From: an uncultured Dehalococcoidia bacterium
GTDB taxonomy: Bacteria; Chloroflexota; Dehalococcoidia; Lucifugimonadales; CATQGZ01
Direction of reading: 5' to 3'
Length of the DNA stretch: 64,000 bases
Assembly: GCA_958295685.2 (NCBI GenBank)
Contig: OY282365.1
Span: forward strand, 702,975-766,974
Positions within the stretch are counted from its first letter, which is position 1. The number at the start of each line of letters is the position of its first letter. The translations under genes were made by a program, and so were the position numbers. The notes under the pieces are model-generated. The model searched no databases. It was given only the letters and a program-made list of their open reading frames with translations, and was not told the DNA's origin. This document shows, piece by piece, positions 1-64,000 of the stretch.

Positions 1-522
1 TCGCATCGCTCGAGTCGGCGATGGACTGGAGCAGAAGATCGTTGGCAATGGGCGCCAAGAAAAGGACGGCGCCAACGACGATAAGGGTCCTGGACGAAAG
101 CCTCCTCATGGCAACGAGGAAAAGTGAGGAGACGGCATAGACCATCAACACGTCCCCCTCCCTTATCATGTAGTGCAGACTGCCGATGATCAGCAGAAGG
201 GCATTGCGCCACAGATTCAACAGCACCGCGCGCCCGCCGCCCTCTCGATGAACAGCATCACCCCTGCGCCGAACAGCAGCGAGAAAAGCCCCATGAACTT
301 CTGGTCGATGAAAATCTCGCCGAAGACCCCGACCGTCCAGTCCAGCCACGTCTCCGATCCGCCCGCGCTGATGTTCAGATACGGGACAAACCCGAACTTG
401 ATGCTGACCGCGTTCATCAACAGGATGCCCAGCACCGCCACGCCGCGAATCAGGTCGAGGCTGGTTATCCTAGTAGACTCCGCTACCGGACCAGGCTTGG
501 ATTCTCTTTCTTGGGTGGACAT
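1..522 (-). pseudogene. DUF418/YeiB-like membrane protein, apparently frameshifted (runs off the window edge)
   Basis: The ORF at 217..522 (…DLIRGVAVLGILLMNAVS…GLFSLLFGAGVMLFIERAAG) looks like the N-terminus of YeiB/DUF418 proteins. After the TGA at 217-219, the family-like sequence (VLLNLWRNALLLIIGSLHYMIREGDVLMVYAVSSLFLVAMRRLS…) continues in a different frame to position 1. This implies a 1-nt indel in the G/C run near 225-240, or an assembly error. Confidence 0.45.
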
Positions 523-667
523 GGCCCCTCCAAGTCGTCAGGTCTACGGAGAGAGAGCGCCGATCGTCAATGCCGACCGCCACTCTCCCAGACAGGAAGA
601 ATATACGGAGACGACAGCCTGCCCATACTACTCCCCTGAACATCCGTCATCCTACCCCTCCATCCTC

Positions 668-1224
668 CCAATCCTGCCCAATCCTGAGAATCCTGATTCA
701 GACAATCAGACTCTCCGAGACCCGAAAGGACGAGTCCAGAACGGTTCTCCCCCTCTGGCTGACCACTGACCACTGACCACTGTCCTTGACGACGCCGAAC
801 CGCTGTGCTAGAGTATACCCATGACACAGCCAGCCAATCTCCACGACCAGCCCGCGCGACTCCCTGAAGCGCCTGTCGGACAAGTGTCGGATAAGTGTCG
901 CAAAGTGTCGTATTAGTGTCGTATTAGTGTCGGAAAACTGTCGGGTAAGTGTCGGATTCTGTCGGCCAAAATCGGCCCTCTCAGCTACGAAATGCCCGCA
1001 AATACGACACTTTCGCCGAAAATCACCCGGAGCCGCGGCCTTGGGCCGCCGGACGCAAGGCCCGGCCCGTTGCGGACCCCTGTCCCACAACTGCCCCGAA
1101 ATTGTTCCGGTTCTGTTCCACGTCTGTTCCACAAATGCCCCACATCTGTCCACAAATTCAAACCCTCAGCTACGAGACGGAACAAAATGGAACAGTTTGG
1201 GACAGTTTTCGGGAAAATCCACCC
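668..1224 (+). repeat. R1: promoter-bearing intergenic repeat element with two TGTC-array modules
   Basis: The element contains AATCCTG boxes (668-708), CTGACCA x3 (759-782) and a promoter (786-814). Array 1a has 9 units with a GTGTCG core (872-967), then CCCTCTCAGCTACGA (977-990), an inverted unit at 1001-1013 and TTTCGCCGAAAATC. Array 1b has TGTCCC/TGTTCC units (1078-1160), then CCCTCAGCTACGA (1163-1175), inverted units at 1179-1205 and TTTTCGGGAAAATC. Homologous elements lie at 10738, 16691, 29322 and 45577. Confidence 0.8.
786..814 (+). promoter_or_regulatory. sigma70-type promoter TTGACG-17 nt-TAGAGT inside R1
   Basis: TTGACG lies at 786-791, followed by a 17-nt spacer and TAGAGT at 809-814. 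An ATG sits 6 nt downstream at 821. Nearly the same promoter and spacer recur in R3, R4 and R5. Confidence 0.6.
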
Positions 1225-1338
1225 AGCGCGAGACCTGCAGCAACCGGCGCCCTGTGATAATCTACGAGCGCTTTGGAACGAGCGGGCACGACAGGCCCAC
1301 ACCCGGCCCGCCGATATTCCAACGTCCCCGGAGGTGTG

Positions 1339-2445
1339 ATGGAAAGGCCGATCTTCAAACCCATAGGCTCCCCCATTGAGGAACTCGACACCCCCGCCCT
1401 GATCGTCGACCTCGACAGGCTGGAACGCAACGTCCAGACGGTCCACTCCTTCTTCGAAGGCAGGGCCGCCGGCATCCGGCCTCGCGTGAGCGTGCACGGG
1501 TGCCCGGCGGTCGCGCATATGCAGCTGGCCGCGCCCGGCGCCGTCGGAGGAGTATCGGTCGCCACGCTCGGACAGGCCGAGGCCTTCAACGGCTCCGGCA
1601 TAGCTGACTTCTCGATCACCGCAAACGTCGTGACCGGCCAGAAGATCGCCAGGCTCTGCGCCCTAGCCCGCCGCGCCGCAGTCTCCGTGGCGGTGGACGA
1701 CGCCGCAAACGTCGCCGACCTCTCCGCGGCCGCGGCCGCCTCGGACGTCGAACTCAAGGTGCTCGTATCCATCGCCGTCAGGCCGGACCGCATGGGCGTT
1801 GACCCAGGACAGCCCGCCGTGGACCTCGCCAGGGCCATTACGGACTCCCCAGGACTCACCTTCGACGGCTTCAAGACCCACGAGGGCACGCTCGAAGTCC
1901 GGAGCGTGGCGCAGCTCGCCGAGGAGTCCCGCGCCTGGATCCGGCGCGTCCTGCAAGCGCGCGAGGCCGCCGAGGCCGCCGGAATCACCGTCAACACCGT
2001 CAGCGCCGGAGGAACATACAACTACGAGATCGCCGGAGCCGCCGACGGCGTGACCGAAGTCCCCGCAGGCTCATACGCCCTCATGGACGGCAGATACGCC
2101 GGCCAGCGGGAGGGCCTCGAACCCGCCGCCAGGGTGCTGACCACCGTCACCAGCTTCCCGGAAGACATCAAGATCATCACCGACGGCGGCAACAAGGCCA
2201 TCGGAATGGACCGCGGGAACCCGGTCGCAGACGAATTCCCAGAGGCCGCGATCGCGCTCAGCGCCGAGCACGGAAACATCGCCCTCGAAACACCCACCCG
2301 CCGCCAGGTCAACCTCGGCGACAAGCTCTGGTTCACACCCTGGGACATGGGAGTCACCGCCAACCTGTACGACTACCTGAACGCCGCGCGGAACGGCAGG
2401 CTCGAAGCGGTCTGGGACCTGCCCGCGCGCGGCCGATACCGTTGA
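1339..2445 (+). CDS. D-threonine aldolase / D-serine dehydratase-like PLP-fold protein (alanine racemase N-terminal fold), lacking the PLP lysine
   Basis: A GGAGG RBS lies just upstream of the ATG at 1339; the longest ORF starts at 1273. The N-terminus DTPALIVDLDRLERNV is typical of the D-TA/DSD1 family. The PLP-lysine motif position reads RPRVSVHG, with Ser in place of Lys. Confidence 0.7.
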   Translation: MERPIFKPIGSPIEELDTPALIVDLDRLERNVQTVHSFFEGRAAGIRPRVSVHGCPAVAHMQLAAPGAVGGVSVATLGQAEAFNGSGIADFSITANVVTGQKIARLCALARRAAVSVAVDDAANVADLSAAAAASDVELKVLVSIAVRPDRMGVDPGQPAVDLARAITDSPGLTFDGFKTHEGTLEVRSVAQLAEESRAWIRRVLQAREAAEAAGITVNTVSAGGTYNYEIAGAADGVTEVPAGSYALMDGRYAGQREGLEPAARVLTTVTSFPEDIKIITDGGNKAIGMDRGNPVADEFPEAAIALSAEHGNIALETPTRRQVNLGDKLWFTPWDMGVTANLYDYLNAARNGRLEAVWDLPARGRYR

Positions 2446-2486
2446 CCCAGACCGAAAGCCGCTGAGAACCAACGTGGAGAAAGCGA

Positions 2487-3587
2487 ATGGATAACTACCG
2501 CCCCGCCGTCGGAACCCCGATCTCGGACCTCGACACCCCCTGCCTGCTCGTCGACTTGGACGCCCTGGAAAACAACATGGCCGTGGTCGCCGAAACATAC
2601 CGCGGCACCGCCTGCAAGATGAGGCAGCACACGAAGAACATCAAGAGCCCCCGCATCGCCAACATGCAGATCCAAGCGGGCGGCACCCTCAACGGCGTGT
2701 GCACCGCCAAGCTGTCCGAAGCCGAGGTGATGGTCGAGGGCGGCATCACGGACGTCCTGATACCCAATCAGATCGTCACCAGAGAGAAGCTCGCCAGGCT
2801 GGCCGCCCTCGCCAGACAGGGCGACGTCAAAGTCACGGTCGACAACGCCGAAAACGTCGAGACGATCTCAGAAGTCGCAGCCGAGAACGGCGTCGAGATC
2901 GGCGTCCTGATCGAGGTCGATACCCAGATGCGCAGAGGCGGCGTGCGCAGCCCCGAGCACGGAGTCGTCCTCGCAAAGCTCGCCAGGGAACTGCCCGGCG
3001 TCAGGTTCAGGGGCGTCATGAGCCACCAGTCCGCAGGAGGACGGCCCGACGCCGACGAGAGGCTCAGAATCGCCGAGGAGCACATCGGAATCTGTCTGGA
3101 GGTCAAGGACGCCATAGAAGCCGAGGGCATCCCGGTGGAAATGGTGTCGAGCGGCGAGACCTTCTCATACGCCGCCGCCACGCTGATACCGGGCGTCACA
3201 GAGGTGGAGGGCGGAAGCTACGCCCTCATGGGCAACACCTACGGCTACCTCGACGAGTTCCAGATCGCCAACAAGGTGCTCTCCACCATCGTAAGCGTCC
3301 CACGCCCCGACGTCGGCATCGGCGACGTCGGAATGAAGGCCCTCTCGACGGCCGCCGTCACCAACGCCACGATCGAGGGCATACCGGGCGTGACCATCGA
3401 AGAGGTCCAGGACGAGCACATTGTCCTGCGCTCCGACGGAAGCGCGCCCCTGAAGGTCGGCCGGCAGTTCATGCTGCTGCCCGGCTACCAGGACCACCTC
3501 ATAAACCGCTTCGACCAGTACATCGCCGTTCGCGGCGGCGCCGTCGAACAGGTCTGGGACATACCCGGCCGGGGCTGCCACCACTGA
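2487..3587 (+). CDS. D-threonine aldolase / D-serine dehydratase-like PLP enzyme
   Basis: DTPCLLVDLDALENNM is followed by RQHTKNIKSP, which retains the Lys of the RPHxKTHK motif. It is a tandem paralogue of 1339..2445. Confidence 0.75.
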   Translation: MDNYRPAVGTPISDLDTPCLLVDLDALENNMAVVAETYRGTACKMRQHTKNIKSPRIANMQIQAGGTLNGVCTAKLSEAEVMVEGGITDVLIPNQIVTREKLARLAALARQGDVKVTVDNAENVETISEVAAENGVEIGVLIEVDTQMRRGGVRSPEHGVVLAKLARELPGVRFRGVMSHQSAGGRPDADERLRIAEEHIGICLEVKDAIEAEGIPVEMVSSGETFSYAAATLIPGVTEVEGGSYALMGNTYGYLDEFQIANKVLSTIVSVPRPDVGIGDVGMKALSTAAVTNATIEGIPGVTIEEVQDEHIVLRSDGSAPLKVGRQFMLLPGYQDHLINRFDQYIAVRGGAVEQVWDIPGRGCHH

Positions 3588-3733
3588 GACTGTGATAAAG
3601 AGCTCGCGCGGCTTCACTTCCAGCGCGCCTTCCGTCTCGCGTTGAAGGACGTTGAGAAGACCGGCAAGGCCGCCCCGCCCGTTCCGGCGCGCCCGCCCTC
3701 CGAACCGCTGCCGGAGAGAACGAGCCGCCCGGT

Positions 3734-4579
3734 CTAGGCGCTCCCCTGCTCGACTGCCAGCCTGAGCGGGTTGTCCTTTACCAGCAGGGTAAGCTCCGCG
3801 GCGCTCAGGCCCGCCTGGAGAAGGGAGGCCACGGCCATTCTCATCCCCTCGGCGGGAGGCGGATTCTCCGGCTGACCCAAACCCGTGGTCAGGACGCAGC
3901 GGTCAGCCCCCACCTCACGGATGGCGGCAGCCAGATCCGCAACCCCCATGGTCGTTCGGGACGGCATACAGGCCAGGAAGGCGTACTCGACGTACGCGCC
4001 CAGGGAAGCCACGCTCCTGAGCTGATCGAGCGTAGCGACTCCCGCAGGGGCAGTCGCCATCATGCGGGACACCCCCCGCTCGACCGCTCGGCTGAAGAGC
4101 TCGATCGTCTCCTCCGGAGACACCCAACCGGAAGCGAGCGTCATCCCCCTCTCGGCCACGATATCCACTATCTCCAGAACCTCGCGCCTGAGACCACCCT
4201 GCCGGCCCCAGAGACTGATGCCCGCCACCTGCCCCAGGCGGCTGCGGTAGAAGTCCGCCGAGAACGTGGGCATCCAGACGACCCTGGCGTCCAGGCCGGC
4301 GGCAACACGCACCGCGCTCGGATTCAGCCCGCCCACGCCCTCGTCCAGCACGACAGCGCCCCCGACCTCCAGACCGGGGTACATCCGGCTGAGAGCGTAG
4401 GCCAGAGGAGCCGTTGGATAGTCGTGAGACTTCAGGACGAAGCCCCTCATGCCCGCCTCGTAGGCAGCCCGGGCGGCGTCCATAGCGTCCATGCGCCGCT
4501 CCCGGAACGGATCGGGAGCGGCGTGGACGTGGAGATCGAAGGAGCCTCTGAGGACCTCCTCCACCTCGGAGTTTCTCAA
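3734..4579 (-). CDS. amidohydrolase-fold metal-dependent hydrolase-like protein (start uncertain)
   Basis: SFDLHVHAAPD…GFVLKSHDYPTA resembles an amidohydrolase/TIM-barrel metal site. The longest ORF reaches 4699. An in-frame TTG at 4579 with GGAG upstream leaves room for divergent promoters with the gene at 4724. Confidence 0.55.
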   Translation of the reverse strand: MRNSEVEEVLRGSFDLHVHAAPDPFRERRMDAMDAARAAYEAGMRGFVLKSHDYPTAPLAYALSRMYPGLEVGGAVVLDEGVGGLNPSAVRVAAGLDARVVWMPTFSADFYRSRLGQVAGISLWGRQGGLRREVLEIVDIVAERGMTLASGWVSPEETIELFSRAVERGVSRMMATAPAGVATLDQLRSVASLGAYVEYAFLACMPSRTTMGVADLAAAIREVGADRCVLTTGLGQPENPPPAEGMRMAVASLLQAGLSAAELTLLVKDNPLRLAVEQGSA

Positions 4580-4723
4580 GCTAGCAAGCTCCAGCGTTGC
4601 TGATACGCAGCAAGAGGCTAGCACACGGTCTGGGAAAGGAGCAATCGCACCTGCGCCCTCAACCGTGTACAATCCATGAGACGGACAGGCGCGGACCACA
4701 AGAGGTCAGCGGGGGAGAAATCC

Positions 4724-5338
4724 ATGTTGAAGAAGCTGGGTAAGATAAAGCAGATCAGGCAGGAAACTAAACAGGAGGCGCCGCCGGGCCAGTACGTAAC
4801 GGAGAAGTTCCCCGTCCTGACCTTCGGGCCGACACCGAAGATCGACCTGAAGACGTGGCGGTTCAGAGTGTTTGGCCTCGTGGAGGAGGAGGTCACCTAT
4901 AGCTGGGAGGAGTTTACCGGTCTCGGCAAGGTGACCCTGAACTCCGAGTTTCACTGTGTGACGCAGTGGAGCCGACTCGAAAACGCCTGGGAGGGCGTGC
5001 CGTTCGCAGACGTGATCGCGGCCGTCCGCCCAAAGCCGGAGGCCAGGTACGCCATGGTCCACTGCTACGGAGGCTACACGACCAACGTGGCCCTCGACGT
5101 CCTGCAGGATGATGACGTCCTGTTCGCCTACCGCCACGACGGAGCCCCGCTGCCGCCCGACCACGGCGGCCCGCTGCGCCTGGTAGTCCCGAAGCGCTAT
5201 GGCTGGAAGAGCGCGAAGTGGGCCAACGGCCTGGAATTCATGGCCGAGGACGCTCCCGGATTCTGGGAAGAGCGCGGCTATCACATGGAAGGCGACCCGT
5301 GGAAAGAGGAGAGGTTCCGGCCGGGCCTCGGTTGGTAG
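4724..5338 (+). CDS. sulfite oxidase-like / molybdopterin-dependent oxidoreductase
   Basis: A GGGGGAG RBS precedes the ATG at 4724. FPVLTFGPTPKIDLKTWRFRVFGLVEEE…EFHCVTQWSRL…GGPLRLVVPKRYGWKSAKW is typical of the small sulfite-oxidase-like family. Confidence 0.8.
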   Translation: MLKKLGKIKQIRQETKQEAPPGQYVTEKFPVLTFGPTPKIDLKTWRFRVFGLVEEEVTYSWEEFTGLGKVTLNSEFHCVTQWSRLENAWEGVPFADVIAAVRPKPEARYAMVHCYGGYTTNVALDVLQDDDVLFAYRHDGAPLPPDHGGPLRLVVPKRYGWKSAKWANGLEFMAEDAPGFWEERGYHMEGDPWKEERFRPGLGW

Positions 5339-5343
5339 CCCCT

Positions 5344-6636
5344 CTACCACAACCTCATCGAATCGGCGAAGAGCCGCCTGAGCTCCGGTTCGCCCACCGG
5401 ACGCGGGGACAGCTTCAACACCCGGTGCTGCGGCAGAGCGCCGGCCACCAGTCCGTCTAGGTCGTCATTCGAGTATCCGACCCCCTCGAGCCCGTTCGGC
5501 ATATCCAGCTGGCGCATCAGCGCGATGATCGCGTCGGCCAGCAGGTCGCCCGCGTCCTCCGGACCGGCGCCGGACACGTCCGCGCCCATCAGCCGCGCAG
5601 CGAGCAGGTGGCGCGCCGGATTCGTCGGCGCGGTGAACCGGAAGACGGCAGGGGCGTTGAGCACTACGGACATCCCGTGAGGGCACATCGACACCCCTGT
5701 GGGGTAGCCCTCCACAGTGAAGTCCAGCCCGTGCGCCATTCCCGAGACGGGATACGACATGCCGTGAGGCAGGTGACAGCCCGCGTTGCCGAAGCCGATT
5801 CCGGCGAAGGTTGCCGCTAGGAGCATCTCGCTCCGTGCCTCGGCATCTTCAGTATCGTTGGAGGCCCGCGTCAGATTCCCGGACACCATCTCGACGGCCC
5901 TCGTCGCCCAGACGTCGCTGATCGGGTTCGATCCCTGGTAGGCAGGCCGGAGCAGCGGGGTCTCCGGCGCTTCCCGGTCGCGGAACGGAAGGGCGGTGAA
6001 CGACTCGAGGGCATGACTCAGCACGTCGAACCCGCTGCTGGCCGCCACCATCCGAGGGAGCGTGCGCGTGTTGTCCGGGTCGACGACCCCGACATTCGGA
6101 CGCAGCATCCTGTGCGCGATCCCCGTCTTGGTCTTCATCTCCGTATAGTCGAAGATGGCCACGCCGGTGGTCTCGCTGCCGGTTCCTGCCGTCGTCGGAA
6201 CGGCTATCAGAGGCTTCAGAGGCCCCGGGACCGGCAGCCCGCGCCCTACAGGGGCGTTGACGTAGTCGAGGAAGTCGGCCGGGTGGGTGGCGTAGAGGTC
6301 GGCAGCCTTGGCCGTGTCCATGCTGGAGCCGCCCCCAACGGCGACGTACCCGTCGAACCCTCCGGCAATCGCGAAGGCTATCGCTTCCTTGAACGAGGCG
6401 TCCGTGGGCTCGACGCGCGCCTGGTCGAAGAGGACTGCGTCGATACCCTCGCCGCGCAGAGAGCCGATAGCGGTCGATACTGGCTCGCTGTCGGAGAGGT
6501 CCGGGTCGGTGACAACCATCACGCGGCTTGCGCCGAGTCGGCGAGCCTCGAAGCCCACTTCACGGGTCACGCCCGACCCGAACTTGATGCTCGACGTGTC
6601 GATAGAGAATGCGGTCTCGAGCCTGCGCTCGGTCAT
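5344..6636 (-). CDS. iron-containing alcohol dehydrogenase family (hydroxyacid-oxoacid transhydrogenase-like)
   Basis: GGGSSMDTAKA and the length (430 aa) fit the Fe-ADH family. Confidence 0.8.
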   Translation of the reverse strand: MTERRLETAFSIDTSSIKFGSGVTREVGFEARRLGASRVMVVTDPDLSDSEPVSTAIGSLRGEGIDAVLFDQARVEPTDASFKEAIAFAIAGGFDGYVAVGGGSSMDTAKAADLYATHPADFLDYVNAPVGRGLPVPGPLKPLIAVPTTAGTGSETTGVAIFDYTEMKTKTGIAHRMLRPNVGVVDPDNTRTLPRMVAASSGFDVLSHALESFTALPFRDREAPETPLLRPAYQGSNPISDVWATRAVEMVSGNLTRASNDTEDAEARSEMLLAATFAGIGFGNAGCHLPHGMSYPVSGMAHGLDFTVEGYPTGVSMCPHGMSVVLNAPAVFRFTAPTNPARHLLAARLMGADVSGAGPEDAGDLLADAIIALMRQLDMPNGLEGVGYSNDDLDGLVAGALPQHRVLKLSPRPVGEPELRRLFADSMRLW

Positions 6637-6643
6637 CGCCTCG

Positions 6644-7474
6644 CTATCTCGCCGCTGCCGCTGCCAGGGAGTCCCTGGCTTTCTGCGCTACTGCGGAATA
6701 CTCCTCCAGCACGGCGCTGCTGTTCAGCACCGTCGGCCTGGACGTGTCACGGTAGTCGCCGCGCAACTCGATGCGGCCCAGGAACTTCAGGCCCATCTCG
6801 CCGGCCAGGTCCTCGCCGGCCCCGGAGCCGAATACGCCGCCCGACAGGTTCTCGACGACGCCCAAAACGCTGAGATTCAGCTTGCGGATCATGTTGATAG
6901 AGCGCTTAGCGTCCACCTTGGCCAGCTCCTGGGGCGTGGTCACCACCACGAAGCCGTCGAGCTCCAGGCTCTGCATCACAGTCAGGGGTGAATCCGAAGT
7001 GCCCGGGGGCAGGTCTACGATAAGGTAGTCCAGCTCGCCCCAGTCGGTCGACTGGAGGAGCTGATTGATCGCGTTGTGAACCATTGGGCCGCGCCAGATG
7101 ATGGCCTCATCCTCATTCTCCTGGAAGAAGCCCATGGACATGACTTTCACTCCGAACTGCTCGGACGGGATTATCTTGCGGTCGTCCGTAGCAGTCGGGC
7201 GCCGGGCGACTTTCATGGCACGGACGACGTTGGGGCAGTCTATGTCCACGTCGAGTATCCCGACGCGCTCGCCCTCCTGCGCCAGCGTGACGGCGAGGTT
7301 CACCGCGACGGTGGTCTTGCCGACACCGCCCTTGCCGCTGTAGACGCCTATCTTATGGGTTATCCTGGACAGGGCTTCGGCAATGTTGCGCTTCTGCTCG
7401 AACTGGCGCTTCATCGCCTCGATCTTGGCGCGCGCCTGGGCGGCCTGCGGATTGCCGGGCTGCGGATGAGTCAT
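6644..7474 (-). CDS. apbC: Mrp/NBP35 (ApbC) family Fe-S cluster carrier ATPase
   Basis: The deviant Walker A motif GKGGVGKTTVAVNLA and the motif DLPPGTSD are present. Confidence 0.85.
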   Translation of the reverse strand: MTHPQPGNPQAAQARAKIEAMKRQFEQKRNIAEALSRITHKIGVYSGKGGVGKTTVAVNLAVTLAQEGERVGILDVDIDCPNVVRAMKVARRPTATDDRKIIPSEQFGVKVMSMGFFQENEDEAIIWRGPMVHNAINQLLQSTDWGELDYLIVDLPPGTSDSPLTVMQSLELDGFVVVTTPQELAKVDAKRSINMIRKLNLSVLGVVENLSGGVFGSGAGEDLAGEMGLKFLGRIELRGDYRDTSRPTVLNSSAVLEEYSAVAQKARDSLAAAAAR

Positions 7475-7544
7475 CTAAGCTCCTCGCCGGAGCCTTCCGG
7501 GGCTCTCAGGTCGTCAATCGCGGAGGGAGCGGCGGATACCCACC

Positions 7545-7862
7545 TCACGCCCCGTCCCGTGTCTCAGCCATCCTAATAGCTGCACAGCCACAAATCAACT
7601 TGGTTCCGGAGCCGAGCATCGGGTCGAGAACGACGCCGTCCGGGTCAGACAGTTGCCGGATCAGGAAGCTCGGCAGCTGTGGTGGAAACTTTGCCGGGAA
7701 GGGATGCCAAGCGTGAGGGCCGTAGCTGCCGTCCGTGCCGTGGAAGTCCAGATCGGCACGCAAAGCTGCCCGCAACGCATCGAGGCGGCTATTGCTGTTC
7801 ACGGGATTCTGCGGCCATCCGGTTCGATCCGCCTGATGTTCGATACCGACGGACGCCCGCAC
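7545..7862 (-). pseudogene. N-terminal remnant of a DNA methyltransferase
   Basis: HAWHPFPAKFPPQLPSFLIRQLSDPDGVVLDPMLGSGT matches the SAM-binding N-terminus (FxGxG motif I) of N6/N4 DNA methylases. The ORF then ends after about 20 more residues. Only about 70 nt remain before the next gene. Confidence 0.6.
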
Positions 7863-7869
7863 GAGATGC

Positions 7870-8184
7870 CTAGTCCAAGCCGAGCATCTTCTTGCCGTCC
7901 TCGGATATCAGGTCCGGCGTCCACGGAGGGTCGTAGACCATCTCGACGTTCACGTCATCCACCCCGTCCAACTCCGCGACCCGCCACTCCGCCTGCTGTG
8001 CAATGTAAGGCCCCATGCCACAGCCTGCAAAGGTTAGGGTCATCTTGATGTCCACGTCCCCGTCGTCGACCTGCAGGTCGTACACGAGGCCGAGGTCGAC
8101 GACGTTCACAGGTATCTCCGGGTCGTAGACGTCCTTCAGCGCCTCGACGACCTCTTCGCGTGTTAGGGTCGCAGTCTCAGTCAT
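7870..8184 (-). CDS. DUF59 / SufT-like Fe-S assembly protein
   Basis: VYDPEIPVNVVDLGLVY…MTLTFAGCGMG is the DUF59 (PaaD/SufT) signature. Confidence 0.8.
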   Translation of the reverse strand: MTETATLTREEVVEALKDVYDPEIPVNVVDLGLVYDLQVDDGDVDIKMTLTFAGCGMGPYIAQQAEWRVAELDGVDDVNVEMVYDPPWTPDLISEDGKKMLGLD

Positions 8185-8443
8185 GTGCGAAAGCCTCCGT
8201 TCTCAATCATCAGCGTCAAGTCTGTGCTTATCATTCTAGGGATGGACCGTCGGCGGGTCAATTCAGGTTGGAATCCTGCCAGCACACGATCAATGGCGTG
8301 TGAGCCGGCCTTCGGCTGGACCCGGCCGCGCTGGCGGTCAAGGCTGGGCTGTTACCTCCCGGGTAAACGATGAGATTGAGGCCGCCAGGGAGGTAGGCAG
8401 TTACGCGTACCCTGTTTCCTCAGCCCCCTGCCCTGCCCTCACC

Positions 8444-8546
8444 CTAGCTTGCGGCGACCTTGCGCAGATCGACGTATACGACATGTTGGGCTGGGTAGCA
8501 AGCCCACGCCTCGCTCTAGCTTGCGGCGACCTTGCGGAGGTCTACG
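8444..8546. repeat. direct duplication of the uvrB 3' end (72-nt period)
   Basis: The sequence ctagcttgcggcgaccttgcg occurs at 8444-8464 and again at 8516-8536. About 7 of the next 10 nt also match. The second copy includes the uvrB stop codon and its last codons. Confidence 0.7.
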
Positions 8547-10510
8547 ATCTGGTCTCGCAGGAGCGCGGCTTTCTCGAACTCCAGGCTGCGCGATGCCTCC
8601 TTCATCTGGGACTCCAGCTCCTTGATCAGGCGCGTGATCTCCTCTCTGGGAAGGTCGCCGCGTGTCAGGTATTCGGTGCGCGTTTCCGCGACGGTCTTGA
8701 CTCGTTCGGTGATGTCGTGCACGGTCTTGCGGATGCTCTGAGGCGTGATCCCATTTTCTTCGTTGTATGCGCTCTGGAGCGTCCGGCGGCGCTCAGTCTC
8801 GTCGATCGCCTGCCTCATCGACTCGGTGACGGTGTCCGCATACATGACCACTCGGCCGTCGACGTGCCTGGCCGCCCGTCCTATCGTCTGAATCAGCGAA
8901 GTCCGCGAGCGGAGATACCCTTCCTTGTCCGCGTCCAGGATGGCGACGAGGCTCACCTCGGGCAGGTCCAGCCCCTCTCTGAGGAGATTGATGCCGACCA
9001 CCACGTCGTAGACGCCGAGTCTCAGGTCCCGCAGTATCTCGCTGCGTTCCAGTGTGTCCACCTCCGCGTGGAGATGCTGAGTCTTCACGCCCATCTCCCG
9101 CAGATAGTCGGCGAGCTCCTCGGCCATGCGCTTCGTCAGCGTCGTCACCAGGCATCGCTCGCCACGTCCCACCCGCTCGGAGATCCGGTACAGCAGGTCG
9201 TCGATCTGGCCCTGCGTGGGCCTGACCTCCACGACTGGGTCCACCAGGCCGGTGGGCCTGATCACCTGCTCGACGACCTGGGCGCTGTGCCGGCTCTCGT
9301 AAGGGCCCGGCGTGGCCGAGACGTAGACGGCCTGGCCCACGCGCTCCTCGAACTCCTCGAAGTCGAGAGGGCGGTTGTCCAGCGCCGATGGAAGGCGGAA
9401 CCCGTAGTCCACGAGCACCTCCTTCCGGGACCTGTCGCTGAAGTACATCCCCTTGATTTGCGGCAGGGTCATGTGCGACTCGTCCACGAACAGCAGGTAG
9501 TCTTCAGGGAAGTAGTCGAGCAGCGTGTTTGGCGAGCTGCCCGCGGCACGGCCGCTAAGGTGGCGGGAGTAGTTCTCGACCCCGGCGCAGGCTCCCGCCT
9601 CACGCAGCATCTCCACGTCGTAGTTGGTGCGCGACTCGAGACGCTGGGCCTCCAGCAGCTTGCCCTCCCCATTCAGCAGCGCGAGCCGCTCGGCGAGCTC
9701 GGCCTGGATGGTCTCTATGGCGGCCAAGAGCTTGTCTTCGGACGTGACGAAGTGCTTGGCAGGGTATATCTCGACGTCGTCGCGGTCGCCCAGAACCTCC
9801 CCCGTCAGCGTATCCAGCAGCACGATCCGCTCGACCTCGTCGCCCCAGTACTCGATTCGCACGCCGATCTCCTCGTAGGCCGGCAGGATCTCCAGTGTGT
9901 CGCCGCGCACCCGGAACCTGCCGCGCGCCAGGTCGAAGTCGTTGCGCTCGTACTGCATGCTCACCAGCTCCCTCACGAGGCGGCTTCTGCTCCGGGTCTC
10001 TCCTTTGCGCACGTAGGACACGAAGCTCTGGTACTCCTCCGGGGAGCCGAGGCCAAAGATGCACGAGACCGACGCAACAATGAGAACGTCCCTGCGGGTG
10101 AGCAGCGACCTCGTCGCGGAGTGGCGGAGCTTGTCCAGCTCCTCGTTCACGTCGGCGTCCTTCTCTATGTACGTGTCCGACCGCGGCACGTAGGCTTCGG
10201 GCTGGTAGTAGTCGTAGTAGCTGACGAAGTACTCGACGGCGTTGTTCGGCAGGAACTCCTTGAACTCTGTGGCGAGCTGCGCGGCCAGAGTCTTGTTGTG
10301 GGCGATGACCAGCGTGGGGCGCTGTACCCGCTCCACGGCGCAGGCCATAGTGAAGGTCTTGCCGCTCCCCGTCACGCCCATCAGTGTCTGATGGCGCATG
10401 CCCCGCTCCAGGCCCTCTACAATCCTGTCGACCGCCTGCGGCTGGTCGCCGGTCGGCCGGAAGTCCGAGGTTATCTTGAATTTCCCGGGGAGCTGTGCCG
10501 CAACAACCAT
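8516..10510 (-). CDS. uvrB: excinuclease ABC subunit B
   Basis: The 664-aa product carries [10 protein letters not shown] and a C-terminal UVR domain ([12 protein letters not shown]). Confidence 0.95.
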
Positions 10511-10516
10511 GACGCG

Positions 10517-10522
10517 ATTCTA
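10517..10522 (-). promoter_or_regulatory. candidate -10 box (TAGAAT) 6 nt upstream of the uvrB ATG (leaderless arrangement)
   Basis: The minus strand reads TAGAAT-cgcgtc-ATG. There is no RBS. The -35 region is weak (TAGTCC at 17 nt). Confidence 0.4.
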
Positions 10523-10737
10523 TCCGTTATCCCGGTCCAGGACTAGACGCGATTCACGCGTGAGCCTGTACCAGTTTGGCAGGCGCCCACTCGTAGGAGC
10601 GACTCGTGAATTGTCCGCATCGCTCAGTCCTGCCAACCACCGAATCCTGGAACTCCCAATGAGGCTCGCCGCTCGGCAGTACCGACTCGAGGCGGGGGCG
10701 GCGGCGAGGTTTGGGCAGGGCCTCGCGCTGCCTGTGG

Positions 10738-11139
10738 GAGAGAATTTTTCGCGGGATCTGTAACGCCTGAAGGTCATTTGGGGGTCGTTTCGTAGCTGTG
10801 GAGGGCGGATTGGGGCGATTTTTGGGTTACAATTAGTGACACGTATGTGACAGTTTTGTGACAGATATGTGACACTTTTGTGACACTATGTGACAGATAT
10901 GTGACACTTTGTGACAGGTGTCCGGGAGGCCGAGCGGCGGGTGCGAGCCGGGCGTGGCTGCGTCGAGACAGCCGGGGCATTGGGGGCTGGCCTGGAGAGG
11001 GTCATCGTGTCTTCTCCTTGTGTCGAGGTGGAGTTGGCGGCCGGTCATGGCCATATCGACGAACATGATTATACAGGCGCAGAACAGGGGTGTCAAGGGT
11101 GGCGGGGGGACTGTCTGAATCAGGATTCTCAGGATTGGG
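10738..11139 (-). repeat. R2: promoter-bearing intergenic repeat element (TGTCAC array)
   Basis: In minus-strand orientation the element has AATCCTG boxes (11114-11139), a promoter (11068-11096) and 8 units of 10-11 nt with a TGTCAC core (10836-10918). These are followed by CACAGCTACGA (10789-10799) and GCGAAAAATTCTC (10738-10750). Confidence 0.75.
11068..11096 (-). promoter_or_regulatory. perfect consensus promoter TTGACA-17 nt-TATAAT inside R2
   Basis: In reverse complement, 11091-11096 reads TTGACA and 11068-11073 reads TATAAT, with a 17-nt spacer. It points toward uvrB. Confidence 0.6.
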
Positions 11140-11434
11140 CTACGGCGGGGATGGATTCCTGTCCTGTATCGGGTACGCGGCAGGCTTTCGCGGGAATCAG
11201 GAGGGAGCGAGGTGGAGGATTTGGGTGTCATGCGGCCCCTTTACAACCCCGGCACGTCTTGAAAATGCCGCCAATGGTCCGGGTGAGCATAACGAGTACA
11301 TCAAAGTTGACAAGTCGTTCAGGAATGTATTACGGTCTCCGGGCGCAGCCTGTGCAGGGTTGCGCCCGAGATAACCACGGGCCATACTCCGCGGAGTTGG
11401 TCAGGGGCGAAAGGGAACAGGAAGGAGGTTCGGA

Positions 11435-13090
11435 ATGTCTATACGGAACATGGTGTTGGTGGGCATGGCGGCCTTTGCGGCCGTAGCGGTGGCCTGCGGA
11501 GGCGGCACCACCGGAGAGGTGGTCGTGGAGAGAGAGGTGATCAGAGAGGTCGAGGTGCCGGTGGTGGTGGAGAAGGAGGTCGTGAGGGAGGTCACCAAGG
11601 AGGTGCCGGTCGAGAGGACCGTGGTTCAGACCGTGGTCAGAGAGGTCGCGCCTTCGCCTCTGGCGGACAACCAAGACATCAGGATAGCCCAGACCAACAA
11701 CCCGGTCGGCCTGCACGCCTCGGAGACGACGCTGCAGAGTGAGTCCGTCATGCAGCTCCTGTATGACCCTTACTTCGTATTCGACGACGAGAGCAACGAC
11801 TTCGTCGGCAAGCTGGCTACCGAGTGGTCATTCATCGACCCGCTCACGTTCGAGATGAAGATCACCGACCAGGCGTCCTTTCACAACGGCAAGCCCTTCA
11901 CCATCCCGTCGGCCATTGAGGACGTCGAGTGGATGAGGAACGAGAGCGGCGAGGATTCCCTGAAGAACAGGACGTTCGCCGGGTTCGAGACGTGGGCCGC
12001 CGTGGACGACTATACGATCCGGCTGGGACGCTCCGCGCCCAACAGCAACCCGCTGAGCGGCTTCACCAGGGGCCGGCACAAGTCCCACGAACCGGAGCAT
12101 CTGGCCAAGACCGGCTATGGCGGCTACAGCGACGACCCAGTCGGCACGGGGCCGATGCAGTACGTCGACTGGGAGCGGGAGAACTTCGTAAGAATGGAGA
12201 GGTTCCCCGACTACTGGGACTACGACACCACTATCGAGACGGTCAGCTTCCACCAGGTGCCCGAGACGGCGGTCCGCGTTGCGGGGCTCCAGACCGGCGA
12301 CTTCAACGTGGTCTACAGCCTTCCCGTCGACCTGATTCCCAGCCTGCTCAGGGACAACTTCAACATCTTCACGGGGAAGGTGCAGCAGACCGAGGTCATG
12401 TACCTCAACCCGCGCGCGACCGAGCCGCAGATGGACGACAAGAGGGTGCGCCAGGCCATGCAGTACGCGCTCGACCTGGAGGCCATCCACGGCACCATCC
12501 TGGGCGGGTACGCGCTGCCGGTCCCGGCCGGTCAGATGACCCCCGAGGGCGCCTTCGGATTCAATTCGGACGTCTCGGCGTACCCATACGATCCGGACAA
12601 GGCCATGAGTCTGCTGGAAGAAGCGGGCTACCCCGACGGCATCAGCGTGAGCGGCGTGTCCAGCATCGGACGCTACTTCCGCAACCAGGAGGTGCTCACC
12701 GCGATGATCGCGCAGTGGAAGGCGGTCGGGATCGACGTCGACATCGACTTCCGAACCTCGTCCCAGTGGCTCGCCGCGCTCCGAGCCGGAGAGTTGGGCG
12801 CGATCAGCGACATCGGGATGAACTGGTACGGCATATTCCCAATCACCATCTCCAGAGTCACCCACCCGGATTGGCAGGACCGCATGGCGCAGATCAGAAC
12901 CGAGACGGACAGGGCCCAGCTGGATGGGCTCTTGAAAGAGGCCGCGGAGTACATGCACGACCAGGCGTGGAGCATCTTCGCCTACCGCATCCCGCTGGTC
13001 TTCGGGCTGCACCCGGACATAGAGGACCTGACTTGGGGCCCGTCGTGGGAGCCCAGGCTGGAGGACGCGAGGGTGCTCGCAAGCCGGTAA
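11435..13090 (+). CDS. ABC transporter substrate-binding protein (peptide/nickel family 5)
   Basis: The 551-aa product has an N-terminal signal/lipobox-like sequence (AAVAVACGGG) and family-5 SBP-like sequence. A GGAAGGAGG RBS is present. Confidence 0.8.
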   Translation: MSIRNMVLVGMAAFAAVAVACGGGTTGEVVVEREVIREVEVPVVVEKEVVREVTKEVPVERTVVQTVVREVAPSPLADNQDIRIAQTNNPVGLHASETTLQSESVMQLLYDPYFVFDDESNDFVGKLATEWSFIDPLTFEMKITDQASFHNGKPFTIPSAIEDVEWMRNESGEDSLKNRTFAGFETWAAVDDYTIRLGRSAPNSNPLSGFTRGRHKSHEPEHLAKTGYGGYSDDPVGTGPMQYVDWERENFVRMERFPDYWDYDTTIETVSFHQVPETAVRVAGLQTGDFNVVYSLPVDLIPSLLRDNFNIFTGKVQQTEVMYLNPRATEPQMDDKRVRQAMQYALDLEAIHGTILGGYALPVPAGQMTPEGAFGFNSDVSAYPYDPDKAMSLLEEAGYPDGISVSGVSSIGRYFRNQEVLTAMIAQWKAVGIDVDIDFRTSSQWLAALRAGELGAISDIGMNWYGIFPITISRVTHPDWQDRMAQIRTETDRAQLDGLLKEAAEYMHDQAWSIFAYRIPLVFGLHPDIEDLTWGPSWEPRLEDARVLASR

Positions 13091-13138
13091 CCCGCACGCC
13101 CTAAGAGCCGACTCAGGGGCCAGTCGTCATACGAATGC

Positions 13139-13177
13139 AAAAGGGGGAGGCGCGCAGCCGAGTGTGCCTCCCCCTTT
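13139..13177 (+). terminator. intercistronic stem-loop between the SBP and permease genes
   Basis: AAAGGGGGAGGC, a 14-nt loop and GCCTCCCCCTTT form a stem of about 12 bp. It lies 50 nt after the SBP stop and 33 nt before the permease start. There is no clear U-tract. Confidence 0.35.
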
Positions 13178-13209
13178 GCTATGCCAGACCCGCCGCCTAG
13201 GGGAGCGAC

Positions 13210-14142
13210 TTGACCCGGTATATCGTACGCAGAAGCCTCCAGGCAGTCGTAGTCATCTACCTGGTAGTCACCCTGGTCTTCTTCCTCATGAGACTGGGGG
13301 AGGGTGATCCGGCCCAGCACCTGGTGGACTGGGAGCAGGACTACGAGGCCGCGCTGGAGCAGTACCGCGACCTGTACGTGGCGATGGGCCTCGCCAGACC
13401 CGTCGTCGTACAGTACGGCATCCACCTGTACCGGACCTTCACCGGCCAGTTCGGCGACTCCACCATCTTCAACGTCCCGGCATGGCAGTTGCTGGGCGAG
13501 CGGATAGTGAAGACGTCTCAGATGGGAGGGGCCGCGCTCCTGCTCTCCGTCGGTATCGGCATACCGCTGGGGATCATATCCGCTCTCAGGCGCGGCTCCG
13601 TGGTCGACACGGGGGCCACGACCTTCTCGGTCTTGGGGCTGACCATACCGAACTTCTGGCAGGCTCTGCTGATGATACTGATCTTCGGCGTCTGGCTCCG
13701 GTGGCTGCCCATCTATGGGGCCGACACCTGGAAGCACATGATCATGCCGTCCATCGTGGCGTCATCCGCGCTGATGGCCACGATGTCCCGGTTCACCCGG
13801 TCCGGGATGCTGGAGGTGCTGAGGCAGGACTACATCAGGACGGCGGCGTCCAAGGGCCTGGGGCCGTCGGTCATCGTGGTCAGACACGCCATGCGGAACG
13901 GGCTGATCTCCGTAATCACCCTGCTGGGCGCGGCTGTCCCGCTGTTCTGGTCCGGCGTCTTCTTCGTCGAGTACGTGTTCGCCTGGCCGGGGGTCGGGCT
14001 GCTGTTCCTCAACTCGATAAACCAGCAGGATCTGCCCGTCGTGTTCATGCTCCTGCTGCTGATATCCGTGGCCACCGTGTTCGGCTACCTGCTGGTGGAC
14101 ATCATCTACGCGCTGGTCGATCCGAGGATACGGTTCAGATGA
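13210..14142 (+). CDS. ABC transporter permease (DppB/OppB-like)
   Basis: The 310-aa polytopic protein starts at a TTG with a GGGGAG RBS. Confidence 0.85.
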   Translation: MTRYIVRRSLQAVVVIYLVVTLVFFLMRLGEGDPAQHLVDWEQDYEAALEQYRDLYVAMGLARPVVVQYGIHLYRTFTGQFGDSTIFNVPAWQLLGERIVKTSQMGGAALLLSVGIGIPLGIISALRRGSVVDTGATTFSVLGLTIPNFWQALLMILIFGVWLRWLPIYGADTWKHMIMPSIVASSALMATMSRFTRSGMLEVLRQDYIRTAASKGLGPSVIVVRHAMRNGLISVITLLGAAVPLFWSGVFFVEYVFAWPGVGLLFLNSINQQDLPVVFMLLLLISVATVFGYLLVDIIYALVDPRIRFR

Positions 14143-15143
14143 ACACGCCGCCGAGCGGACAGGCCGGCGCCGTCAGGCTCTCTCAGATGGCTTCCCTGCC
14201 GCGCTGGATGCGCTGGGTCAGCCCGCGCAGGCTGTGGGTCAACCGGCTGGGCATAGTCGGGGGCGGCATCTTCCTGCTGTTCATCTTCTGCGGCATCTTC
14301 GCGCCGTGGGTGGCAGGGGCCGACCCGAATGAGGTTAGCCTGCAGGACCGCTTCAAGTATCCGACCTTCTGCAACGCGCTGCCCTGGGTGTCCACCTATG
14401 AGCCTGGGGAGGGTGAGATAGTGGGGGCGGTCTTCTGTCATCCGGACCCGGAGAATAGGAAGGGGCCTCTGGGAACCGACAAGCTCGGCAGGGACGTGCT
14501 GAGCCGGCTCATCCACGGGGCGCGCATAGCGATGATAGTCGCCCTGTCGGCGTCCGCCCTCAGCGGGGTGATCGGTATATCGATAGGCATAGCGACCGCC
14601 TACTACGGCGGCTTCATCGACGACGTGATAATGCGCATAGCCGACACCTGGGACGCGGTGCCTCCCCTCGTCATCATCCTGGCGCTGCTGGCGTTCATTC
14701 CCGGAGGCGTGGTTACGCTGATCCTGCTGATCGGCATCGTGGGGGGGGGGTGGATCGGCACGGTGCGCATCGTCCGCGGCGAGTCGCTCAGCCTGCGTGG
14801 GCGGGACTACGTGCTGGCGGCGCAGGCCATGGGGGCGAGCGACAGGCGAATAATGTTCCGCCACATCCTGCCGAATACGATGGCGCCCATCATCGTCGGG
14901 AAGACGATGGGCATCGGGGGGGTCATTCTGGCAGAGTCGGGTTTGAGCTTCCTGGGGCTGGGGGTTCCGCCAGACGTGCCGTCGTGGGGGCGCATGTTGA
15001 CGGAGGCCCAGGAGTTCATCCTGGTGGCCTGGTGGCCGTCGATATTCCCCGGGCTGGTCATAACCCTGGTCGTGCTGTCGACGGTCTTCATGGGAGACTG
15101 GCTGCGGGACACCCTGGATCCGCGGCTGAGGGGCTCCAGGTAG
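14139..15143 (+). CDS. ABC transporter permease (DppC/OppC-like)
   Basis: The ATG at 14139 overlaps the upstream stop (ATGA). The sequence reads MNTPPSGQ…GTDKLGRDVLSRLIHG. The longer ORF starting at 13482 is an out-of-frame overlap with the previous gene. Confidence 0.85.
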   Translation: MNTPPSGQAGAVRLSQMASLPRWMRWVSPRRLWVNRLGIVGGGIFLLFIFCGIFAPWVAGADPNEVSLQDRFKYPTFCNALPWVSTYEPGEGEIVGAVFCHPDPENRKGPLGTDKLGRDVLSRLIHGARIAMIVALSASALSGVIGISIGIATAYYGGFIDDVIMRIADTWDAVPPLVIILALLAFIPGGVVTLILLIGIVGGGWIGTVRIVRGESLSLRGRDYVLAAQAMGASDRRIMFRHILPNTMAPIIVGKTMGIGGVILAESGLSFLGLGVPPDVPSWGRMLTEAQEFILVAWWPSIFPGLVITLVVLSTVFMGDWLRDTLDPRLRGSR

Positions 15144-15199
15144 CCGGGCTACAGAACGGCACGACGTATTGAAGCGCCGGTTCCCTGATGTTGGGAACT

Positions 15200-15276
15200 T
15201 GGCGACCCCGACCGGATTCGAACCGGCGATCTCTGCCTTGACAGGGCAGTATGTTAAACCGCTACACCACGGGGCC
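15200..15276 (-). tRNA. tRNA-Asp (GTC)
   Basis: The reverse complement is GGCCCCGTGGTGTAGCGGTTTAACATACTGCCCTGTCAAGGCAGAGATCGCCGGTTCGAATCCGGTCGGGGTCGCCA. It folds as a cloverleaf with anticodon loop CTGTCAA, a TTCGAAT T-loop and an encoded CCA. Confidence 0.9.
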
Positions 15277-15352
15277 GCGAGGGGGAGAACTTTGTGTCCA
15301 GGGTTCCAGCCGGAGGGCGCGCCGCCGTCACGCCGAGCGGCGCGGTCGGCGC

Positions 15353-15589
15353 CTAGATGGACTGAAGAGCGGCATCCAGTTTCGGCGGGCTGTAGCCCAC
15401 GATCCGCTCATTCCCGATCACCGTAACCGGCGTCGTGCGGTAGCCCATGCCGACCAGGCGCTTGACCGCCTCCGGGTCCATAGACACGTTGTACTCGGTG
15501 AAGGAGACACCCTTTCGTGAAAGATACACTTTCACCATGTGGCAGGGGCCTCAGCCAGTGGACGTATAGACTTGTATCTCGTTTTCCAT
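15353..15589 (-). CDS. glutaredoxin/NrdH (YruB)-like selenoprotein, active site U-G-P-C
   Basis: The ATG at 15589 has a GGAG RBS 7 nt upstream. The product reads MENEIQVYTSTG-[TGA 15551-15553]-GPCHMVKVYLSRKGVSFTEYNV…TTPVTVIGNERIVGYSPPKLDAAL. The in-frame TGA falls exactly at the first Cys of the CxxC motif of small glutaredoxin-like proteins (…VYT.xWCPPCxxxKxxL…). A hairpin lies 15 nt downstream. Confidence 0.75.
15517..15535 (-). promoter_or_regulatory. candidate SECIS-like hairpin downstream of the Grx-like UGA
   Basis: GUGAAAG-UGUAU-CUUUCAC is a perfect 7-bp stem starting 15 nt 3' of the UGA. Confidence 0.35.
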
Positions 15590-15678
15590 AACACACTCCA
15601 TGTCTCATTATAGACGGCGGGGGCTTCCGGGCGATAGGGCCGGGGCCGCCCCGCCGGGTCGTCTTGATCAGGCCGGGC

Positions 15679-16113
15679 TCACGCGCCGCCTCCGGCCTCC
15701 CTTCGCTTTTTGAGGTTGTGTTCCTTCTTGCCGCCTGTGTCTTCGAACAGCTCTCGTCCGACAGGCACCGCCTTGTCGATGGTCTGAACCGCCTCCCCTT
15801 CCTCCTGGTACTTGCGAAGAAACTCTTCGCTCACGAAGAACATTCATATACAGAACCCGTCGCGCTCGATGTCCTCGTGGTGCCTCTCGCAGGGGCATAT
15901 CTTCTTGCGGTCCTCGACGGGATCGCCGCTGAGCGGCATTCAGGGACAGTATCTATAGCCATGTATCCTCTCGTTGTCGCCCAAGCCCTCCTGGACGACG
16001 CGGACCACGTCCTGCTCGGGGAAGAACTCGTACGGCCCCCTGTCCACGTAGCGTTCCGAGAACTTCACGGCTCTGTCGAATGCTTCCTCGGGTGTCAGCT
16101 TGCGTTTGTTCAT
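15679..16113 (-). CDS. ferredoxin:thioredoxin reductase catalytic-subunit-like selenoprotein with two in-frame UGA codons
   Basis: The ATG at 16113 has a GAGGTG RBS; a GTG at 16122 is also possible. The translation reads …VVQEGLGDNERIHGYRYCP-[TGA 15940-15942]-MPLSGDPVEDRKKICPCERHHEDIERDGFCI-[TGA 15844-15846]-MFFVSEEF…, ending at the TGA at 15679-15681. This reproduces the FTRc CPC…CPC…CHC(MLF) pattern as CPU…CPC…CIU(MFF). Confidence 0.75.
15925..15937 (-). promoter_or_regulatory. small hairpin immediately 3' of the first FTR-like UGA (SECIS candidate)
   Basis: GCCGC-UCA-GCGGC starts 2 nt after the UGA. A comparable hairpin, UCUUCG-UGAG-CGAAGA, lies at 15824-15839 after the second UGA. Confidence 0.3.
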
Positions 16114-16118
16114 GCCGC

Positions 16119-16364
16119 TCACCTCGGCGCCGCCCGTCCCATTCTGAATTGCCGATGGGCATCGCAGGACATCCTGGAGAACGAGTCGGCCTGAGTTTCG
16201 ATTCGCTGCGCCAGAGTGGGCAGGACTGCCTCGATCTCCCCGAGGGTCTTATCGCCGCCCACTTCTACGCTGAGGAGGGCGGAGGTTCCACACTCGCAGC
16301 CTGCCTTGAAGAAGACTTTGCGGAATCCGGGGTTGGCGGACAGGTCCAGCTTGAAGCCGGGCAT
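16119..16364 (-). CDS. hypothetical small protein upstream of the FTR-like gene (start uncertain)
   Basis: The ORF reads MPGFKLDLSANPGFRKVFFKAGCECGTSALLSVEV…SCDAHRQFRMG. Its stop lies 5 nt before the FTR-like ATG. The frame stays open up to the tRNA-Val gene, and GTG/TTG starts are possible up to about 16507. I recognise no family. Confidence 0.4.
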   Translation of the reverse strand: MPGFKLDLSANPGFRKVFFKAGCECGTSALLSVEVGGDKTLGEIEAVLPTLAQRIETQADSFSRMSCDAHRQFRMGRAAPR

Positions 16365-16514
16365 TGCAACTAGGTCTGTCCTGTGCAGGACGGCGCCTGC
16401 TATGAGCGCGTGGAGCTCGTCGTCTCCGGGCACCTCGCCACTCACAGCCACCGCCTGGTTCGGCGCGAAGTCATCTCGAGGCAATGGGGCTCCCCCTGCG
16501 ACCGTCGTCACTCG

Positions 16515-16591
16515 TGGTGGGCGGTACTGGATTTGAACCAATGACCTCTGCGATGTCAACGCAGCGCTCTGAACCACTGAGCTAACCGCCC
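16515..16591 (-). tRNA. tRNA-Val (GAC)
   Basis: The reverse complement is GGGCGGTTAGCTCAGTGGTTCAGAGCGCTGCGTTGACATCGCAGAGGTCATTGGTTCAAATCCAGTACCGCCCACCA. The anticodon loop is TTGACAT and the CCA is encoded. Confidence 0.92.
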
Positions 16592-16609
16592 TTGCCGGAC
16601 TCATGGTCA

Positions 16610-16639
16610 AGTTTAGCAAGCCACTTCCCAACGGGTCAA
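16610..16639 (-). promoter_or_regulatory. candidate tRNA-Val promoter TTGACC-18 nt-TAAACT
   Basis: In reverse complement, 16634-16639 reads TTGACC and 16610-16615 reads TAAACT. The -10 box ends 18 nt before the tRNA 5' end. Confidence 0.45.
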
Positions 16640-16690
16640 GCTGGCACGCGGGCGAACCTGTCCCTCCTAGTCGACTGGGGCTCGGCGGCA

Positions 16691-16987
16691 GGTGATTTTT
16701 GCTGAAAGTGTCGGATTTGCGGGCATTTCGTAGCTGGGAGGTGCGATTTTGGCCGACACTATGCGACACTCATGCGACACTCATGCGACACTTATGCGAC
16801 ACTTATGCGACACTTATGCGACACTTTGCGACACTTATGCGACACTTTGCGACAGGCGATGCAGGAGTCCTGCGGGCTGGTTTGTGGAGAGAGGCGGCTG
16901 TGTCATGGGCATACTCTAGCACAGTGGTTCGGTGGTGTCAATTGTCTGAATCAGGATTCTCAGGATTGGAGGATTAGCAGGATTGGG
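16691..16987 (-). repeat. R3: promoter-bearing intergenic repeat element (GTGTCGCAT array, 10 units)
   Basis: In minus-strand orientation the element has AATCCT boxes (16946-16987), a promoter (16913-16941) and ATGACACAGCC. Ten units of 10-11 nt with a TGTCG core follow (16751-16856), then CCCAGCTACGA, an inverted unit (16705-16717) and CAGCAAAAATCACC (16691-16704). Confidence 0.8.
16913..16941 (-). promoter_or_regulatory. promoter TTGACA-17 nt-TAGAGT inside R3
   Basis: In reverse complement, 16936-16941 reads TTGACA and 16913-16918 reads TAGAGT. The spacer ccaccgaaccactgtgc is nearly identical to those of R1 and R5. Confidence 0.6.
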
Positions 16988-17147
16988 AGGCGCGGGCGGC
17001 AGCCAGAGGGGGTTGAGCGAGCGGTAGAGCCTCTCATGGCCCACAGAGACGGCAAGCCACCTCGGCGCCGGGCAGCGATGGCTGGGCGCTCGGCCGAATT
17101 AGGCGGGGTGAACCGGACGGCCGGTGATTGGGACTGGTCGGCGGGGT

Positions 17148-18824
17148 TTAGCAGGGCTTTGCGGAGGCGGCTATGGCGTCGAGGTCGGCGCGGGTGTATG
17201 AGCCGAGGCTGCGGAAGTCGAGTTCGGTGTAGCTCCTGATCCAGTGGAGGGTGATGACGGCTGCCTTCTTGTAGCGTTCGATCATGGGGGGGCCGGCGCC
17301 GGCCTCGTCTCTGAGGCGGAGGATGTCGTCCAGTTCCTGAGTGACGAGCCGCTCTACGAGTCCGAAGTCGTGTGTTTCGCCGGAATCGGAGTCGGCGGCG
17401 GCGTGCAGGATTCTCTGGGCGGTCTGAGCGACCGATATGCGGGCGGTGGCCAGGTCTTCCATGAGCCTGGGATGGACTCCGGGGCGGCCCTCCAGGCTGT
17501 CTATGCCCTTTGCTCCACGTCCCGCCAGCCAGCCCTCCAGGTATTCGATGATGGTTCGGACGTTGCGCCGTGTGCCCTCGACGGTTATGGGGCCGTCCGG
17601 GGTTTCGATGGCGACCGGGAAGTGGCTGGGGTCGGCCATTTCGGTGGACGGCTTCCATCCGCTTGCGCGCAGTTCCTGGAATGGGGCCGCGGCCGCGGTC
17701 ATGTGGAAGATGTGCGCGACCCATCCCCTGATGAATCCCTGCCGCGCCTCCCACTCCTTGTCGGCTCTGATGGCCGCTCCCGCGGCCTCGTTGACCTCGG
17801 GGTTCCTGTCGGGCAGCGCGGTTGCCATGCCTCCGATGGGCGCGGCGCCGCGCTTGAGGCACACGGCGACCAGCCTTCGGAAGATGTTGGATATGAAGTC
17901 GGTCGTCTTGACGTCGACGCCGAATCTGTCCGGCCAGACCGCTCCGGGGTCGGTTATCACGTATTCGAGTATGCTCGCCTTGAGGTCCCATCGGGCGGCG
18001 TTGAGGCCCGCCGCGTATGGGCCGAGGGCGTGAAGCATGGCCTCCATGTGGTAGGCGGCTGGCAGGGACTCGACCAGCATGATCGCCCTGATCACCGCGT
18101 CCGGTCGTATTCCGACGTGGTCGACGCTGAAGTCGAGGAGGTCGCGATAGAGCCGGGCCTCGGCGACCGACTCCAGCTTGGGGAGATACCAGTAGAGGCC
18201 CTGCCCTCGGTCGATCTGGGCGCGGCCTGCGTGGAACAGTGTCAGGGCGGTTCCCAAGAGAGCGGCTGGCACAGGGCTTCCGTCGATGGTGACGTCGGGT
18301 TCATCGAGGTGAATACCGCGCTCGCGGTGCATGAAGAACGGGATCGGCCCCTCTTTGATCTCGTACTTGCGCCCTCTGCTGGGGTCTTCGAAGCGGAGGG
18401 TGCCTTCGACGGCGCGCCTGCGGTTCACGGCGGCCGTGACGGTGTCGATGAGGCGGTGACCGGCCGAGTCTTCGTCGTCGTCCAGGTCTCCGAGGGCGCG
18501 CCGTCCATCGGGGCCCGGGTTGAGGGCATTGATGAACATGCTGGTCAGGGAGGCAGGGCCGGATATCTCGATGCCCGGCAGGAGCAGTTCTTCGGGAACA
18601 GGGGGAACCTTCCAGTGATCCGCGTCGGCCTCGCCTGCCGACGCGGCCGACGGCAGGCCGCCCTTCATGGCTCTGGCGAGAACGTCCGCGCGGGCCTCTC
18701 TGAGGTCATGTATCCTGGGGGTGAATTGGTCGTGCGCCGCCGCCAGGTACCGCACGAATTCGTCGGTGAAGACCTCGGCGGCTCCACTCACCGCGGCGTA
18801 TCTGACCCTGCTGACTGCGGACAT
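17148..18824 (-). CDS. malate synthase family protein (MSA-like)
   Basis: The 558-aa product reads GLYWYLPKLESVAEARLYRDLL…IMLVESLPAAYHMEAML…GLNAARWDL. This parallels malate synthase A (GPYFYLPKMES…LNCGRWDY). Confidence 0.75.
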   Translation of the reverse strand: MSAVSRVRYAAVSGAAEVFTDEFVRYLAAAHDQFTPRIHDLREARADVLARAMKGGLPSAASAGEADADHWKVPPVPEELLLPGIEISGPASLTSMFINALNPGPDGRRALGDLDDDEDSAGHRLIDTVTAAVNRRRAVEGTLRFEDPSRGRKYEIKEGPIPFFMHRERGIHLDEPDVTIDGSPVPAALLGTALTLFHAGRAQIDRGQGLYWYLPKLESVAEARLYRDLLDFSVDHVGIRPDAVIRAIMLVESLPAAYHMEAMLHALGPYAAGLNAARWDLKASILEYVITDPGAVWPDRFGVDVKTTDFISNIFRRLVAVCLKRGAAPIGGMATALPDRNPEVNEAAGAAIRADKEWEARQGFIRGWVAHIFHMTAAAAPFQELRASGWKPSTEMADPSHFPVAIETPDGPITVEGTRRNVRTIIEYLEGWLAGRGAKGIDSLEGRPGVHPRLMEDLATARISVAQTAQRILHAAADSDSGETHDFGLVERLVTQELDDILRLRDEAGAGPPMIERYKKAAVITLHWIRSYTELDFRSLGSYTRADLDAIAASAKPC

Positions 18825-18854
18825 CCGGCCTCCTTCGTCCTCGGCGGCTGAAAC

Positions 18855-19577
18855 CTAGCTGATGTTTTCCATCAAGACGGTTGCGCCCATGTCGATGTAC
18901 CTGTTTCTGAGCGCCGGGTCGTAGCTTCTGTATGCCAGCCTGACGCCGGTGCCTTCGAGCTGGTCGACGACGTAACGAACGCAGTCGTCGTCGGTCTTGA
19001 AGGGGTGATGCGGGTTGGAGTCGCGGCTGAAGGCGAGGTCAGCGGGGCCCCACGAGACACAGTCCACACCCTGCTTGGCCAGCTTCTTGGTGTTGGTGAT
19101 TGCGTTGATCGACTCGATCTGCATCCAGAGTACCCCGTAGCCGTTCCACCATTCGGCGTATTCAGGACGGCTGGCGCCGCGCTCCTTGAGGCCTTTGGAA
19201 GCGCCTCCGATCCAGCTCCTTCGGGCCACCGGCGGGAAGTAGAAGTGCTCGATTGCTTCGTCCACGGTCGCCTCGTCTTCGACCTGGGGGACCTCGATCA
19301 CGGTCGGCCCCAGGTCGAGCATGTTGCCGACCAGGTATGCGTGTCTCGTGTGCTTGATGCGGAAGTGAACGTCGATTCCGATCTCGTCGGCCATGTTGCA
19401 GTACTCGACGAGCCGATGCTCGGAGAATGGGGAGTGCTGGCTGTCGAGAGAGAGGAAGTCGTATGGGTACTTCTCAATGATGGACTCGATCCGGGCCCGG
19501 TCGGCGTCCCACCCTACCGAGGCCCCTATCACGACGTCGCCGTCATTGATTCGCTGCTTCAGAGTCTTGTCCGACAT
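18855..19577 (-). CDS. HpcH/HpaI aldolase / citrate-lyase-beta-like family protein
   Basis: Its 240 aa, the motif FLSLDSQHSPF…IEVPQVED…MQIES…GPADLAFS and the context next to the malate-synthase-like gene support the call. Confidence 0.7.
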   Translation of the reverse strand: MSDKTLKQRINDGDVVIGASVGWDADRARIESIIEKYPYDFLSLDSQHSPFSEHRLVEYCNMADEIGIDVHFRIKHTRHAYLVGNMLDLGPTVIEVPQVEDEATVDEAIEHFYFPPVARRSWIGGASKGLKERGASRPEYAEWWNGYGVLWMQIESINAITNTKKLAKQGVDCVSWGPADLAFSRDSNPHHPFKTDDDCVRYVVDQLEGTGVRLAYRSYDPALRNRYIDMGATVLMENIS

Positions 19578-19619
19578 TTGTCACATGCTCCTTGAGATTT
19601 CAATAGCGCTCAGGCACGG

Positions 19620-22226
19620 TCAGTTCGAACGATTTCGGAACCACTCGGCGAGGCTGGCGCGATTCCGGTCCAGCCAGGCGGCGTTGAGGCGTATACGCTC
19701 CAGGGACTGCCGTATGGCGCGCTCCGCGGACGGTGCGTGATGGTCCCTGAAGAACTTCTCCACGTCCTCTCGTCTTTCCGGTGTGGTGAAGCCGGACGTT
19801 ATGGAGACCAGCCGCATGAGGCCGAATCCGCCCTCGCCGTAGCGTCGGTCGAATTCGGCCCAGTTGTCCTTCAGGAACTCCCAGGCGAGGCCGCGCCCAT
19901 GCCGATTTCCGGCGACAGCGGCCACCATCGTGACGGTGTTGTGAGTCCTGACGGCCGGTGACAGGGATCTCTCCAGCGTCTGGGCCAACAGGCCGGGCTG
20001 CCGGAACCTGCCCAGGGATATGAGGAAGCGCACCTTCTCTTCTTCGAGGTCCGTCTCCTGCTGCAGCCGCCACATAGTGTCGTAGGTCTCGGCGCCGCCC
20101 GCCCTGGCAGCCAGGTTGAAGACCACACCTCGGATGTCCGGGTGCGTCCCTGTGGAGTCTGCCGCATACAGAGAGAAACGCCTAGAGGCCTCCTTCAGGG
20201 TGGCGGGGTCGCCATAGCCGCCGGCCTGAGCCAGCGCTGCGCTGCGGAGAAGCGCGTCACGGAGTCCTTCATGCGGCAGGGCGTCCCACCCTGCCCTCTC
20301 GGCAATCGGGAGGAAGATTCCCCGGGCGAAGAGTTCGAAGTCTTCGTAGAACGGCTCCTCCCACAGGAGCGATCCCAGGCCGCCGAGGTTCAAGGCGAGG
20401 TCTTCGGCGACGGATGCGTCGGTTTCGCCGGAGTAGGCGCCCGCTATGGACATGAACTCGGTGGCCGGAACGTGCCCGGAGCGCATGAGGGCGAAGGCGT
20501 CGTTCTGGATACCGAGACGATCGGCCGCCGGGAGGACCAGGTTTTCGATCGGAGCCCTGAGCCTCTCAAGCTCTTCGGGCGGGTAGTTCACGCGGTAGAA
20601 GCCGGTCTGCATGGGATTGACCTTGATCCACTCGTCCGGTGAGCCGTACGGGGCCGGCTCGACGGTGACGGAGGACGCCGCGTCGAACATCAGCGCGGTT
20701 CTGGGCTGGGCGTCGCTTGCCGTCCTCACGCTCACCGGAACGTGCCACGTGGCTTCATAGACGGCGTCCGGTTCGAGGATGTGCTCGTAGACGAACCTTT
20801 TCTGGGAGAGCGCGACGTCGATGGCCGCGTCCTTGCGGACGACCTCGACGTCGAGTACGGGGTATCCCGTCTGGTTCACCCAGGTGTCCATCATTTCAGC
20901 GACGGGTCTGCCCGAGGCCTCTCCGAGCGCGTCCCAGAGGTCGGTCGTCCTGGCGTTGCCGTACTCGTACCGCTTCACGTAGAGGTTCAGACCGGCGCGG
21001 AACGGCTCCTCGCCCAGGTACTGCTCCAGCATCCTGAGCACCGCGCCGCCCTTGCTGTAGCTGACGGCGTCGAAGAGTTGGCCGATCTCGGCCGGGTTGT
21101 TCACCTCCTGCTCGACGGGGTGAGAGCTCTTGAGGCCGTCCAGGCTGAGGCCGCGGTTGGTGTCAAAGGTGACGAACTGGGTCCACATGTCCCACTCAGG
21201 GTAGAGGTGGTCCACCGCCTTGTTACCCATCCAGGACGCGAAGCTCTCGTTCAGCCACAGGTCGTTCCACCATGACATGGTGACGAGGTCGCCGAACCAC
21301 ATGTGGGCCATTTCGTGGGCGACCACGGACGCGACCCGCTCGCGAGTTCCCGCCGAGCTGTTTTCTGGATCGACGAGCAGAGCCGTCTCGCGGTAGGTGA
21401 TGGCGCCCCAGTTCTCCATGGCTCCCGCGGCGAAGTCCGGTATGGCGAGGTGGTCGAGCTTGGGGAGCGGGTAAGGTATGCCGAAGTAGTCGTTCAGGTA
21501 GTCGAGGAGTCGGATGGACACGTCCAGCGCGAACCGGCCCTGCTCCGCCTTGCCGCGAGTGGTCCAGACCCTGTGGAGGATGCCGCCTGCGTCCTGCCGC
21601 TCGATGAACTCCAGGTCTCCCACAATGAACGCGAGCAGGTACGTGGACATGACGGGGGTCTTCTCGAACCGGACAGCCCTGAAGCCGGGGCGCGCCTCCT
21701 CGTCCGAGGCGACGGGCATGTTGGAGACCGCGGTGAGCTCCGACGGGATCACGAGGGTTACGTCGAAGACGGCCTTGAGTCCGGGCTCGTCCCAGCATGG
21801 GAAGGCGCGCCGGGCGTCGGTGGCCTCCATCTGGGTCGTCGCCAGGTGCCGCTCTTCGCCGTCCTCGCCGGCGTACCCGCTCCGGTAGAAGCCGCGCAGT
21901 TTGTCATTCAGCTCACCGGTGAATTCGAGGCTCAGCTCGGCGGGGCCGGGTTCGATCTGAGACTCGAAGGTGAAGGTCACCGTCTCCTCTGCCGGGTCGT
22001 ATTCCGTGCTCACGGGAGCGAGGCTGGCGCCGCGGTGAGTGAGGCGGCAGGACAGCACCTCTATCTCAATGCAGTTGAGCGTTATGCTCGACGTGGGCGA
22101 GAGCGTCCGGACGGCCACCGTCTCCCGGCCCCTGAACGTGAAGTCGGAGAGGTCGGGCTCCAGTACCAGGCGGTACTCCACCGGGCGGACGGACTCTGGG
22201 AGTTTCACGGCGCCTGGCGTCGTCAC
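19620..22226 (-). CDS. pepN: M1 family aminopeptidase (aminopeptidase N)
   Basis: GAMENWG and HEMAHMWFGDLVTMSWWNDLWLNESFA form the HExxH-18-E zinc motif. Confidence 0.9.
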   Translation of the reverse strand: MTTPGAVKLPESVRPVEYRLVLEPDLSDFTFRGRETVAVRTLSPTSSITLNCIEIEVLSCRLTHRGASLAPVSTEYDPAEETVTFTFESQIEPGPAELSLEFTGELNDKLRGFYRSGYAGEDGEERHLATTQMEATDARRAFPCWDEPGLKAVFDVTLVIPSELTAVSNMPVASDEEARPGFRAVRFEKTPVMSTYLLAFIVGDLEFIERQDAGGILHRVWTTRGKAEQGRFALDVSIRLLDYLNDYFGIPYPLPKLDHLAIPDFAAGAMENWGAITYRETALLVDPENSSAGTRERVASVVAHEMAHMWFGDLVTMSWWNDLWLNESFASWMGNKAVDHLYPEWDMWTQFVTFDTNRGLSLDGLKSSHPVEQEVNNPAEIGQLFDAVSYSKGGAVLRMLEQYLGEEPFRAGLNLYVKRYEYGNARTTDLWDALGEASGRPVAEMMDTWVNQTGYPVLDVEVVRKDAAIDVALSQKRFVYEHILEPDAVYEATWHVPVSVRTASDAQPRTALMFDAASSVTVEPAPYGSPDEWIKVNPMQTGFYRVNYPPEELERLRAPIENLVLPAADRLGIQNDAFALMRSGHVPATEFMSIAGAYSGETDASVAEDLALNLGGLGSLLWEEPFYEDFELFARGIFLPIAERAGWDALPHEGLRDALLRSAALAQAGGYGDPATLKEASRRFSLYAADSTGTHPDIRGVVFNLAARAGGAETYDTMWRLQQETDLEEEKVRFLISLGRFRQPGLLAQTLERSLSPAVRTHNTVTMVAAVAGNRHGRGLAWEFLKDNWAEFDRRYGEGGFGLMRLVSITSGFTTPERREDVEKFFRDHHAPSAERAIRQSLERIRLNAAWLDRNRASLAEWFRNRSN

Positions 22227-22293
22227 GCGCGGTGGGTCCTGGCGGGATTGCGCGGCCCGTTCGGGCGCGAGGTTTCGTTTGTCGGAGAGCGGG

Positions 22294-23112
22294 TCATGCG
22301 CCCGTCCAGTTGGGCTTCCGCTTCTCCGCGAAAGCCCGCGCGCCTTCCAGCTGGTCGGCTGCGTTCACGGCCTTCTCGAACTCCGGGTAGCCGCGGCTGA
22401 GCGCGAGGTCGAGTGGCAGGTCGAGGCCGGTCAGGGCCATCTGCTTGCTGGCCCTAACCGACAGGGGGGCGCAGAGGAGGATGTCGTCGGCCCATTTCTG
22501 GGCGGCGGACATCAGGTCGGCGGCTGGGACGACTTCGTTGACTAGGCCGAGCCTGAGCGCCTCTCGCGCGGAGATGCGCCTTCCGGTGAGTATCAAGCCC
22601 ATAGCCAGCTTGAGGGGTATCTGGCGGGGCAGGCGGTGGACTCCGGTGCTTGCGACTTGGCCGACGCGGCCTTCCGGCAGTCCGAGTTCGGCGTGGTCGG
22701 CAGCGATTATTATGTCGCAGGCGAGCGCGAGTTCGAGGCCGCCGCCGAGGGCGAAGCCGTTGACCGCGGCGATGATGGGCTTCCAGCAGTCGAAGTATCT
22801 GGTGATGTCGCCCAGTTCGACCTGGCCGGGGGTTCTCTCCGTCTCCTCTTCGCCTTCTTCCCGTACGCCGGCGACCCACTTCAGGTCGGCGCCCGCGCTG
22901 AATGCCCGGTCGCCTGCTCCGGTCAGGATAGCCACCCACAGTTCCGGGTCGTCGCGGAAGTCTGCGAATGCCCTTCGCATCTCAGCCCCGAGCATGGGGT
23001 GGAGCGCGTTCAGCCTGTGAGGGCGGTTGAGAGTGACGTATGCGACACGCCCTCTCTTTTCGTAGACGAGGTATTTGTATGCCATGGAGGACTCCGGTGA
23101 GTTGCCGGCCAC
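22294..23112 (-). CDS. enoyl-CoA hydratase/isomerase (crotonase) family protein
   Basis: The motifs are ITLNRPHRLNAL…FSAGADLK…IAAVNGFALGGGLELALACD. Confidence 0.85.
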   Translation of the reverse strand: MAGNSPESSMAYKYLVYEKRGRVAYVTLNRPHRLNALHPMLGAEMRRAFADFRDDPELWVAILTGAGDRAFSAGADLKWVAGVREEGEEETERTPGQVELGDITRYFDCWKPIIAAVNGFALGGGLELALACDIIIAADHAELGLPEGRVGQVASTGVHRLPRQIPLKLAMGLILTGRRISAREALRLGLVNEVVPAADLMSAAQKWADDILLCAPLSVRASKQMALTGLDLPLDLALSRGYPEFEKAVNAADQLEGARAFAEKRKPNWTGA

Positions 23113-23203
23113 GAGTATATCAGCAAGTCCCGCGCCGTTCTACGGCCTCGGAGCGGCGGGACGCATCGCGGCGGCGGGTTCTCGTCCGTCCCAAGCCTCG
23201 AGG

Positions 23204-25594
23204 CTATTCGGCAAGCGTGTAGTTCGCCTCCCAGATGCGGCCCTGGCTCGTGAACTGGCCGGTCTTGACGCGCTCGACGCGGTACGACGGCAGTTCGCGC
23301 ACAACTACGCAGGTATCGTCAAACCGGAATCCGGAGCCTTCAAAATTGAAGTCCAGGTTGTCAAAGCCGTAAGGCCAACGGTGGAAGATCAGGTCGATCC
23401 GGGATCGGGGAAAAAGGTGCAGCAGGAACCTCGCGGCTGTGTCTGCCTGATCGCACCGGTCCTTCTTGTACACGAGGCTGCGGTCACTGAGATACAGATC
23501 CCAGTCGGAGCGGGCTATCGGCTGTCTGTCTCCTATGAGTCGATCCACGTAGACACGCCCGGAAATTATCTCGATCCGCGCCGTCTGCGCCGCGTGCCTG
23601 GGCAGCTCGAACGCATTCACGCAGTAGCCGAGATGATTCTTCCGTATGTTACGCCATGGATAGTAAGTGTCGACATCGGTCCCGCTCCATGAGAACACGA
23701 ACACCGTTCCCTGATGTCGTTCGGGTACGCAGTTACGGATAAGGACCTGCGCCAGCCTGCCGTCGATCAGCACGCCAATCTCATTCTGCCGGTAGTCGAA
23801 GCGAGTCTCCAGTTTGGTCCATACCTCGTCGGCGTGGTCAACCCGCGCCGCCTCCTGCGGCTCGGCTGCCCAGAGCTTGAATTCGTACGTGTCTCGTATT
23901 GGAACGCCCTCGAACAGCGTGTTGGTGAACGTGTCGTGAACGTGTCTTATGTTTGCGAAGTGGGTGAGCCCGTATGCGCTGAAGAACCGTTCCTCGTTGT
24001 CGTTCTCAACCGCGTCCAGGTAGTCGTAGCTGTTCACGAGGCCGTCGAGGTTGACCACGGGGAAGCTGGAAAAGTACCCGATCCTTCCCGAATCCCACGA
24101 ACCGACGACCGCGTCTTCAGGGAGAACGTGGTTCATCACTTGTGTGACGCCGAGGTATCTAGACATATCCCAAACGGAGCTGCCCTGCTTGTAATCGGTC
24201 TTCCAATCCACGTATTCGAAGCTGGCGACGATACTGTCATAAGGGATCAGCGCGAGAACAGCCACTGCGACCACTGCCGGCTTCAGCACTCTGGCCGCGG
24301 TCTCCCATCTGGGTTCGACGAACCTCCTGATCATATAGATGGCGACGTAGCACCTGATCGGCACTATCAGCGCCATCATCAGGTAGGCCGGGACGAAGTA
24401 CCAGCCGGCTCGTCCCCAGTTAGTATGCACAGTGAGAACGGACTGTGAGAACTTTGCCAGGTGTCCTGCGGCAAGGCTCGCCACACCTACGAGGAAGATC
24501 AGAAACAGCCAGTCGGACTTGTCGTCAGAGCGGCGGGAAAACCACCAGACAAGCAGGGCATACGCGCAGATCTCCAATGCTGCCAGCAGTGTGTCGGTCA
24601 GTGGCAGCACGAAGTCGGTGGATATGCGAACCTGGAGGAAGTTCTGGAGGTTCTGCATCACGCTGATCCCCTCGAGGCAGTTAGACCAGTACAGGGTCTG
24701 CGTGAGTGCGGGCAGGCGTTCGACTTCTCCCTCGAAACAGAATTGCGACCACGCCGCTTTTACCGCGCCGCTCACCGGCACGAACCCGCCGAAGACGAGT
24801 CTGTTATAGGCGAAGTAGATCAGGCCTCCGAGACACGCGCCTATAAATGGAACTAACGTACGGGGGAGGGGGACAGACTGAGGGGGCAACTTCATGGACA
24901 TGCCATGCCGCATCCGCAGCCATCCAATCAGGGCGACGGCGGCGGTCGCGGTCAGCGATACGGCGAGGAGCTCGAGACGCACCCATGGCTGTATGAAGGC
25001 GATGGCGGCCAGCAGCAGCGACCAACGAGCGGGGTTCCCCGCGAACAGGCTAAGGGCCAGCAAGAAGGCGCCGAGCGCGAACAAGACGGCCGCAGCCTCC
25101 AGCCCCAGGTACAGATGGTTATGCGTGTACAGCATGGGCAGGGCGGCGAACAGGAGTATCCACATCAGCCTTGACAGCCTCGCCGCCAGAGCGATCAGCG
25201 CGACACCGCCGGCCACCAGCATGATTTCGAAAGCCTTGATGCCTGCCAGCGCGGACTCGCTGTCGAACACCCAGTAGAAAGGCGTGAGCAGCAACGCCCA
25301 AACCGGGTGATAGCCGTTGGTGCGCGTTATGCCGCCGTCGAAGGTCGAGAACTGTCCGGCAGCCAGGTTCTTTGCGATCTGAAAGTAGTAGAAGGCGTCG
25401 TCGTTGTTGAATCCTGCGACGAAGTTGACTATGTCGGAACGTGAGAGCAGGTAGTACGCGAAGAACCCGCCATAGGACAGTATGGCAGCCAGGAAGAGCC
25501 CGAATGACAGGTTTCGGAAGTGAGCAGGGCGCCGCTGATACGCCCTGAGCAAGGGCGCCGCCGGTTTCCCGACGGCTCTGTAGATGGGACGCAT
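23204..25594 (-). CDS. large polytopic membrane protein, GT-C/ArnT-like N-terminal region with a ~400-aa C-terminal soluble domain
   Basis: The ATG at 25594 is 9 nt after the gmk stop. The longer ORF to 25984 overlaps gmk out of frame. The N-terminus (DDAFYYFQIAKNLAAGQFSTFDG…TNGYHPVW) and more than 10 predicted TM segments resemble GT-C glycosyltransferases. I do not recognise the C-terminal half. Confidence 0.6.
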   Translation of the reverse strand: MRPIYRAVGKPAAPLLRAYQRRPAHFRNLSFGLFLAAILSYGGFFAYYLLSRSDIVNFVAGFNNDDAFYYFQIAKNLAAGQFSTFDGGITRTNGYHPVWALLLTPFYWVFDSESALAGIKAFEIMLVAGGVALIALAARLSRLMWILLFAALPMLYTHNHLYLGLEAAAVLFALGAFLLALSLFAGNPARWSLLLAAIAFIQPWVRLELLAVSLTATAAVALIGWLRMRHGMSMKLPPQSVPLPRTLVPFIGACLGGLIYFAYNRLVFGGFVPVSGAVKAAWSQFCFEGEVERLPALTQTLYWSNCLEGISVMQNLQNFLQVRISTDFVLPLTDTLLAALEICAYALLVWWFSRRSDDKSDWLFLIFLVGVASLAAGHLAKFSQSVLTVHTNWGRAGWYFVPAYLMMALIVPIRCYVAIYMIRRFVEPRWETAARVLKPAVVAVAVLALIPYDSIVASFEYVDWKTDYKQGSSVWDMSRYLGVTQVMNHVLPEDAVVGSWDSGRIGYFSSFPVVNLDGLVNSYDYLDAVENDNEERFFSAYGLTHFANIRHVHDTFTNTLFEGVPIRDTYEFKLWAAEPQEAARVDHADEVWTKLETRFDYRQNEIGVLIDGRLAQVLIRNCVPERHQGTVFVFSWSGTDVDTYYPWRNIRKNHLGYCVNAFELPRHAAQTARIEIISGRVYVDRLIGDRQPIARSDWDLYLSDRSLVYKKDRCDQADTAARFLLHLFPRSRIDLIFHRWPYGFDNLDFNFEGSGFRFDDTCVVVRELPSYRVERVKTGQFTSQGRIWEANYTLAE

Positions 25595-25602
25595 TGAGGC
25601 GT

Positions 25603-26214
25603 TCAGAGTTCTACCCTGCGCTGGGGGGTGCGGCGCTTTTCGCGCTCGATGATGGCCGCTATCTCGCGGACGGTCTCGTCGAGCCGCCCGTCGGCGTTTA
25701 CGACCACGTGGTCGAACTCCCCGGCGCGCTCGATCTCTCTCTGGGCGGTCTTCAGTCTGAGGTGGAGGGAGTCTCCGGTCTCGCTCATGCGCGCTTCGAG
25801 ACGGCGGGCGAGGTCGTCGACGCTGGGCGGCCGCAGGAAGATGAGGACGGCGTCTTTGGCGATTCGGCGGATGGCGGCGGCGCCCTGGACGTCGATCTTC
25901 ATGATGACGTCCAGGCCCTGCGTCATCGCGTCCCTGACCTGGGCGCGCGGCACGCCGTAGAGGTGGCCGTAGACCTCGGCCCACTCGACGAGTTCGTCCC
26001 GCTCGATCATCCGGCGGAAGGTCTGCTCGGAGTGGAAGACGTAGTCCACGCCGTCCCGTTCCGCTGGGCGCCTGGGGCGGGTCGTGGCCGTGATGGCGAA
26101 GTGGCGGCCCCTGCCCTGTTCCTTCATTCGGGAGAGCGCGGCGTCCTTGCCCACGCCCGACGGTCCCGAGATGACGATCAACAGGGGGCAGGGTTCAGCG
26201 GCGTCCGCCGTCAT
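25603..26214 (-). CDS. gmk: guanylate kinase
   Basis: GPSGVGKDA and a length of 203 aa support the call. Confidence 0.9.
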   Translation of the reverse strand: MTADAAEPCPLLIVISGPSGVGKDAALSRMKEQGRGRHFAITATTRPRRPAERDGVDYVFHSEQTFRRMIERDELVEWAEVYGHLYGVPRAQVRDAMTQGLDVIMKIDVQGAAAIRRIAKDAVLIFLRPPSVDDLARRLEARMSETGDSLHLRLKTAQREIERAGEFDHVVVNADGRLDETVREIAAIIEREKRRTPQRRVEL

Positions 26215-27528
26215 CTACGGTCTCTGATGGGAGAGTTCGTTCAGGGTGGTCCAGAATCCCGGATACGATACGGCTGCGGCCTCGGCGTCGGTGACGACCG
26301 TCGCGCCTCCGGCGAGCAGCCCGGCGATTCCCATGGTCATGGCGATCCGGTGGTCGCCGAAGCTGCGGCACTCCGCGCCGGTCAGGGGTGTTCCGCCCTG
26401 TATCGAGATGCCGTCGGGCCGCTCCTCTACGCGGGCGCCCATCCTGGAGAGGCCGTCGACGGTGGCCGAGATACGGTCGGACTCCTTCACTCTGAGTTCC
26501 TGCGCGTCTCTGATGACGGTTCGGCCACGGGCGAAGCATGCGGCGAGGGCGAGCACCGGGAGTTCGTCGATTATTCTGGGGATGACTCCGCCCGACACCT
26601 CGACGGCGGACAGGTCGCTCGACTCGGCGACGAGGTCGGCGACCGGCTCTCCCGCGTTTTCGCGGGGGTTCTCGATGCGGATTCGCGCTCCCATGGCTTT
26701 GAGTATGTCCAGCAGGCCTGTGCGAGTCGGGTTGATTCCGACGCCTTCGAGGGTCACGCGGGCGTTGGGATGGCAGCTTGCGGCCACGAGCCAGAAGGCC
26801 GCCCCGCTCGTGTCGCCCGGCACCCGGACGTCTATCGACTTCAGCTCGGAGCGTCTCACGGTGACCTCGGCGCCGTTCGCGTCGACGTCCGCTCCCATCG
26901 CCTTCATCATGCGCTCGGTATGGTCTCGGGACTCCGACGGCTGGCTGACGGTCGTGGCTCCGATTGCGTGAAGGCCCGCGATCAGGACGCACGACTTGAC
27001 CTGCGCGCTCGATTCGGCGGGCTCGTGAACGATGCCTCGGAGGCTGCCGCCGTGGACGGCGAGCGGCGCGAGGGAGTTTCCCCGCCGCCCGGTCACCGCA
27101 GCGCCCATCTGGGTGAGTGGGGCTACGATCCGGGCCATCGGCCTGGACCTGAGGGCGCTGTCGCCTGTGATGACGCTGAAGAAGGGCTGCGCGGCGAGCA
27201 GTCCGGCGGTCAGTCGGAGTGTGGTGGCGCTGTTGCCTGCGTCGAGGACGGTCGAGGGTTCGTCAAAGCCGTCGGAGCCGCGGCCGTGGACTCTGAAGCA
27301 CTCATCCGCTGCGGTAACGCCGCAGTCGGAGTGTTTCACGATTCGGGTTCCGAGTCCCCGGAGGCATCGCAGCATCGAGGCTCTGTCGTCTCCGTGGCAC
27401 AGGTTGGAGACGTGCGCGGCGCCGGACGCCAGGGCGTTGAGTAGGAGGGCGCGGTGCGATATGGACTTGTCTCCGGGGAGCGCCACGGCGCCTTCGAGCC
27501 GCGCGGGCCGGCCGACGGTCTGTATCAT
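26215..27528 (-). CDS. aroA: 3-phosphoshikimate 1-carboxyvinyltransferase (EPSP synthase)
   Basis: LPGDKSISHRALLL and a length of 437 aa support the call. Confidence 0.9.
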   Translation of the reverse strand: MIQTVGRPARLEGAVALPGDKSISHRALLLNALASGAAHVSNLCHGDDRASMLRCLRGLGTRIVKHSDCGVTAADECFRVHGRGSDGFDEPSTVLDAGNSATTLRLTAGLLAAQPFFSVITGDSALRSRPMARIVAPLTQMGAAVTGRRGNSLAPLAVHGGSLRGIVHEPAESSAQVKSCVLIAGLHAIGATTVSQPSESRDHTERMMKAMGADVDANGAEVTVRRSELKSIDVRVPGDTSGAAFWLVAASCHPNARVTLEGVGINPTRTGLLDILKAMGARIRIENPRENAGEPVADLVAESSDLSAVEVSGGVIPRIIDELPVLALAACFARGRTVIRDAQELRVKESDRISATVDGLSRMGARVEERPDGISIQGGTPLTGAECRSFGDHRIAMTMGIAGLLAGGATVVTDAEAAAVSYPGFWTTLNELSHQRP

Positions 27529-27537
27529 AGCGGCGCC

Positions 27538-28539
27538 TCAGCGCTTCCGCTTGTATTTCCCGGGTTCGGTCTTCGACTCGTTGGAGGTCATCTGGCGATA
27601 GCGGGTCGCTAGCCGCTCTCCGAGCAGTGTGGCTGCCAGGGTCTGCCCCGATGACGGCATCTCCGGTCCGTCGTTCTCCACGAGGGTTCCGGCCTCCCAG
27701 CGGGCGCGTATCTCCCAGGCCCGTATCAGACGGTCGAGCAGCGCGGTGCTGTCCGCGCCGATCTCGTCGCGGTATGCCCGCAGTTCGTCGATCAGCCTAT
27801 CGACCCAGTAGACAATGCCTTCCGGGTTGGATCGGACAGCCGTTTCGGTGTCCACCGGGTCCTCCGACGCGAGTCTGGAGAGTATGGAGAACTCGGACGA
27901 GGCCGCTCTGTGCATCTCGCGCCAGCCGTCGCTGTCGGACATGGCGGTGACGAAGGCAGACGACAGGACGGCCGGGAGGTGCGTCATGGCGGCGGCGTAG
28001 CTGTCGTGCTCGTGCGGGTCGAGGTACAGGGGCCTGGCTCCGATGGCTTCGACCATGCTGGTGACTACGCCGACTGCCGCCGAGGGCGCGGAGGGCGCGG
28101 GCATGAGGCAGTAGTCGACGCCGTCGAATATCTTGGCGTCCGGCGCGGCCATTTCGTCGGGGGTGTGTTTGAGCAGGGGTCTGCCGGCGACGAAGCCGAT
28201 GCCCTTCGGGAGCAGTTCTTCCGCCCAGCTCAGGGCCTGCACCTTCATGTTGCCCGTCTCCGTGACGACGGCGGCGGGTGCGAGGTTGGGGCCGATCGCC
28301 CTGAGTATGTCTCTCATCTCCGACGGATGCTCGGTGATTACGACCAGCCGCGCTCCGTCGACCGCCGACCGGACGCTTCGGGTGGTGTCGTTGACCACTT
28401 TGGCTTTGGATGCGGCCGAGAGCCTGTCGCGGCTCCCGTCGGTCCCGATTATTTCGGTGTCGGTCAGCTTCGACTGCATGAGGGCTTGGGCGAGTGACGC
28501 TCCCACCGGGCGAAGCCCGATTATGGCTATCCGGTCCAA
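27538..28539 (-). CDS. tyrA: prephenate dehydrogenase
   Basis: An N-terminal Rossmann motif (IAIIGLRPVGASLAQAL) and the aro-gene context support the call. Confidence 0.75.
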   Translation of the reverse strand: MDRIAIIGLRPVGASLAQALMQSKLTDTEIIGTDGSRDRLSAASKAKVVNDTTRSVRSAVDGARLVVITEHPSEMRDILRAIGPNLAPAAVVTETGNMKVQALSWAEELLPKGIGFVAGRPLLKHTPDEMAAPDAKIFDGVDYCLMPAPSAPSAAVGVVTSMVEAIGARPLYLDPHEHDSYAAAMTHLPAVLSSAFVTAMSDSDGWREMHRAASSEFSILSRLASEDPVDTETAVRSNPEGIVYWVDRLIDELRAYRDEIGADSTALLDRLIRAWEIRARWEAGTLVENDGPEMPSSGQTLAATLLGERLATRYRQMTSNESKTEPGKYKRKR

Positions 28540-28648
28540 GGCTCACCTCCTGACATGCTGCGCTTCGCCGCCCGGCGGGGTGGGCGCCCTCACCGGTGAG
28601 GGATGCGGCCGCCGCGCATGGAGCGGGGACAGCGCGCGGGAACGGAGA

Positions 28649-28669
28649 GGGACGAGCCGGGCTCGTCCC
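28649..28669 (-). terminator. GC-rich hairpin after the HesB-like gene
   Basis: GGGACGAGC-CCG-GCTCGTCCC forms a 9-bp stem about 20 nt after the stop. There is no strong U-tract. Confidence 0.35.
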
Positions 28670-28690
28670 TTCAGATGGTCGTCGTGTGGG

Positions 28691-29107
28691 CTAGTGGCCG
28701 CCGCAGGCGCATCCGCCGCCGCCACCACTGCCGCAGCCGCCTCCTCCGCCACCGCCACCGCAGCCTCCGCCTCCTCCACCGCCGCAGCCGCACCCGCCGC
28801 CCGCGGGCTGGTTGGGGTTGCTGATGGTGAAGCCGCTGCGCATCAGTCCGTCGACGTAGTCGATCTGGGCTCCCTCGACCATGGGAGCGCTCTCCGGGTC
28901 GACCAGCACGCGGATGTTCTCGGCTTCGATCACGATGTCGTCTTCCTGAGCCTTCGCTTCGACTCCCATCGAGTACTGAAGCGCCCCATGGGGTCCGGGC
29001 ATGACCATGACCCGGAGCATCGAGCCTGCGCCGCCCTGCTCTTCGAGTATGGCCTCGAGCCTCTCAGCGGCTTGTGGAGTGACGTCTACGATTTGGGTCG
29101 TCGTCAA
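28691..29107 (-). CDS. HesB/IscA-like Fe-S assembly accessory protein with a Gly/Cys-rich C-terminal tail
   Basis: The TTG start at 29107 has a GGAGGTG RBS. MTTTQIVDVTPQAAERL…IDYVDGLMRSGFTISNP is IscA/HesB-like. The C-terminus reads GGGCGCGGGGGGGCGGGGGGGGCGSGGGGGCACGGH. Confidence 0.75.
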   Translation of the reverse strand: MTTTQIVDVTPQAAERLEAILEEQGGAGSMLRVMVMPGPHGALQYSMGVEAKAQEDDIVIEAENIRVLVDPESAPMVEGAQIDYVDGLMRSGFTISNPNQPAGGGCGCGGGGGGGCGGGGGGGGCGSGGGGGCACGGH

Positions 29108-29156
29108 GTCTCACCTCCGAAGGGGTGTTCGCGGTTCGGTATCTAAGCTATGCATC

Positions 29157-29186
29157 ATCCTAGCATCGGCTCAGAGGGAGCGTCAA
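29157..29186 (-). promoter_or_regulatory. candidate promoter TTGACG-18 nt-TAGGAT for the HesB-like gene
   Basis: In reverse complement, 29181-29186 reads TTGACG and 29157-29162 reads TAGGAT. Confidence 0.45.
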
Positions 29187-29321
29187 GCGAGACCGCCTGG
29201 CGGAGCCTGTGGGAAGGCGGGCGGGCACGAGCATCCCAGACCCCGTTGCCAGGCTCGTGGTCCCTGGTGGAGCCTGTGTGGGAAGGCAGGCGGGCCCGAG
29301 GCCTGCCACTGCCGCGATCCG

Positions 29322-29565
29322 CGGTTTTCGCCGAAAACTGTCCCAAACTGTTCCATTTTGTTCCATCTCGTAGCTGAGGGTTCGATTTCGCGGAACAAAT
29401 GTGGGGCATTTGTGGAACAGTTCTGGGACAGGTCTGGGACAGGTCTGGGACAGATGTGGGACAGGGGTTGGCTGCTGCTGGGTTGACTGCTTCCATGGGG
29501 GAAGTGTAGTACAGCAGTTCGGCGTTGTCAAGGGGTGGATTGGCGGGATTGGGGGCGATTCGCGG
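29322..29565 (-). repeat. R4: promoter-bearing intergenic repeat element (TGTCCCA/TGTTCCA array)
   Basis: In minus-strand orientation the element has CCAATCC boxes (29533-29565), a promoter (29503-29531) and an array of CTGTCCCAGAC-type units (29392-29466). CCCTCAGCTACGA (29368-29380), inverted units (29338-29364) and a perfect 7-1-7 palindrome GTTTTCG-N-CGAAAAC (29324-29338) follow. The 3' module matches 1120-1224 of R1 at most positions when aligned by eye. Confidence 0.8.
29503..29531 (-). promoter_or_regulatory. promoter TTGACA-17 nt-TACACT inside R4
   Basis: In reverse complement, 29526-29531 reads TTGACA and 29503-29508 reads TACACT. The spacer acgccgaactgctgtac resembles that of R1. 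An ATG lies 6 nt downstream. Confidence 0.55.
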
Positions 29566-29689
29566 GGCGCCCGCACACGTTGGAGTGGTTGGGGGGAGTG
29601 GGGGTGGGCTTCTATTCGGCGCCCGTCAGCCTCGCAAGGCTGTTGGTGGACGTGTCGGCGATGGGGAATTGCATGGGTATCAGAGGGGA

Positions 29690-30193
29690 CTACGGATCAG
29701 CTCCTATTTGTGTGCACAGCCTCTCATTAAGGGCGCCAGGGTCAACACGGCCTTGTCTTACAGCATCTTGGATGAGACTCTTGACACCCCCCTGAGTAAA
29801 TCGGCGGCATCGCTTGGATTCTATGGCCGCAGCTATCCTACGAGCTACTCCGCCGAGGCGCGCGTAGTCCAGCCGTGACACATCAACGTGCATAGCCGCC
29901 ATGTCTGTGACAGGGGTGCGTCCCTTAGTATTCTTCAGAGCCTGACCGTCGTCCAGCAGATCTTTGTCGGCCAGCCAAACAATATCGAGTCTATCAACGC
30001 GTTCACCTGCCGCGGCTATTGCCAGCGCAGTCTTTTCGACATCGCTATCCGATTCAGACGGGCACTGCCAGAAGGACAGTGAGTTCTCTTGCGTCCTCAG
30101 GTCAGCGGTCACCGCATCGGCCGGAATCTCATCAGCCGATAACCCCTGTTTGGGTGTCCACTTTGCGCGCGTGATCTTGCGAGCGAGGAACAT
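29690..30193 (-). CDS. hypothetical protein (last gene of the RM island)
   Basis: The 167-aa product reads MFLARKITRAKWTPKQGLSADEIPADAVTADLRTQENSLSFWQC…. I recognise no family. It starts 3 nt after the upstream gene's stop. Confidence 0.6.
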   Translation of the reverse strand: MFLARKITRAKWTPKQGLSADEIPADAVTADLRTQENSLSFWQCPSESDSDVEKTALAIAAAGERVDRLDIVWLADKDLLDDGQALKNTKGRTPVTDMAAMHVDVSRLDYARLGGVARRIAAAIESKRCRRFTQGGVKSLIQDAVRQGRVDPGALNERLCTQIGADP

Positions 30194-30196
30194 CGT

Positions 30197-30637
30197 CTAC
30201 CCGGCCAGGTCATTGATAACGTCGGAAATGTACTGCCGCAGCCACGGCTCCGGCTCAGAATGCGGTCTCAGGACGTCAAGCAAGTCGGAGTCACCCCACG
30301 ATTCCGCCGCCTGCACAGCGGCGTCTCTGATCTCTATATCGTCAGCAGCCAGGCCGCCGCGCACCAGCCCTACACGCCATGAGACTGTTCCCGCGCTGTC
30401 ATGGCGCCCCAGGCACCTCAGAACCGACGCGGCGAAGCTGGGCTGCGAAGCGTCGGTACAGAAAGCCCTCAGCCAATCAAGAACCTGTTGGTCCTTCGCG
30501 GATTGCAATGCTTCGGCGATGATCTCCTCGGTCGGGTGATCCATTCCGTCTTCAATAGGACGGTCTTCGAGGGCCGCCCACAGCTTATCGGCGAGACGCT
30601 CTGGTGAGTTCTTATAGCGGCGCCGCTGCTGCTGCAT
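30197..30637 (-). CDS. hypothetical protein (helical, HEAT-like by eye)
   Basis: This 146-aa product lies downstream of mod and is tightly linked to 29690..30193. I recognise no family. Confidence 0.55.
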   Translation of the reverse strand: MQQQRRRYKNSPERLADKLWAALEDRPIEDGMDHPTEEIIAEALQSAKDQQVLDWLRAFCTDASQPSFAASVLRCLGRHDSAGTVSWRVGLVRGGLAADDIEIRDAAVQAAESWGDSDLLDVLRPHSEPEPWLRQYISDVINDLAG

Positions 30638-30709
30638 GGGTTCCCCTCTCCAGACTATTCTTGCAGACTTGGGATGCCGGGGTCTATCGGTGAGATTCGC
30701 CTTCGGTCC

Positions 30710-33700
30710 TCACTCGACGCGGAAGACTTTGAGCACCTCGTCGCCGAGGTGGTTGATGACTTTGACAGCGATGCGGCCTGAGGCGGGTTTGTGGAATGGG
30801 CGGGAGACGGCGCTGTGGAGGGTTGCCCAGGCGTCGGCGTCGATCTCGGCTTTGAGGGTGGTCCTCAGCGACTTGTACGGATCGCTGGCTCCCAGGAAGT
30901 AGGCGTGTCGTACGAAGAAGGCCTCTTCGTTGTAGTCGGTATCGATGAACCAGCAGGCGATGCCCTCCGGCCCGTCGCTGCGCACCTCGCCAGTGTTTGG
31001 GTGGAAGACGTCTACGCCGTGGACGGTTACCTGTGACCAGTGGTCAGTGGAGAGTGGAGAGTGGAGAGTGACTTCATCAGCCCGTTCAGCATCCTGTTTA
31101 TCTCGGCGCAGCTGAGCAACAAGCTCTCGGAAGCCTCTCTCGATGCCAGTTCCAGCCTTTCGCACAAGGTCAGAAACGTTTCGAGTTCCGCCAGCGAGCC
31201 CCGCGCAACGCCAAGCGAGTTGAGAAACTCCCCCGTCGTCCTCCTTGCCTGCCCTTCCGCTATGTTCGCGGGTATCGAGGACGCCGCGCGCCGCATCTGC
31301 GAGGTAATCCCAAATCTCTCTTCGGCAGGAAAGCTCCGAGTAAGCGTGTATATCCTCACTGTCAAGTCGATTGATTTCTGCCAGACTATCAAGTCCCGAT
31401 ACGAGCTTAAAGATCTCATAGGGTGCAACTCGCCTGTCTGAATTGTCCACCAACCACTCTTCACTGGCCACTGTGATGTCCGGCTCTCCGAATATGACGA
31501 ACAGGTTGCCTTTGCCGGTGTTCTTGAGGTCGTCGGCCATGTGGAGGTCGGCGTTCATGCGCGCCTTGAGCACTGGGACGCGGCCCAGGCTTTCGAATTC
31601 GGTGGTGTGGGCCTCGTAGTTGAAGGCGCAGGCGATCAGGAGGTCGAACCCGCCGTCGGCGGCCTCGCGGGCGGCCTGCACGAGGTCCGGGCGGGAGACC
31701 GTGCCGAACTCGGGGCCGATGAAGACCGCGGCGCGGCGCCGGACGCCGTCTTCCTCGCCGCCCTCCGGGTACCAGCCCTCGGCGCACACCAGCCGGCCAG
31801 GCCAGTGGGAGAGCGAGGTGAATTCGATCCGGTCTTCCCTGTGGGCCTGCTGGACGCCCGCGCGCTTCAGGTTGTCGAGGATGACCTGCGTGAAGTCGTA
31901 CTCGCTGCCGTAGCCGTTGGCCTGCTCCGCGATGACGTCGCCGTTCTCGTCGACTCCCAGGACGCGGTGGGGCGAGACGCTCTCGACGGTGAAGGGGCCT
32001 GCGACGCGGACCTTGCCCCTGTCCTCGTAGGGCTTGTCGTAGAGGTATTCGTGGTCGGCGCGGGCGGCTATGGATGCGTCTATGCGCTTTTGGCGGGCGA
32101 TGCGGGCCTTCCACCACTGGGCGTGGGCGTCCCTGGCGTCCTGGGGCCAGCCCTCGTCGGCTTCGCGTGGGACTTCCCACTCCTCCCAGCCTGCGCCGAG
32201 GGCCGAGTTCAGCCGCTCGCGCAGCGGCTCCAGCTTCTGCTGGAACGACTCCCATATGACGTCGATCTCCGCGTTGTTGGCGATGGCGCGCAGGGTGACG
32301 TGGGGGACGCGCTCGTAGACGAAGCCCTGCCTGACGTCACCGTAAGCGGCGGCCTGAGAGGGCGACCTGTGGGCGACTTCCGCCTCCTTGCGCTGCCCCT
32401 CGGGGCTGTCGGCCAGCAGGTAGTACGGGTACCGCGCGCCCATGACGCGGGCGCGGGCCAGGGCGAGGGCGACGCGGGAGGTGTCGATGGTTATCCAGCG
32501 GCGGCCCCACTGCTCGGCGACGTATGCGGTGGTGCCGCTGCCGCAGGTGGGGTCCAGCACGAGGTCGCCGGGGTCGGTGGTCATGAGGATGCAGCGTTGG
32601 ATGACCTTGGTTGAAGTTTGGACAACGTACCTTTTATCGCTAGCAAATCCTGCTATAACTGTGTCAGCCCATAGATTCGACAACTTCTTTGCCGCAAAAT
32701 CATCAACTTTCCGAACGTAATACAACTTCCTAGAAGTCTTGGCAATGCGATTGGCCTTCTTGAGATTTTCCATCCCCTCCTCATTAGTTTTCCAGCTCCC
32801 TCTGTCGATAGGAAAAGTCTGGCCACAAAACTCGACATCAAAGCGACCAGTTACGCCTCCACTTTGGCTTACCAGGTTATCATAGCGATACACGCTAGAG
32901 CTTTTGGGAATCTCAACAGTCCCTTCCCTTTCTTCCTTGGTCAACGGTCTATGTTGAAGGTCATCGGTGACGAGCATCCGGTAAGCATTGTCACCTCCAT
33001 CGTAATTACTCTTTTCAACTAGCGGCTCACGATATTTGATGGAATCGTGGTTCTTGGCGAACCAAATTATGTAGTCGCTGGCTTTATCAAGTAGTTCGTT
33101 TCCAAGGCCTGATGTTGTGACATAGCTGATCAGGCTTACAAAATTCTTATCCCCGAACACCTCGTCCATCAGTGCACGGACGCGGTGGACGTTCTCGTCT
33201 CCGATCTGCACGAAGATGGAGCCGGAGTCGGCGAGCAGGTCACGCGCCACGGTCAGGCGGTCGCGCAGGTAGGTCAGGTAGGAGTGGATGTTGTCGCGCC
33301 AGGTGTCTCGGAAGGCCCTCACCTGCTCCGGCTCGCGGGTTATGTGGTCGCGGTTGCCGTCGCGCACGTCGCGGCTGGTGGTGGACCACTGGAAGTTGGA
33401 GTTGAACTTGATGCCGTAGGGCGGGTCCAGGTAGACGCACTGGACTTTGCCACGCAGCCCTTCGCGCTCGGCGAGGGATGCCATGACCTGGAGGCTGTCG
33501 CCGAGGATCATGCGGTTGGACCAGTTGGCGTCGTGCTGGTAGAACTCGGTCTTGGCGTTCTCGGACGGGAGGCCGTTGAAGTCGGCGAACAGGTCTGCGA
33601 ACCCCTGCTGCGGGTTTTCACTCTCCGGCCCGCGCTGTTCCGCGGTGCGGCGCATCAGGTCGTCGACGAGGACTTTCGGGTGCAGCCGCTCCTGTACGTA

Positions 33701-33931
33701 GAGAGGCGGGGCGTCGACCACGAGGTCGGATGAGTCCAGTTCGTCCTTGCCGCGCCAGACGAGCTGGGGGTCGAGGTCGCGGCTGCGGCGCTGGTAGGCG
33801 AGCCTTATGGGGCTGCGCTCGTCCTCCCGCATGAGCGGCTGGTGCTCGGCGGAGGGGAGGTTCCTGCGCCGGGCCTCCTCGTGTGTGAGGGTCTCGACGG
33901 ACTTTGGCTGTTTGGCTCGCTCTCTTGGCAT
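30710..33931 (-). CDS. mod: Type III-like DNA methyltransferase (Mod; beta-class N6A/N4C) carrying an internal ~145-codon insertion
   Basis: A GGAGG RBS precedes the ATG at 33931; the longest ORF starts at 33973. Motif IV (VYLDPPYGIKFNS) comes before motif I (LDPTCGSGTTAYVAEQWGRRWITID). A G+C-poor central TRD spans about 32600-33160. The conserved C-terminal region GNLFVIFGEPDITV//VTVHGVDVFHPNTGE is interrupted at 31038-31473. Confidence 0.85.
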   Translation of the reverse strand: MPRERAKQPKSVETLTHEEARRRNLPSAEHQPLMREDERSPIRLAYQRRSRDLDPQLVWRGKDELDSSDLVVDAPPLYVQERLHPKVLVDDLMRRTAEQRGPESENPQQGFADLFADFNGLPSENAKTEFYQHDANWSNRMILGDSLQVMASLAEREGLRGKVQCVYLDPPYGIKFNSNFQWSTTSRDVRDGNRDHITREPEQVRAFRDTWRDNIHSYLTYLRDRLTVARDLLADSGSIFVQIGDENVHRVRALMDEVFGDKNFVSLISYVTTSGLGNELLDKASDYIIWFAKNHDSIKYREPLVEKSNYDGGDNAYRMLVTDDLQHRPLTKEEREGTVEIPKSSSVYRYDNLVSQSGGVTGRFDVEFCGQTFPIDRGSWKTNEEGMENLKKANRIAKTSRKLYYVRKVDDFAAKKLSNLWADTVIAGFASDKRYVVQTSTKVIQRCILMTTDPGDLVLDPTCGSGTTAYVAEQWGRRWITIDTSRVALALARARVMGARYPYYLLADSPEGQRKEAEVAHRSPSQAAAYGDVRQGFVYERVPHVTLRAIANNAEIDVIWESFQQKLEPLRERLNSALGAGWEEWEVPREADEGWPQDARDAHAQWWKARIARQKRIDASIAARADHEYLYDKPYEDRGKVRVAGPFTVESVSPHRVLGVDENGDVIAEQANGYGSEYDFTQVILDNLKRAGVQQAHREDRIEFTSLSHWPGRLVCAEGWYPEGGEEDGVRRRAAVFIGPEFGTVSRPDLVQAAREAADGGFDLLIACAFNYEAHTTEFESLGRVPVLKARMNADLHMADDLKNTGKGNLFVIFGEPDITVASEEWLVDNSDRRVAPYEIFKLVSGLDSLAEINRLDSEDIHAYSELSCRREIWDYLADAARGVLDTREHSGRAGKEDDGGVSQLAWRCAGLAGGTRNVSDLVRKAGTGIERGFRELVAQLRRDKQDAERADEVTLHSPLSTDHWSQVTVHGVDVFHPNTGEVRSDGPEGIACWFIDTDYNEEAFFVRHAYFLGASDPYKSLRTTLKAEIDADAWATLHSAVSRPFHKPASGRIAVKVINHLGDEVLKVFRVE
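31027..31419 (-). CDS. four-helix-bundle protein (23S rRNA intervening-sequence protein family) nested in the mod ORF in another frame
   Basis: MRSLSSYRDLIVWQKSIDLTVRIYTLTRSFPAEERFGITSQMRRAASSIPANIAEGQARRTTGEFLNSLGVARGSLAELETFL is the characteristic signature of the four-helix-bundle family. It is on the same strand as mod with a frame offset of 1. The longest ORF starts at 31464. Confidence 0.8.
   Translation of the reverse strand: MRSLSSYRDLIVWQKSIDLTVRIYTLTRSFPAEERFGITSQMRRAASSIPANIAEGQARRTTGEFLNSLGVARGSLAELETFLTLCERLELASREASESLLLSCAEINRMLNGLMKSLSTLHSPLTTGHR
31038..31473 (-). mobile_element. inserted cassette carrying the four-helix-bundle gene, bounded by 12-nt inverted repeats
   Basis: The plus strand reads cagtggtcagtg at 31038-31049 and cactggccactg at 31462-31473. 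These are inverted repeats matching at 11 of 12 positions. A GTGGAGA x3 tract lies at 31049-31069. G+C content is lower than in the flanks. The 13-mer CCACTGACCACTG also occurs in R1 (763-775). Confidence 0.45.
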
Positions 33932-33936
33932 GGGGG

Positions 33937-34377
33937 TCAGGCCTCCGTTGCGGGGTGAATGTTCCTGACGCATCTGGCGATCACGTCGCCCATGAGCTGC
34001 GCCTCCGGCGCGCTGCCCGGAGGCAGCCCCAGGATTTCACTGTGTGACGGATCGGCTTCGAATTCGGCATCCGCGTCCAAGGGGCTGTGAACGAAGCGAA
34101 TGCCATCGAGGCCGCCGCCGATGCGTTCCCGCGTCTCCCCTACGTTCAACTCGGCAAACCGGTGAGAGTGTCTCAGAGTCAGTCGAATCAGGCGTCTGAC
34201 CTCATTCAGTTGCTGGGACTTCGACTGGCCCCTGAAGCAATCGAGCCAGTTGACGGAGAGGCCCTGTTCCCCGTCCTTGAGCAGGAAAGCGGAGCCGTCC
34301 AATCTTCCGTCACGGATCTGGGTCTGTTTGGCATGGCGAACTACGCTGTCTTCGTTGGGCAGGTCGCGCCCGGTCAC
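33937..34377 (-). CDS. hypothetical protein (146 aa) immediately upstream of mod
   Basis: The GTG start at 34377 overlaps the upstream stop (GTGA). The product reads VTGRDLPNEDSVVRHAKQTQIRDGRLDGSAFLLKDGEQGLSVNWLDCFRG…. The stop lies 5 nt before the mod ATG. The longer ORF to 34554 overlaps the upstream gene. Confidence 0.6.
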   Translation of the reverse strand: MTGRDLPNEDSVVRHAKQTQIRDGRLDGSAFLLKDGEQGLSVNWLDCFRGQSKSQQLNEVRRLIRLTLRHSHRFAELNVGETRERIGGGLDGIRFVHSPLDADAEFEADPSHSEILGLPPGSAPEAQLMGDVIARCVRNIHPATEA

Positions 34378-34940
34378 CGGTTCACCAGAGGCGTGAGGTC
34401 GAACTTGTGGATCCGTTCCTTCATCCCATCCAGAGTGTCCGTTCCCGCAAGGCGTTGGACTTGTCTGCCGGCCTGCTGCTTGAAGATCACGAACGTTATC
34501 GACCCGCCGCCGAGGAAGTGGAGGCCGAGATGATCCTCCCCGTCGCCGTCCCACACGGCACGGAGGTCTCCGTTATCCATCGCCACCAGCCCCGCGCGGC
34601 GGGTAAAGCCGGCCGACTTCATGAACTTCCAGAAGTCCGCTTCAGAGGCCTGGCTGATGGTGAATCCTTCCTCTGCGGCGTATGTTCGAAGCTCGTCGAT
34701 ACGGAGCTCGTAGGCGAGCCGGATGCTTGCACGTTCGGCAGACTCTGCTAAGAAACTGAGTGTGTCAGATAAAATCTTCGGCGTAGTATTCAGGATGACT
34801 CTATACGTGTGTCTGCTTGAAATATCCGTGTGCAATGGCACGTCTGAGTCATCACTAACCGGATTATAGATAGGAGGCGATTCACGCTCGCGTGGCCGGA
34901 GGCGGGGCTCTGTGAGAGCCGTGGATGCCGTCATGGTCAT
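34374..34940 (-). CDS. hypothetical protein (188 aa)
   Basis: The ATG overlaps the stop of the TIGR04255-like gene (ATGA). The region encoding the N-terminus is G+C-poor. I recognise no family. Confidence 0.6.
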   Translation of the reverse strand: MTMTASTALTEPRLRPRERESPPIYNPVSDDSDVPLHTDISSRHTYRVILNTTPKILSDTLSFLAESAERASIRLAYELRIDELRTYAAEEGFTISQASEADFWKFMKSAGFTRRAGLVAMDNGDLRAVWDGDGEDHLGLHFLGGGSITFVIFKQQAGRQVQRLAGTDTLDGMKERIHKFDLTPLVNR

Positions 34941-35734
34941 TGTGGTTCCTCTGTCAGCTTCCAGTGTTCACGCTGAATGTTCGAGTCCGTTATGCGCACA
35001 AAGGAATCAATGATGTGGTCGTGTGCGCGCTCAAACCACTTGTCTGCCACGGACTTCGCAGCCAATTCGAGTGGTCCACCCACTTTGATCTCGAAAACCA
35101 GCATCGGGTTGTCCGGCTTCTCTGTGGCCGGTCCGCTTCGGATCGCTATACCCACCCCAAGGTCGGCTTCAATCCTGTATCCGTATTGGCAATTGAACTC
35201 CGAAGGCATAGCGACGTCGGCATCACGTAACGGAGTCGAGAACGCTGGGATTATCCTGGCGGTGTCATCCGGCCCATCCCAGAACTGGCATCTCTCTATG
35301 GTGTTGACATAGGTGAGTTCGCACATGCCGATGGAGGGCCTGGGCAGATTGACTTCGGTTCGGACGAATTCGTCGAAGAGACCGTAGTACCTGTCGAAGG
35401 TAGGTTTGATGTCTCTATGGAACCGGGGGTACTTCTGTGACTTTCGGCGGCGCCAATTGAGTATGAAGGCACTCTTCTCAACTTGAATGACGTATGTGTC
35501 ATCTTCAGAGACGAACCAGTATCTGGGCATTGGGAACATCTCGTTAGAGACCGCATCCGTTGCAGGCGCCAGTGGAGGGACCAGTGGTGGTTGTTGCCGC
35601 ACGACGGGGAATTCGCGTTTTATCTTCTCCCAGAACAGGCCAACGTGCTCGCTGCGGAAGTCGTTCAGGTGTGGATTGAAGTATGCGGCTATAGCTACTT
35701 CGTTTATCGGCGGATTCTCGAAGGCTATGGGCAT
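34937..35734 (-). CDS. TIGR04255-like uncharacterised protein (265 aa)
   Basis: The N-terminus (MPIAFENPPINEVAIAAYF) and the length resemble the TIGR04255 conserved-hypothetical family as I remember it. The gene is G+C-poor. Confidence 0.55.
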   Translation of the reverse strand: MPIAFENPPINEVAIAAYFNPHLNDFRSEHVGLFWEKIKREFPVVRQQPPLVPPLAPATDAVSNEMFPMPRYWFVSEDDTYVIQVEKSAFILNWRRRKSQKYPRFHRDIKPTFDRYYGLFDEFVRTEVNLPRPSIGMCELTYVNTIERCQFWDGPDDTARIIPAFSTPLRDADVAMPSEFNCQYGYRIEADLGVGIAIRSGPATEKPDNPMLVFEIKVGGPLELAAKSVADKWFERAHDHIIDSFVRITDSNIQREHWKLTEEPQ

Positions 35735-35781
35735 CTTGCCGTCTCAGCGTTCCCTTCTTTGCTCAGCGTGCGCCATGCGCC

Positions 35782-36054
35782 TTAGTCATAGACTGGCCTG
35801 TACTGTACTGAAGCAGGCAGGTTTATCGGCGGCGCCCCTACCCGCCTTATCAGGTACGGGCCGCGCCCGAATCGGTGGACAGCGTCCTGGGCGGCCTCCT
35901 CAAACGATTCGTACGCGCCCACCAGCTTCCCACCGTGAAAGACTACCCACGTGCCGAAGTGGTCGGTCTCCAGGACATCGCGCATCTCTTCATACGCCGC
36001 TATCTGACTGCTGAGTGTGGCCACGGCGTCATTCTCCATGTTCACCTCACGCAT
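35782..36054 (-). CDS. small DUF5678-like protein (start uncertain)
   Basis: The sequence reads …HFGTWVVFHGGKLVGAYESFEEAAQDAVHRFGRGPYLIRRVG…. Possible starts are a GTG at 36066, an ATG at 36054 (after GGGAGG) and an ATG at 36039 (after GAGGTG). Confidence 0.55.
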   Translation of the reverse strand: MREVNMENDAVATLSSQIAAYEEMRDVLETDHFGTWVVFHGGKLVGAYESFEEAAQDAVHRFGRGPYLIRRVGAPPINLPASVQYRPVYD

Positions 36055-36124
36055 CGAGCCTCCCACATATGGGTATTAAGTATAGACAACCAGCCATCGG
36101 GGTCAAGCTCTTGGAGGGCAACCA

Positions 36125-39100
36125 TCACTTGATGCCGCGCGTAGGCTCTCGCGGTCCAGCCAGCGCCTCTGTGATCAGGTTGTCGAACCCGGTCTCGATG
36201 CCGTAGACGTCCGTGAACTCGGCGAAGGCCCAGCGGCCGTGCTGTCGAAGGTTGTTCACGCCTGGGATCCAGTGGGTCTCGATGGCGAGCTTCTTCATCT
36301 TGGCATCCTGTCTGCGGTAGCCCTTTATCTCCACGACGAGATTGAGCGGGTCGTCTTGGCCGTGTCCGTCGTCGACCTGGACGATGAAGTCGGGGACGTA
36401 GGCGCGGGTGTCGGAGCCGGAGCGGTATGGGACCTCGAGCCCCAGGTTGTGGTTCTTCACGTATGCCCTCACCCTGGGGTGAGCCTCGGCCACGCGGCAG
36501 AATTCGGCCTCCCAGTCGCTGTCGAGGACGATCCAGTTCACGTGGCACTTGCGGGAGTCCGTCTGCCATCGGCCGGTCTTGGACGTGCCGAAGTTCACGT
36601 GCGCGGTGGAGCCGGTCGGGTTGAACGAATCGAGCAGGGCCTTGACGGGATAGCTGCTGGCGCTGCTGCTGCTGACGATGGCGGCGGTGATGATCTCGCA
36701 GGCCGTGTTCGCCAGGCGATGGTACCTGAGTTGGGCCGGATGGGTTCCGCCCGTGCAGACGAGGTAGCCATCGAGCCACTGGCTGACGATTCCCTTCAGC
36801 CTGCCGAAGAGGTGGAGCTTGGGGTCTTCGTTGGAATCGCGCCACTTGGTTTCGAGAAGGTGCTTGGTCAGATGGAATGCCACTGCGGCGCGCCTCGTGC
36901 CGTCAAGGTGGTCCACGTTCAGATCGGCTCCCTCGCCGATGATGCCCTCGACCCTGGTCTTCGTGGGGCCGACCAGTTCCGGCGTCAGTTCCAGGTATGA
37001 GTCGTCGGTGAACTTCGCCGCGAGCTCCTCCCTGGGCGGGTCGACGCGGTAGCCGGATACCCTGGGGAACCGTATTTCGAGGCGGTCTCTGTCGGGCCTG
37101 ACGGCCCTGACCTGAACGGTTTGGCGGGGGGGCTGAGGCTTTACGACGACCGGCCTCGCGGTGAAGTCGAAGGGCACGCCGAGCACGTCGGCGTACTCGA
37201 CGTCGAACAGGTCGTCGTCGTTGAGGTCGTAGGACTGGCGGCGCAGGGCGCGTCCGACGACCTGTTCGCACAGGAGCTGGGTGCCGAAGGCTCGCACGCC
37301 GAGAACGTGGGTGACGGTGTTGGCGTCCCAGCCCTCGGTGAGCATGGAGACCGACACGACGCAACGGATGGACTGCCCGAGGCGTCCCGCCTTGCCCACG
37401 GTGTTCATCACCTCTCTGAGAAGGTCCTGGTCGGAGATGGCTTTGGCCTCGCGGGCGTCGCCTGTGCGCTCCACCCTCTCCCTGCGGAAGCGGTCGATTT
37501 CGTCGGCGGACATCTTGCGGAAGTTCTTGTCCAGGGCGTTGCCGGACTCGAGCTGCTCGCTGTCTATCAGCACGGTGCGGGGCACCGGGAGCGGGCTGCC
37601 GTGGTCGTCGAAGTTTCGGAACAGGGCGAGGCGCCCCTGCTCCAGAGTTCTGGAGCCGTCGTCGTTCTCACGGTGGAAGCCGGAGACGTAGTCGTAGACC
37701 AGCTTGGAGGTGGAGGTGTTGTTGCATACCACTATGAAGCAGGGCGGGACGGTGATCCCGGCGTTGTGCCAAGTCTCGTGGGTCTTCTCGTAGTGTCCAT
37801 AGAGGGCGTCCAGGGCGGTCTGAAGCTGCGGCGGCAGGCTGAGCGGGTCGAGGTCTCCTTTGGTCTTGCCTCGTCCACTCTTCGGCATGTCCTTGCGGAT
37901 GTTTTCCCAGAGGGCGCGGTACTTGGGCATGTCGCCGCCTGGGATGTTGTCGGCCACCGGGACGCGCGGGAGCTTGACGATGCCGCACTCGATGGCGTCC
38001 ATGAGCGAGAAGTCGCTCACGGTCCAGGGGAACAGGGTGCCCTCGGCGTAGCCGGAGCCTCTCAGGAAGAAGGGGGTGGCCGAGAGGTCGACGACCTGCC
38101 TCAGGCCGATCCTGCGCTTGACGATTTCGAGGCCCGATATCCAGACGCGGGCAGCCTCGTTGTTCCTGTCGGCCTCTTTCCTGTCGTCGCCCCTCAGGAC
38201 GGCCTCGTCGTCGGCCTCGCCCGGCTTACGGCGGTAGCAGTGGTGTCCTTCGTCGTTCAGCACCCATACGTCTTTCATGCCCATGAGGTCGGGCATGACG
38301 CGCTGGATCATCTGGCCCTCGGTCTCCATCGTCTTCAGCTCGGGACCCCTGCCCTGAAGAAGAGCGCGGTTGCCGCCGGAAAGCTCCATGCGGTCACGCA
38401 GCCTGAGCGCGTGGTAGTTGGTGATGACGATCCTGGCGCGGTCGAGGTCGCCGAGCATGTCCCTGGGCACGAGTTCTCTGCTGGCGTAGTAGCTGTCGGG
38501 GTCGTTGGGTTGAAGCACGCGCAGCCGGTCTTTGATGGTGATGCCCGGAGCGACTATCAGGAAGCCCCTCGTGAATCGGCTGCTGGCGGGGCGCCGGACG
38601 GCGTTGACGGTCTGCCACGCGATGATCATGGCCATGACGGTGGTCTTGCCGGCGCCGGTGGCCAGCTTCAGGGCCAGGCGCGACAGCTCTGGGTTGGCGT
38701 CGTTGTTGGCGTTGGCGAGGCGTTCGAGGAGACGCCTTCCGACCTGCCCCGACTTGGGCGCAACCTCGGTGAGCCATATGGCCGTCTCGACCGCCTCCAC
38801 CTGACAGAAGAAGGGTCGGATGCCGCTGAAGTCATGATGCCGCCAGTGCCGGAGCAGGCGCGCGGTTTCGGGCGTGACGCGCCAGTCGTTGGGATTGCTC
38901 AGGCCTCTCCACCGGTCGACGTGACGGCGAATCTCGTTCACCATTGCGGTCACGTCGTACTGCTGCTCCTGGGTCGACAGCCCCTTGCCCTCGTCGATGA
39001 CGAACTGCTGCTGATCCCTTGCAGCCTTGCTCTTCCTGGGCTTCGGTATGGGAGTGATGAACTCCGCGCCGCGCCGGTTGTCGATGATCCGCTGGGTCGG

Positions 39101-39199
39101 CTGACCCTGGTCATCGAGCTCCCAGTGCCTCATCGGGTACTCGTAGGGAGGGTTGAGTATGGGTTGTTCGAAGAAGCGATTTTCCACGAGAGACCTCAT
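36125..39199 (-). CDS. res: Type III-like restriction enzyme Res subunit (SF2 helicase with a C-terminal PD-(D/E)xK nuclease)
   Basis: The N-terminus MRSLVENRFFEQPILNPPYEYP is typical of this res family; the longest ORF starts at 39268. Helicase motifs present are I (LATGAGKTTVMA), II (VLNDEGHHCY) and VI (TEGWDANTVTHVLGVRAFGTQLLCEQVVGRALRR). The C-terminus reads VPDFIVQV…LVVEIKGY. Confidence 0.85.
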   Translation of the reverse strand: MRSLVENRFFEQPILNPPYEYPMRHWELDDQGQPTQRIIDNRRGAEFITPIPKPRKSKAARDQQQFVIDEGKGLSTQEQQYDVTAMVNEIRRHVDRWRGLSNPNDWRVTPETARLLRHWRHHDFSGIRPFFCQVEAVETAIWLTEVAPKSGQVGRRLLERLANANNDANPELSRLALKLATGAGKTTVMAMIIAWQTVNAVRRPASSRFTRGFLIVAPGITIKDRLRVLQPNDPDSYYASRELVPRDMLGDLDRARIVITNYHALRLRDRMELSGGNRALLQGRGPELKTMETEGQMIQRVMPDLMGMKDVWVLNDEGHHCYRRKPGEADDEAVLRGDDRKEADRNNEAARVWISGLEIVKRRIGLRQVVDLSATPFFLRGSGYAEGTLFPWTVSDFSLMDAIECGIVKLPRVPVADNIPGGDMPKYRALWENIRKDMPKSGRGKTKGDLDPLSLPPQLQTALDALYGHYEKTHETWHNAGITVPPCFIVVCNNTSTSKLVYDYVSGFHRENDDGSRTLEQGRLALFRNFDDHGSPLPVPRTVLIDSEQLESGNALDKNFRKMSADEIDRFRRERVERTGDAREAKAISDQDLLREVMNTVGKAGRLGQSIRCVVSVSMLTEGWDANTVTHVLGVRAFGTQLLCEQVVGRALRRQSYDLNDDDLFDVEYADVLGVPFDFTARPVVVKPQPPRQTVQVRAVRPDRDRLEIRFPRVSGYRVDPPREELAAKFTDDSYLELTPELVGPTKTRVEGIIGEGADLNVDHLDGTRRAAVAFHLTKHLLETKWRDSNEDPKLHLFGRLKGIVSQWLDGYLVCTGGTHPAQLRYHRLANTACEIITAAIVSSSSASSYPVKALLDSFNPTGSTAHVNFGTSKTGRWQTDSRKCHVNWIVLDSDWEAEFCRVAEAHPRVRAYVKNHNLGLEVPYRSGSDTRAYVPDFIVQVDDGHGQDDPLNLVVEIKGYRRQDAKMKKLAIETHWIPGVNNLRQHGRWAFAEFTDVYGIETGFDNLITEALAGPREPTRGIK

Positions 39200-39393
39200 A
39201 GATTTCCAGCCGGCGTCAAGACGGCTGCAGGGTGACGGCACCATATTGTAGCCCGTCTCCCATGGCATGTGACAAGCCTGACGCTCACCATCAGGTGCCG
39301 GAGCTTGTGCCGCCTCCGTCCCTGGTCGGACGGCCTCTGCCCTGCTGTGGGCGCAATCCGTTATAGTGAGTAGTCAGACTGGGGTAAGGAGGG

Positions 39394-40227
39394 TTGCCGT
39401 TGGAAGTTTCGGCGTGCGTGGACCGCGTATCGGTGGGCGAGGAGGGCGGCGCCGGCCCGCCGAATATCTATCTGGTGACCGGCGGCGGCGGGGCGGCGTT
39501 CATAGACACGGGCTACGGCACAGACGCAGAGATGGAGGAGTGCCTCCGGCTGTGGAGGCTGAGGGGCCGGCCTGCGGTGTCGGCCATCGTTCTGACTCAC
39601 CGGCATCCGGATCACGTGGGCGGAGCCGCGCGGCTGCGGGCCGCGGCGGGGGGCAGGGTCGTGTGCTCGGCGGAAGAGCGGGGGCCTATCGAGGAGGCGG
39701 GCGTGTCCGTAGACGTCAGCGCGGCGCAGGACGAGACGCTGGACCTGGGCGGGCTGACGCTGGAGATCGTCGAGACGCCGGGCCACACGATGGGCAGTCT
39801 GTGCGTGCTGCTGAGGGAGGAGGGGCTGCTGTTCACGGGCGATACGGTTCTGGGCAGGGGCAGCGTCGCCGTCAGCCCCGACCACGGCGACGTGGGGTTG
39901 TACGTCGAGTCGCTGGAGCGTCTCGCGCGGTATCCGCTTCGGCGAATAGCGCCGGGCCACGGCCCGATGGTGGACGACCCTGTGGGGAGGCTGAGGTGGC
40001 TCATCGACCACCGCGCGAGGCGCGAGAAGCAGATACTGTCTCTTCTGCGGGACGGCGCTTCGAGCATGGACGACCTGTTCGAGGCGATCTACCCAAACCT
40101 CAGGGGCGACCTGTGCTGGGCGGCCCGGGGGCAGATCAGGGCCCACCTGCTCAAGCTGGAGCGGGACGGCCTGCTGGCCTCGGCGAGTCCGGAGGACGGG
40201 CGCTACACTCTCAGGAGCGATACATGA
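39394..40227 (+). CDS. MBL-fold metallo-hydrolase
   Basis: The motif THRHPDHVGG is present. The TTG start follows an AAGGAGGG RBS. Confidence 0.85.
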   Translation: MPLEVSACVDRVSVGEEGGAGPPNIYLVTGGGGAAFIDTGYGTDAEMEECLRLWRLRGRPAVSAIVLTHRHPDHVGGAARLRAAAGGRVVCSAEERGPIEEAGVSVDVSAAQDETLDLGGLTLEIVETPGHTMGSLCVLLREEGLLFTGDTVLGRGSVAVSPDHGDVGLYVESLERLARYPLRRIAPGHGPMVDDPVGRLRWLIDHRARREKQILSLLRDGASSMDDLFEAIYPNLRGDLCWAARGQIRAHLLKLERDGLLASASPEDGRYTLRSDT

Positions 40228-41570
40228 CTTTCAGCAACGCGGAGCTCTTTCCGATCACGGCCGGCGTCACGGCCGGCGGTCATCTGTCGATAGGCGGCAT
40301 CGACGCGGTGGAACTGGCGTCCGAGTTCGGGACGCCTCTGTACGTCTACGACGAGGCGACCCTGCGCGGCATGTGCCGGGAGTTCGTCGGCGAGTTCACG
40401 TCGCGCTATCCGAAGACGACCGTGGCCTATGCGTCCAAGGCGTTCATCAATCCTGCGCTCGCGGCCCTGGCCGAGGAGGAGGGTCTGGGCTTGGACGTGG
40501 TGTCGGGCGGGGAGCTCGCGGTGGCGCGGGCGGGCGGCTTTCCGATGGAGCGGGTCTACTTCCACGGGAACAACAAGACCTCGGACGAGCTGCGGATGGC
40601 CCTGGAGGCCGGGATCGGGCGCATCGTGGTGGACGGCCTCCACGAGTTGGACCTGCTGAACCGGCTCGCGGGAAGCCTGGGGCTGAGGCAGAAGATCATG
40701 CTGAGGCTGTCTCCGGGGGTCGATCCCCACACCCACGCCAAGACCACGACCGGGATTCTGGACAGCAAGTTCGGGATATCGATCGACACGGGGGACGCAG
40801 AGAGGGCCGTCAGGGAGGCGCTGGTGTCCGAGAACCTGGATCTGGTGGGTCTCCACTGCCACCTGGGCTCTCCGATATTCGAGTTGGAGCCGTACTCCAT
40901 CGCCATCGACGCGATGCTGACCTTTGCAGCCGGTCTCGCGCCGGCGGGCCTGGAGCTGCGCGAGTTCAGTCCCGGGGGCGGCTTCGCCATAGGGTACGTC
41001 ACGTCGCAGCTTCCGCCGCCTATAGCCGCCTACGCCGAGGTGATCACGAGCGCGCTCAAGGCACGCTCAGGGGATCTGGGACTCGGGGAGCCTCGTCTGG
41101 TCGTCGAGCCGGGGCGCGCGGTGGTGGGCCGCGCCGGCGTGGCTCTCTACACGGTCGGGGCGATCAAGGACATCCCGACGGTCAGGAAGTACGTCTCTCT
41201 GGATGGCGGCATGGGTGACAACATCCGACCCGCGATGTACGAAGCGGTGTACGAGGCGGTGGCCGCCAACCGGATGAGGGAGCCTGCCGTCGAGACGGTG
41301 ACGCTGGTCGGGAAGTTCTGCGAGTCCGGGGACTATCTGGTGCGTGACATAGCTCTCCCGGTTCTGGAGCAGGGCGACGTGGTGGCGGTGCCGTCGTCGG
41401 GAGCGTACGCGCCCTCGATGGCGTCGAACTACAACCTGAACCCCCGTCCGCCGATCGTGATGGTCGGCAACGGGTCGGCGCGTCTGATCCGCCGACGGGA
41501 GACCCACGAGGACATGATGCGGGCCGACGTCTGGCAGCGCGAGGCCGGGAAGGATCCAGCCGGTGACTGA
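40224..41570 (+). CDS. lysA: diaminopimelate decarboxylase
   Basis: The ATG overlaps the MBL gene stop (ATGA). FGTPLYVYDEATLR…YASKAF…EPGRAVVG fits LysA. The longer ORF from 39366 is a shadow frame. Confidence 0.9.
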   Translation: MTFSNAELFPITAGVTAGGHLSIGGIDAVELASEFGTPLYVYDEATLRGMCREFVGEFTSRYPKTTVAYASKAFINPALAALAEEEGLGLDVVSGGELAVARAGGFPMERVYFHGNNKTSDELRMALEAGIGRIVVDGLHELDLLNRLAGSLGLRQKIMLRLSPGVDPHTHAKTTTGILDSKFGISIDTGDAERAVREALVSENLDLVGLHCHLGSPIFELEPYSIAIDAMLTFAAGLAPAGLELREFSPGGGFAIGYVTSQLPPPIAAYAEVITSALKARSGDLGLGEPRLVVEPGRAVVGRAGVALYTVGAIKDIPTVRKYVSLDGGMGDNIRPAMYEAVYEAVAANRMREPAVETVTLVGKFCESGDYLVRDIALPVLEQGDVVAVPSSGAYAPSMASNYNLNPRPPIVMVGNGSARLIRRRETHEDMMRADVWQREAGKDPAGD

Positions 41571-42585
41571 GGGCTACGACGCCGAGACCGGGTTCCGCCC
41601 CCGCCTGTCGATACGGGGCAGGCCGGTGGTGACGGAAGCCCTGCTGGCGGTGAACATCCTGCTGTGGGTGGCGCTGGAGCTCAGGGGCGGGTCGACGAAC
41701 GCCGAGGCGCTGCTCGACTTCGGGGCGATATCGGCCCCGCTCATCGCGGACGGCGAGTACTGGCGGCTGTTCACGGGAATGTTCCTTCACGCCGGGGTCG
41801 TACACATACTGGCGAACGGCCTGTCACTCTTCATATTCGGGCGAATAGTGGAGGGCATCTACGGCCATGCTCGGTTCGCTCTGGTCTACCTGCTGGCGGG
41901 CCTGTTCGGCAGCGTCGCCAGCTTTTCTCTCAACTCGACCGGCGTCGGTGTCGGGGCGAGCGGGGCGGTCTTCGGCCTAGTCGGCGCTCTGGCGGCCTAC
42001 TTCGTGGCGAACCGCCGAGTCATGGGGAAGATGGGCCGCCAGAACCTGACCGGGCTGGTGGTCCTGATGGGCATCAACCTCGCGTTCGGGCTGACGTTCC
42101 CGGGTATCGACAACTGGGCTCACCTGGGCGGTCTGGCGTCCGGGTTCCTGCTGGGCTTGGCGCTGGCTCCAAGCTACCGCCACGTGATTCCGGTCGGCCT
42201 GCTCCAGGTATACAGGCAACCGCCTGTGGACAGAAACTCACTCGCCAGGCGGTGGTACGTGGCGCCGGCGGCGGTGGCCGTCCTGCTCGCCGCCCTCTGG
42301 GCGGGGCTGGCCGTGCAGCCGGAGACGACAGCGCAGCATCTGCAGGACGCGGAGCGGCTGATCGAGCAGCAGGAATATGACGCGGCGCTCTCCAAGATCG
42401 CGGACGCGCTGACCATAGACCCCATGGATGGGGAGGCATATCTGCTTGCGGGCAGGATCTACGTGGAGACGGGGAACTACGGCCCGGCGCGGGACGTGCT
42501 CGGCAGGGCTCTGAGAGCCGGACTGAGCAGCGAATCCCGCGATGAGGCGCTCGACATGCTGGTGAGTCTGAGCGGCCTGCCCTGA
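41563..42585 (+). CDS. rhomboid family intramembrane serine protease with C-terminal TPR-like region
   Basis: The sequence reads YWRLFTGMFLHAGVVHILANG…GVGASGAVFGL…NWAHLGG. Confidence 0.85.
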   Translation: MTEGYDAETGFRPRLSIRGRPVVTEALLAVNILLWVALELRGGSTNAEALLDFGAISAPLIADGEYWRLFTGMFLHAGVVHILANGLSLFIFGRIVEGIYGHARFALVYLLAGLFGSVASFSLNSTGVGVGASGAVFGLVGALAAYFVANRRVMGKMGRQNLTGLVVLMGINLAFGLTFPGIDNWAHLGGLASGFLLGLALAPSYRHVIPVGLLQVYRQPPVDRNSLARRWYVAPAAVAVLLAALWAGLAVQPETTAQHLQDAERLIEQQEYDAALSKIADALTIDPMDGEAYLLAGRIYVETGNYGPARDVLGRALRAGLSSESRDEALDMLVSLSGLP

Positions 42586-42700
42586 GCGGCCCAATACAAC
42601 CGGGCGGCGAAATGCCGCCCGCCCCCGCCCTGCCCTTCTCACGTGAGAGGGCAGCCTCAGAGTCGGAGTGAGTGAACCGAGTATCTGGTAAACTTGCCCG

Positions 42701-43969
42701 GTGACGACGCCCAAGTCCAGCCGGGTACCCGTGATCGACGACGTCCGCGGCGTCTTCCGTGGCTGGAAGCTCGTCGGGCTGGCCGCCTTTCTCCTCACCA
42801 TCATGTCCCTGACCGTCTTTCAGGGTCTGGGAACCTTCGTCGTGGCTCTGCAGGAGAAGTTCGGCTGGAGCCGCACCACGATATCAGGGGCCTTTGCGCT
42901 GGCGCGCGCGCAGGGGTCGGTCATAGGCCCGTTCGAGGGGTTCCTGGTCGACCGGGTGGGCATCAGGCGGATGGTGCTCATCGGCTACTCCACGATGGGG
43001 GTCGGCTTCGTCCTGCTGTCCCGGATCGACCACGTGTGGCAGTTCTACGCGGCGTTCACGGTCATAACGGTGGGCTCCGGTCTGGGCGGATGGCTGGCCA
43101 TGATAACGCTGGTCAACAACTGGTTCATCCGCAAGCGGTCCATTGCGATGGCGGCGGCGATGAGCGGGGTCCACCTTGGCGGCGTGCTGGTGCCTGTCCT
43201 CGCCTTCGGGCTCGACTCACAGGGCTTCCGAACTACGACCCTGTTCATCGGGATTCTGATCCTCGTGGTCGTCGTGCCGGCCACGCAGCTGGTCCGCAAC
43301 AAGCCCGAGGACGTGGGTCTGCTTCCCGACGGGGCGCCCAGGCCGCGGCCCGCCGGCGGAAGCTCCCCCGCCGTCGCTCAGGCCGAGCCCGACTTCACGG
43401 TGCGGGAGGCTCTCAGGACGCCCGCCTTCTGGCTGCTGATACTGGTGCAGATCTCGTCGAGCTCCTCCACCGTCTCGCTCTCAACCCATCTGGTGCCCAG
43501 ACTCACCGACTCCGGCATGTCGCTGAGCAGCGCCGGATTGGTCGTGATGACCGCTACCGTGGTGGCCCTGCCCTCCCAGTTCCTGTTCGGCTTCCTGGCC
43601 GACCGCTTCTCCAAGCCGCCCATCATATTCGGGCTGCTGATCGTTCAGGCCAGCTCCATCGTCGTGATAGCGCTGGCCGACGGCGTCGCGGCGGCCTACG
43701 TCTTCGCGGTGATGTACGGAGTGGCGTTCGGCGGCCGGATGCCGTTGACCACGTCCATAAGGGGCGATTACTTCGGCCGCAGGGCCTTTGCGACCATCAC
43801 GGGCCTATCCTACGTGCCCAACAACATCTTCACCATAGTCGCGCCCCTCTTTGCCGGCTACATGTTCGACCAGACGGGATCTTACGTGCTGCCGTTCACC
43901 GTCTTCGCGGCCATGAGCTACACCGGGGCGGTCCTCGTGCTGTTCGTGCGCAGGCCGAAGCAGAAGTGA
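42701..43969 (+). CDS. MFS transporter
   Basis: The 422-aa product has about 12 TM segments. It includes GFLVDRVGIRRMV. Confidence 0.8.
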   Translation: MTTPKSSRVPVIDDVRGVFRGWKLVGLAAFLLTIMSLTVFQGLGTFVVALQEKFGWSRTTISGAFALARAQGSVIGPFEGFLVDRVGIRRMVLIGYSTMGVGFVLLSRIDHVWQFYAAFTVITVGSGLGGWLAMITLVNNWFIRKRSIAMAAAMSGVHLGGVLVPVLAFGLDSQGFRTTTLFIGILILVVVVPATQLVRNKPEDVGLLPDGAPRPRPAGGSSPAVAQAEPDFTVREALRTPAFWLLILVQISSSSSTVSLSTHLVPRLTDSGMSLSSAGLVVMTATVVALPSQFLFGFLADRFSKPPIIFGLLIVQASSIVVIALADGVAAAYVFAVMYGVAFGGRMPLTTSIRGDYFGRRAFATITGLSYVPNNIFTIVAPLFAGYMFDQTGSYVLPFTVFAAMSYTGAVLVLFVRRPKQK

Positions 43970-43982
43970 GTCCTCCGCGCAG

Positions 43983-45503
43983 TCAGTCCCGGCGGTAGTA
44001 CTCCATGCCCAGGTGGGTCAGCTGATCGGCGCCCATCAGCCATCGGAGGGTGTTCTTGAGCTTCGTCTGCTGTATGAACAGGTCGTGCTCCGGGTAGACG
44101 CTCCGGTCGTGCTGCGGACTCTTGAAGTAGAAGGACAGCCACTCCTGTATGCCGCCCAGCCCAGCGCGCTGGGCTAGGTCGAGGAAGAGGGCCAGGTCGA
44201 GCGCGAGTGGGGCGGCGAGGATCGAGTCTGAGCAGAGGAAGTCGATCTTGATCTGCATCCGCTTTCCCAGCCACCCGAATATGTCGATGTTGTCCCACCC
44301 CTCCTTGTTGTCGCCGCGGGGCGGGTAGTAGTTGATCCTTATCTTGTGGTAGGCGTCGGAGTAGAGTTCGGGATAGAGGTCGGGCTGGAGGATGTATTCG
44401 AGCACGCCGAGCTTCGACTCCTCCTTCGTCTTGAAGTTTTCCGGCTCGTCGAGCACCTCGCCGTCACGGTTGCCTAGGATGTTGGTCGAGAACCAACCGT
44501 CCATGCCCAGCATCCTGGCCTTGAGCATCGGGGCGACCACCGTCTTCACGAGCGTCTGGCCCGTCTTGAAGTCCTTGCCGCATATCGGAACGCCCCGGTC
44601 CCTTGCGAGCTTCTCCATTGCAGGCACGTCCACCGTCAGGTTGGGCGCGCCGTTGGCGAAGGGGACGCCTTCCATCAGGGCGGCATAGGCGTAGATCATC
44701 GACGGAGGAATGTTCTCGTCGTTGTCCGTCAGACCGCCGATCAGCCCTTCGAGGTCCTGGTGGACTTCGGACTCGGTAATGAATTTCTCGGTGGACGCGC
44801 ACCAGATCATGACCAGGCGGTCACAGCCGTTGTCGGACTTGAACCGGCGTATGTCCTCGCGCACCGACTCGGCGAGGTCGAGCTTCGTCGGAGCCGTTCT
44901 CGTGTTGACGCCGTCGATCCTCTTCACGTATCCGGCGTCGAAGACGGCCGGCATGGGCCGGATCGACTTGAGGAAGTCGGCTATCGGCTCGACGTAGTCA
45001 TGCCGGTCCAGCACGCCGCACTTCAGCGCGGCTTCATAGGCATTGTCGGGGATCGGGTCCCATGCCCCAAACACCATCTGATCGAGGCCGGCCAGCGGAA
45101 CGAAGTCCTTGATCAGAGGCGTCGCGCCATCGGAGCGCTTGCCCAGTCGGATCGTCGCCATCTGGGTGATCGAGCCCACCGGCTCGCCTGTGCCGCGGCG
45201 CACGTGCTCTACCCCAGCCACGAACGTGGAGGACACCGCGCCCAGGCCGACCAGCAGCACGCCGAGCCTGCCGCCGGCGGGCTCGATGGAAGTCGACCTC
45301 TGGACCACGAAGTCTTCAGGAGACAGCGCGATCCCCTTCTCGGCCGCCAGCTTCATCAGGGGCTCGTGCCACTTGGACGGCACCCTGCCCGTCTTCGCCC
45401 AGTATTGGATCGAGCTCTGCCGTTTGCCAAGCAGCTTCGCCAGCGCGGACTGGCCGCCAAATCGCCGTATGATTCGCTCTGCGGAGGACATGTTGTCATT
45501 CAT
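43983..45503 (-). CDS. ino1: inositol-3-phosphate synthase with an N-terminal Cro/YdaS-like HTH extension
   Basis: Residues from about 80 onward (LGVLLVGLGAVSSTFVAGV…) are MIPS-like. Residues 1-65 (AERIIRRFGGQSALAKLLGKRQSSIQYWAKTGRVPSKWHEPLMKLAAEKGI) resemble YdaS/Cro HTH proteins. Confidence 0.75.
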   Translation of the reverse strand: MNDNMSSAERIIRRFGGQSALAKLLGKRQSSIQYWAKTGRVPSKWHEPLMKLAAEKGIALSPEDFVVQRSTSIEPAGGRLGVLLVGLGAVSSTFVAGVEHVRRGTGEPVGSITQMATIRLGKRSDGATPLIKDFVPLAGLDQMVFGAWDPIPDNAYEAALKCGVLDRHDYVEPIADFLKSIRPMPAVFDAGYVKRIDGVNTRTAPTKLDLAESVREDIRRFKSDNGCDRLVMIWCASTEKFITESEVHQDLEGLIGGLTDNDENIPPSMIYAYAALMEGVPFANGAPNLTVDVPAMEKLARDRGVPICGKDFKTGQTLVKTVVAPMLKARMLGMDGWFSTNILGNRDGEVLDEPENFKTKEESKLGVLEYILQPDLYPELYSDAYHKIRINYYPPRGDNKEGWDNIDIFGWLGKRMQIKIDFLCSDSILAAPLALDLALFLDLAQRAGLGGIQEWLSFYFKSPQHDRSVYPEHDLFIQQTKLKNTLRWLMGADQLTHLGMEYYRRD

Positions 45504-45512
45504 GATGATTCA

Positions 45513-45541
45513 ATCATAACGATATTTTTGTTATGTGTCAA
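45513..45541 (-). promoter_or_regulatory. consensus promoter TTGACA-17 nt-TATGAT, 9 nt upstream of the ino1 ATG (near-leaderless)
   Basis: In reverse complement, 45536-45541 reads TTGACA and 45513-45518 reads TATGAT. No RBS lies between the -10 box and the ATG at 45503. Confidence 0.6.
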
Positions 45542-45576
45542 TGGGTTACGCAGAAATCGGAACCAGACTCCGCCTC

Positions 45577-45830
45577 CAATCCTGATTCAGACAACCCTTG
45601 ACGACCCCGAACCGCTGTGCTAGAGTATCCCCATGACACAGCCGACTCTCTCCACAAACCGCCCGCAGGACTCCCGAACGCCTGCGGTGACCTGTCAGAT
45701 AGTGTCAGATAAGTGTCAGATAAGTGTCAGACGAGTGTCAGAAAGTGTCGGATGAAAAGCAGCCCTCTCAGCTACGACTCAGCTACGGAGAAGCCCCGCA
45801 AAATCTGACACTTTCGCAAAAAATCTCCCC
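45577..45830 (+). repeat. R5: promoter-bearing intergenic repeat element (GTGTCAGA array)
   Basis: The element has CCAATCCTGATTCAGACA (45577-45594), a promoter (45598-45626) and ATGACACAGCC (45633). Six units of 10-11 nt with a TGTCAGA core follow (45691-45754), then a duplicated CTCAGCTACG (45767-45787), an inverted unit TCTGACACTTT (45804-45814) and CGCAAAAAATCTCC. Confidence 0.8.
45598..45626 (+). promoter_or_regulatory. promoter TTGACG-17 nt-TAGAGT inside R5
   Basis: TTGACG lies at 45598-45603 and TAGAGT at 45621-45626. The spacer accccgaaccgctgtgc differs from the R1 spacer at 1 nt. Confidence 0.6.
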
Positions 45831-46059
45831 GAGCGGCCTGAGCGAACACGACGCCGAGGCACCCGGCACGGCGTCCCAGTCAACCAGAAGGGGATTGATC
45901 CCACGTGAGCCTGTCCCAGATTAGTTGGGCGCAGACCAAGCTGACGTAGACGACTGGGGTCCCCCACCCGCCCGCCCATTTGGAAACTGGGGGCAGAAAC
46001 CCCCAGACCCCCTGCCAGAGGGGAGAACGCTGAAATCGGCCGGGCGTTCTGCGAACCCC

Positions 46060-46088
46060 TTGACAAGAACTTGGGTACGTTCTATTAT
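46060..46088 (+). promoter_or_regulatory. consensus promoter TTGACA-17 nt-TATTAT upstream of the small ORF and ftsZ
   Basis: TTGACA lies at 46060-46065 and TATTAT at 46083-46088. It is preceded by the hairpin AGAACGC…GCGTTCT (46024-46050). Confidence 0.6.
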
Positions 46089-46133
46089 TGTTCTATCGGA
46101 CGAGCTCACCCGACGACGAGGGAGGAGGCCGTG

Positions 46134-46403
46134 ATGAACAGCAACACCGGATCAGCCGAAGTAGCCCAGCTGCCGATGCCAGGCATCCCCGACGTGGACG
46201 CGGGAAGCGCGGTAGCGAGTTGCTGCACCGTGGAACCCGGCACAGAGGTGCTGTACATAGGACAGATCGGAGGCGGGCCGCGTTACGGCTCTAGGGGTGT
46301 CGTCAAGACGACACTCCACCGCAAGGCGGTCGTCGACATGGGCCGCATGGGCACTTGGCACGTGCCCTACTACCTCCTGGGCATATCATCGGAAGCCGCA
46401 TAA
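46134..46403 (+). CDS. hypothetical small protein upstream of ftsZ
   Basis: A GGGAGGAGG RBS lies 7 nt before the ATG at 46134. The 89-aa product matches no family I recognise. The longer ORF from 46071 would start upstream of the predicted TSS. Confidence 0.5.
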   Translation: MNSNTGSAEVAQLPMPGIPDVDAGSAVASCCTVEPGTEVLYIGQIGGGPRYGSRGVVKTTLHRKAVVDMGRMGTWHVPYYLLGISSEAA

Positions 46404-46415
46404 AGGAGTGAATGG

Positions 46416-47489
46416 ATGTCAACCACAGAGAGACCACAGGTCAGGATCAAGGTTGTCGGCGTGGGCGGAGCCGGCGGAAACGCCATCGCCCGGATGGTCG
46501 ACGTCAAGCTCAAGGGGGTCGAGTACCTCGCCCTGAACACCGACGCCCAGGCCATACGCCGCGCCCGCAAGGTTCCCGCGATTGTCATAGGCCCGGGCGT
46601 CACCCATGGGATGGGCTCAGGCGGCCACCCGGAGATTGGCCGGAAGGCGGCGCGGGAGAGCCATGACAGCATCTCCGACGCCCTCTCCGGCTCCGACATG
46701 GTGTTCGTCACCGCCGGAATGGGAGGCGGCACCGGCACCGGAGCCGCCTCGACCGTCGCAGACGCGGCCCGGCGCTCCGGCGCCCTCACCGTTGGAATCG
46801 TCACGATGCCCTTCTCGTTCGAGGGCCCGACCAGAAGAACGGTCGCCGAAGAGGGTCTCCGCATGATCGGCAACAAGGTCGACACCCTGATCGTCGTGGA
46901 GAACGACCGGCTCCTGCCCGCCCTGAAAGGCAGGATGAGGCTGGAGAAGGCGTTCCGACTCGCGGACGAGGTGCTCAGGCAGGGAGTCCAGGGCGTCTCC
47001 GACATCATCACGACGCCGGGGCTGATCAACGTCGACTTCGCCGACGTCAAGTCGGTCATGAGCAACGGCGGCCACTCGTTCATGGGAATGGGCGAGGCGA
47101 AAGGACCCAGGGCGGCCCTGGAGGCGGCCCAGTCCGCCCTGTCCAACCCGCTGTTCGACGTCCCAACAGAGGGCGCATCCGGCATACTGCTCAACGTCAG
47201 GGGCGGCAGAGACCTCACCCTGGGCCAGGTGCACGAGGCCGCGAACGTCATCCGCAAGTCAGGGAATCCGAGGGCGAACGTGATGTTCGGCGTCGTTCAG
47301 GAGCGCTGGACTCGCCGCCGCGTCCGCGTCACCCTGGTGGCGACCGGCCTGAGTCGGAATACGGCCCGGGACCACGCCGAGCCTCCCCTTCAGTGGCCCG
47401 ACGCGCTCGAAGACGGAGCCGTCCCTGCAACCCCGGTCAACGGCCGCGCCGCGGGAGCCGCCGCCGGCCTGAGAATGCTCCGAACATGA
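46416..47489 (+). CDS. ftsZ: cell division protein FtsZ
   Basis: The motifs VVGVGGAGGNAI and TAGMGGGTGTGAA are present. Confidence 0.95.
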   Translation: MSTTERPQVRIKVVGVGGAGGNAIARMVDVKLKGVEYLALNTDAQAIRRARKVPAIVIGPGVTHGMGSGGHPEIGRKAARESHDSISDALSGSDMVFVTAGMGGGTGTGAASTVADAARRSGALTVGIVTMPFSFEGPTRRTVAEEGLRMIGNKVDTLIVVENDRLLPALKGRMRLEKAFRLADEVLRQGVQGVSDIITTPGLINVDFADVKSVMSNGGHSFMGMGEAKGPRAALEAAQSALSNPLFDVPTEGASGILLNVRGGRDLTLGQVHEAANVIRKSGNPRANVMFGVVQERWTRRRVRVTLVATGLSRNTARDHAEPPLQWPDALEDGAVPATPVNGRAAGAAAGLRMLRT

Positions 47490-47507
47490 GACCCGCCCGC
47501 CGGGCCG

Positions 47508-48395
47508 TCAGCCGAAGAAGCCGCTCTCGACTCGCCGTCGGATGACCCCGGCCACCAGTTCCGGCCTCTGAACGGGCACGTCGTGAATGCTGTCCTCGAG
47601 CCAGACGGTCTCGCTGATCGGCAGGAGAGCCTCTGCGAGCGATATGGCCTCCGCTTTGTCCAGGCGCAGGGCCGACGCCACCGGCCCATCGCCGTCGGGG
47701 TGGCGCGCGGGCATCAGCAGCACGGGACAGGCCACCCCGGGATAGACCTCCCGTGGCCGGTGACTCCAGAACGCCTCGATTATCCGCATGTGGTTCCGCC
47801 TGCTCAGCCTGGCCCGGACAGCGCCGTCCTCCAGCGCCTCGAAGCAGGCCAGAACTATCGCCTCGATCTCATCGGTCATCTCGGCGCCGAAGGGACGAGA
47901 GCGCACCATTTCGATCAACTCGTCCATCGTCGTGCCCGTGAAGTCCGGAGGAGCCATCACCCGCTTCGCCCGTTCGAGAGTCAGCCCCGGCGAGCCGGAT
48001 ATGTCGAGTGTGCCTCCGTCGACAAGGGCGAGACCGCACACCGTGTCGGGGTGGGCCGCGGCGTACTCCAGGGCTACGTCCGCTCCCCACGAGTGTCCCA
48101 CGAGAATCGGATTTTCGATTCCCATGGCGCGAATGAACCCCCGAAGGTCGCCGCAGACCGTCTCGAAGTCGTAGCCGTCGTCCGGCTTGCCGCTCTCCCC
48201 GTGCCCTCTCTGGTCGAGGGCCAACACGGCGAGGCTCTCGCTGAGCAGCGGCGCCGCCAGGTCCCAGATACGGCAGGTCGACGCGAGCCCGTGCAGCAGC
48301 ACGACGGGCCGACCCGTTCCACCCCAGTCGCGGTATCGCAGGCGGAGCCCATCCACGACAACGTAATCGTCTCTCGGACCGCTGAGGTCGACCAT
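47508..48395 (-). CDS. alpha/beta hydrolase
   Basis: The motifs VVLLHGLASTCRIWD and the nucleophile elbow GHSWGA are present. Confidence 0.85.
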   Translation of the reverse strand: MVDLSGPRDDYVVVDGLRLRYRDWGGTGRPVVLLHGLASTCRIWDLAAPLLSESLAVLALDQRGHGESGKPDDGYDFETVCGDLRGFIRAMGIENPILVGHSWGADVALEYAAAHPDTVCGLALVDGGTLDISGSPGLTLERAKRVMAPPDFTGTTMDELIEMVRSRPFGAEMTDEIEAIVLACFEALEDGAVRARLSRRNHMRIIEAFWSHRPREVYPGVACPVLLMPARHPDGDGPVASALRLDKAEAISLAEALLPISETVWLEDSIHDVPVQRPELVAGVIRRRVESGFFG

Positions 48396-48414
48396 GGTTA
48401 AACCGGCCAGGGAG

Positions 48415-49314
48415 CTATGCCCCGCCGTACGAAGACCCGCCCTGCCCCTTCAGGTACTTCTCGATCTCCTGCACCATGTCTTCCGGCATTGGGATGTCCC
48501 CGGCCGGCGCGTCTTCGGCATCATACCTCTGCTCCAGCTGCCACACGTATGCCATGATCTCGGGCTCCTCTGCAATAGCCTGCGTCAGTTTGGACGTGGC
48601 CTCCTCTCCCGCAGCTCGCAGCCTTTCGAGATCGACGTCGACGTCGATCAGGCTGCGCAGCCGCGTGAGCAGCGAGTGGCTCACGGCCGGATTGGGAGAG
48701 TTGCTGACGTAGTGGGGAGAGTGCCCCCAGATACTGACGTGGTCAAGGCCCTGGCTCTTGCAGGCCGCCATGAAAGCGGTGTGTATGCCGGTCGGCCCCT
48801 CGTATCGGGATTCCCTGACTCCGAGCCACTCCGCCCTGTCCCTCAGCTCGCGGGTGCTGGCCCTGCCCGTGATCCTCGGCTCCCGCGTATGAGGCACCTC
48901 ATCGAGAAGCGCGCCCAGCGAGATCACAGTCCTGACTCCGTGTGCGCGGGCCACGGTGATGAGTGTGCGCGAGAAGGTCTTCCACCGCAGGCTCGGCTCG
49001 GTGCCGCTGTAGATGATCAGCCGCCGCGCCTCGTCCTCAGGGGCATAGTAGTAGAAGTCGTTCGAAGGCCAGATGACGACACGCTCGCCGTCGCTGCCCA
49101 GGCGGGTGTAGGGACGCACCTCGGTGAAGTCGTAGAACTCCTCCGGATCGATCTCCGCGAACTTCGCAGCGGGCAGGTTCTCCACGAGGTATCGGATGGC
49201 GCCCGTGGCGGCCTCGGCCGCGTCAGGCCAGCCGGCAAACGTTACGAGCATCGTCGGAAAGGCCGCGTCGAGCTCTTCGTGAACGACGAGTCCTTCTATA
49301 GGGTCTGATTTCAC
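48415..49314 (-). CDS. PAC2 (proteasome assembly chaperone 2-like) family protein
   Basis: PTMLVTFAGWPDAAEAATGAIRYL and a length of 299 aa support the call. Confidence 0.65.
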   Translation of the reverse strand: MKSDPIEGLVVHEELDAAFPTMLVTFAGWPDAAEAATGAIRYLVENLPAAKFAEIDPEEFYDFTEVRPYTRLGSDGERVVIWPSNDFYYYAPEDEARRLIIYSGTEPSLRWKTFSRTLITVARAHGVRTVISLGALLDEVPHTREPRITGRASTRELRDRAEWLGVRESRYEGPTGIHTAFMAACKSQGLDHVSIWGHSPHYVSNSPNPAVSHSLLTRLRSLIDVDVDLERLRAAGEEATSKLTQAIAEEPEIMAYVWQLEQRYDAEDAPAGDIPMPEDMVQEIEKYLKGQGGSSYGGA

Positions 49315-49385
49315 CGCTGCGCCTCAGCCTCCTTCATGCAGTGAACAGCCTATGGCGGGTATAATGATTCACCCGCGGCCGCAGC

Positions 49386-50531
49386 ATGACTATACGTGAA
49401 AGCACCGTTCTCACAGGACTTGATTATACATCGGTTGCCGTCAATCGGCGCACCGAATGGACGTTCGTCGAAGTGCGCGACGAACAGGGGATCACGGCCG
49501 TGGTCGAGACCACGTGCGGCAGGGACGTTACCGGCGCCCTCTCACGTCTCATGGCGGCCGTGGAGCGCAGGCCGATCGAGGACGAATCCAACCTCGCCGG
49601 CATGGCGGGGGTCGAGCCTGAACAGGCCCGGCAGAGCATGGCGCTCGCCACAGCCGTCAGCGCGCTGCGCAGCGCGCTCGTGGACATCCGGGCGCAACGG
49701 GACGGCGTGTCTCTGACCGAGGCCATGGGCGGTAGGCGCGTGGGCGCCGTTCAGCTATACGCCAACGTCAACAGGCGGCTCCTGGGATTCGACAGGCGTC
49801 CCCGCGCCTTCGCCGCGACGGCCGAGCGCGCCGCCCGCGACGGTTTCGGAACAGTGAAGTGCGCCCCGTTCGACGAGGTTGTCCGAGGCGCAGGCGCAGG
49901 CGCCGACCTCACGGACCTGTCCCGGCCCGGTCTGGAGCGTGTGGCGGCGGTGCGGAAGGCCGTCGGGAACGACGTCGGTCTGTTGGTCGACTGCCACGGC
50001 AGATTCGACCTGCGCTCCGCGCCCTCCGTGGCTGACGAGTTGGCAAAACTCGGGGTCGCATGGTTCGAGGAACCGGTCGAGCCCACGGACGACCCCTCGA
50101 CTCTGGCCGAGATTGCTTCGCGCGTCGGCATTCCCATAGCCGGCGGGGAGAGCGGTTATGGGGCTGATTTCTTCGAGGGTCTGGTCGAGATGGGCGCGGT
50201 CGAGGTCGCAATGCCCGACGTCAAGTGGTGCGGCGGAGTCGCCGAGGCGGTGAGGGCCGCCGCTGGGGTGGCCCGCCTCGGGGGACGCACGTCGCTTCAC
50301 GGCCCGTCGGGACCGGTCGGGGTCCTGTCGGGAGCGCACGTCACGGCCGCCATGCCCTCGGCGATGCCTCTCGAATTCGGGGTCTACGAGGTCCCGTGGA
50401 GGGCGGAGCTCGTCGAGCCCGCGGAGCGTGTCGAGGGCGGTCGTCTATGGCTCCCCGCCGGCCCGGGCCTGGGAGCGCGTCTCAATCCGAAGGTGGTGGA
50501 GCGGTACGGGCACAGGTGGAATGGGCGCTAA
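49386..50531 (+). CDS. enolase superfamily enzyme (mandelate racemase/muconate lactonising enzyme family)
   Basis: The sequence reads KCAPFDEV…LLVDCHGRFD…WFEEP…IAGGES. Confidence 0.8.
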   Translation: MTIRESTVLTGLDYTSVAVNRRTEWTFVEVRDEQGITAVVETTCGRDVTGALSRLMAAVERRPIEDESNLAGMAGVEPEQARQSMALATAVSALRSALVDIRAQRDGVSLTEAMGGRRVGAVQLYANVNRRLLGFDRRPRAFAATAERAARDGFGTVKCAPFDEVVRGAGAGADLTDLSRPGLERVAAVRKAVGNDVGLLVDCHGRFDLRSAPSVADELAKLGVAWFEEPVEPTDDPSTLAEIASRVGIPIAGGESGYGADFFEGLVEMGAVEVAMPDVKWCGGVAEAVRAAAGVARLGGRTSLHGPSGPVGVLSGAHVTAAMPSAMPLEFGVYEVPWRAELVEPAERVEGGRLWLPAGPGLGARLNPKVVERYGHRWNGR

Positions 50532-51079
50532 CCTGCCGCCTGCGCGGCCAACTGCGCCCGGGCCATCGAAAGCGCGGCTATCGTCTTGCAGTCTTCGATC
50601 TCGCCGCTCTCTATCAACCTGCCCGCGTCATCCAGCGGAACCCTTTCGACGCTGATCTCCTCATCATCGTCAGGGTCCATTCTGCTCGGGAAGAGGCTCT
50701 GGGCAAGGAAGGCGTGCATGTACTGGGTGCAGAATCCAGGACTCACCCAGAAGCCTCCCAGGGGGCGGAGGTCTCCGGCGGCATAACCGACCTCCTCCTG
50801 AAGCTCACGCTGGGCGCACTCGAACGGAGACTCGCCGGGCTCCACCAGTCCGGCCGGCGCCTCCAAGAGGCTCTTGCCCACCGCGTACCGGTACTGCCTC
50901 ACGAGGAGGAGGCTGCCGTCCTGGTCGATCGGCACGACGACCACCGAATCACGATGCTCGACGACCTCTCGAACAACCTCCATTCCTCCACGCAGGCCGA
51001 CGGTGTCGACCCGGACACGTATGAGTCCTCCCTCGTAGATCGTGGCCGTGCCGCGCCGCTCCTGGGGGGCCTGGGTCAC
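50528..51079 (-). CDS. NUDIX hydrolase (ADP-ribose pyrophosphatase-like)
   Basis: The Nudix box GLVEPGESPFECAQRELQEEVGY is present. Confidence 0.85.
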   Translation of the reverse strand: MTQAPQERRGTATIYEGGLIRVRVDTVGLRGGMEVVREVVEHRDSVVVVPIDQDGSLLLVRQYRYAVGKSLLEAPAGLVEPGESPFECAQRELQEEVGYAAGDLRPLGGFWVSPGFCTQYMHAFLAQSLFPSRMDPDDDEEISVERVPLDDAGRLIESGEIEDCKTIAALSMARAQLAAQAAG

Positions 51080-51924
51080 GAGTCCACCGAACGCAGTCCC
51101 AGGCGGCGAGTCACTGTCCCATAGAACGCGCTGGCCGGGCTCGCGCGCAGGAACCGCGCAACGTGCGGGCTGCGCTCGACCGTCACCGTCGAGCCTGGGC
51201 CGAGTACCTGCTCGCAGGAACTGTCGACACTGAGGATGCTGGGGCCGTCTCCCGTGCTCAACTCGACTTTGGAGTCGCCGGGCAGGACGACTCCCTGGCG
51301 GAGGCCCGTGTGGGGCGCGACCGGCTGCACGGCGATGAGGCGAGCCTCTGGATACAGGATCGCCCCCCCCGCCGAGAGCGCGTATCCCGTGCTTCCCGTA
51401 GGCGTCGCTGCGATCACCGCGTCGGCGCGGTAGGTCGCGAGCGGAACGCCGTCGACGGCCGTCCCGATGTCCATCAGACGAACGGTGTTCCCTCTGGCGA
51501 CCACCACGTCGTTCAGCGCGTGCAGAGCGCGCCCCTCTCCATCCGGCCCCGGCGCCCGGACCCTGGCCGCCAACATCATGCGCTCCTCGATCCGCTGGTC
51601 CCCATTCAGATAGGAAGGCAGCTTCTCCGCGGCCTCCTCGACGCTCAGCTCCGACATGAATCCGACTCGGCCCATGTTGATCCCAACGATGGGCAGGCCG
51701 AACGCGGCCACCTCTCTGACGGTGTGGAGAATGGTCCCGTCGCCCCCCGCCACAACGATGAGAGATGTATCTTCAAACCTGTCCACACACTCGGGGAGGT
51801 CTTCCGGTGTGCTGATCCAGCAGCTGCCCCGGAGGCCCAGAGAGGGCGCCAGCGATTCGAACAGCAGCTTCGAGTCGCGCAGCCTGGGGTTATAGACGAG
51901 TCCGACCAGTATGGACGAGGGCAT
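51076..51924 (-). CDS. nadK: NAD kinase
   Basis: The sequence reads VVAGGDGTILH…NMGRVGFM…STGYALSAGG. Confidence 0.9.
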   Translation of the reverse strand: MPSSILVGLVYNPRLRDSKLLFESLAPSLGLRGSCWISTPEDLPECVDRFEDTSLIVVAGGDGTILHTVREVAAFGLPIVGINMGRVGFMSELSVEEAAEKLPSYLNGDQRIEERMMLAARVRAPGPDGEGRALHALNDVVVARGNTVRLMDIGTAVDGVPLATYRADAVIAATPTGSTGYALSAGGAILYPEARLIAVQPVAPHTGLRQGVVLPGDSKVELSTGDGPSILSVDSSCEQVLGPGSTVTVERSPHVARFLRASPASAFYGTVTRRLGLRSVDS

Positions 51925-51937
51925 GGAGTTCGCCGGC

Positions 51938-53425
51938 TCACGCAGTCAGAACGTCGGCGGCGGCGGCGGCAAGCCTGAGAAGCGGAGCGGGGTAGACGCC
52001 AAAGAAGGCAGTCCCCGCGAAGGCCGCGAAGACGGCCAGGCGCAGCGGCATCCCCGGCCCGATCGGCTCACGCGAGGCCGGCGGCGACAGATACATGACC
52101 TTGACGACCCGCAGGTAGTAGTAGGCGGAGACGACGCTATTCATGACGCCGACGATGGCCAGCCACTCCAGGTTCGTCTCCACCGCCGAGCCGAAGATGT
52201 AGACCTTGGTGACGAACCCCACCGCGGGGGGGAGGCCTATGAGAGACACCATGGCGAAGGCGAGGACACCCGCGAGGTAGGGCGACCTCACAGCCATGCC
52301 CGCGAAGTCGTCTATGGCGTCGCTGCCGATCCGCTCCGATACCGCGATGACCACCGTGAACGCGGCCAGATTGGTGGCCGCGTAGCCGCCTATGTAGAAG
52401 AGGACGCCCGACGGTCCGGAGCTGCCCCCGTCGGCCGCGCGCGCTATCGCGGCGACGCCGACCATCAGGTACCCGGCGTGGGCTATGGTGCTGTAGGCCA
52501 GAAGCCTCTTTATGTTGTCCTGGCGTATGGCGATCAGGTTGCCTATCGACATGGAGAGCGCCGCCAGGACCGCGAATACCATGCCCCACTCGCTCAGCGT
52601 GTCGAAGGCCGTGTAGAAGACCCGCAGAACGACCGCGAAACCGGCGGCCTTGCTCGCGACGGATAGAAACGCGGTGACCGGCGTCGGTGAACCCTCGTAG
52701 ACGTCGGGAGCCCACATCTGGAACGGGAAACTGGTTATCTTGAAGCCGAACCCGGCGATGATCAGGACCACCCCGAACATCAGGGCATGACTCCCAAACG
52801 GGGCGTCGAGGCTCAGGTCGATCTCGTGGAGCCTCGCCGACACGTCGGCAAGGCTGGTGCTGCCGGTGAGTCCGTAGACCATCACCATGCCGTAGAGCAG
52901 GACCGCCGAGCTGACTGCGCTCAGTATCAGGAACTTCATGCCCGACTCGGTGGATCTGGCGTCACGGTTGAAAGCGGCCAGGGCAGCGATTGGAAGAGCA
53001 GTTAGCTCCAGCGCTACGTATATGGTTATCAACTCGACGGCGGAGGCCAGCAGCATCATCCCCGCAGCCGAGAAAAGCATCAGTGAATAGTACTCAGCCC
53101 GGAACCGCTCGAAGTTCCGGGCGTAGCCGGTGGAAGCCAGCACGACGACCGACGTGGCCGCTATGATCAGGAACTTGAAGAACAGCGCGAACTTGTCGAC
53201 TTCGAGTGTGGATGCAAGCACGCTGTTATCGAGGACGATCCCGGCAGAACTGTCTAGGTCGAACCAGAGGGATATGGCGAAGCCCAGAGGAACCGCCATG
53301 CCGATGACTGCCACGAGCGGCAGCGCCCACTTCCGCCGGACAACGAGGTCCAGCAGCACCAAGAACAGGGCCAGACCCGTCATTCCAAGCTCGGGAGAGA
53401 GTGCGTATAGGTCCTGGATCGTCAT
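51938..53425 (-). CDS. nuoN: NADH-quinone oxidoreductase subunit N
   Basis: This 495-aa antiporter-like subunit is the last gene of the nuo operon. Confidence 0.85.
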   Translation of the reverse strand: MTIQDLYALSPELGMTGLALFLVLLDLVVRRKWALPLVAVIGMAVPLGFAISLWFDLDSSAGIVLDNSVLASTLEVDKFALFFKFLIIAATSVVVLASTGYARNFERFRAEYYSLMLFSAAGMMLLASAVELITIYVALELTALPIAALAAFNRDARSTESGMKFLILSAVSSAVLLYGMVMVYGLTGSTSLADVSARLHEIDLSLDAPFGSHALMFGVVLIIAGFGFKITSFPFQMWAPDVYEGSPTPVTAFLSVASKAAGFAVVLRVFYTAFDTLSEWGMVFAVLAALSMSIGNLIAIRQDNIKRLLAYSTIAHAGYLMVGVAAIARAADGGSSGPSGVLFYIGGYAATNLAAFTVVIAVSERIGSDAIDDFAGMAVRSPYLAGVLAFAMVSLIGLPPAVGFVTKVYIFGSAVETNLEWLAIVGVMNSVVSAYYYLRVVKVMYLSPPASREPIGPGMPLRLAVFAAFAGTAFFGVYPAPLLRLAAAAADVLTA

Positions 53426-53471
53426 TTCAGCCAGGCCAACCTGCGTAAGTTCCGAAGACGATTCGCGCGGT

Positions 53472-54989
53472 TCATCGTCCGGCCATCTCCTGTATGAACG
53501 CCGCGATAGGCTCCACGCCTGCCGTGAAGGTGTCCGATATGACCGACGGGTAGATGCCCACGGCCAGGACCGCGGCGGCTAGGACGCCCACGGGAACGGC
53601 CTCCAGGACGGTCGCGTCTCTGACGTCCGCGAACCGTTCTCTCTGAGGGCCGAACAGGGCCCGCTGCAGCAGCCAGAGGATGTATCCGGCAGCCAGCACG
53701 ACCCCGAACGCTGCCAGAGCCGTTGGCCAGCTCCAGACCTCGAAGCTGCCCAGGAATACGGTTATCTCCGACACGAACCCGCCGGTGCCCGGCAGTCCCA
53801 GCGACGCCAGTCCGGCGAGGACCAGCGCCGACGCCAGGACGGGCATACGCGTAGCCAGCCCTCCCAGGTCCACTATGTAGCGTGTGTGCGCCTTCTCGTA
53901 CACGTACCCGACCAGCAGAAACAGGAGGCCGGTGATGATCCCATGGGTGAACATCTGGAGGGACGCGCCCGCCAGACCGACCGGAGAGACCACGCCGCCG
54001 ACGCCGACCACGGACGCTATCCCAACGAGAACGAACCCCATGTGGCTGATGCTGCTGAAGGCGATGAGCCGCTTCAGGTCGGTCTGGCGCAGGGTGACGA
54101 GCGCGCCGTACAGCACGTTTATCACCCCGGCGGTCACTATGAGCCATCCGAAGTCGGATATGACCTCGGGGAACATTCCCGCCGATACCCGGATCATCCC
54201 GTAGCCGCCCATCTTCAACAGCACTCCCGCCAACATCACGCTGGCGGCGGTCGGCGCGTCGGTGTGGGCGTCGGGCAGCCACGTATGCAGCGGCCACACG
54301 GGCAGCTTCACCGCAAAGGCCACGAAGAACAGCGCGAATATGACACCGGCCGGCATGACCAGGCCCGACGCGGCCCGCAACGCCTCCGGCATGACGGTCA
54401 TGTCGAATTCGCCTGTGGAGAAGTACAGCGCCACTATCCCCACCAGCATGAAGGCGCCGCCGAGGATCGTGAATATGAGGAACTTCATGGCCGAGTACTC
54501 TTTACGCCCGCTCCCCCAGACCGATATGAGGAAGAACATGGGCACGAGCTCGAGCTCCCAGAACAGGAAGAACAGGAAGAAGTCGAGCGACGTGAACACC
54601 CCCATCACGGCCGTTTGGAGCACCAGCAGCCAGACGAAGTACTCGCGGACGCGGTCCCGGACGCTCCAAGAGGCGAAGACGGCGACCATGCCGAGCAGGC
54701 CGGTGAGCAGCACCATCGGAGCGCTGAGGCCGTCGACGCCCAGGAAGTACTCGACGGGGAACCGCTCCATCGCCGCCCAGCCGTCGAACCGATCCACCAG
54801 CTGGTATCGCGGCGCGCCTGCCGAGGCATCATACTGCGCGAATACGACGACGGAGAGCGCGAGCTCGGCCAGCGCAACGGCGCCGGCGATCACGCGAACG
54901 CTCACGGCGCCTCTCGCAAGAAAGACTATGAGCGCCGCCCCCGCCAGGGGCAGGAACACGACCGCGGTCAGCAGCCCTGTGAAGTCCAA
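53472..54989 (-). CDS. nuoM: NADH-quinone oxidoreductase subunit M
   Basis: This 505-aa antiporter-like subunit carries WLPDAHTDAPTAASV. Confidence 0.85.
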   Translation of the reverse strand: MDFTGLLTAVVFLPLAGAALIVFLARGAVSVRVIAGAVALAELALSVVVFAQYDASAGAPRYQLVDRFDGWAAMERFPVEYFLGVDGLSAPMVLLTGLLGMVAVFASWSVRDRVREYFVWLLVLQTAVMGVFTSLDFFLFFLFWELELVPMFFLISVWGSGRKEYSAMKFLIFTILGGAFMLVGIVALYFSTGEFDMTVMPEALRAASGLVMPAGVIFALFFVAFAVKLPVWPLHTWLPDAHTDAPTAASVMLAGVLLKMGGYGMIRVSAGMFPEVISDFGWLIVTAGVINVLYGALVTLRQTDLKRLIAFSSISHMGFVLVGIASVVGVGGVVSPVGLAGASLQMFTHGIITGLLFLLVGYVYEKAHTRYIVDLGGLATRMPVLASALVLAGLASLGLPGTGGFVSEITVFLGSFEVWSWPTALAAFGVVLAAGYILWLLQRALFGPQRERFADVRDATVLEAVPVGVLAAAVLAVGIYPSVISDTFTAGVEPIAAFIQEMAGR

Positions 54990-54998
54990 CCCATCCCC

Positions 54999-56951
54999 CT
55001 AAGAGAAGAAGAGATACAGCCCCAGTATCGTCAGGATGCCCAACGAGACGGCCATCCCGTATACCTGGAGCTGTCCGGTCTGCGCCTGCCGGAGCGCCCC
55101 GCCGACGTTCGCTCCGAGCCACCCGATGCCGTTTGCCGTCCGGTCGACGATCGACTTGTCCGTCCAGTCCAGCGCGTAGGCCAACCCGCCGTACAGTCCG
55201 CGCCGCACCCCGTAAAGCTCGTAAGCCTCGTCCACGTAGTACTTGCGGTATAGAAGCCTGTGCGCCGGCGCGAGCCGCCGTGACAGCCGCTCCGGAGAGA
55301 TACGCTTTGCGGAGTACATGAGATACGCCAGCCCGATTCCCGCCAGCGCCGCCAGGGTCGAGAACGCCGCCAGGCCCAGATTGATCGTCGAGTGCTTCTC
55401 TCCGAGGAATTCGGTCAGCCAGAAGCTCGGGATCAGACCCAGGTCGACGGTCGGATTGGCCGCGAATCCGGCCAGGACGGCGCCGATCGAGAGCACGGCC
55501 AGCGGCACGACCATGACCGCAGGCGATTCGGCAAGATGCGCGCCTCCGCCGTGCGGGTCGGCGTCCGGATCGGCATCCGCGCCGCCCCGGAACTCGCCCC
55601 CGAAGACCATGAACAGCACGCGGAAGATGTAGAACGCCGTCATGAAGACGGCGGCCAAGGCCAGCCAGAAAACGACCTGGCTTACCAACTCACCGTGTCT
55701 CCATGCCTCCGCCAGGATCTCATCCTTGCTCCAGAAGCCGGCCAGGGGGAATATCCCCGCAAGGCTGAGACTGCCCAGCAGAAAGGTGCCGTAGGTCCAC
55801 GGCATCACCTTTCGGAGACCTCCCATGTACCGCATGTCGAAGGTGCCGGTCGCGTGGTTCACGCTGCCGGATCCGAGAAACAGCAGGGCCTTGAAGAATG
55901 CGTGAGTGAACAGATGGAAGATGGCCGGGGCCAGGGCGCCGACTCCCAGGGCCAGCATCATGAAACCGAGCTGGCTTATCGTCGAATAGGCCAATACCCG
56001 CTTGACGTCGTTCATCACCAGTCCCATGGACGCGGCGAACAGGGCCGTGACTCCTCCGACTATGGCCACGGTGTCGAGGGCCGCCGGGGACACCTCGAAG
56101 ACAGGGTAGAACCGGGCCACCAGGAACACCCCTGCGGCGACCATGGTAGCGGCGTGGATGAGGGCGCTGACGGGAGTGGGCCCCTCCATCGCATCGGGCA
56201 GCCAGGTATGCAGGGGGAGCTGAGCCGACTTGCCCACCGCGCCCGCGAAGATACCCAGCGCGATCCACGTAGCCGCGCCGCCGCCGATGAGGCCCAGGGT
56301 TGCGGCAGCGTGGATATCGGTGATTTCGAGCACGTTGAGGTTCGCGCCGAAAGCCTCCCTGTTGAAGAAGAGGTACATGATGCCAAGCAGGAAGCCCAAG
56401 TCGCCTATCCGGGTGACGATGAACGCCTTCTTCGCCGCGGCCGCGGCCGCAGGCTTCTGGTACCAGAAGCCTATCAGCAGATAGGAACACAGGCCGACCA
56501 GTTCCCAGAACACGAAGAGTTGCACGATGTTGCTGGCCAGCACCAGGCCTATCATCGAGGCGGTGAACAGCGACATGTAGGCGTAGTAGCGTGCATAGCC
56601 GGGGTCTCCCCTCATGTAACCCGTCGAGTAGACCTGCACCATGAGGCTGACCGCCGTTGCCACGACGAGCATGATCGCCGTCAGCGGGTCGAGCATGACG
56701 CCCACGTTGAGGTCGAGAGGCCCGATCTCCATCCAATCGTGGGTCCAGAGCAGCGCGGTAGATTCGCCCCGCGCCTGGACGCTCCCGAGGGCCCAGACCG
56801 ACAGAGCGAGCGAAGCCCCAACCGCCGCGATGGTCAGATGGCCCGCGGCAGCGGCGTACCTGTTCAGGAATGGCCTTATGAACAGCGCTATGACCACAAA
56901 TGAGGCCAGCGGGAGGAAGAATATGAGCCAGACTAAAAGTTCGTCGATCAT
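54999..56951 (-). CDS. nuoL: NADH-quinone oxidoreductase subunit L
   Basis: The 650-aa product carries WLPDAMEGPTPVSALIHAATMV and a long C-terminal helix region. Confidence 0.9.
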   Translation of the reverse strand: MIDELLVWLIFFLPLASFVVIALFIRPFLNRYAAAAGHLTIAAVGASLALSVWALGSVQARGESTALLWTHDWMEIGPLDLNVGVMLDPLTAIMLVVATAVSLMVQVYSTGYMRGDPGYARYYAYMSLFTASMIGLVLASNIVQLFVFWELVGLCSYLLIGFWYQKPAAAAAAKKAFIVTRIGDLGFLLGIMYLFFNREAFGANLNVLEITDIHAAATLGLIGGGAATWIALGIFAGAVGKSAQLPLHTWLPDAMEGPTPVSALIHAATMVAAGVFLVARFYPVFEVSPAALDTVAIVGGVTALFAASMGLVMNDVKRVLAYSTISQLGFMMLALGVGALAPAIFHLFTHAFFKALLFLGSGSVNHATGTFDMRYMGGLRKVMPWTYGTFLLGSLSLAGIFPLAGFWSKDEILAEAWRHGELVSQVVFWLALAAVFMTAFYIFRVLFMVFGGEFRGGADADPDADPHGGGAHLAESPAVMVVPLAVLSIGAVLAGFAANPTVDLGLIPSFWLTEFLGEKHSTINLGLAAFSTLAALAGIGLAYLMYSAKRISPERLSRRLAPAHRLLYRKYYVDEAYELYGVRRGLYGGLAYALDWTDKSIVDRTANGIGWLGANVGGALRQAQTGQLQVYGMAVSLGILTILGLYLFFS

Positions 56952-57001
56952 GGGTTATCGTTACGGATGCCTGTACTTCATGGAGCGCCCGATGAAGCTC
57001 A

Positions 57002-57196
57002 CTACAGTTTTCGCAATATCTCGTCGGCGACGTGCTCGCGTCCCTTGGGCACCAGCACTCGAAACGCCACGCGCTCGCCCCAGGTGAGGATATCGCCTTC
57101 CGGCACAATCTTCGTGGTCAGCCCCTCAGACTCAAGCGTGTTCTTCCACATTTCCGCGGTCATCAGATTCGGCGCCCTCTTGTAATCGACCCACAC
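57002..57196 (-). CDS. small DUF2007-like protein inserted between nuoK and nuoL
   Basis: The 64-aa product reads …AEMWKNTLESEGLTTKIV…FRVLVPKGREHVADEIL. By eye it resembles the putative signal-transducing DUF2007 domain. Confidence 0.5.
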   Translation of the reverse strand: MWVDYKRAPNLMTAEMWKNTLESEGLTTKIVPEGDILTWGERVAFRVLVPKGREHVADEILRKL

Positions 57197-57205
57197 GTTT
57201 AATAC

Positions 57206-57547
57206 CTAATTCCTCAACTGGTTGGCGTCTGTGACTAAGACAGTCTGGCGGCTCCTGTAAACCGCTATCACTATGGCGAGACCGAGAGCTACCTCAGCCG
57301 CCGCGACCGTGATTATGAAGACCGCGAAGACCTGTCCGGTGAGAACTGCCCCCGCCGCGCCCTCCACGCCCCCGATGACCGCGCTCGGCGCCACGTATCG
57401 GGAGAAGGCCACCGCGGTAATAGTGACGGCGTTGAACATGAGCTCGACGCACATCAGCACCGTGATGGCGTTGCGCTTGGTAAGAGCGCCGTAGAGGCCG
57501 ATGGAGAATATGACGGCGCCAACGATCAGGAAGCTCTCCAGACTCAT
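57206..57547 (-). CDS. nuoK: NADH-quinone oxidoreductase subunit K
   Basis: The product from the ATG at 57547 reads MSLESFLIVGAVIFSIGLYGALTKRNAITVLMCVELMFNAV. Confidence 0.9.
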   Translation of the reverse strand: MSLESFLIVGAVIFSIGLYGALTKRNAITVLMCVELMFNAVTITAVAFSRYVAPSAVIGGVEGAAGAVLTGQVFAVFIITVAAAEVALGLAIVIAVYRSRQTVLVTDANQLRN

Positions 57548-57551
57548 CCGA

Positions 57552-58115
57552 TCACCTTTCGCGCACGAGCGCGAGCGCTCCAATGATAGCCGTCAGCAGC
57601 AGCACCGACGCGGCCTCGAACGGGAGCACGAAGTCTCTGATCAGCAGTCTGGCTACCACCGGGATAGCGTTGGAGAACACACCCCCCACTTCGCCGGCCA
57701 TCCCGGCCGCGGCGCCGCCGGGCGACAGCGCGGGCTCCAGCATGTTCCATTCGGTGTGCAGGGCTACGAATATGGCGACCGCGCCGAACAGCGCGGCGAT
57801 AATCCCCACGGGCACCACGACCCTGGAGTTGGACGGGCTGCCCGTCTCGACGTCACGATTCATCAGAATGACGAACAGTATCAGAACCGACACGGCCCCC
57901 ACGTAGATGAGCACCTGCACGGCCGCAAGGAACTCCGCCCGCAGCAGAATGAACAGCCCCGCCACGCCTATGAAGGAGACGATGAGGAACAGCGCGGACC
58001 TGAACAGGTTCTTCGACTGGACCACAGCTATCGCCGCGACGATGAGCGAGACCGCTATCGTCCAGAAGACCACGTCGACCAGCAGCGAGCCTTCCGTGCC
58101 CTGACCCAGTGTCAT
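57552..58115 (-). CDS. nuoJ: NADH-quinone oxidoreductase subunit J
   Basis: The ATG at 58115 overlaps the nuoI stop (ATGA). The sequence includes NLFRSALFLIVSFIGVAGLFILLRAEFLAAVQVLIYVGAVSVL. The longer ORF to 58742 is out of frame with nuoI. Confidence 0.85.
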   Translation of the reverse strand: MTLGQGTEGSLLVDVVFWTIAVSLIVAAIAVVQSKNLFRSALFLIVSFIGVAGLFILLRAEFLAAVQVLIYVGAVSVLILFVILMNRDVETGSPSNSRVVVPVGIIAALFGAVAIFVALHTEWNMLEPALSPGGAAAGMAGEVGGVFSNAIPVVARLLIRDFVLPFEAASVLLLTAIIGALALVRER

Positions 58116-58783
58116 CGCCTGGCCCACCTCTCTTCGAGCTCGGCGGCGTCGGGCGTAGCGTGCCGGCCGACGTCCCTCCAGGAGATCTCCTCGCCGTCCA
58201 GAGGCCGATATCCCTTTGCCTCCAGCTGCGGACGAAACCAGGCGCTGGGACGTTTTGGGGCTCTCCGCAGGCGGTCCACGTCGATCACGAGCTCGCGCCG
58301 CTCGTATCTGCCCTCTTCGAAGCCGCTCCCCATGTGGATGGCGTCGTATGGACACGCCTCTACGCAGAGCCCGCAGAACATGCACCGGCCGATGTCGATG
58401 TCGAAGACGTCGATGGCATACTTCTCGCCCTCCTGCATCGCCTCGCCGCTGGGATGGGTGACTATCTTGATGATGCCGAGCGGGCAGTATTTGGCGCAGC
58501 TCGCGCACCCCGTACAGCGCTCCTCGTACCAGGCAAACTCCTCTCCACGGAAGCGAGGGTGCTGGGGCATCCGGTCCTCCAGGGTCGCCAGCCCGACCAG
58601 AGACTTGACGGCCATCCCGGGCCGCCTGAACAGATAGGCGAAGACGTTGGTGTTCGCGTGCTTGGCGAGTCCGAACAGCCCCACACGCCGGTCCGGGTAC
58701 TGGTGGAGAGTGAACTGGCGTCCGGGGGATACCATGTTCCACATAGTGACCGTGAGCCCCTTCAGAAGTCCCAATCCATACAT
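58112..58783 (-). CDS. nuoI: NADH-quinone oxidoreductase subunit I
   Basis: Two 4Fe-4S motifs are present: CTGCASCAKYCP and CMFCGLCVEACP. Confidence 0.9.
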   Translation of the reverse strand: MYGLGLLKGLTVTMWNMVSPGRQFTLHQYPDRRVGLFGLAKHANTNVFAYLFRRPGMAVKSLVGLATLEDRMPQHPRFRGEEFAWYEERCTGCASCAKYCPLGIIKIVTHPSGEAMQEGEKYAIDVFDIDIGRCMFCGLCVEACPYDAIHMGSGFEEGRYERRELVIDVDRLRRAPKRPSAWFRPQLEAKGYRPLDGEEISWRDVGRHATPDAAELEERWARR

Positions 58784-58784
58784 G

Positions 58785-60038
58785 TCAGTCAGCCTCCGCG
58801 TACATGTCGGCCAGAGGAGAAGGAGTGGGCTCGGGCCGTCTCGAATGCCTACCCCGGGCCAGCAGGGACAGCACGCCTATCGACACCAGGGTAACAGGCC
58901 AGTTTATGGCGGCCATGATCCACAATGTGTCTACCGAAAGCTCTCCCCCGACACCCCTGAAAACCTCAATCTCAACGGCCACCAGAAACAGGTTGAATAT
59001 GGAGAGCGCAAAGAGGCCCTTCCAGGCAAAGCCCATGATCTGGTCGATTCTGAGCCTCGGCCACGTTGCCCTCACCCACAGCAGCAGGAAGACGACGGCG
59101 AAGACCTTGAGCGCGAACCATGCCTGGCCGGGCACAGGGTCGAAGCCCCGGGTGCCGCCCAGGAACAGGGTTGTGATGATGACCGCCGTAACGATTGGCG
59201 CCATGAACTCGGCGAGCTGGAAGACGGCGAACTTGGCACCGCTGTACTCCGTGTGGTAGCCGGACCCCAGCTCCGACTCCGCCTCGATCTGGTCGAACGG
59301 GGTGCGGCTCATCTCCGCGGTGGCAGCCGCGGCGAACACCAGGAACGCCAGCGGCGTGACCAGCAAGAAAGGCAGCACCTGAGATTCGACGATCTTGGAC
59401 AACGCGAGCGAACTGACGTCCGCGAATCCTTCCGAACCGGCGGGAAGAGACGGCCCAACCAGCAGCAGCACACCCGCAATGGCCAGGGCCATCGGCACCT
59501 CGTAGCTTATCAGCATCGCCACGCCGCGCATGGAACCCAGCATGGCGTACCTATTCCCGGATGCCCAGCCGCCAACGAATATCGCTATCGTGCTGACGGA
59601 GGTCACGCCAACGATGAACAGGACACCGATGTTCAGCCTTCCGAGGAACGAGTCCTTGCCCAGCGGAATGACCGCCACTACCAGAAGCATCGGCACCATG
59701 AGCAGAACGGGGGCAATGGTAAACGCCGGCCTGTCGGCCTCGTCCGGTATCGTGTCCTCTTTGGTAATCAGCTTTATGGCGTCGGCAATAGGCTGGAGAA
59801 TGCCGAACGGGCCCCAGCGGTTCGGGCCCAGACGCACCTGGAACCGTCCGAGCGTCCGGCGCTCGAACCACGTGTACAGGGCGGTCGAAATCATAAGCGC
59901 GTTGATGACCAGTAACGCTAGGACGAAACTGGTCAGCCCAAACGCCAGCCACCCGGGGATATCCCAGCCGAAGACCGGGCCGGCAGCGAAGAACTCGTAG
60001 ATGCTGTGGAAGTCCAGGCTAACGATCCACCTCCCCAA
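58785..60038 (-). CDS. nuoH: NADH-quinone oxidoreductase subunit H
   Basis: The sequence reads WFERRTLGRFQVRLGPNRWGPFGILQPIADAIKL. Confidence 0.9.
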   Translation of the reverse strand: MGRWIVSLDFHSIYEFFAAGPVFGWDIPGWLAFGLTSFVLALLVINALMISTALYTWFERRTLGRFQVRLGPNRWGPFGILQPIADAIKLITKEDTIPDEADRPAFTIAPVLLMVPMLLVVAVIPLGKDSFLGRLNIGVLFIVGVTSVSTIAIFVGGWASGNRYAMLGSMRGVAMLISYEVPMALAIAGVLLLVGPSLPAGSEGFADVSSLALSKIVESQVLPFLLVTPLAFLVFAAAATAEMSRTPFDQIEAESELGSGYHTEYSGAKFAVFQLAEFMAPIVTAVIITTLFLGGTRGFDPVPGQAWFALKVFAVVFLLLWVRATWPRLRIDQIMGFAWKGLFALSIFNLFLVAVEIEVFRGVGGELSVDTLWIMAAINWPVTLVSIGVLSLLARGRHSRRPEPTPSPLADMYAEAD

Positions 60039-61122
60039 GCACCACGTCGATCGAGCCGAATATGACGATCAGATCGCTCATCTTCCAGCCCACGACCATC
60101 TTCTTCAGCGGGGTCAGGTTGATGAACGACGGCGCTCGAATCTTGCACCGGTAGGGAGCGATGCTGCGGTCGCTCACGAGGTAGAAGCCCAGCTCGCCCT
60201 TTGGTCCCTCCACGGCTGCATAGGCGTCACCCTCCGGCGGCCTCAGATTGTATGGGAGGTCCGGCCTGACCGGCCCCTCCGGGATACGCTCGACGCACTG
60301 CCGTATGATGCGCAGGCTCTCCCGCATCTCCTGTATCCGCACCAGATACCGATCGAAGGTGTCCCCTGAGGCTCCTATCGGAACGTCGAAGTCGAGACGG
60401 TCGTAGACCTCGTACGGATCGGCCTTGCGGATATCCCACTTGACACCGGCCGCGCGCAGCATGGGCCCGGTCACAGAGTCGGCCACCGCCTGCTCGTCGG
60501 AGAGCACCCCGACTCCTCTCGTCCTCGCAAGGACGACCTCGTTGCCGGTTATCAGGCTCTCGAGCTCGCCGATGTAGCCCGGCTCATCGGCGAGAAAGGT
60601 GTCGAGCGCTGCCCAGAAATCATCGGGGGCATCCTGGAAAACGCCGCCCGGCCGCATATAACTCAACGTAATCCGCGCCCCGCAGAGCATCTCGAACATG
60701 TCGAGTATCCTCTCACGCTCCCGGAAACAGTACATCAACGGCGTCGCAAAGGCCCCCATGTCGTTCAGGAGAAACCCCGTGGCCATCATGTGGCTCGCTA
60801 TCCGCTGGAGCTCGGCCGCGATCACTCGCAGGTACATCGCGCGCTCCGGCACCTCGATACCGGCCAGCTTCTCCACCGCCCTGACGTAGGCGAGGTTGTT
60901 GGACATGCTGGCCACGTAGTCGAGACGGTCGGTGAGAGTTACGACCTGCACGTAAGACCTGGATTCGGCCAGCTTCTCGGTGCCGCGGTGCAGGTACCCG
61001 AACACAGGCTCCACGTCCAGGATCTCCTCGCCGTCGAACGTCACCCGCAGCCTGAACACCCCATGGGTGGAGGGATGCTGCGGCCCGAGGTTTATGGTTA
61101 TCGGCTCGGTCTTGATCGCCAA
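60019..61122 (-). CDS. nuoD: NADH-quinone oxidoreductase subunit D
   Basis: The sequence reads NLGPQHPSTHGVFRL…YLHRGTEKL…DVVLGEVDR. Confidence 0.9.
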   Translation of the reverse strand: MAIKTEPITINLGPQHPSTHGVFRLRVTFDGEEILDVEPVFGYLHRGTEKLAESRSYVQVVTLTDRLDYVASMSNNLAYVRAVEKLAGIEVPERAMYLRVIAAELQRIASHMMATGFLLNDMGAFATPLMYCFRERERILDMFEMLCGARITLSYMRPGGVFQDAPDDFWAALDTFLADEPGYIGELESLITGNEVVLARTRGVGVLSDEQAVADSVTGPMLRAAGVKWDIRKADPYEVYDRLDFDVPIGASGDTFDRYLVRIQEMRESLRIIRQCVERIPEGPVRPDLPYNLRPPEGDAYAAVEGPKGELGFYLVSDRSIAPYRCKIRAPSFINLTPLKKMVVGWKMSDLIVIFGSIDVVLGEVDR

Positions 61123-61123
61123 G

Positions 61124-61567
61124 CTAGCCTAGGTAGTCCTTTCTGAGCGGATGCCCCGGATAACCCTCCCAGAGCAGTATACGCTTCAGGTTCGGGTGAC
61201 TCTCGAACCTGATCCCCATCAGGTCCCATATCTCACGCTCCTGGAGATCGGCGCCGGGCCACCACTCGACCAGCGACGGCGCCGCCGGCTCGTCCCGACC
61301 GAATAGCCGAGTCTTCACAACGACGCTGTGGTTTCGACGCATCGACAGCAGATGATAGACGAGCTCGAAGTGCTCGACGTAGTCGACCGCCGTCACAGAG
61401 GTCAGGGTGGCGAAGTCGAGACCCGGCGTGTCCCTCAGGAAGCCGGCCACGTCGGTGAGCGAGCCTATCTCGACCCATACGTCAGTGTCATTGGACGCAA
61501 CGGCAGCCCCGGCGTGGGCCTCGTTGATGCGGCGTGCAACATCCCTGCCGTCCAGCGCCCTCGTCAC
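61124..61567 (-). CDS. nuoC: NADH-quinone oxidoreductase subunit C
   Basis: The sequence reads …[30 protein letters not shown]. Confidence 0.85.
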
Positions 61568-62196
61568 TGTCCGTCCGAAGGTCTCCGGCGCTTCAAGGAG
61601 TAGCGCCTGATCTTCTCGTGCAGCTGCATGATCCCGTAGAGGAGCGCGTCAGGTCTCGGAGGACACCCCGGAACATAGACGTCGACGGGGATGATGTGGT
61701 TGACACCCGGAACCACGCTGTAAGAGCCGTAATAGGGGCCTCCGCTGGTCGCGCACACACCCATGGAAATGACCCACTTGGGCTCGGCCATCTGCTCGTA
61801 GACGCGCTCGATCGCCGGCGCCATCTTCCACGTCACCGTGCCGGCTATGATTATCAGATCGGCCTGGCGCGGCGACGGTCTGAACACCTCCATGCCAAAA
61901 CGGGCAATGTCGAACCTGGACATGGCGCTGGCCATCATCTCGAAGGCGCAGCAGGCCAGACCGAAGGAGAGCGGCCAGACCGCTGACTTCCTCCCCCAGT
62001 TGATCAGCGTGTCCACGGAGGTTATCGCAAGGTTGCGGTCGAGGTCGTCCGGCACCTCGATGATCGGAGACGAGAGCGCCTCGGTGTGAGTCTCCTTGAG
62101 ATGAGCGACGTACTCGCCCTCGGTCCTGTCGATCTCCCAGGTCGCAGCATGAAGCGGCGCCCGAACGTCACCCTCGCCAACCATTTCTAACCCCAT
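61564..62196 (-). CDS. nuoB: NADH-quinone oxidoreductase subunit B
   Basis: The sequence reads [17 protein letters not shown]…GVCATSGG…VPGCPPRP. The start is at 62196 or 62184. The longer ORF to 62427 overlaps nuoA. Confidence 0.85.
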
Positions 62197-62594
62197 TCCA
62201 GCGACCCCTTGCGCCAGGCGTACAGCCAGCCCACGACCAGGATACCTATGAAGGCGGCCATCTCCAGCAAGACGAAAACTCCAAACTCGGCGGACATCGC
62301 CCCGAAGCTCGCGGCCCACGGGAACAGGAACACCACCTCGACGTCGAAGATCACGAACAGCAGCGCCAAGCCGTAATAGCGGAAGTTGAACCGAGTCCAC
62401 CGGCCCCCGATGGTCTCGAAGCCGCACTCGTAAATGCTCCGCTTGACGGCCGTAGGCACGCTGGGTCGGACGTTCACCAGAGACAGCAGCCAGGACACCA
62501 GGAGCATCCCAGTCGGGAGGCCGACGGCCAGGGCCGCAAAGACTGCGATCAGCCCGTAGCGCCGGAAGTAGTCGTCAAGTAGGACTTCTGGCAT
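62187..62594 (-). CDS. nuoA: NADH-quinone oxidoreductase subunit A
   Basis: The 135-aa product includes YECGFETIG…[17 protein letters not shown]. Confidence 0.9.
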
Positions 62595-62766
62595 CGATTC
62601 TGGCTGCGAACCCGCGTCCCCCGGGAGCTAAACCTCCTCGGACCGTAGGGCTGCCGACCGGCAGCCCGGCTGGAATATAGCACAGCGGGACGACCCTTTC
62701 AAGTGAAAAATCCCACAAGCGGCCTGCGGGCAGTCGCCGACCGCGTGAATCGGAGCCGCTCCCGCG

Positions 62767-63006
62767 TCAACCGCCGTCACTGTGGACGGGCCGGTATGGA
62801 GTGTCGAGTATCCAGAGCACCTCGTCCATCGGCCCCACCAGGTCTGAATGCACCAACTGATCCGGTCCGAACACCACACTCCCGACGGCCGTGCTGTTCC
62901 CGGTCGCCACCTCCACCACGTCGCCGGACGACAGGTTCAGGTCGCCCGCGTCGACGTAGTGGACGCGCCCGGACGGCTCGAACCTCACCCCTGCGACGTT
63001 TGCCAT
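62767..63006 (-). CDS. truncated RicT/YaaT (PSP1)-like N-terminal fragment
   Basis: VAGVRFEPSGRVHYVDAGDLNLSSGDVVEVATGNSTAVGSVV parallels the N-terminus of YaaT/RicT. That gene is conserved downstream of holB. The ORF stops after 79 aa and the PSP1 domain is absent. Confidence 0.5.
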   Translation of the reverse strand: MANVAGVRFEPSGRVHYVDAGDLNLSSGDVVEVATGNSTAVGSVVFGPDQLVHSDLVGPMDEVLWILDTPYRPVHSDGG

Positions 63007-63022
63007 CGGACTCCTCCGTTCT

Positions 63023-64000
63023 CTACGGCCTGGGCAGACGGAGCATGAGCTGCTCCAGCGCCAGCCTCGGATTGACGTTCAGCCTCAGCATGTCCAGCGC
63101 CTCTCCCACGGCGTGGAGCGCACCCACTATCCGACCCGAGGACAGCGTGGAAGCGGTCGAGCGAAGCGCGTCCATCATCGAGAGGCTGACCGCCAGGTCC
63201 TCCCTGCCCTCCTTGACCAGCAGGACGTCCCTGAGCCATGACCGCCACAGCTCCAACTCCTGAGCCACCGAGTCCTGGTCATTCGGAAACCGCGCGGCAA
63301 GCCCGCCGGCATATGCGAACCGCTTCTCCAGCGTGCCCGACATAACCTCGCGGACCCCCTCGACGCGCTCCGACCGGCCGTCGACCATGTCCGGCTCCTC
63401 TAGGGCTCGCAGAGCCCAGCCCAGCCTACCCCCGGACAGCCTGGCAGTCTCCTCCACGCGCGAGGGATCGGCTCCACCGCGGGAGCGCAGCGCCTCCGCT
63501 ACCTGCTCCGGCGGCAGCGGCCGCAGCTCGATCTGCCTGCAGCGCGACACCACGGTCAGAGGAAGGACGGACGGCTCCGAGGCGAGCAGAATCAGCGCCA
63601 CCTGCTCAGGCGGCTCCTCCAGCGTCTTGAGGAGCGCATTGGCGGCCTCGGGGGTGAGCCGCTCGGCGGCCTCGATGATGAACACGCGCGAGCGTCCCTC
63701 GAAAGGCTTGAGATTGGCCTCCCTCTCCAGGGCGCGCACGTCGTCGATGCCAATGCTGGGCCTGCTCCGGGCAGCCTCATCCCCCCCGTATCCGGGACCC
63801 ACGACGCGCACGTCGGCGTGAAGCCCCTGGGATATGCGGCCGCACTGACGGCACTCGGCACAGGGAGGGTCGGCAGAGGCGCAGTTGACCATTCGCGCTA
63901 GGTCCCTGGCCAGCGTCATCTTGCCCACGTGGGCCGGCCCGGCAATCAGATAGGCGTGGGAAGGGCGTCCCTCTTTCAGGCCGCGCTTCAAGGCGTTGAC
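63023..64000 (-). CDS. holB: DNA polymerase III delta' subunit (5' end beyond the window)
   Basis: The sequence reads GRPSHAYLIAGPAHVGKMTLARDLA…CAECRQC…VFIIEAAERLTPEAANALLKTLEEPP. The frame is still open at 64000. Confidence 0.85.
   Translation of the reverse strand, partial: VNALKRGLKEGRPSHAYLIAGPAHVGKMTLARDLARMVNCASADPPCAECRQCGRISQGLHADVRVVGPGYGGDEAARSRPSIGIDDVRALEREANLKPFEGRSRVFIIEAAERLTPEAANALLKTLEEPPEQVALILLASEPSVLPLTVVSRCRQIELRPLPPEQVAEALRSRGGADPSRVEETARLSGGRLGWALRALEEPDMVDGRSERVEGVREVMSGTLEKRFAYAGGLAARFPNDQDSVAQELELWRSWLRDVLLVKEGREDLAVSLSMMDALRSTASTLSSGRIVGALHAVGEALDMLRLNVNPRLALEQLMLRLPRP

Follow-up and report, generated by a model that had tools for sequence, protein, structure and literature searches.

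Five intergenic loci in the window, the 64-kb stretch of DNA analysed here, contain the same short sequence parts, which raises the question of whether they are copies of a single element and, if so, of what kind. The loci (R1 to R5) are true copies of one undescribed family of small intergenic elements of Dehalococcoidia (Chloroflexota). Six modules over the five loci combine AATCC boxes, a near-consensus promoter, an array with an 11-nt period, the core CAGCTACGA and inverted units, far above chance. The pattern TGTC-N7-TGTC-N7-TGTC has 15 matches in the window against 0.00 expected, every one within the five loci; CAGCTACGA has 7 against 0.38 expected, six in the loci and the seventh (24024) in a coding region; and AATCCTGATTCAGACA has 4 exact matches against 0.23 expected. 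All parts listed in the original prediction are present in the sequence where it had placed them, and its grouping of the loci into one repeat family is borne out by the comparison of the shared parts with chance expectation. R1 and R3 are 83% identical over 88 columns, and R3 and R5 81% over 97. Two subtypes can be told apart, with a single inverted unit in R1a, R3 and R5 and three in R1b and R4 (R1a and R1b being the two modules of R1); the 3' modules of R1b and R4 are 87% identical. The sequence TTTCG-N-CGAAAATC, which had been listed as a shared part, is intact in R1a and R4 and degenerate in R1b, R3, R5 and R2. No Rfam 15 covariance model, at the gathering score and E<=5, matches any of the five loci, in keeping with the earlier statement that this is not a described element; the Rfam matches in the window are two tRNAs and one chance match antisense to tRNA-Val. 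Plasmid and phage BLAST matched nothing relevant to the element, a scan of viral contigs for the core gave no match, and literature searches returned unrelated primers only for the core and box sequences and nothing relevant for Dehalococcoidia repeats or non-coding RNA.

R1, on the forward strand, begins with 5' boxes at 668-704 (CCAATCCTG twice, then GAATCCTGATTCAGACA). Between the boxes and the promoter lies an 81-bp stretch (705-785) specific to R1 and missing from the other copies, with 3.4 copies of CTGACCA at 759-782. The promoter (786-814) is followed by the predicted transcript start (ATG at 821-823) and a C-rich non-coding leader (821-872). R1a comprises an array of about eight direct units (TGTCGGA, TGTCGCA, TGTCGTA and others) with period 11 at 873-966, the core CAGCTACGA at 982-990 and, at 1000-1024, the inverted unit AAATACGACACTTT, which overlaps TTTCGCCGAAAATC. 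R1b has direct units at 1080-1159 (TGTCCCA, TGTTCCA and others), the same core at 1167-1175, and at 1178-1219 three inverted units (CGGAACA, TGGAACA, TGGGACA) followed by TTTTCGGGAAAATC. As R1b has no promoter of its own, R1 is indeed a double module behind one promoter, and double modules are seen again in the relatives' loci L066 and L058.

R2, R3 and R4 lie on the reverse strand. R2 (10738-11139) is a divergent copy, with boxes at 11112-11139, a promoter at 11096-11068, an array of TGTCACA units at 10836-10917 and a core at 10790-10798; it is an outlier in its promoter, in its leader and in forming no hairpin (fold z = +0.27). R3 (16691-16987) has boxes at 16943-16987, a promoter at 16941-16913, an ATG at 16906-16904, an array at 16754-16854 (TGTCGCA nine times, the last unit TGTCGG), a core at 16728-16736 and an inverted unit at 16704-16718. 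R4 (29322-29565) has CCAATCC boxes at 29534-29565, a promoter at 29531-29503, an ATG at 29496-29494, direct units at 29389-29465, a core at 29368-29376, three inverted units at 29335-29366 and TTTTCGGCGAAAAC at 29325-29338. R5 (45576-45830), on the forward strand, has a box at 45576-45593, a promoter at 45598-45626, an ATG at 45633-45635, an array at 45693-45753 (TGTCAGA, the last unit TGTCGGA), a core at 45769-45777 with a partial duplicate at 45780-45787, and an inverted unit at 45800-45815.

The promoters read TTGACG-17-TAGAGT in R1 and R5 (in R1 with TG upstream of the -10 box), TTGACA-17-TAGAGT in R3, TTGACA-17-TACACT in R4 and TTGACA-17-TATAAT in R2. The sequence of the 17-nt spacer is common to R1, R3, R4 and R5, and the same four copies have an ATG 6 nt past the -10 box, both as originally described. 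In 17 copies taken from different species, the conserved promoter positions are the -35 TTG, the first, second and last letters of the -10 box (TAnnnT) and, mostly, the upstream TG, and the middle three -10 positions are free to vary (GAG, CGC, GAA, TTC, CCA and others). Judged by this pattern of conservation, the promoter is under functional constraint; the transcription start and read-through are predictions. A leaderless small ORF opening at the ATG was ruled out: counted from the ATG, the core is in frame 0, 1 or 2 in 8, 3 and 4 copies, respectively. Substitutions show no preference for any codon position (13/18/23 and 26/27/28, for example) and the indels measure 1-2 nt, which confirms that conservation acts at the nucleotide level and that the elements are non-coding.

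Tandem Repeats Finder reports a period of 11 in every locus, with 7.7 copies in R1 (874-957), 7.6 in R2 (10836-10916), 9.5 in R3 (16754-16854), 4.8 in R4 (29413-29465) and 5.7 in R5 (45693-45753). The arrays lie about 50-170 nt 3' of the predicted start and 50-230 nt 5' of the next promoter. Their unit varies among copies of one genome (TGTCGGA, TGTCACA, TGTCGCA, TGTCCCA, TGTCAGA). Most relatives have only 0-2 upstream direct units, and the long arrays are therefore lineage-specific expansions and not a defining feature of the family. Templated expansion of the array from the inverted copy, which had been suggested, fails in R3, where the amplified unit is TGTCGCA against TGTCGGA for the reverse complement of the inverted copy. 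What we took to be resemblances of the units to DnaA boxes, parS half-sites, MraZ and CIRCE were dropped, because each fits some unit variants only.

The inverted copies can pair with direct units of their own locus. The pairs AAAGTGTCGTATT / AATACGACACTTT in R1, AAGTGTCAGAT / ATCTGACACTT in R5 and AACTGTTCCA / TGGAACAGTT in R4 match at 13/13, 11/11 and 10/10 positions, and R3 at 11/12; no inverted copy was found in R2. The R3 inverted copy, TCCGACA, is perfectly complementary to the loop-proximal TGTCGG and has one mismatch to the nine amplified TGTCGCA units. When own and other partners were permuted, 13 of 32 units were matched against 4.0±2.2, a level reached in 2 of 10,000 permutations, and the ranks of duplex energies agree with this result. 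The earlier claim that the inverted copy tracks the local unit thus holds above chance; about 8 of the 21 modules (R2, L064, L069, L073 and others) display no convincing complementarity, so that tracking does not constrain every module.

Five of the six window modules fold, with z of -2.73 in R1a, -4.08 in R1b, -1.8 in R3, -4.28 in R4 and -2.24 in R5. In the RNAalifold model of six MAG copies, CAUUUC-GNNNC-AUUUCG pairs with CGAAAUG-NNN-C-AAAUG, and NNN shows compensatory changes; the paired fraction of cells is 85%, compared with 32-41% once the partner is slid. Covariation had been taken to fit RNA or cruciform pairing, and the above-chance matching is consistent with this. The arms contain 7 G.U against 12 A.C mismatches, with no G.U excess that would be specific to RNA, which makes DNA pairing as compatible with the data as RNA pairing. 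Neither the core nor the units form a convincing duplex with the tRNAs of the window, and the tRNA-Val anticodon loop (UUGACAU), considered as a partner of the units, is not complementary to them. After the element there is no consistent 3' hairpin or T-run that would suggest a terminator (mean z = -0.34).

A pattern scan of 185,579 genomes yielded 14 loci with the core, 13 of them in Dehalococcoidia MAGs. These relatives keep the promoter (TTG…, TG-n-TAnnnT, then ATG or GTG 5-7 nt later) and the invariant CYCNCAGCTACGAAAYG together with about three 11-nt-phased TGNNNCA units. A pattern scan of metagenomes returned mostly unrelated satellite-like, low-GC sequences, among which only L073 and L076 look real. 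Presence of the element differs between close relatives: L091 has a copy upstream of uvrB that L093 (uvrB 94% identical in nucleotides), L094, L095, L096 and L092 lack, and about 131 kb of sequence from relatives contains no copy, against the five loci of the 64-kb window. Synteny is broken at R2 and R5; at the R5 locus it is not conserved with relatives, and L097 and L098 have no copies. The L091 copy sits in a transposon-like, IS-derived insertion about 600 bp long, whose terminal inverted repeats measure 17 bp and whose target duplication measures 10 bp. These terminal repeats were considered as a general boundary of the element and rejected: they are absent from the window and all other loci, and belong to the IS remnant. 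Likewise, the IS481 ends in L095, a candidate origin of the AATCCTG box, are unrelated to it. The window copies have neither the terminal inverted repeats nor the target-site duplications of a MITE, and their inverted repeats are internal only; R2 alone has a weak flanking inverted pair, 76% complementary.

Each copy had been said to point into the adjacent gene, and this is true of all 20 orientable copies, those of relatives included: every copy is upstream of a gene and co-oriented with it, and convergent-gene spacers hold none (0/20). The adjacent genes are functionally unrelated, and a riboswitch reading based on a common theme of the downstream genes was rejected for want of such a theme. 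Several of these genes have a promoter of their own. A TG-extended TTGACC-18-TAAACT (16610-16639, reverse strand) lies between R3 and the tRNA-Val gene (16515-16591), the Fe-S_biosyn (HesB-like) gene has a separate promoter downstream of R4 (29157-29186, reverse strand), and a promoter-like TTGACA-17-TATTAT (46060-46088, forward strand) lies between R5 and the small ORF/ftsZ. A scan of 40 window proteins found no transposase, HUH, Y1, RT or Rep, and the few genes inspected beside the relatives' copies include no Rep, HUH or RAYT gene.

The explanation we favour, and to which we give an even chance of being correct, is that the element is a transcribed, modular, fast-turnover promoter-leader repeat. 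Its own promoter, predicted folding non-coding transcript, and gain and loss between close relatives give it the look of a portable promoter-leader cassette and not of protein-binding iteron arrays. Against this count the good promoters that the downstream genes already have, the modules with no convincing complementarity, the lack of a G.U excess in the arms, and the lack of terminal repeats, target duplications and, among the 40 proteins scanned, mobility genes in the window. Each copy would constitute its own sigma-70-type transcription unit, in which one to four AATCC(TG) boxes are followed by a near-consensus promoter, with its -35 and extended -10 boxes, and a C-rich non-coding leader, the predicted start being the A of CATG, 6-7 nt past the -10 box. 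The 3' half of the transcript would fold back, the TG(T/C)NNCA direct units with their 4-nt spacers (11-nt period) pairing with one to three reverse-complement units. This fold would leave the invariant CYCNCAGCUACGA(A/G)A unpaired at a loop or junction, and the element would end at TTTCG-N-CGAAAATC. The 5' arm appears to have been amplified to 4-10 units in this genome, for which replication slippage of an already periodic helix arm might be the simplest route. The outcome would be a structured untranslated transcript fired toward the neighbouring gene with no recognisable terminator on its way, and the invariant loop (CAGCTACGAAATG) is probably a handle for a putative trans-acting factor. 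We propose that, where the transcript reaches the neighbouring gene, that gene may gain a second, upstream and possibly separately regulated source of transcription.

Several observations would also suit a family of stand-alone trans-acting sRNAs, in which every copy is a gene for an sRNA some 200-350 nt long. Conservation of the promoter falls on its functional positions, the co-varying arms flank an invariant loop, the neighbouring genes have promoters of their own, and the genes beside the copies are unrelated. The unpaired CYCNCAGCUACGAAAUG, pyrimidine-rich and anti-Shine-Dalgarno-like, would then be a seed or a protein-binding loop, and co-orientation would reflect mere selection against antisense or head-on transcription. 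We consider this account, taken with both of these additions, possible but rather doubtful: the element is not followed by a terminator or a consistent 3' hairpin, free-standing sRNA genes would not be expected to be so strictly co-oriented (20/20 copies, and 0/20 in convergent spacers), the patchy presence among close relatives is unlike that of a core regulator, and no Rfam family matches. Fast gain and loss, the lineage-specific expansion, the synteny breaks at R2 and R5 and the copy carried by an IS-derived insertion (L091) are consistent with a purely selfish repeat, its promoter and hairpin having no host role and its orientation rule reflecting only the removal of harmful insertions by purifying selection. 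Spacers between convergent genes, however, are enriched in parasitic repeats of the BOX, RUP and IS kinds (PMC3049150), and the present family has 0/20 copies there. The promoter positions and the 13-nt core are also invariant over species-level divergence, and a purely selfish nature appears quite improbable.

Other readings locate the function in the array or in the DNA. The original prediction saw in the array either a one-face binding platform, of the kind of iterons or centromere-like arrays, or a protein-sponge sRNA; response-regulator direct repeats like those of Pho boxes would be a further platform of this sort. The strict 11-nt phasing of the TGTC cores speaks for this, and the R2 units CTGTCACAAAACTGTCACATA resemble the CTGTCAT direct repeats of Pho boxes, also with an 11-bp period. 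Both versions need an array and a constant motif, and neither is supported: the array is absent or reduced to 0-2 units in most members of the family, which keep all else, and the unit is not constant between copies of one genome. Moreover, the position of the arrays, about +50 to +170 within the predicted transcript, is not that of a -35 site, and an inverted copy that tracks the unit is unexpected for a protein site; we regard these readings as very improbable. Somewhat better, though still distinctly unlikely, is a DNA hairpin site for a strand-specific nuclease or recombinase, in which the stem is extruded, the loop CAGCTACGA is recognised or cleaved and the 11-bp units are iterons, the whole being a non-autonomous mobile module similar to the pMV158 double-strand origin or to REP/RAYT systems. 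DNA pairing is equally compatible with the lack of a G.U excess, presence differs between close relatives, and the reverse strand of the element reads GTAG, the tetranucleotide of REP elements. The loop also contains CTACGA beside 11-bp direct repeats, as in the pMV158 double-strand origin (PMC1851628); the match to the pMV158 nick site is, however, 6 nt only and did not come out of a search. No Rep, HUH or RAYT gene accompanies the copies in the proteins and neighbouring genes mentioned above, viral contigs, plasmids and phages gave no match to the core, and unit differences within one genome would be awkward for a single iteron-binding protein. Nor would a DNA site account for a promoter whose conserved positions are exactly the functional ones. 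In the most specific version, which we find the least probable, the elements would be chromosomal non-autonomous relatives of rolling-circle origins, with CAGCTACG/A nicked by an HUH-type nuclease encoded elsewhere, the 11-bp units as iterons and the promoter driving strand opening for extrusion.

Dehalococcoidia are abundant and mostly uncultured, and their regulatory RNAs and small mobile DNA are hardly known. Under the favoured promoter-leader reading, the combination of a functional-looking promoter, an invariant 13-nt loop and a helix of amplifiable 11-nt units would add a new case of promoters and leaders spreading between genes, and the family would also illustrate how periodic helices become tandem arrays. 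If the elements alter the expression of uvrB, ftsZ or the tRNA, they would offer a streamlined genome a fast route to regulatory change. The invariant core can serve as a search handle for a trans-acting partner by phylogenetic profiling, and the arrays as natural length-variable markers for strain tracking in metagenomes. The rolling-circle-origin reading, if true, would point to a new transcription-assisted, trans-mobilised element that also rewires neighbouring genes.

The element combines features seen separately in several known systems. With Pho boxes it has the 11-bp period in common, and the repeats are neither at the -35 box nor in place of it. In sponge RNAs (CsrB/RsmZ) and type III antitoxin RNAs (ToxI), too, a promoter precedes a non-coding transcript with short tandem repeats. 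CsrB/RsmZ sponges need a constant motif (GGA), and ToxI repeats are about 34-36 nt long and lie beside a toxin gene; here, in contrast, the unit varies, no one motif is repeated in every member, relatives can do without arrays and the genes downstream have housekeeping roles. REP, BIME and REPIN sequences are similar in being short dispersed intergenic hairpin repeats with lineage-specific expansion. The GTAG of the present element is in the loop, whereas REP has it at the base of the palindrome; the element has 5-10 times the length of a REP and includes a promoter, its orientation rule is set by the downstream gene, and no RAYT gene was seen among the window proteins or the few neighbours in relatives. 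In the pMV158 double-strand origin, hairpin IR-I carries the nick TACTACG/AC in its loop, and the bind locus consists of three 11-bp direct repeats in tandem (PMC1851628). The likeness consists in a conserved CTACGA-containing sequence in a hairpin loop with tandem 11-bp repeats nearby (PMC1851628). The nick nonamer TACTACGAC itself is absent, the loop being C(Y)CNCAGCTACGA(A/G)A with only CTACGA in common; the repeats here are upstream, form the stem and number 0-10, and the family has many chromosomal copies, a conserved promoter and no Rep gene nearby.

Closer in kind are putative mobile promoters, defined by Matus-Garcia, Nijveen and van Passel as sequences that lie before non-paralogous genes of one genome and are 80% or more identical over a minimum of 50 nt (PMC3575422). 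As in these and in promoter-bearing MITEs (Correia elements), similar promoter-bearing sequence is found here before unrelated genes. R1/R3 and R3/R5, with their unrelated neighbours, reach that identity; the copies are further upstream than the positional window of -150 to -50 from the start codon, and differ in having a fixed downstream RNA-like module, made up of the core, the periodic arms and a palindrome at the 3' end. In Streptococcus pneumoniae, BOX elements (boxA, boxB in varying number, boxC) are also composite and intergenic, with variable tandem modules between conserved ends (PMC3049150). They are predicted to form a stem-loop when transcribed, can affect the expression of neighbours and vary between strains (PMC3049150). 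Their stem is formed by boxA and boxC and not by the tandem units, they have no dedicated consensus promoter, and they are over-represented in convergent spacers, against 0/20 here. The BOX tandem module, at about 45 nt, is far longer than 11 nt. What the two have in common is the architecture only: constant 5' and core/3' modules, with 0-10 units of 11 nt between them in the present family.

Read on a common strand, all five window loci (R1, 668-1224, +; R2, 10738-11139, -; R3, 16691-16987, -; R4, 29322-29565, -; R5, 45576-45830, +) show the shared layout of the original prediction in the order in which it was described. From 5' to 3', AATCC(TG) boxes are followed by a -35/-10 promoter, an ATG, a C-rich leader, the tandem array, AAAATCG…CCCTCAGCTACGA, one to three inverted units and an end resembling TTTCG-N-CGAAAATC. 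A promoter scan recovers all five promoters, that of R2 being a perfect TTGACA-17-TATAAT; the ATG lies 6 nt 3' of the -10 box, and is lacking in R2. Feature counts at these loci are far above chance expectation: the period-11 arrays comprise 4.8-9.5 copies each, TGTC-N7-TGTC-N7-TGTC was found 15 times, always within the five loci (0.00 expected), CAGCTACGA seven times, once as a chance match in a coding region (0.38 expected), and AATCCTGATTCAGACA four times (0.23 expected). The repeat finder reported unit/inverted-unit arms in R1, R3, R4 and R5 and none in R2. Reading of R1 bears out its description as a double module with a single promoter. About 80 nt past the 3' end of R2, at 10640-10656, the GAATCCTG box recurs in inverted, degenerate form, so that R2 is the only locus bracketed by inverted boxes (76% complementary).

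The element is non-coding. Relative to the conserved ATG, the core is in frame 0 in 8 copies, in frame 1 in 3 and in frame 2 in 4, and pairwise alignments display substitutions spread evenly across the three codon positions and gaps of 1-2 nt, so the proposed conservation at the nucleotide level is upheld. Rfam holds no matching family down to E<=5, in agreement with the earlier failure to recognise a described element. A pattern scan built on the core (CYCNCAGCTACGARAYGNNNNNAAAT) and covering 185,579 species, one genome per species, matched 14 loci, of which 13 belong to Dehalococcoidia MAGs. The viral contigs scanned lacked the core; a search with the 244-nt copy R4 gave no match among plasmids and, among phages, nothing beyond a 21-nt match attributable to chance. 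Copies in relatives have in common a TTG… promoter with a spacer containing CG(A/C)AC and then TG-n-TAnnnT, an ATG or GTG 5-7 nt 3' of the -10 box, an invariant C(Y)CNCAGCTACGAAA(T/C)G, and about three TGNNNCA units at 11-nt spacing, followed by TTTCGGCGAAAATCC. The T, A and last T of the -10 box are unchanging across copies and its three middle positions vary freely, which points to selection for promoter function, not recent copying. In most relatives just 0-2 direct units lie upstream, and long arrays are found in the window genome, L060 and one other MAG (L058, L062 and L067); the array is therefore a derived expansion that does not define the family. Density is five loci in 64 kb in the window and two copies in 22 kb of the relative's sequence L091; about 131 kb of other relatives contained none.

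The inverted copy had been predicted to track the local unit. Among strict TG…CA units of the 3' arm, 13 of 32 have a reverse complement within the 5' arm of the module they belong to; exchanging upstream regions among modules gives 4.0±2.2, and 13 was reached in 2 of 10,000 permutations. Duplex energies place a module's own upstream region among the top three (rank 0-2) for 11 of the 20 modules. The tracking is confirmed but not universal, about 8 of 21 modules lacking convincing complementarity. In the window, five modules out of six (R1 contributing two) fold better than shuffles (z -1.8 to -4.3), the R2 module no better. RNAalifold, applied to six array-poor MAG copies aligned without using structure, returned a 16-pair helix, CAUUUC-GNNNC-AUUUCG with CGAAAUG-NNN-C-AAAUG, with compensatory changes located in NNN; 85% of its cells are paired, against 32-41% with the partner slid, and its covariation score was matched by 8 of 500 shuffles. 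G.U mismatches are not in excess over A.C mismatches in the arms (7 vs 12), so the data demonstrate a selected or maintained inverted repeat rather than action at the RNA level. In R3, the inverted copy complements the loop-proximal unit TGTCGG and not the nine amplified TGTCGCA units, which speaks against the suggestion that the inverted copy served as template for the array, and is consistent with plain slippage of the periodic arm.

The claim that every copy faces the adjacent gene extends to every one of the 20 copies whose neighbour could be called (about 18 independent contexts), and none of these copies is situated between convergent genes. The downstream genes are mutually unrelated: a D-serine-dehydratase-like gene, uvrB, tRNA-Val, an Fe-S_biosyn gene and a small ORF with ftsZ in the window, and methyltransferase, OMP decarboxylase, glycine-cleavage T protein and DUF3500 genes, among others, in the MAGs. 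A near-consensus promoter separates the element from tRNA-Val, the HesB-like gene and the ftsZ-side ORF; FeS_assembly_P likewise has its own in three relatives (L091, L096 and L094). No terminator-like structure was found 3' of the element. Intrinsic-terminator-like sites are below the shuffled level in the window (4 vs 9.4 in 1-20000; 6 vs 10.3 in 28500-47000), and at many window promoters an ATG follows the -10 box by 6-10 nt (e.g. 45541-45513, ATG at 45503); leaderless starts and terminator-poor transcription may therefore typify the organism. Downstream of R1 lie two tandem paralogous genes (1339-2442 and 2487-3584, +), each with Ala_racemase_N and D-ser_dehydrat domains. The HesB/IscA-like protein has an unusual Gly/Cys-rich C-terminal tail (GGGCGCGGGGGGGCGGGGGGGGCGSGGGGGCACGGH; 28694-28801, -), encoded by a GCC-rich triplet repeat (Tandem Repeats Finder). 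An ARAGORN tRNA-Gln call at 6181-6255 (-), inside an Fe-ADH ORF (5347-6636), has no match to the Rfam tRNA model and is probably a false positive.

The uvrB locus carries a copy in the window (R2) and in L091. L093 has none, its uvrB and that of L091 sharing 94% nucleotide identity, and none is present in L094, L095, L096 or L092. Both the unit (TGTCCAG) and the core (CAGCTATGA) of the L091 copy are different from those of R2, and the inverted TTGGACA of this copy matches its own unit. Alignment places the L091 copy in an insertion of about 600 bp (L091 9322-9929) with a 17-bp terminal inverted repeat (CAGGGCAATCGCATTTT), a 10-bp target duplication (TCTAACAGCC) and, inside it, the remaining C-terminal part of an ISAs1-like transposase. 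The unoccupied site is seen in L093, L094 and L096, where it consists of a REP-like hairpin, CCCTCTCCCTTGACGGGAGAGGG then TTGGGGTGAGGGTGA. The terminal inverted repeat is absent from the window, and no transposase, HUH nuclease or reverse transcriptase was found among 40 window proteins. Gene order shared with relatives (L091-L098) breaks at R2, upstream of uvrB (~10.5-11.4 kb), and again at R5 (~45.5-46.1 kb), the inositol-phosphate synthase gene not adjoining ftsZ in L097 and L098, which suggests rearrangements at or near elements. The 5' box AATCCTGATTCAGACA with AATCCTG/AATCTT heptamers corresponds to one arm of a ~100-120-bp palindromic repeat (TTGTCTGAATCAGGATT … AATCCTGATTCAGACAA) seen in many unrelated IMG/VR contigs of 43-57% GC (L003, L016, L022, L034, L035, L029 and one 130-kb contig, L007/L018/L031/L056); the window has only the half-arm, always immediately 5' of the promoter (668-704, 11112-11139, 16943-16987, 45576-45593). 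A probable type III-like restriction-modification island occupies a region of lower GC between R4 and R5 (30713-39268), which encodes a 1087-aa N6_N4 DNA methylase, a 1047-aa ResIII + RE_endonuc protein and two ORFs that have no Pfam match.

On the best-supported reading, the loci belong to a modular repeat that is specific to the lineage, turns over fast and is predicted to form a transcription unit in its own right. Its strong promoter would drive synthesis of a foldable leader that is not translated and runs toward the adjacent gene, the 5' arm of the helix having presumably been amplified by slippage in the window genome, and the behaviour of the element would resemble that of a portable promoter-leader cassette. 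Invariance of the loop implies a putative trans-acting partner. Competing readings are a stand-alone sRNA family, a purely selfish repeat, and a DNA hairpin that would serve a nuclease or recombinase as recognition site. The last recalls the pMV158 origin, which combines a nick sequence, TACTACG/AC, in a hairpin loop with three 11-bp direct repeats (PMC1851628), but only CTACGA is common to the two and no Rep gene is near. The iteron or sponge role initially envisaged for the array is weakened by the dispensability of arrays and the inconstancy of their units.

In behaviour, the portable transcription unit favoured here is closest to putative mobile promoters (PMC3575422). In architecture it is closest to the pneumococcal BOX elements, which have end modules and a variable number of tandem inner modules and are foldable when transcribed (PMC3049150). 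Unlike BOX, the Dehalococcoidia family forms its stem from the 11-nt unit itself and possesses a dedicated promoter and an invariant loop; its elements always precede a gene and share that gene's orientation, whereas BOX and IS elements are enriched between convergent genes.

Follow-up and report, generated by a model that had tools for sequence, protein, structure and literature searches.

The locus raises the question of whether a 61-aa 'glutaredoxin' ORF without an active site, annotated at 15353-15538 on the minus strand of the window (the whole stretch of 64,000 nucleotides that was analysed), is a protein in its own right or the 3' part of a longer gene in which an in-frame UGA is read as selenocysteine (Sec). 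Inspection of the minus strand upstream of the ORF revealed a GGAG ribosome binding site (15596..15599) and, after a 6-nt spacer, the codons ATG GAA AAC GAG ATA CAA GTC TAT ACG TCC ACT GGC TGA. The TGA (15553-15551) is followed by GGC CCC TGC CAC and then by the annotated ATG at 15538. An in-frame extension through this TGA, with its own GGAG and a start at 15589, had been proposed in a first-pass annotation of the same DNA, and the ATG, the TGA, the ribosome binding site and the downstream hairpin that it listed were all borne out on the minus strand. The full coding sequence thus covers 15353..15589, from the ATG (15589-15587) to a TAG stop (15355-15353), and comprises 78 aa, of which the annotated ORF is the 3' part. 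The read-through product is MENEIQVYTSTG-U-GPC-HMVKVYLSRKG...LQSI or, in fuller form, MENEIQVYTSTG-U-GPC-HMVKVYLSRKGVSFTEYNV...PKLDAALQSI. With the UGA (15551..15553, minus strand) read as Sec, residue 13 takes the first position of U-G-P-C, and this active site, U13-G-P-C16, comes after the stretch 'IQVYTS'. The product annotated so far lacks the active site, as had been pointed out, and in addition strand beta-1. The 61-codon 'glutaredoxin' is a truncated annotation of a 78-codon selenoprotein gene.

The comparison set was obtained by a scan with one genome per species. It yielded 80 loci, all from SAR202/Dehalococcoidia (Chloroflexota), or 81 sequences when the window is counted. The redoxin UGA codon was TGA in all 81 sequences; a pseudogene or a sequencing error as the source of the TGA is ruled out by its presence in 81 of 81 genomes. 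Common to the loci was the pattern (I/V)x(V)(Y/F)(T/S)SxG-TGA-GPC(H/Q/R)-MVKVYLSRKG, and a start codon (ATG, GTG or TTG) was located 10-15 codons 5' of the TGA in 81/81 cases. Homologues that begin at the downstream ATG and function without a CxxC motif were not encountered: all of them carry the upstream U-G-P-C together with a start codon.

The codons upstream of the TGA behave as coding sequence. Mean conservation at the first, second and third codon positions was 0.88, 0.80 and 0.50 in the 8 codons before the TGA and 0.80, 0.86 and 0.51 in the rest of the redoxin ORF, while it was flat (0.36-0.38) in non-coding DNA farther upstream. The invariant Val 5' of the TGA was encoded by GTC (30), GTA (25), GTT (24) and GTG (2), and the invariant Ser by TCC (36), TCG (26), TCT (13) and TCA (6; n = 81 for both). 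This wobble-type variation indicates that the region is translated and under selection at the amino-acid level. Of the 31 long, non-overlapping ORFs in the window, 15 end in TGA, more than in any other stop codon, among them the neighbouring FtrB-family gene. As TGA is an ordinary stop here, the code is not reassigned.

A 7-bp SECIS-like hairpin (GUGAAAG / UGUAU / CUUUCAC; 15517..15535, minus strand) starts 15 nt after the UGA. It had already been noticed at this position, and RNAalifold recovered its 7 pairs from the 81 sequences. Substitutions in the stem were restricted to A to G changes resulting in G.U pairs, one pair being affected in 8 sequences and a second pair in 1; a mismatch occurred in one sequence of 81. 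The RNAalifold analysis detected invariance only and no compensatory covariation across the 81 sequences. The 66-nt fold of the window sequence alone was unremarkable (z = -1.05), and the significance of the hairpin therefore lies in its conservation across genomes rather than in the fold of a single sequence. Indeed, the codons within the stem hardly vary: both Val codons were GTG and the Leu codon was CTT in 81/81 sequences, and the Ser codon was TCA in 79/81. The Lys codon was AAA in 73 and AAG, which is G.U-compatible, in 8. The Tyr codon in the loop was TAT in 52 and TAC in 29 sequences, and the Arg codon that straddles the 3' end of the stem, of which only the first base pairs, was CGA, CGC, CGG or CGT in 36, 36, 7 and 2. 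Codon entropy at the conserved stem Val, Val, Leu and Ser was 0-0.19 bits in the 81 sequences, compared to 1.2-2.2 bits (mostly 1.4 or more) at other conserved codons of 3- to 6-fold degeneracy in the same gene. The stem codons are thus frozen at synonymous sites, which argues for selection at the nucleotide level for an RNA structure within the coding region.

The apical loop, whose second base is a G, begins ~22 nt after the UGA; both features presumably fall within the published bacterial SECIS model. The hairpin at 15535-15517 is a candidate bacterial SECIS element: it is located where such elements are found, and its conservation even at synonymous sites is what one of them should show. 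[quoted passage not shown] Rfam contained no family for the hairpin; searches of 15300-16200 at permissive E-values and of the window at gathering thresholds returned the two tRNAs and noise only, without a match to any SECIS or tRNA-Sec model.

To the Pfam Glutaredoxin profile (PF00462) the extended product, with U replaced by C, aligned over positions 1-60 of 60 with 56.7 bits (cut-off 22.9), whereas the annotated 61-aa ORF reached 34.8 bits and covered positions 14-60 only. The proposal that the extension through the TGA completes a small Glutaredoxin fold with a U-G-P-C active site is thus supported. The cis-proline typical of the fold, which precedes beta-3 ('T-P' of 'RTTPVTVIG'), was present in 81/81 sequences and aligned with 'VPV'/'APV' of 7C10 and NrdH. 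Among solved structures 7C10 was the best match (E = 2.3e-11; 38% identity over 73 residues, 2-74 against 2-74, no gaps), followed by NrdH-redoxins and the Grx-like thioredoxin BC3987, which we take to be 3ZIJ/3ZIT.

The first-pass annotation had suggested aligning the product to the YruB/NrdH-type families. These were indeed the top NCBIfam matches and aligned over the full length, but both stayed under their trusted cut-offs. YruB (TIGR02196) was the best match with 73.2 bits and did not reach the cut-off of 88.55; the NrdH models TIGR02194 (58.6 bits, cut-off 85.75) and NF007657 (39.9 bits, cut-off 131) were likewise below. Only G-Y-S-P is retained of the WSGFRP motif of NrdH, and UGPC takes the place of CVQC. 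Features of glutathione-dependent glutaredoxins are absent as well: the active site is UGPC and not CP[YF]C, the C-terminal 'VGYSPPKL' is without GGxdD, and the match to GRX_bact (TIGR02181) was 38 bits against a cut-off of 90. Thioredoxin (PF00085) gave no match at E <= 0.01; what it has in common with the redoxin is just the G-P dipeptide, and a G stands where thioredoxin has the W before its active site. The Uxx-star families NF041212, NF041211 and NF041114 scored 46.8, 45 and 19.8 bits, below their cut-offs of 66, 100 and 72. Because the YruB, NrdH and Uxx-star scores all remain under the trusted cut-offs, the redoxin belongs to a subfamily of its own, made up of small Grx-fold proteins that carry the G-P of thioredoxins, and is no bona fide NrdH.

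Further support for the Sec reading is provided by homologues with cysteine. The 61-aa part served as query in an exhaustive search of representatives, among which full-length Cys forms exist. The closest one, P0185 (78 aa, 50% identity), reads ...KVYTSES-C-GPC-QMVK..., with Cys in the column of the redoxin Sec. No FtrB gene was found beside P0185 on its sole contig, which is 533 bp in length. The same column is also Cys in 7C10 (CPHC) and in NrdH (CVQC). The assignment of Sec to the N-terminal position of a CxxC-type motif, made earlier from the window alone, is thus upheld by the invariant TGA, the coding-type flanks, the Cys-aligned homologues and the conserved hairpin. We are highly confident that the redoxin is a genuine selenoprotein, and we infer from these features that Sec is actually inserted.

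The machinery for Sec insertion is presumably encoded elsewhere in the genome. Genes for tRNA-Sec, SelA, SelB and SelD were found neither in the 64-kb window nor in the 80 loci of 8 kb each, and a tblastn search of the window and the 80 loci with an approximate E. coli SelD query gave no matches, although a 64-kb sample is uninformative in this respect. Two Dehalococcoidia assemblies, with 49 and 46 selenoprotein genes, are in the top ten of bacterial selenoproteomes. On the strength of such literature at the level of the lineage, we assume that the host genome contains the Sec machinery. Lineage-level support for Sec decoding thus comes from the Sec-rich Dehalococcoidia and from the co-operonic FtrB with two Sec residues.

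The redoxin gene is the last gene of a module of three, all on the minus strand, in which an orphan Cys3-His protein is followed by the two-Sec FtrB and then by the redoxin. The FtrB-family double selenoprotein (15679..16113; 144 aa) matched NF041072 (FtrB_double_U) with 219.1 bits (cut-off 160) as well as Pfam PF02943. Its own stop codon is the TGA at 15681-15679, which leaves a gap of 89 nt to the redoxin ATG, exactly as noted before. [quoted passage not shown] Both UGAs were invariant (81/81 and 80/80 sequences), and a conserved hairpin candidate was found after each. FtrB with two Sec residues was first discovered in ocean metagenomes, where Sec replaces both redox-active Cys (Zhang & Gladyshev 2008), and the double-Sec FTR is also entered in a 2026 review.

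We noticed a third gene that had been overlooked in the first-pass annotation. This orphan gene (P0121; 16119..16451, minus strand) encodes 110 aa, and its stop codon lies 5 nt before the FtrB ATG. The alignment of the orphan protein displayed invariant C52, C54, C96 and H99. No sequence or profile match was obtained in Pfam, NCBIfam or the PDB. A confident AlphaFold2 model was obtained (pLDDT 86, pTM 0.76), and a Foldseek comparison of this model with the PDB retrieved no fold relative (best E = 0.27).

The module is delimited by two tRNA genes on the same strand. tRNA-Val(GAC) (16515..16591) is located directly 5' of it, with a promoter-like site at 16639-16610, and tRNA-Asp(GTC) (15200..15276) directly 3', marking the 3' boundary. 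FtrB adjoins the redoxin gene in 80/80 loci, and the orphan gene lies beside FtrB in 77 of the 80. In close relatives the trio is likewise situated between tRNA-Val(GAC) and tRNA-Asp(GTC); in distant relatives the tRNAs are lost and the trio is kept. In three loci (L056, L058 and L063) FtrB is inverted, and the redoxin and orphan genes still adjoin it. This linkage, which outlasts rearrangement and tRNA loss, argues for a functional unit. The earlier suggestion of a dedicated reductase-substrate pair is consistent with FtrB being adjacent in every locus. To the best of our literature search, a pair of FTR and glutaredoxin-like genes in Chloroflexi has not been described.

FtrB does not occur in this setting everywhere. 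The neighbours of a divergent FtrB clade are two desulforedoxin-like mini-proteins of the Fe(Cys)4 type, and no redoxin is found there. FtrB proteins therefore do not universally need a redoxin partner, and the desulforedoxin-like neighbours hint that small metalloprotein donors accompany the FtrB family. A search for all-Cys FtrB homologues mostly retrieved Sec forms mis-translated with W, along with TGA-truncated fragments. Among the close FtrB homologues retrieved, Cys replaced Sec in a single case, at the first site of one such fragment (P0340).

How else could the locus be read? If the UGA were a real stop, a 12-codon mini-ORF would precede a separate 61-aa Grx-fold protein without a CxxC. 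The invariance of the downstream ATG fits such an arrangement, and 120 of the 120 best database entries do begin at this ATG; those entries are automatic gene calls, however, and some pipelines read the TGA as W (P0184). Moreover, the 61-aa product would be deprived of beta-1 and of the active site and would match the profile at 14-60 only, while the upstream codons are under amino-acid selection, in frame and contiguous with the ORF, and the Sec aligns with the Cys of CGPC and CPHC homologues. We consider a real stop highly improbable. No more credit is due to a decoding of the UGA as Trp, Cys or Gly, be it through reassignment or through near-cognate read-through. The W at these TGAs in some public gene calls would be in line with it, but a redoxin with Trp or Gly as its nucleophilic residue would be redox-inactive, TGA ends FtrB and more of the long ORFs (15/31) than any other stop codon, and a reassigned codon needs no dedicated conserved hairpin. 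The lineage is, in addition, known to be Sec-rich.

The serious rival touches the function of the redoxin only and leaves the Sec reading as it is. According to this explanation the Sec-redoxin is real but is reduced by an NADPH-dependent thioredoxin reductase (TrxR) encoded elsewhere and is no substrate of FtrB. Clustering with FtrB would then reflect co-regulation, for instance in a common selenium or oxidative-stress regulon; in a variant, the orphan Cys3-His protein is the common target of redoxin and FtrB. For redoxins of the NrdH type, NADPH-thioredoxin reductase is the classical reductant, and both the fold and the G-Y-x-P motif of the redoxin resemble NrdH, which also supplied the next-best NCBIfam and PDB matches. 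The divergent FtrB clade without an adjacent redoxin points in the same direction, as does the fact that no family or fold match gives the orphan third gene a role. Against this stand the adjacency of FtrB in 80/80 loci, kept through rearrangement and loss of flanking genes, and the CGPC-type dipeptide, which is characteristic of thioredoxins and hence of the substrates that FTR classically reduces. The neighbourhood of the module contains no TrxR gene. On balance we regard reduction by a TrxR as unlikely. As a whole, the locus is probably best explained by a 78-aa Sec-redoxin that serves as the carrier of a conserved three-gene module.

In FTR, a [4Fe-4S] cluster beside a disulfide takes up two single electrons from ferredoxin, and thioredoxin is reduced by way of a mixed disulfide between the exposed FTR Cys and the N-terminal Cys of W-C-G-P-C (Dai et al. 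2007, as cited in Zhang & Gladyshev 2008). By analogy, the following scheme can be drawn up for the module. SelB/tRNA-Sec would decode the UGA at 15553-15551 as Sec, with the hairpin (15535-15517) as the guiding signal. The [4Fe-4S] cluster of FtrB would receive its electrons from ferredoxin or a different low-potential donor, and the oxidised redoxin would in turn have its Se-S bond reduced by the Sec/Sec pair of FtrB. In this step the exposed FtrB Sec may attack Sec13 of the redoxin, giving rise to a transient Se-Se bond between the two proteins. The reduced redoxin could then reduce disulfides or selenenylsulfides of target proteins. The orphan Cys3-His protein might act as an FTR accessory subunit, as an electron donor with a metal centre, or as a target. 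The direction of electron flow, the partners and the targets of the redoxin are those that we infer.

Synteny makes a thioredoxin-like carrier reduced by the diselenide FTR the most likely role of the redoxin. On the same evidence we lean, with modest confidence, towards FtrB as its direct reductant. For the matching of a Sec donor with a Sec acceptor, the Sec-Grx1/Sec-MsrA pair of C. oremlandii offers a precedent from experiment, and archaea are known to have proteins of the Grx fold that function as thioredoxins. More tentatively, the trio may represent a self-contained, ferredoxin-driven, all-selenium disulfide reductase with an obligatory inter-protein Se-Se intermediate and with the orphan protein as a new FTR subunit or metal-centre donor; we consider this full version possible, with the odds somewhat against it. 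If true, the all-selenium trio would constitute an alternative to NADPH-TrxR/Trx in a very abundant group of deep-ocean bacteria (SAR202). The trio is compact and could be reconstituted to ask whether a Sec-to-Sec hand-off brings a kinetic or redox-potential advantage.

Nothing in the module is new in kind. The Sargasso and GOS surveys already brought to light glutaredoxin and Grx-like selenoproteins of the UxxC type, some of which have been characterised biochemically, and the FtrB double selenoprotein is already catalogued as well. What appears unrecorded is the UGPC subfamily, for which there is no NCBIfam model, the strict linkage of the three genes with FtrB-UU, and the orphan Cys3-His protein. 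The misannotation is systematic, as the best 120 database homologues lack everything before the internal ATG, and in a small number of other relatives the TGA is given as Trp. What is thus on record as an inactive fragment is a catalytic selenoprotein from a major lineage of marine bacteria. With the redoxin, the double-Sec FTR, which has been known from metagenomes since 2008, also gains the candidate substrate that it had lacked. Overall, the result corrects an annotation on good grounds and brings no surprise.

Among known proteins the redoxin is comparable to cGrx1 of Clostridium (Alkaliphilus) oremlandii OhILAs (7C10/7C12), a native selenoprotein with U13-P-H-C16 that was crystallised as a Cys mutant. 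Both have a minimal Grx fold of ~80 aa in which residue 13 is Sec and residue 16 the resolving Cys. They would also share the logic of a selenoprotein reducing a selenoprotein, as cGrx1 reduces Sec-MsrA. The active site of cGrx1 is of the Grx type (U-P-H-C), whereas that of the redoxin is of the Trx type (U-G-P-C). Furthermore, cGrx1 comes from Firmicutes, is recycled by glutathione and serves MsrA, while the redoxin comes from Chloroflexota and has a [4Fe-4S] FTR-type enzyme as its genetic partner. The Uxx-star selenoproteins likewise combine a distant Grx-like fold with selenocysteine, but their Sec is located three residues before the stop, in contrast to the N-terminal Sec of the UxxC motif at residue 13 of 78 in the redoxin.

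With NrdH and YruB (TIGR02194, TIGR02196) the redoxin has in common a length of ~75-80 aa, the cis-Pro 'TPV' and the C-terminal G-[FY]-x-P, and by analogy a glutathione-independent, thioredoxin-like activity is probably common to both. NrdH differs in carrying CVQC with Cys where the redoxin has UGPC with Sec, and, unlike in an NrdH-type context, no ribonucleotide-reductase genes were found near the redoxin gene. In the FTR/thioredoxin system of cyanobacteria and chloroplasts the substrate has G-P between its redox residues, and so does the substrate proposed here, which is, however, a glutaredoxin fold of ~78 aa with Sec and not a thioredoxin fold. The variable subunit of FTR is absent from the module, and an orphan Cys3-His protein is found in its place. 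Classical FTRs have CxC spacings of 16 and 8 residues; in the FtrB protein described here they are 14 and 12.

The public gene calls for the three-gene module, which consists of the orphan protein P0121, the double selenoprotein FtrB and the glutaredoxin-fold redoxin, are systematically wrong (database proteins P0002-P0120, P0184 and P0331-P0339). In all of the 120 best database matches (120/120) the redoxin is cut at an internal ATG. In further database entries the TGA codons of redoxin and FtrB are read as Trp, yielding the peptides 'VGWGPCH', 'YCPWMPL' and 'FCIWMFF'.

The sequence context of the UGA codons was compared across the window and the 80 related loci. The Gly codon directly 5' of the redoxin Sec-UGA (15554-15556, minus strand, and equivalents) is GGT in 60 of these 81 genomes; for the remaining conserved redoxin Gly codons, usage is distributed among all four synonyms. 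This preference may reflect a context effect on recoding. Conserved hairpin candidates follow both FtrB UGAs on the minus strand, one after U1 (15907-15926; GCGAUCC/..../GGAUCGC), whose stem carries one mismatch in the window's own sequence, and one after U2 (15814-15830; GCGAAG/AGUUU/CUUCGC).

Directly upstream of FtrB lies the gene of P0121 (16119-16451, minus strand; 110 aa), which was found in 77 of the 80 related loci. Residues C52, C54, C96 and H99 are all invariant. Searches of Pfam, NCBIfam and PDB gave no match. The AlphaFold2 model is confident (pLDDT 86), and comparison of this model with PDB revealed no fold relative. P0121 may be a new accessory subunit of ferredoxin-thioredoxin reductase or a metal-centre protein.

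The module is bracketed by two tRNA genes on the same strand (minus), tRNA-Asp(GTC) at 15200-15276 and tRNA-Val(GAC) at 16515-16591. Because the only sigma-70-like promoter match (16610-16639) is located upstream of tRNA-Val, the tRNAs and the three genes may be co-transcribed. A long ORF at 16119-16769 passes through tRNA-Val and was rejected as an artefact. Also upstream of tRNA-Val, an intergenic 11-nt tandem repeat, CGACACTTATG, spans 16754-16854 (9.5 copies, 93% matches).

A divergent FtrB clade is represented in L082 (397-1056) and L083 (52-843). Within this clade, P0339 contains two TGAs, and P0340, a single-Sec form, has C-P-C plus one TGA. Here the glutaredoxin-like gene is replaced by one or two convergent neighbours encoding desulforedoxin-like proteins of 39-47 aa (CxxC...CC, PF06397).

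Follow-up and report, generated by a model that had tools for sequence, protein, structure and literature searches.

Previously described relatives

A homologue of ferredoxin:thioredoxin reductase (FTR) with two selenocysteine (Sec) residues was predicted, together with its SECIS elements, from GOS metagenome reads (Zhang & Gladyshev 2008, PLoS Genet 4:e1000095, PMC2398784). The double-Sec FtrB is now a known, curated family (NCBIfam NF041072); this family is listed with 2 Sec in PMC13188914, and the two-Sec FTR appears in reviews of 2022 and 2026. It has been a bioinformatic prediction since 2008, and no biochemical, proteomic or 75Se study of any member was found in the searchable literature. 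The gene described here, from a 64-kb stretch of DNA (the window), is a member of NF041072 and differs from it in nothing essential, so that the find is correct but not new. As in the GOS sequences, two Sec are predicted at the redox-active Cys positions, each UGA is followed by a SECIS-like hairpin, and the source is a marine or aquatic uncultured bacterium. The 2008 description was based on 2 short reads that came with neither taxonomy nor genomic context, whereas at least 80 Chloroflexota genomes are now seen to carry the family, each time with both Sec codons, and within a conserved three-gene module.

Among solved structures, alignment places the archaeal ferredoxin:disulfide reductase (FDR) closest to FtrB, and not the plant or cyanobacterial FTR. 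The FtrB product matched the FDR-type structures 4tpu (E 5.3e-12, the best solved match) and 7pwe (E 5e-10), and its matches to the classical FTRs 7bzk, 2pvd and 1dj7, and also 2pvo, were weak (E 3.2e-5 to 1.2e-3). The FDR of Methanosarcina (4tpu; Kumar et al. 2015; Wei et al. 2015) and FtrB have in common the CPC…CPC…CxC scaffold and a third motif without His (Tyr in FDR, Ile in FtrB). FDR has no variable subunit, and no gene for one was noted in the ftrB module. In FDR both redox positions are Cys and a rubredoxin domain is fused to the C terminus, whereas FtrB is predicted to have Sec at both and has no rubredoxin domain; it is accompanied instead by a separate, co-conserved CxC…CxxH protein, and its probable partner redoxin would itself be a selenoprotein. 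FDR-type enzymes reduce atypical thioredoxin (Trx)- or NrdH-like redoxins (PMC6262447), and the Methanosarcina FDR reportedly works with such a small redoxin (Wei et al. 2015). With the classical FTR (1dj7, 2pvo, 7bzk), FtrB shares the FeThRed_B domain, the four Cys ligands of the [4Fe-4S] cluster and a redox pair at the positions of Cys57 and Cys87. It differs from the classical enzyme in that the His of the CHC motif is replaced by Ile, both disulfide Cys are replaced by putative Sec and the host is a non-photosynthetic heterotroph. The two genes neighboring ftrB did not match the FeThRed_A variable subunit in Pfam or NCBIfam searches.

Two further systems invite comparison. SelL reportedly carries a Sec-Sec pair as a UxxU motif in a Trx fold with no metal cluster (Shchedrina et al. 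2007, PNAS), and a "tandem Sec" partner pair, Sec-glutaredoxin (Grx) with Sec-MsrA, is reported as well (Kim et al. 2011, Mol Microbiol). SelL and FtrB both have two Sec placed for a diselenide; those of FtrB are 32 residues apart and, by homology, would lie against a [4Fe-4S] cluster. The Sec-Grx/Sec-MsrA pair joins a Sec-containing reductase to a Sec-containing partner, as FtrB and the neighboring UGPC redoxin may do.

The ftrB gene and its product

The ftrB-type gene (positions 15679-16113, minus strand) encodes a 144-aa FTR/FDR-like [4Fe-4S] protein, identified from its open frame, from PF02943 and NF041072 and by structure alignment. The minus-strand frame reads …GYRYCP-TGA-MPLSGDPVEDRKKICPCERHHEDIERDGFCI-TGA-MFFVSEEF… and terminates at the stop codon at 15681-15679. 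The first-pass annotation had recognized that this frame stays open across two TGA codons, which was borne out, but had started it at GTG 16122. The homologues begin at ATG 16113-16111 (the Met of MNKRKL), upstream of which lies a Shine-Dalgarno sequence, GAGGTGA; the GTG shares nucleotides with the TGA (16121-16119) that ends the preceding gene. Ordinary ORF calling splits ftrB into three pieces of 60, 31 and 54 aa. Public protein collections hold ftrB genes as fragments or as full-length proteins with Trp at the Sec positions, both of which are artefacts.

For profile searches and structure alignments of the product, Cys was put in place of Sec. The match to NF041072, "FtrB family double-selenoprotein," reached 219.1 bits against a cut-off of 160 (E 9.5e-66), with residues 5-124 covering profile positions 2-121 of 121, a full-length match to a curated equivalog. 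The match to Pfam PF02943 (FeThRed_B) reached 78.3 bits (cut-off 22, E 5.4e-22), and no rubredoxin domain was detected in the 144 aa by Pfam or NCBIfam profile search. The tail past residue ~125 is rich in K, R and E and poorly conserved. The locus is very probably a genuine selenoprotein gene of the FtrB/FDR family from a Dehalococcoidia-type member of the Chloroflexota, with Sec decoding and a mechanism as proposed below.

Conservation of the in-frame UGA codons

The window gene was compared with 80 related loci from species-level genomes, 65-89% identical to it and drawn from 198 genome hits. All 80 genomes belong to the Chloroflexota, mostly to Dehalococcoidia/SAR202. UGA 1 (15940-15942, minus strand) falls at the second Cys of the first CPC motif and would be read as Sec58; UGA 2 (15844-15846, minus strand) falls at the second Cys of the CHC/CYC motif, here C-I-U, and would be read as Sec90. 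Both sites are TGA in all 81 sequences, and both align with Cys in the solved homologues 4tpu, 7pwe and 7bzk. The residues 3' of each UGA are invariant (MPLSGDPVEDRKKICPC… and MFFVSEEFLR…), and strong conservation of the protein sequence extends to either side of both codons. One single-Sec relative (L081) has Cys at site 1 and adjoins a desulforedoxin-like gene rather than a redoxin gene.

The four cluster-ligand Cys (residues 56, 73, 75 and 88) are likewise invariant among the 81 sequences and were placed as ligands by alignment to solved FTR/FDR structures. The two central proposals of the first-pass annotation, Sec codons at exactly the redox-active Cys positions and four cluster ligands retained as Cys, agree with the NF041072 match, with the alignment to solved structures and with the retention of TGAs and hairpins in 80 genomes. 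It had also pointed out that the catalytic His of CHC is replaced by Ile. This is true of the window gene but not special to it, since 4tpu and 7pwe have Tyr at this position (CYC) and the third motif has Ile or Leu throughout the family.

SECIS-like hairpins

A conserved hairpin follows each ftrB UGA, beginning at nt 17 after a 13-nt spacer, with loops of the form NGUNGA and GUU. Hairpin 1 (15907-15926, minus strand; GCGAUCC-CGUCGA-GGACCGC) spans nt 17-36 counted from the U of UGA 1 and has a 7-bp stem and a 6-nt GU-containing loop. Across 67 distinct sequences, 96.6% of its cells are paired, with an A·C mismatch in 13; the window's own hairpin has one such mismatch in mid-stem because GAC replaces GAU. 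Its codons are nearly fixed (GGC in 76/81, GAT in 80/81, GAG in 81/81, CGC in 69/81), and third positions in the loop are free. Hairpin 2 (15814-15830, minus strand; GCGAAGA-GUU-UCUUCGC) spans nt 17-33 from the U of UGA 2, with a 7-bp stem and a GUU loop, and is the minimum free energy (MFE) element when the 60 nt after UGA 2 are folded. Here 99.3% of the cells are paired. There is one compensatory change, C-G to U-A (in loci L047 and L053), and the remaining changes are G·U wobbles, except for 3 unpaired cells at the loop-closing pair. Its codon use is fixed, including the six-fold degenerate Leu codon (CTT in 81/81) along with Glu GAG (81/81) and Phe TTT (77/81). Outside the hairpins, synonymous sites are free among the 81 sequences, also downstream of UGA 2. 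These patterns support the conclusion that synonymous variation is suppressed only within the hairpins, as would be expected of a SECIS element.

Since the hairpins hardly vary, they offer little covariation. Single-sequence folding of the 60 nt after each ftrB UGA gave nonsignificant z-scores against shuffled controls (z = -1.4 and -0.8), so the case for SECIS elements in ftrB rests on the comparative data. A search of positions 15300-16200 against Rfam, at gathering and at permissive thresholds, returned no SECIS family, only chance-level matches and two flanking tRNAs.

The earlier description of each TGA as followed by a short hairpin held in part: hairpins lie 3' of both TGAs, but the conserved ones are those from nt 17 on, and the one right after UGA 1 is not conserved. 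This proximal hairpin (GCCGC-UCA-GCGGC), probably the one meant in that description, was rejected as a SECIS element, with its central pair unpaired in 43 of the 67 distinct sequences. The proximal hairpin after UGA 2 (nt 7-13/18-24) is 99.8% paired; it is not independent evidence, because any choice of codons for F-F-V-S-E-E forms it and because it excludes the distal hairpin, and it too was set aside.

Neighboring genes

On the downstream side of ftrB, a gene at 15353-15589 (minus strand) encodes a 78-aa Grx/NrdH-like redoxin (Pfam Glutaredoxin, E 2.8e-15) with the predicted active site U13-G-P-C16. The redoxin resembles the YruB and NrdH families of NCBIfam, below their cut-offs, and in the PDB it comes closest to small Grx and NrdH proteins. 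UGA 3 (15551-15553, minus strand), the predicted Sec13 codon, stands at the first position of UxxC; it is TGA in 79 of 79 loci, and its counterpart in 7c10 is the first Cys of the CxxC motif. A SECIS-like hairpin (hairpin 3; 15517-15535, minus strand; GUGAAAG-UGUAU-CUUUCAC) occupies nt 19-37 from the U of UGA 3 and is the MFE element (z = -2.4). Its codons are fixed (GTG 74/74, GTG 71/71, CTT 73/73, TCA 74/75), and one locus (L021) shows a compensatory change from G-C to U-A. The redoxin gene adjoins ftrB in 79 of the 81 loci. On the strength of this linkage, the UGPC redoxin is probably a redox partner or substrate of FtrB, which may thus resemble FDR in reducing a Trx/NrdH-like redoxin.

Directly upstream of ftrB on the same strand, in 78 of the 81 loci, lies a gene for an uncharacterized protein (16119-16433, minus strand, 104 aa in the window) with invariant C46-x-C48 … C90-x-x-H93; its TGA stop falls 5 nt before the ftrB ATG. 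The protein matched no Pfam or NCBIfam family, and 47 of 47 homologues are unnamed or "hypothetical." Its AF2 model (pLDDT 88.8) consists of a helix, a β-hairpin and further helices, and no PDB entry resembled this fold significantly (best E 0.1, TM 0.3). The three-gene module often has tRNA-Val and tRNA-Asp at its flanks.

No selA, selB, selD or tRNA-Sec was found in the window or in the 80 loci of ~12 kb each (ARAGORN on the window and the loci, Pfam on 20 large ORFs); the source genome is therefore assumed to have the Sec machinery. A GC3-based screen of the window for other in-frame TGA readthrough returned, besides the FtrB sites, only gene boundaries and antisense frames.

Proposed mechanism and alternative readings

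Both UGAs would be decoded as Sec by the standard bacterial route, in which an mRNA hairpin recruits SelB·GTP·Sec-tRNA(Sec); for this, each UGA would have a 7-bp hairpin of its own, which begins after a 13-nt spacer and has GU in the loop. Sec58 and Sec90 would then occupy the places of the redox-active Cys57-Cys87 disulfide of FTR. By analogy with FTR/FDR chemistry, the cluster may first be reduced by a one-electron donor, ferredoxin or similar, and would then cleave the neighboring Se-Se bond (Se-S in single-Sec relatives). Sec90 would bond transiently to the cluster, Sec58 would attack the oxidized partner, and a second electron would free the reduced partner. The diselenide, the donor and the redoxin partnership are proposed here from homology and gene linkage. 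The likely outcome is an all-selenium relay from ferredoxin through [4Fe-4S]/U58-U90 to the U13xxC16 redoxin and on to further targets.

Both UGAs could instead encode Sec without a diselenide being formed, or without the adjacent redoxin being the partner. One Sec might permanently ligate the cluster or a metal, the substrate might be a small-molecule disulfide, a polysulfide or a selenium compound, or the CxC…CxxH protein might be the real partner. The absence of the classical FTR catalytic His (C-I-U) would fit such a reading, as would the co-conservation of the uncharacterized Cys/His-rich protein in 78 of 81 loci, the varied and partly unknown substrates of FDR-type enzymes (PMC6262447) and the single-Sec relative that stands beside a desulforedoxin-like gene. 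Against it, the homologous Cys pair in FTR/FDR structures is the active disulfide beside the cluster (PMC2398784 and established knowledge), and the redoxin, linked in 79 of 81 loci, has its putative Sec at the nucleophilic position, which fits an Se-Se or Se-S exchange relay. We consider this alternative unlikely and retain the diselenide with the UGPC redoxin as partner.

It is highly improbable that TGA has been reassigned to Trp, Gly or another standard amino acid, with W or G rather than Sec at both FtrB positions. Database proteins P0001-P0009, translations of homologues by automatic gene callers, do have W at both positions, which means that some pipelines apply a TGA-sense genetic code to these contigs; artefacts of gene calling on short contigs explain these W calls best. 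TGA is the commonest stop codon in the window, ending 19 of 32 long high-GC3 ORFs, as well as the gene 5 nt upstream of ftrB, in line with its earlier description as a normal stop here. Both sites align with catalytic Cys of solved homologues, not with Trp or Gly, and one relative has Cys at site 1. A reassigned codon would also need no conserved hairpin at a fixed distance after it, as is found after each TGA.

A broken gene (a pseudogene, an error of sequencing or assembly, or a set of three small ORFs with no full-length protein), to which the 60-, 31- and 54-aa pieces and the lack of visible Sec machinery in the 64-kb window might point, is effectively refuted by the conservation of TGAs and protein across 80 genomes: both TGAs stand at identical codons in these independent genomes from many studies and sequencing platforms, the protein is under purifying selection in all three segments, the breaks fall exactly at the two redox-active Cys positions, and the family has a curated HMM.

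Biological implications

The window confirms the double-Sec FtrB family on a long and well-assembled piece of DNA. Its members occur widely in Dehalococcoidia/SAR202, a lineage abundant in the deep ocean, and there they uniformly have both Sec codons. A diselenide against a [4Fe-4S] cluster would be unusual. Compared with the disulfide of FTR, its potential should be much lower and its reactivity as a nucleophile much higher, and it would require an Fe-Se bond in the one-electron intermediate.

The window adds to the family a likely physiological partner, the UGPC redoxin, and a third component encoded alongside, giving a three-protein set. More tentatively, the unit of function might not be FtrB alone but the conserved three-gene, three-Sec module of CxC…CxxH protein, FtrB(U58,U90) and UGPC redoxin, a reading that we consider somewhat less likely than not. 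No description of this module was found in the searchable literature, and database records may mention one. If the module does act as a unit, it would constitute an all-selenium relay that is driven by ferredoxin and is peculiar to marine Dehalococcoidia/SAR202. The CxC…CxxH protein would then be a new metal-binding partner whose confidently predicted fold has no PDB match, and it could serve either as an electron-entry module replacing the rubredoxin domain of the archaeal FDR or as the dedicated target of the relay.

Reading frame of ftrB and evidence for TGA readthrough

Direct reading of 15679-16122 on the minus strand gave the frame …GYRYCP-TGA-MPLSGDPVEDRKKICPCERHHEDIERDGFCI-TGA-MFFVSEEFLRKYQ…, which stays open, as the first-pass annotation had described, across in-frame TGA codons at 15942-15940 (TGA1) and 15846-15844 (TGA2) up to a terminal TGA stop at 15681-15679. 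The mechanical ORF list cuts the region into 60-, 31- and 54-aa pieces. The stop end originally assigned to the gene was retained, but the GTG start at 16122 was not. The start is most likely the ATG at 16113-16111 (MNKRKL…): homologues begin with the equivalent Met, a Shine-Dalgarno sequence (GAGGTGA) precedes this ATG, and the GTG codon at 16122 shares nucleotides with the stop of the gene before it. Translation from the ATG yields 144 aa, in which TGA1 and TGA2 correspond to residues 58 and 90.

Relatives were sought in one genome per species (GTDB); a relative was found in 198 genomes, and the best 80 were fetched. These best 80 of 198 all come from Chloroflexota and carry, with few exceptions, the label Dehalococcoidia or SAR202; the closest among them (L001) is 89% identical, which puts the window in this lineage. 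TGA occupies both sites in 81/81 sequences (80 loci plus the window). Across this set the protein is strongly conserved on the outer side of each TGA and in the stretch that separates them, and synonymous positions change freely in each of the three segments, indicating that the whole frame is under selection as a protein. On the 3' side of TGA2, for instance, 49 Tyr codons are TAC and 27 are TAT, and four codons each are in use for Gly and Thr.

The question raised earlier of whether homologues have Cys at both positions was answered by the solved homologues, which do; the metagenomic locus L081 (397-834, plus strand) has Cys at site 1 only and TGA at site 2 (CPC … CI-U), a single-Sec form. 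TGA had also been regarded as a normal stop in the window, and it terminates 19 of the 32 long high-GC3 ORFs there as well as the gene directly upstream of ftrB. A conserved UGA, protein conservation on both sides of it and Cys homologues are the standard comparative criteria for selenoprotein genes. All of these were found here, so that a pseudogene and an assembly error at the TGAs are excluded by the 80 loci and the window, and codon reassignment is excluded by the ordinary use of TGA as a stop and by the homologues with Cys. No Sec-machinery gene or tRNA-Sec was found within the 64-kb window or the fetched loci. The full-length public homologues P0001 to P0009 have Trp at both Sec positions, which we read as a gene-calling artefact of a TGA-sense genetic code applied to short contigs. 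This artefact conceals the selenoprotein in public protein collections.

SECIS-like hairpins

In a per-codon analysis of the 81 sequences, synonymous variation collapsed in two short blocks only, each starting 13 nt after a TGA. Hairpin 1, after TGA1, is GCGAUCC-NGUNGA-GGAUCGC (nt 17-36 from the U of UGA; 96.6% of cells paired), with the fixed codons GGC (76/81), GAT (80/81), GAG (81/81) and CGC (69/81) and freely varying third positions in its loop. Hairpin 2, after TGA2, is GCGAAGA-GUU-UCUUCGC (nt 17-33; 99.3% of cells paired). Its fixed codons are AGC (77/81), GAA (75/81), GAG (81/81), TTT (77/81), CTT (81/81, encoding the six-fold degenerate Leu) and CGC (71/79). One compensatory change in hairpin 2, from C-G to U-A, was found in two genomes; its other changes are G·U wobbles, save three unpaired cells at the loop-closing pair. 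In the window, hairpin 1 has GAC where GAU is usual; the resulting A·C mismatch is common to 13 of 67 distinct sequences.

The two hairpins have in common a 7-bp stem, GU in the apical loop and the same spacing from the UGA. Such a geometry is what one would expect of bacterial SECIS elements (E. coli fdhF element, bSECISearch model). Covariation is sparse because the SECIS-like elements are nearly invariant. Single-sequence folding gave unremarkable z-scores, and no Rfam family matched the hairpins.

The first-pass annotation had placed a short hairpin after each TGA. Conserved hairpins do exist, but they begin 13 nt downstream, and the one directly after TGA1 in the window is not conserved. 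Two hairpins can form after TGA2 (15814-15840, minus strand). The proximal one (nt 7-13/18-24) is dictated by the F-F-V-S-E-E codons. It and the distal hairpin (nt 17-33) are mutually exclusive, and the synonymous constraint falls on the distal one. A ribosome on UGA2 would melt the proximal hairpin, freeing the distal one, a possible switch.

Protein family and active site

Cys was substituted at both TGA codons for profile searches and structure alignments. The substituted protein matched Pfam FeThRed_B (78.3 bits, E 5.4e-22) and the NCBIfam equivalog NF041072, "FtrB family double-selenoprotein," at 219.1 bits over the whole profile (cut-off, 160 bits). The PDB matches were 4tpu (E 5e-12), deposited as "Rubredoxin" and taken here for FDR, the FTR-like enzyme of Methanosarcina that carries a fused rubredoxin domain; 7pwe, FTR subunit B (E 5e-10); and 7bzk, 2pvd and 1dj7, catalytic chains of the classical FTR of chloroplasts and cyanobacteria (E 3e-5 to 1e-3).

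In the alignments to the solved structures, the first CPC motif has its second Cys at residue 58, the second CPC motif coincides with residues 73 and 75, and the CHC/CYC motif has its first and second Cys at residues 88 and 90. In FTR, motif 1 contributes its first Cys to the [4Fe-4S] cluster, motif 2 both of its Cys and motif 3 its first; the pair that is left, Cys57 and Cys87 by Synechocystis numbering, makes up the active disulfide, as is well established (PMC2398784). The earlier mapping of the TGAs to the disulfide positions, with all four ligand Cys kept, is therefore correct. The replacement of the catalytic His by Ile was also seen, but it is not peculiar to this gene: the whole FDR-like branch is without this His, the position being Tyr in 4tpu and 7pwe and Ile, rarely Leu, in the double-Sec family. 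By sequence, the affinity of double-Sec FtrB is to FDR rather than classical FTR.

Gene neighbourhood

Directly downstream of ftrB on the minus strand, a 78-aa glutaredoxin/NrdH-like redoxin gene (15589-15353; Pfam Glutaredoxin, E 2.8e-15) has an in-frame TGA at 15553-15551, the first active-site position, giving U-G-P-C and a second predicted selenoprotein gene beside ftrB. It did not reach the NCBIfam cut-off of either YruB or NrdH, and in the PDB it comes closest to small Grx and NrdH proteins. In 79/81 loci ftrB adjoins a homologue that has TGA at this active-site position; most of these homologues lie just downstream, and about nine are upstream and divergent. The redoxin gene has its own conserved hairpin, GUGAAAG-UGUAY-CUUUCAC (15535-15517, minus strand; nt 19-37), with suppressed synonymous variation and a compensatory change in one genome. 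In L081 the neighbour is not the UGPC redoxin but a 47-aa desulforedoxin-like protein (913-1056, minus strand; Pfam Desulfoferrod_N).

Directly upstream of ftrB, also on the minus strand, is the gene for a 104-aa CxC…CxxH protein (16433-16119), whose stop lies 5 nt before the ftrB ATG and which is upstream of ftrB in 78/81 loci. No Pfam or NCBIfam family matched it, and each of its 47 database homologues either has no name or is annotated as hypothetical. Its invariant residues make up the motifs C46-x-C48 and C90-x-x-H93. The AlphaFold model is confident (pLDDT 88.8), and a fold search of it against the PDB gave no significant match. The protein may be an electron-entry module, given that FtrB(U58,U90) is without the fused rubredoxin of FDR; alternatively it may be a metal-binding partner or a target. 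The gene order and predicted Sec codons place ftrB in a three-gene, three-Sec module that includes this uncharacterized Cys/His protein.

The module is flanked on the same strand by tRNA-Asp (15200-15276) and tRNA-Val (16515-16591), found in 46/80 and 25/80 related loci, respectively. A sigma-70-like promoter match (16639-16610) lies just upstream of tRNA-Val. A further ARAGORN call, tRNA-Gln at 6181-6255 (minus strand), is below the gathering score of the Rfam tRNA model and falls within a long high-GC3 ORF (5344-6687) whose downstream part matches an Fe-alcohol-dehydrogenase C-terminal domain; it is probably a false positive. At 30713-39373 (minus strand), a stretch of lower GC3 near 34-36 kb lies between a large DNA methylase (N6_N4_Mtase, 1108 aa) on one side and, on the other, a helicase/restriction subunit of ResIII type (1082 aa); this may be a restriction-modification island that was acquired. 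Two tandem paralogous genes at 1261-3584 (plus strand) each encode Ala_racemase_N and D-serine-dehydratase-like domains.

Proposed mechanism and significance

Atypical thioredoxins are reduced by FDR-type enzymes (PMC6262447). FDR-type enzymes also feed electrons to a class III ribonucleotide reductase, the reductant of which is a glutaredoxin-like NrdH (PMC9176816; title of Wei et al. 2015), and the title of Kim et al. (2011) points to an earlier case of a Sec redoxin partnered with a Sec enzyme. Going beyond family membership, UGA/SECIS conservation and gene linkage, we infer the following relay, by homology with FTR and FDR, as the most likely mechanism. A low-potential one-electron donor would reduce the [4Fe-4S] cluster on C56, C73, C75 and C88, which would cleave the adjacent U58-U90 diselenide and transiently hold Sec90. 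Sec58 would then attack the oxidized UGPC redoxin, giving a mixed Se-Se or Se-S intermediate, and a second electron would resolve it and release the reduced redoxin.

Homologues of the FTR catalytic subunit in GOS reads were reported to be a new family of selenoproteins, with SECIS elements drawn (Zhang and Gladyshev 2008, PMC2398784); the double-Sec family is listed in a 2022 review (PMC9312934) and, as NF041072 with two Sec, in a 2026 review (PMC13188914). NCBI maintains an equivalog model for it, which the window protein passes. The double-Sec, FTR-like reading of the first-pass annotation is thus correct, its observation confirmed and its interpretation supported at the sequence level, but the family was already known, and a selenoprotein specialist is unlikely to find it surprising. 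We found no biochemical work on this family in the literature. The present analysis adds four points: the family has both Sec throughout at least 80 species of Chloroflexota; the hairpins that are conserved as SECIS elements are now located, with the same distance from each UGA; the sequence is nearer to FDR than to classical FTR; and ftrB sits in a three-gene, three-Sec module. The predicted double-Sec chemistry would be unusual, and the module context offers a modest new lead.
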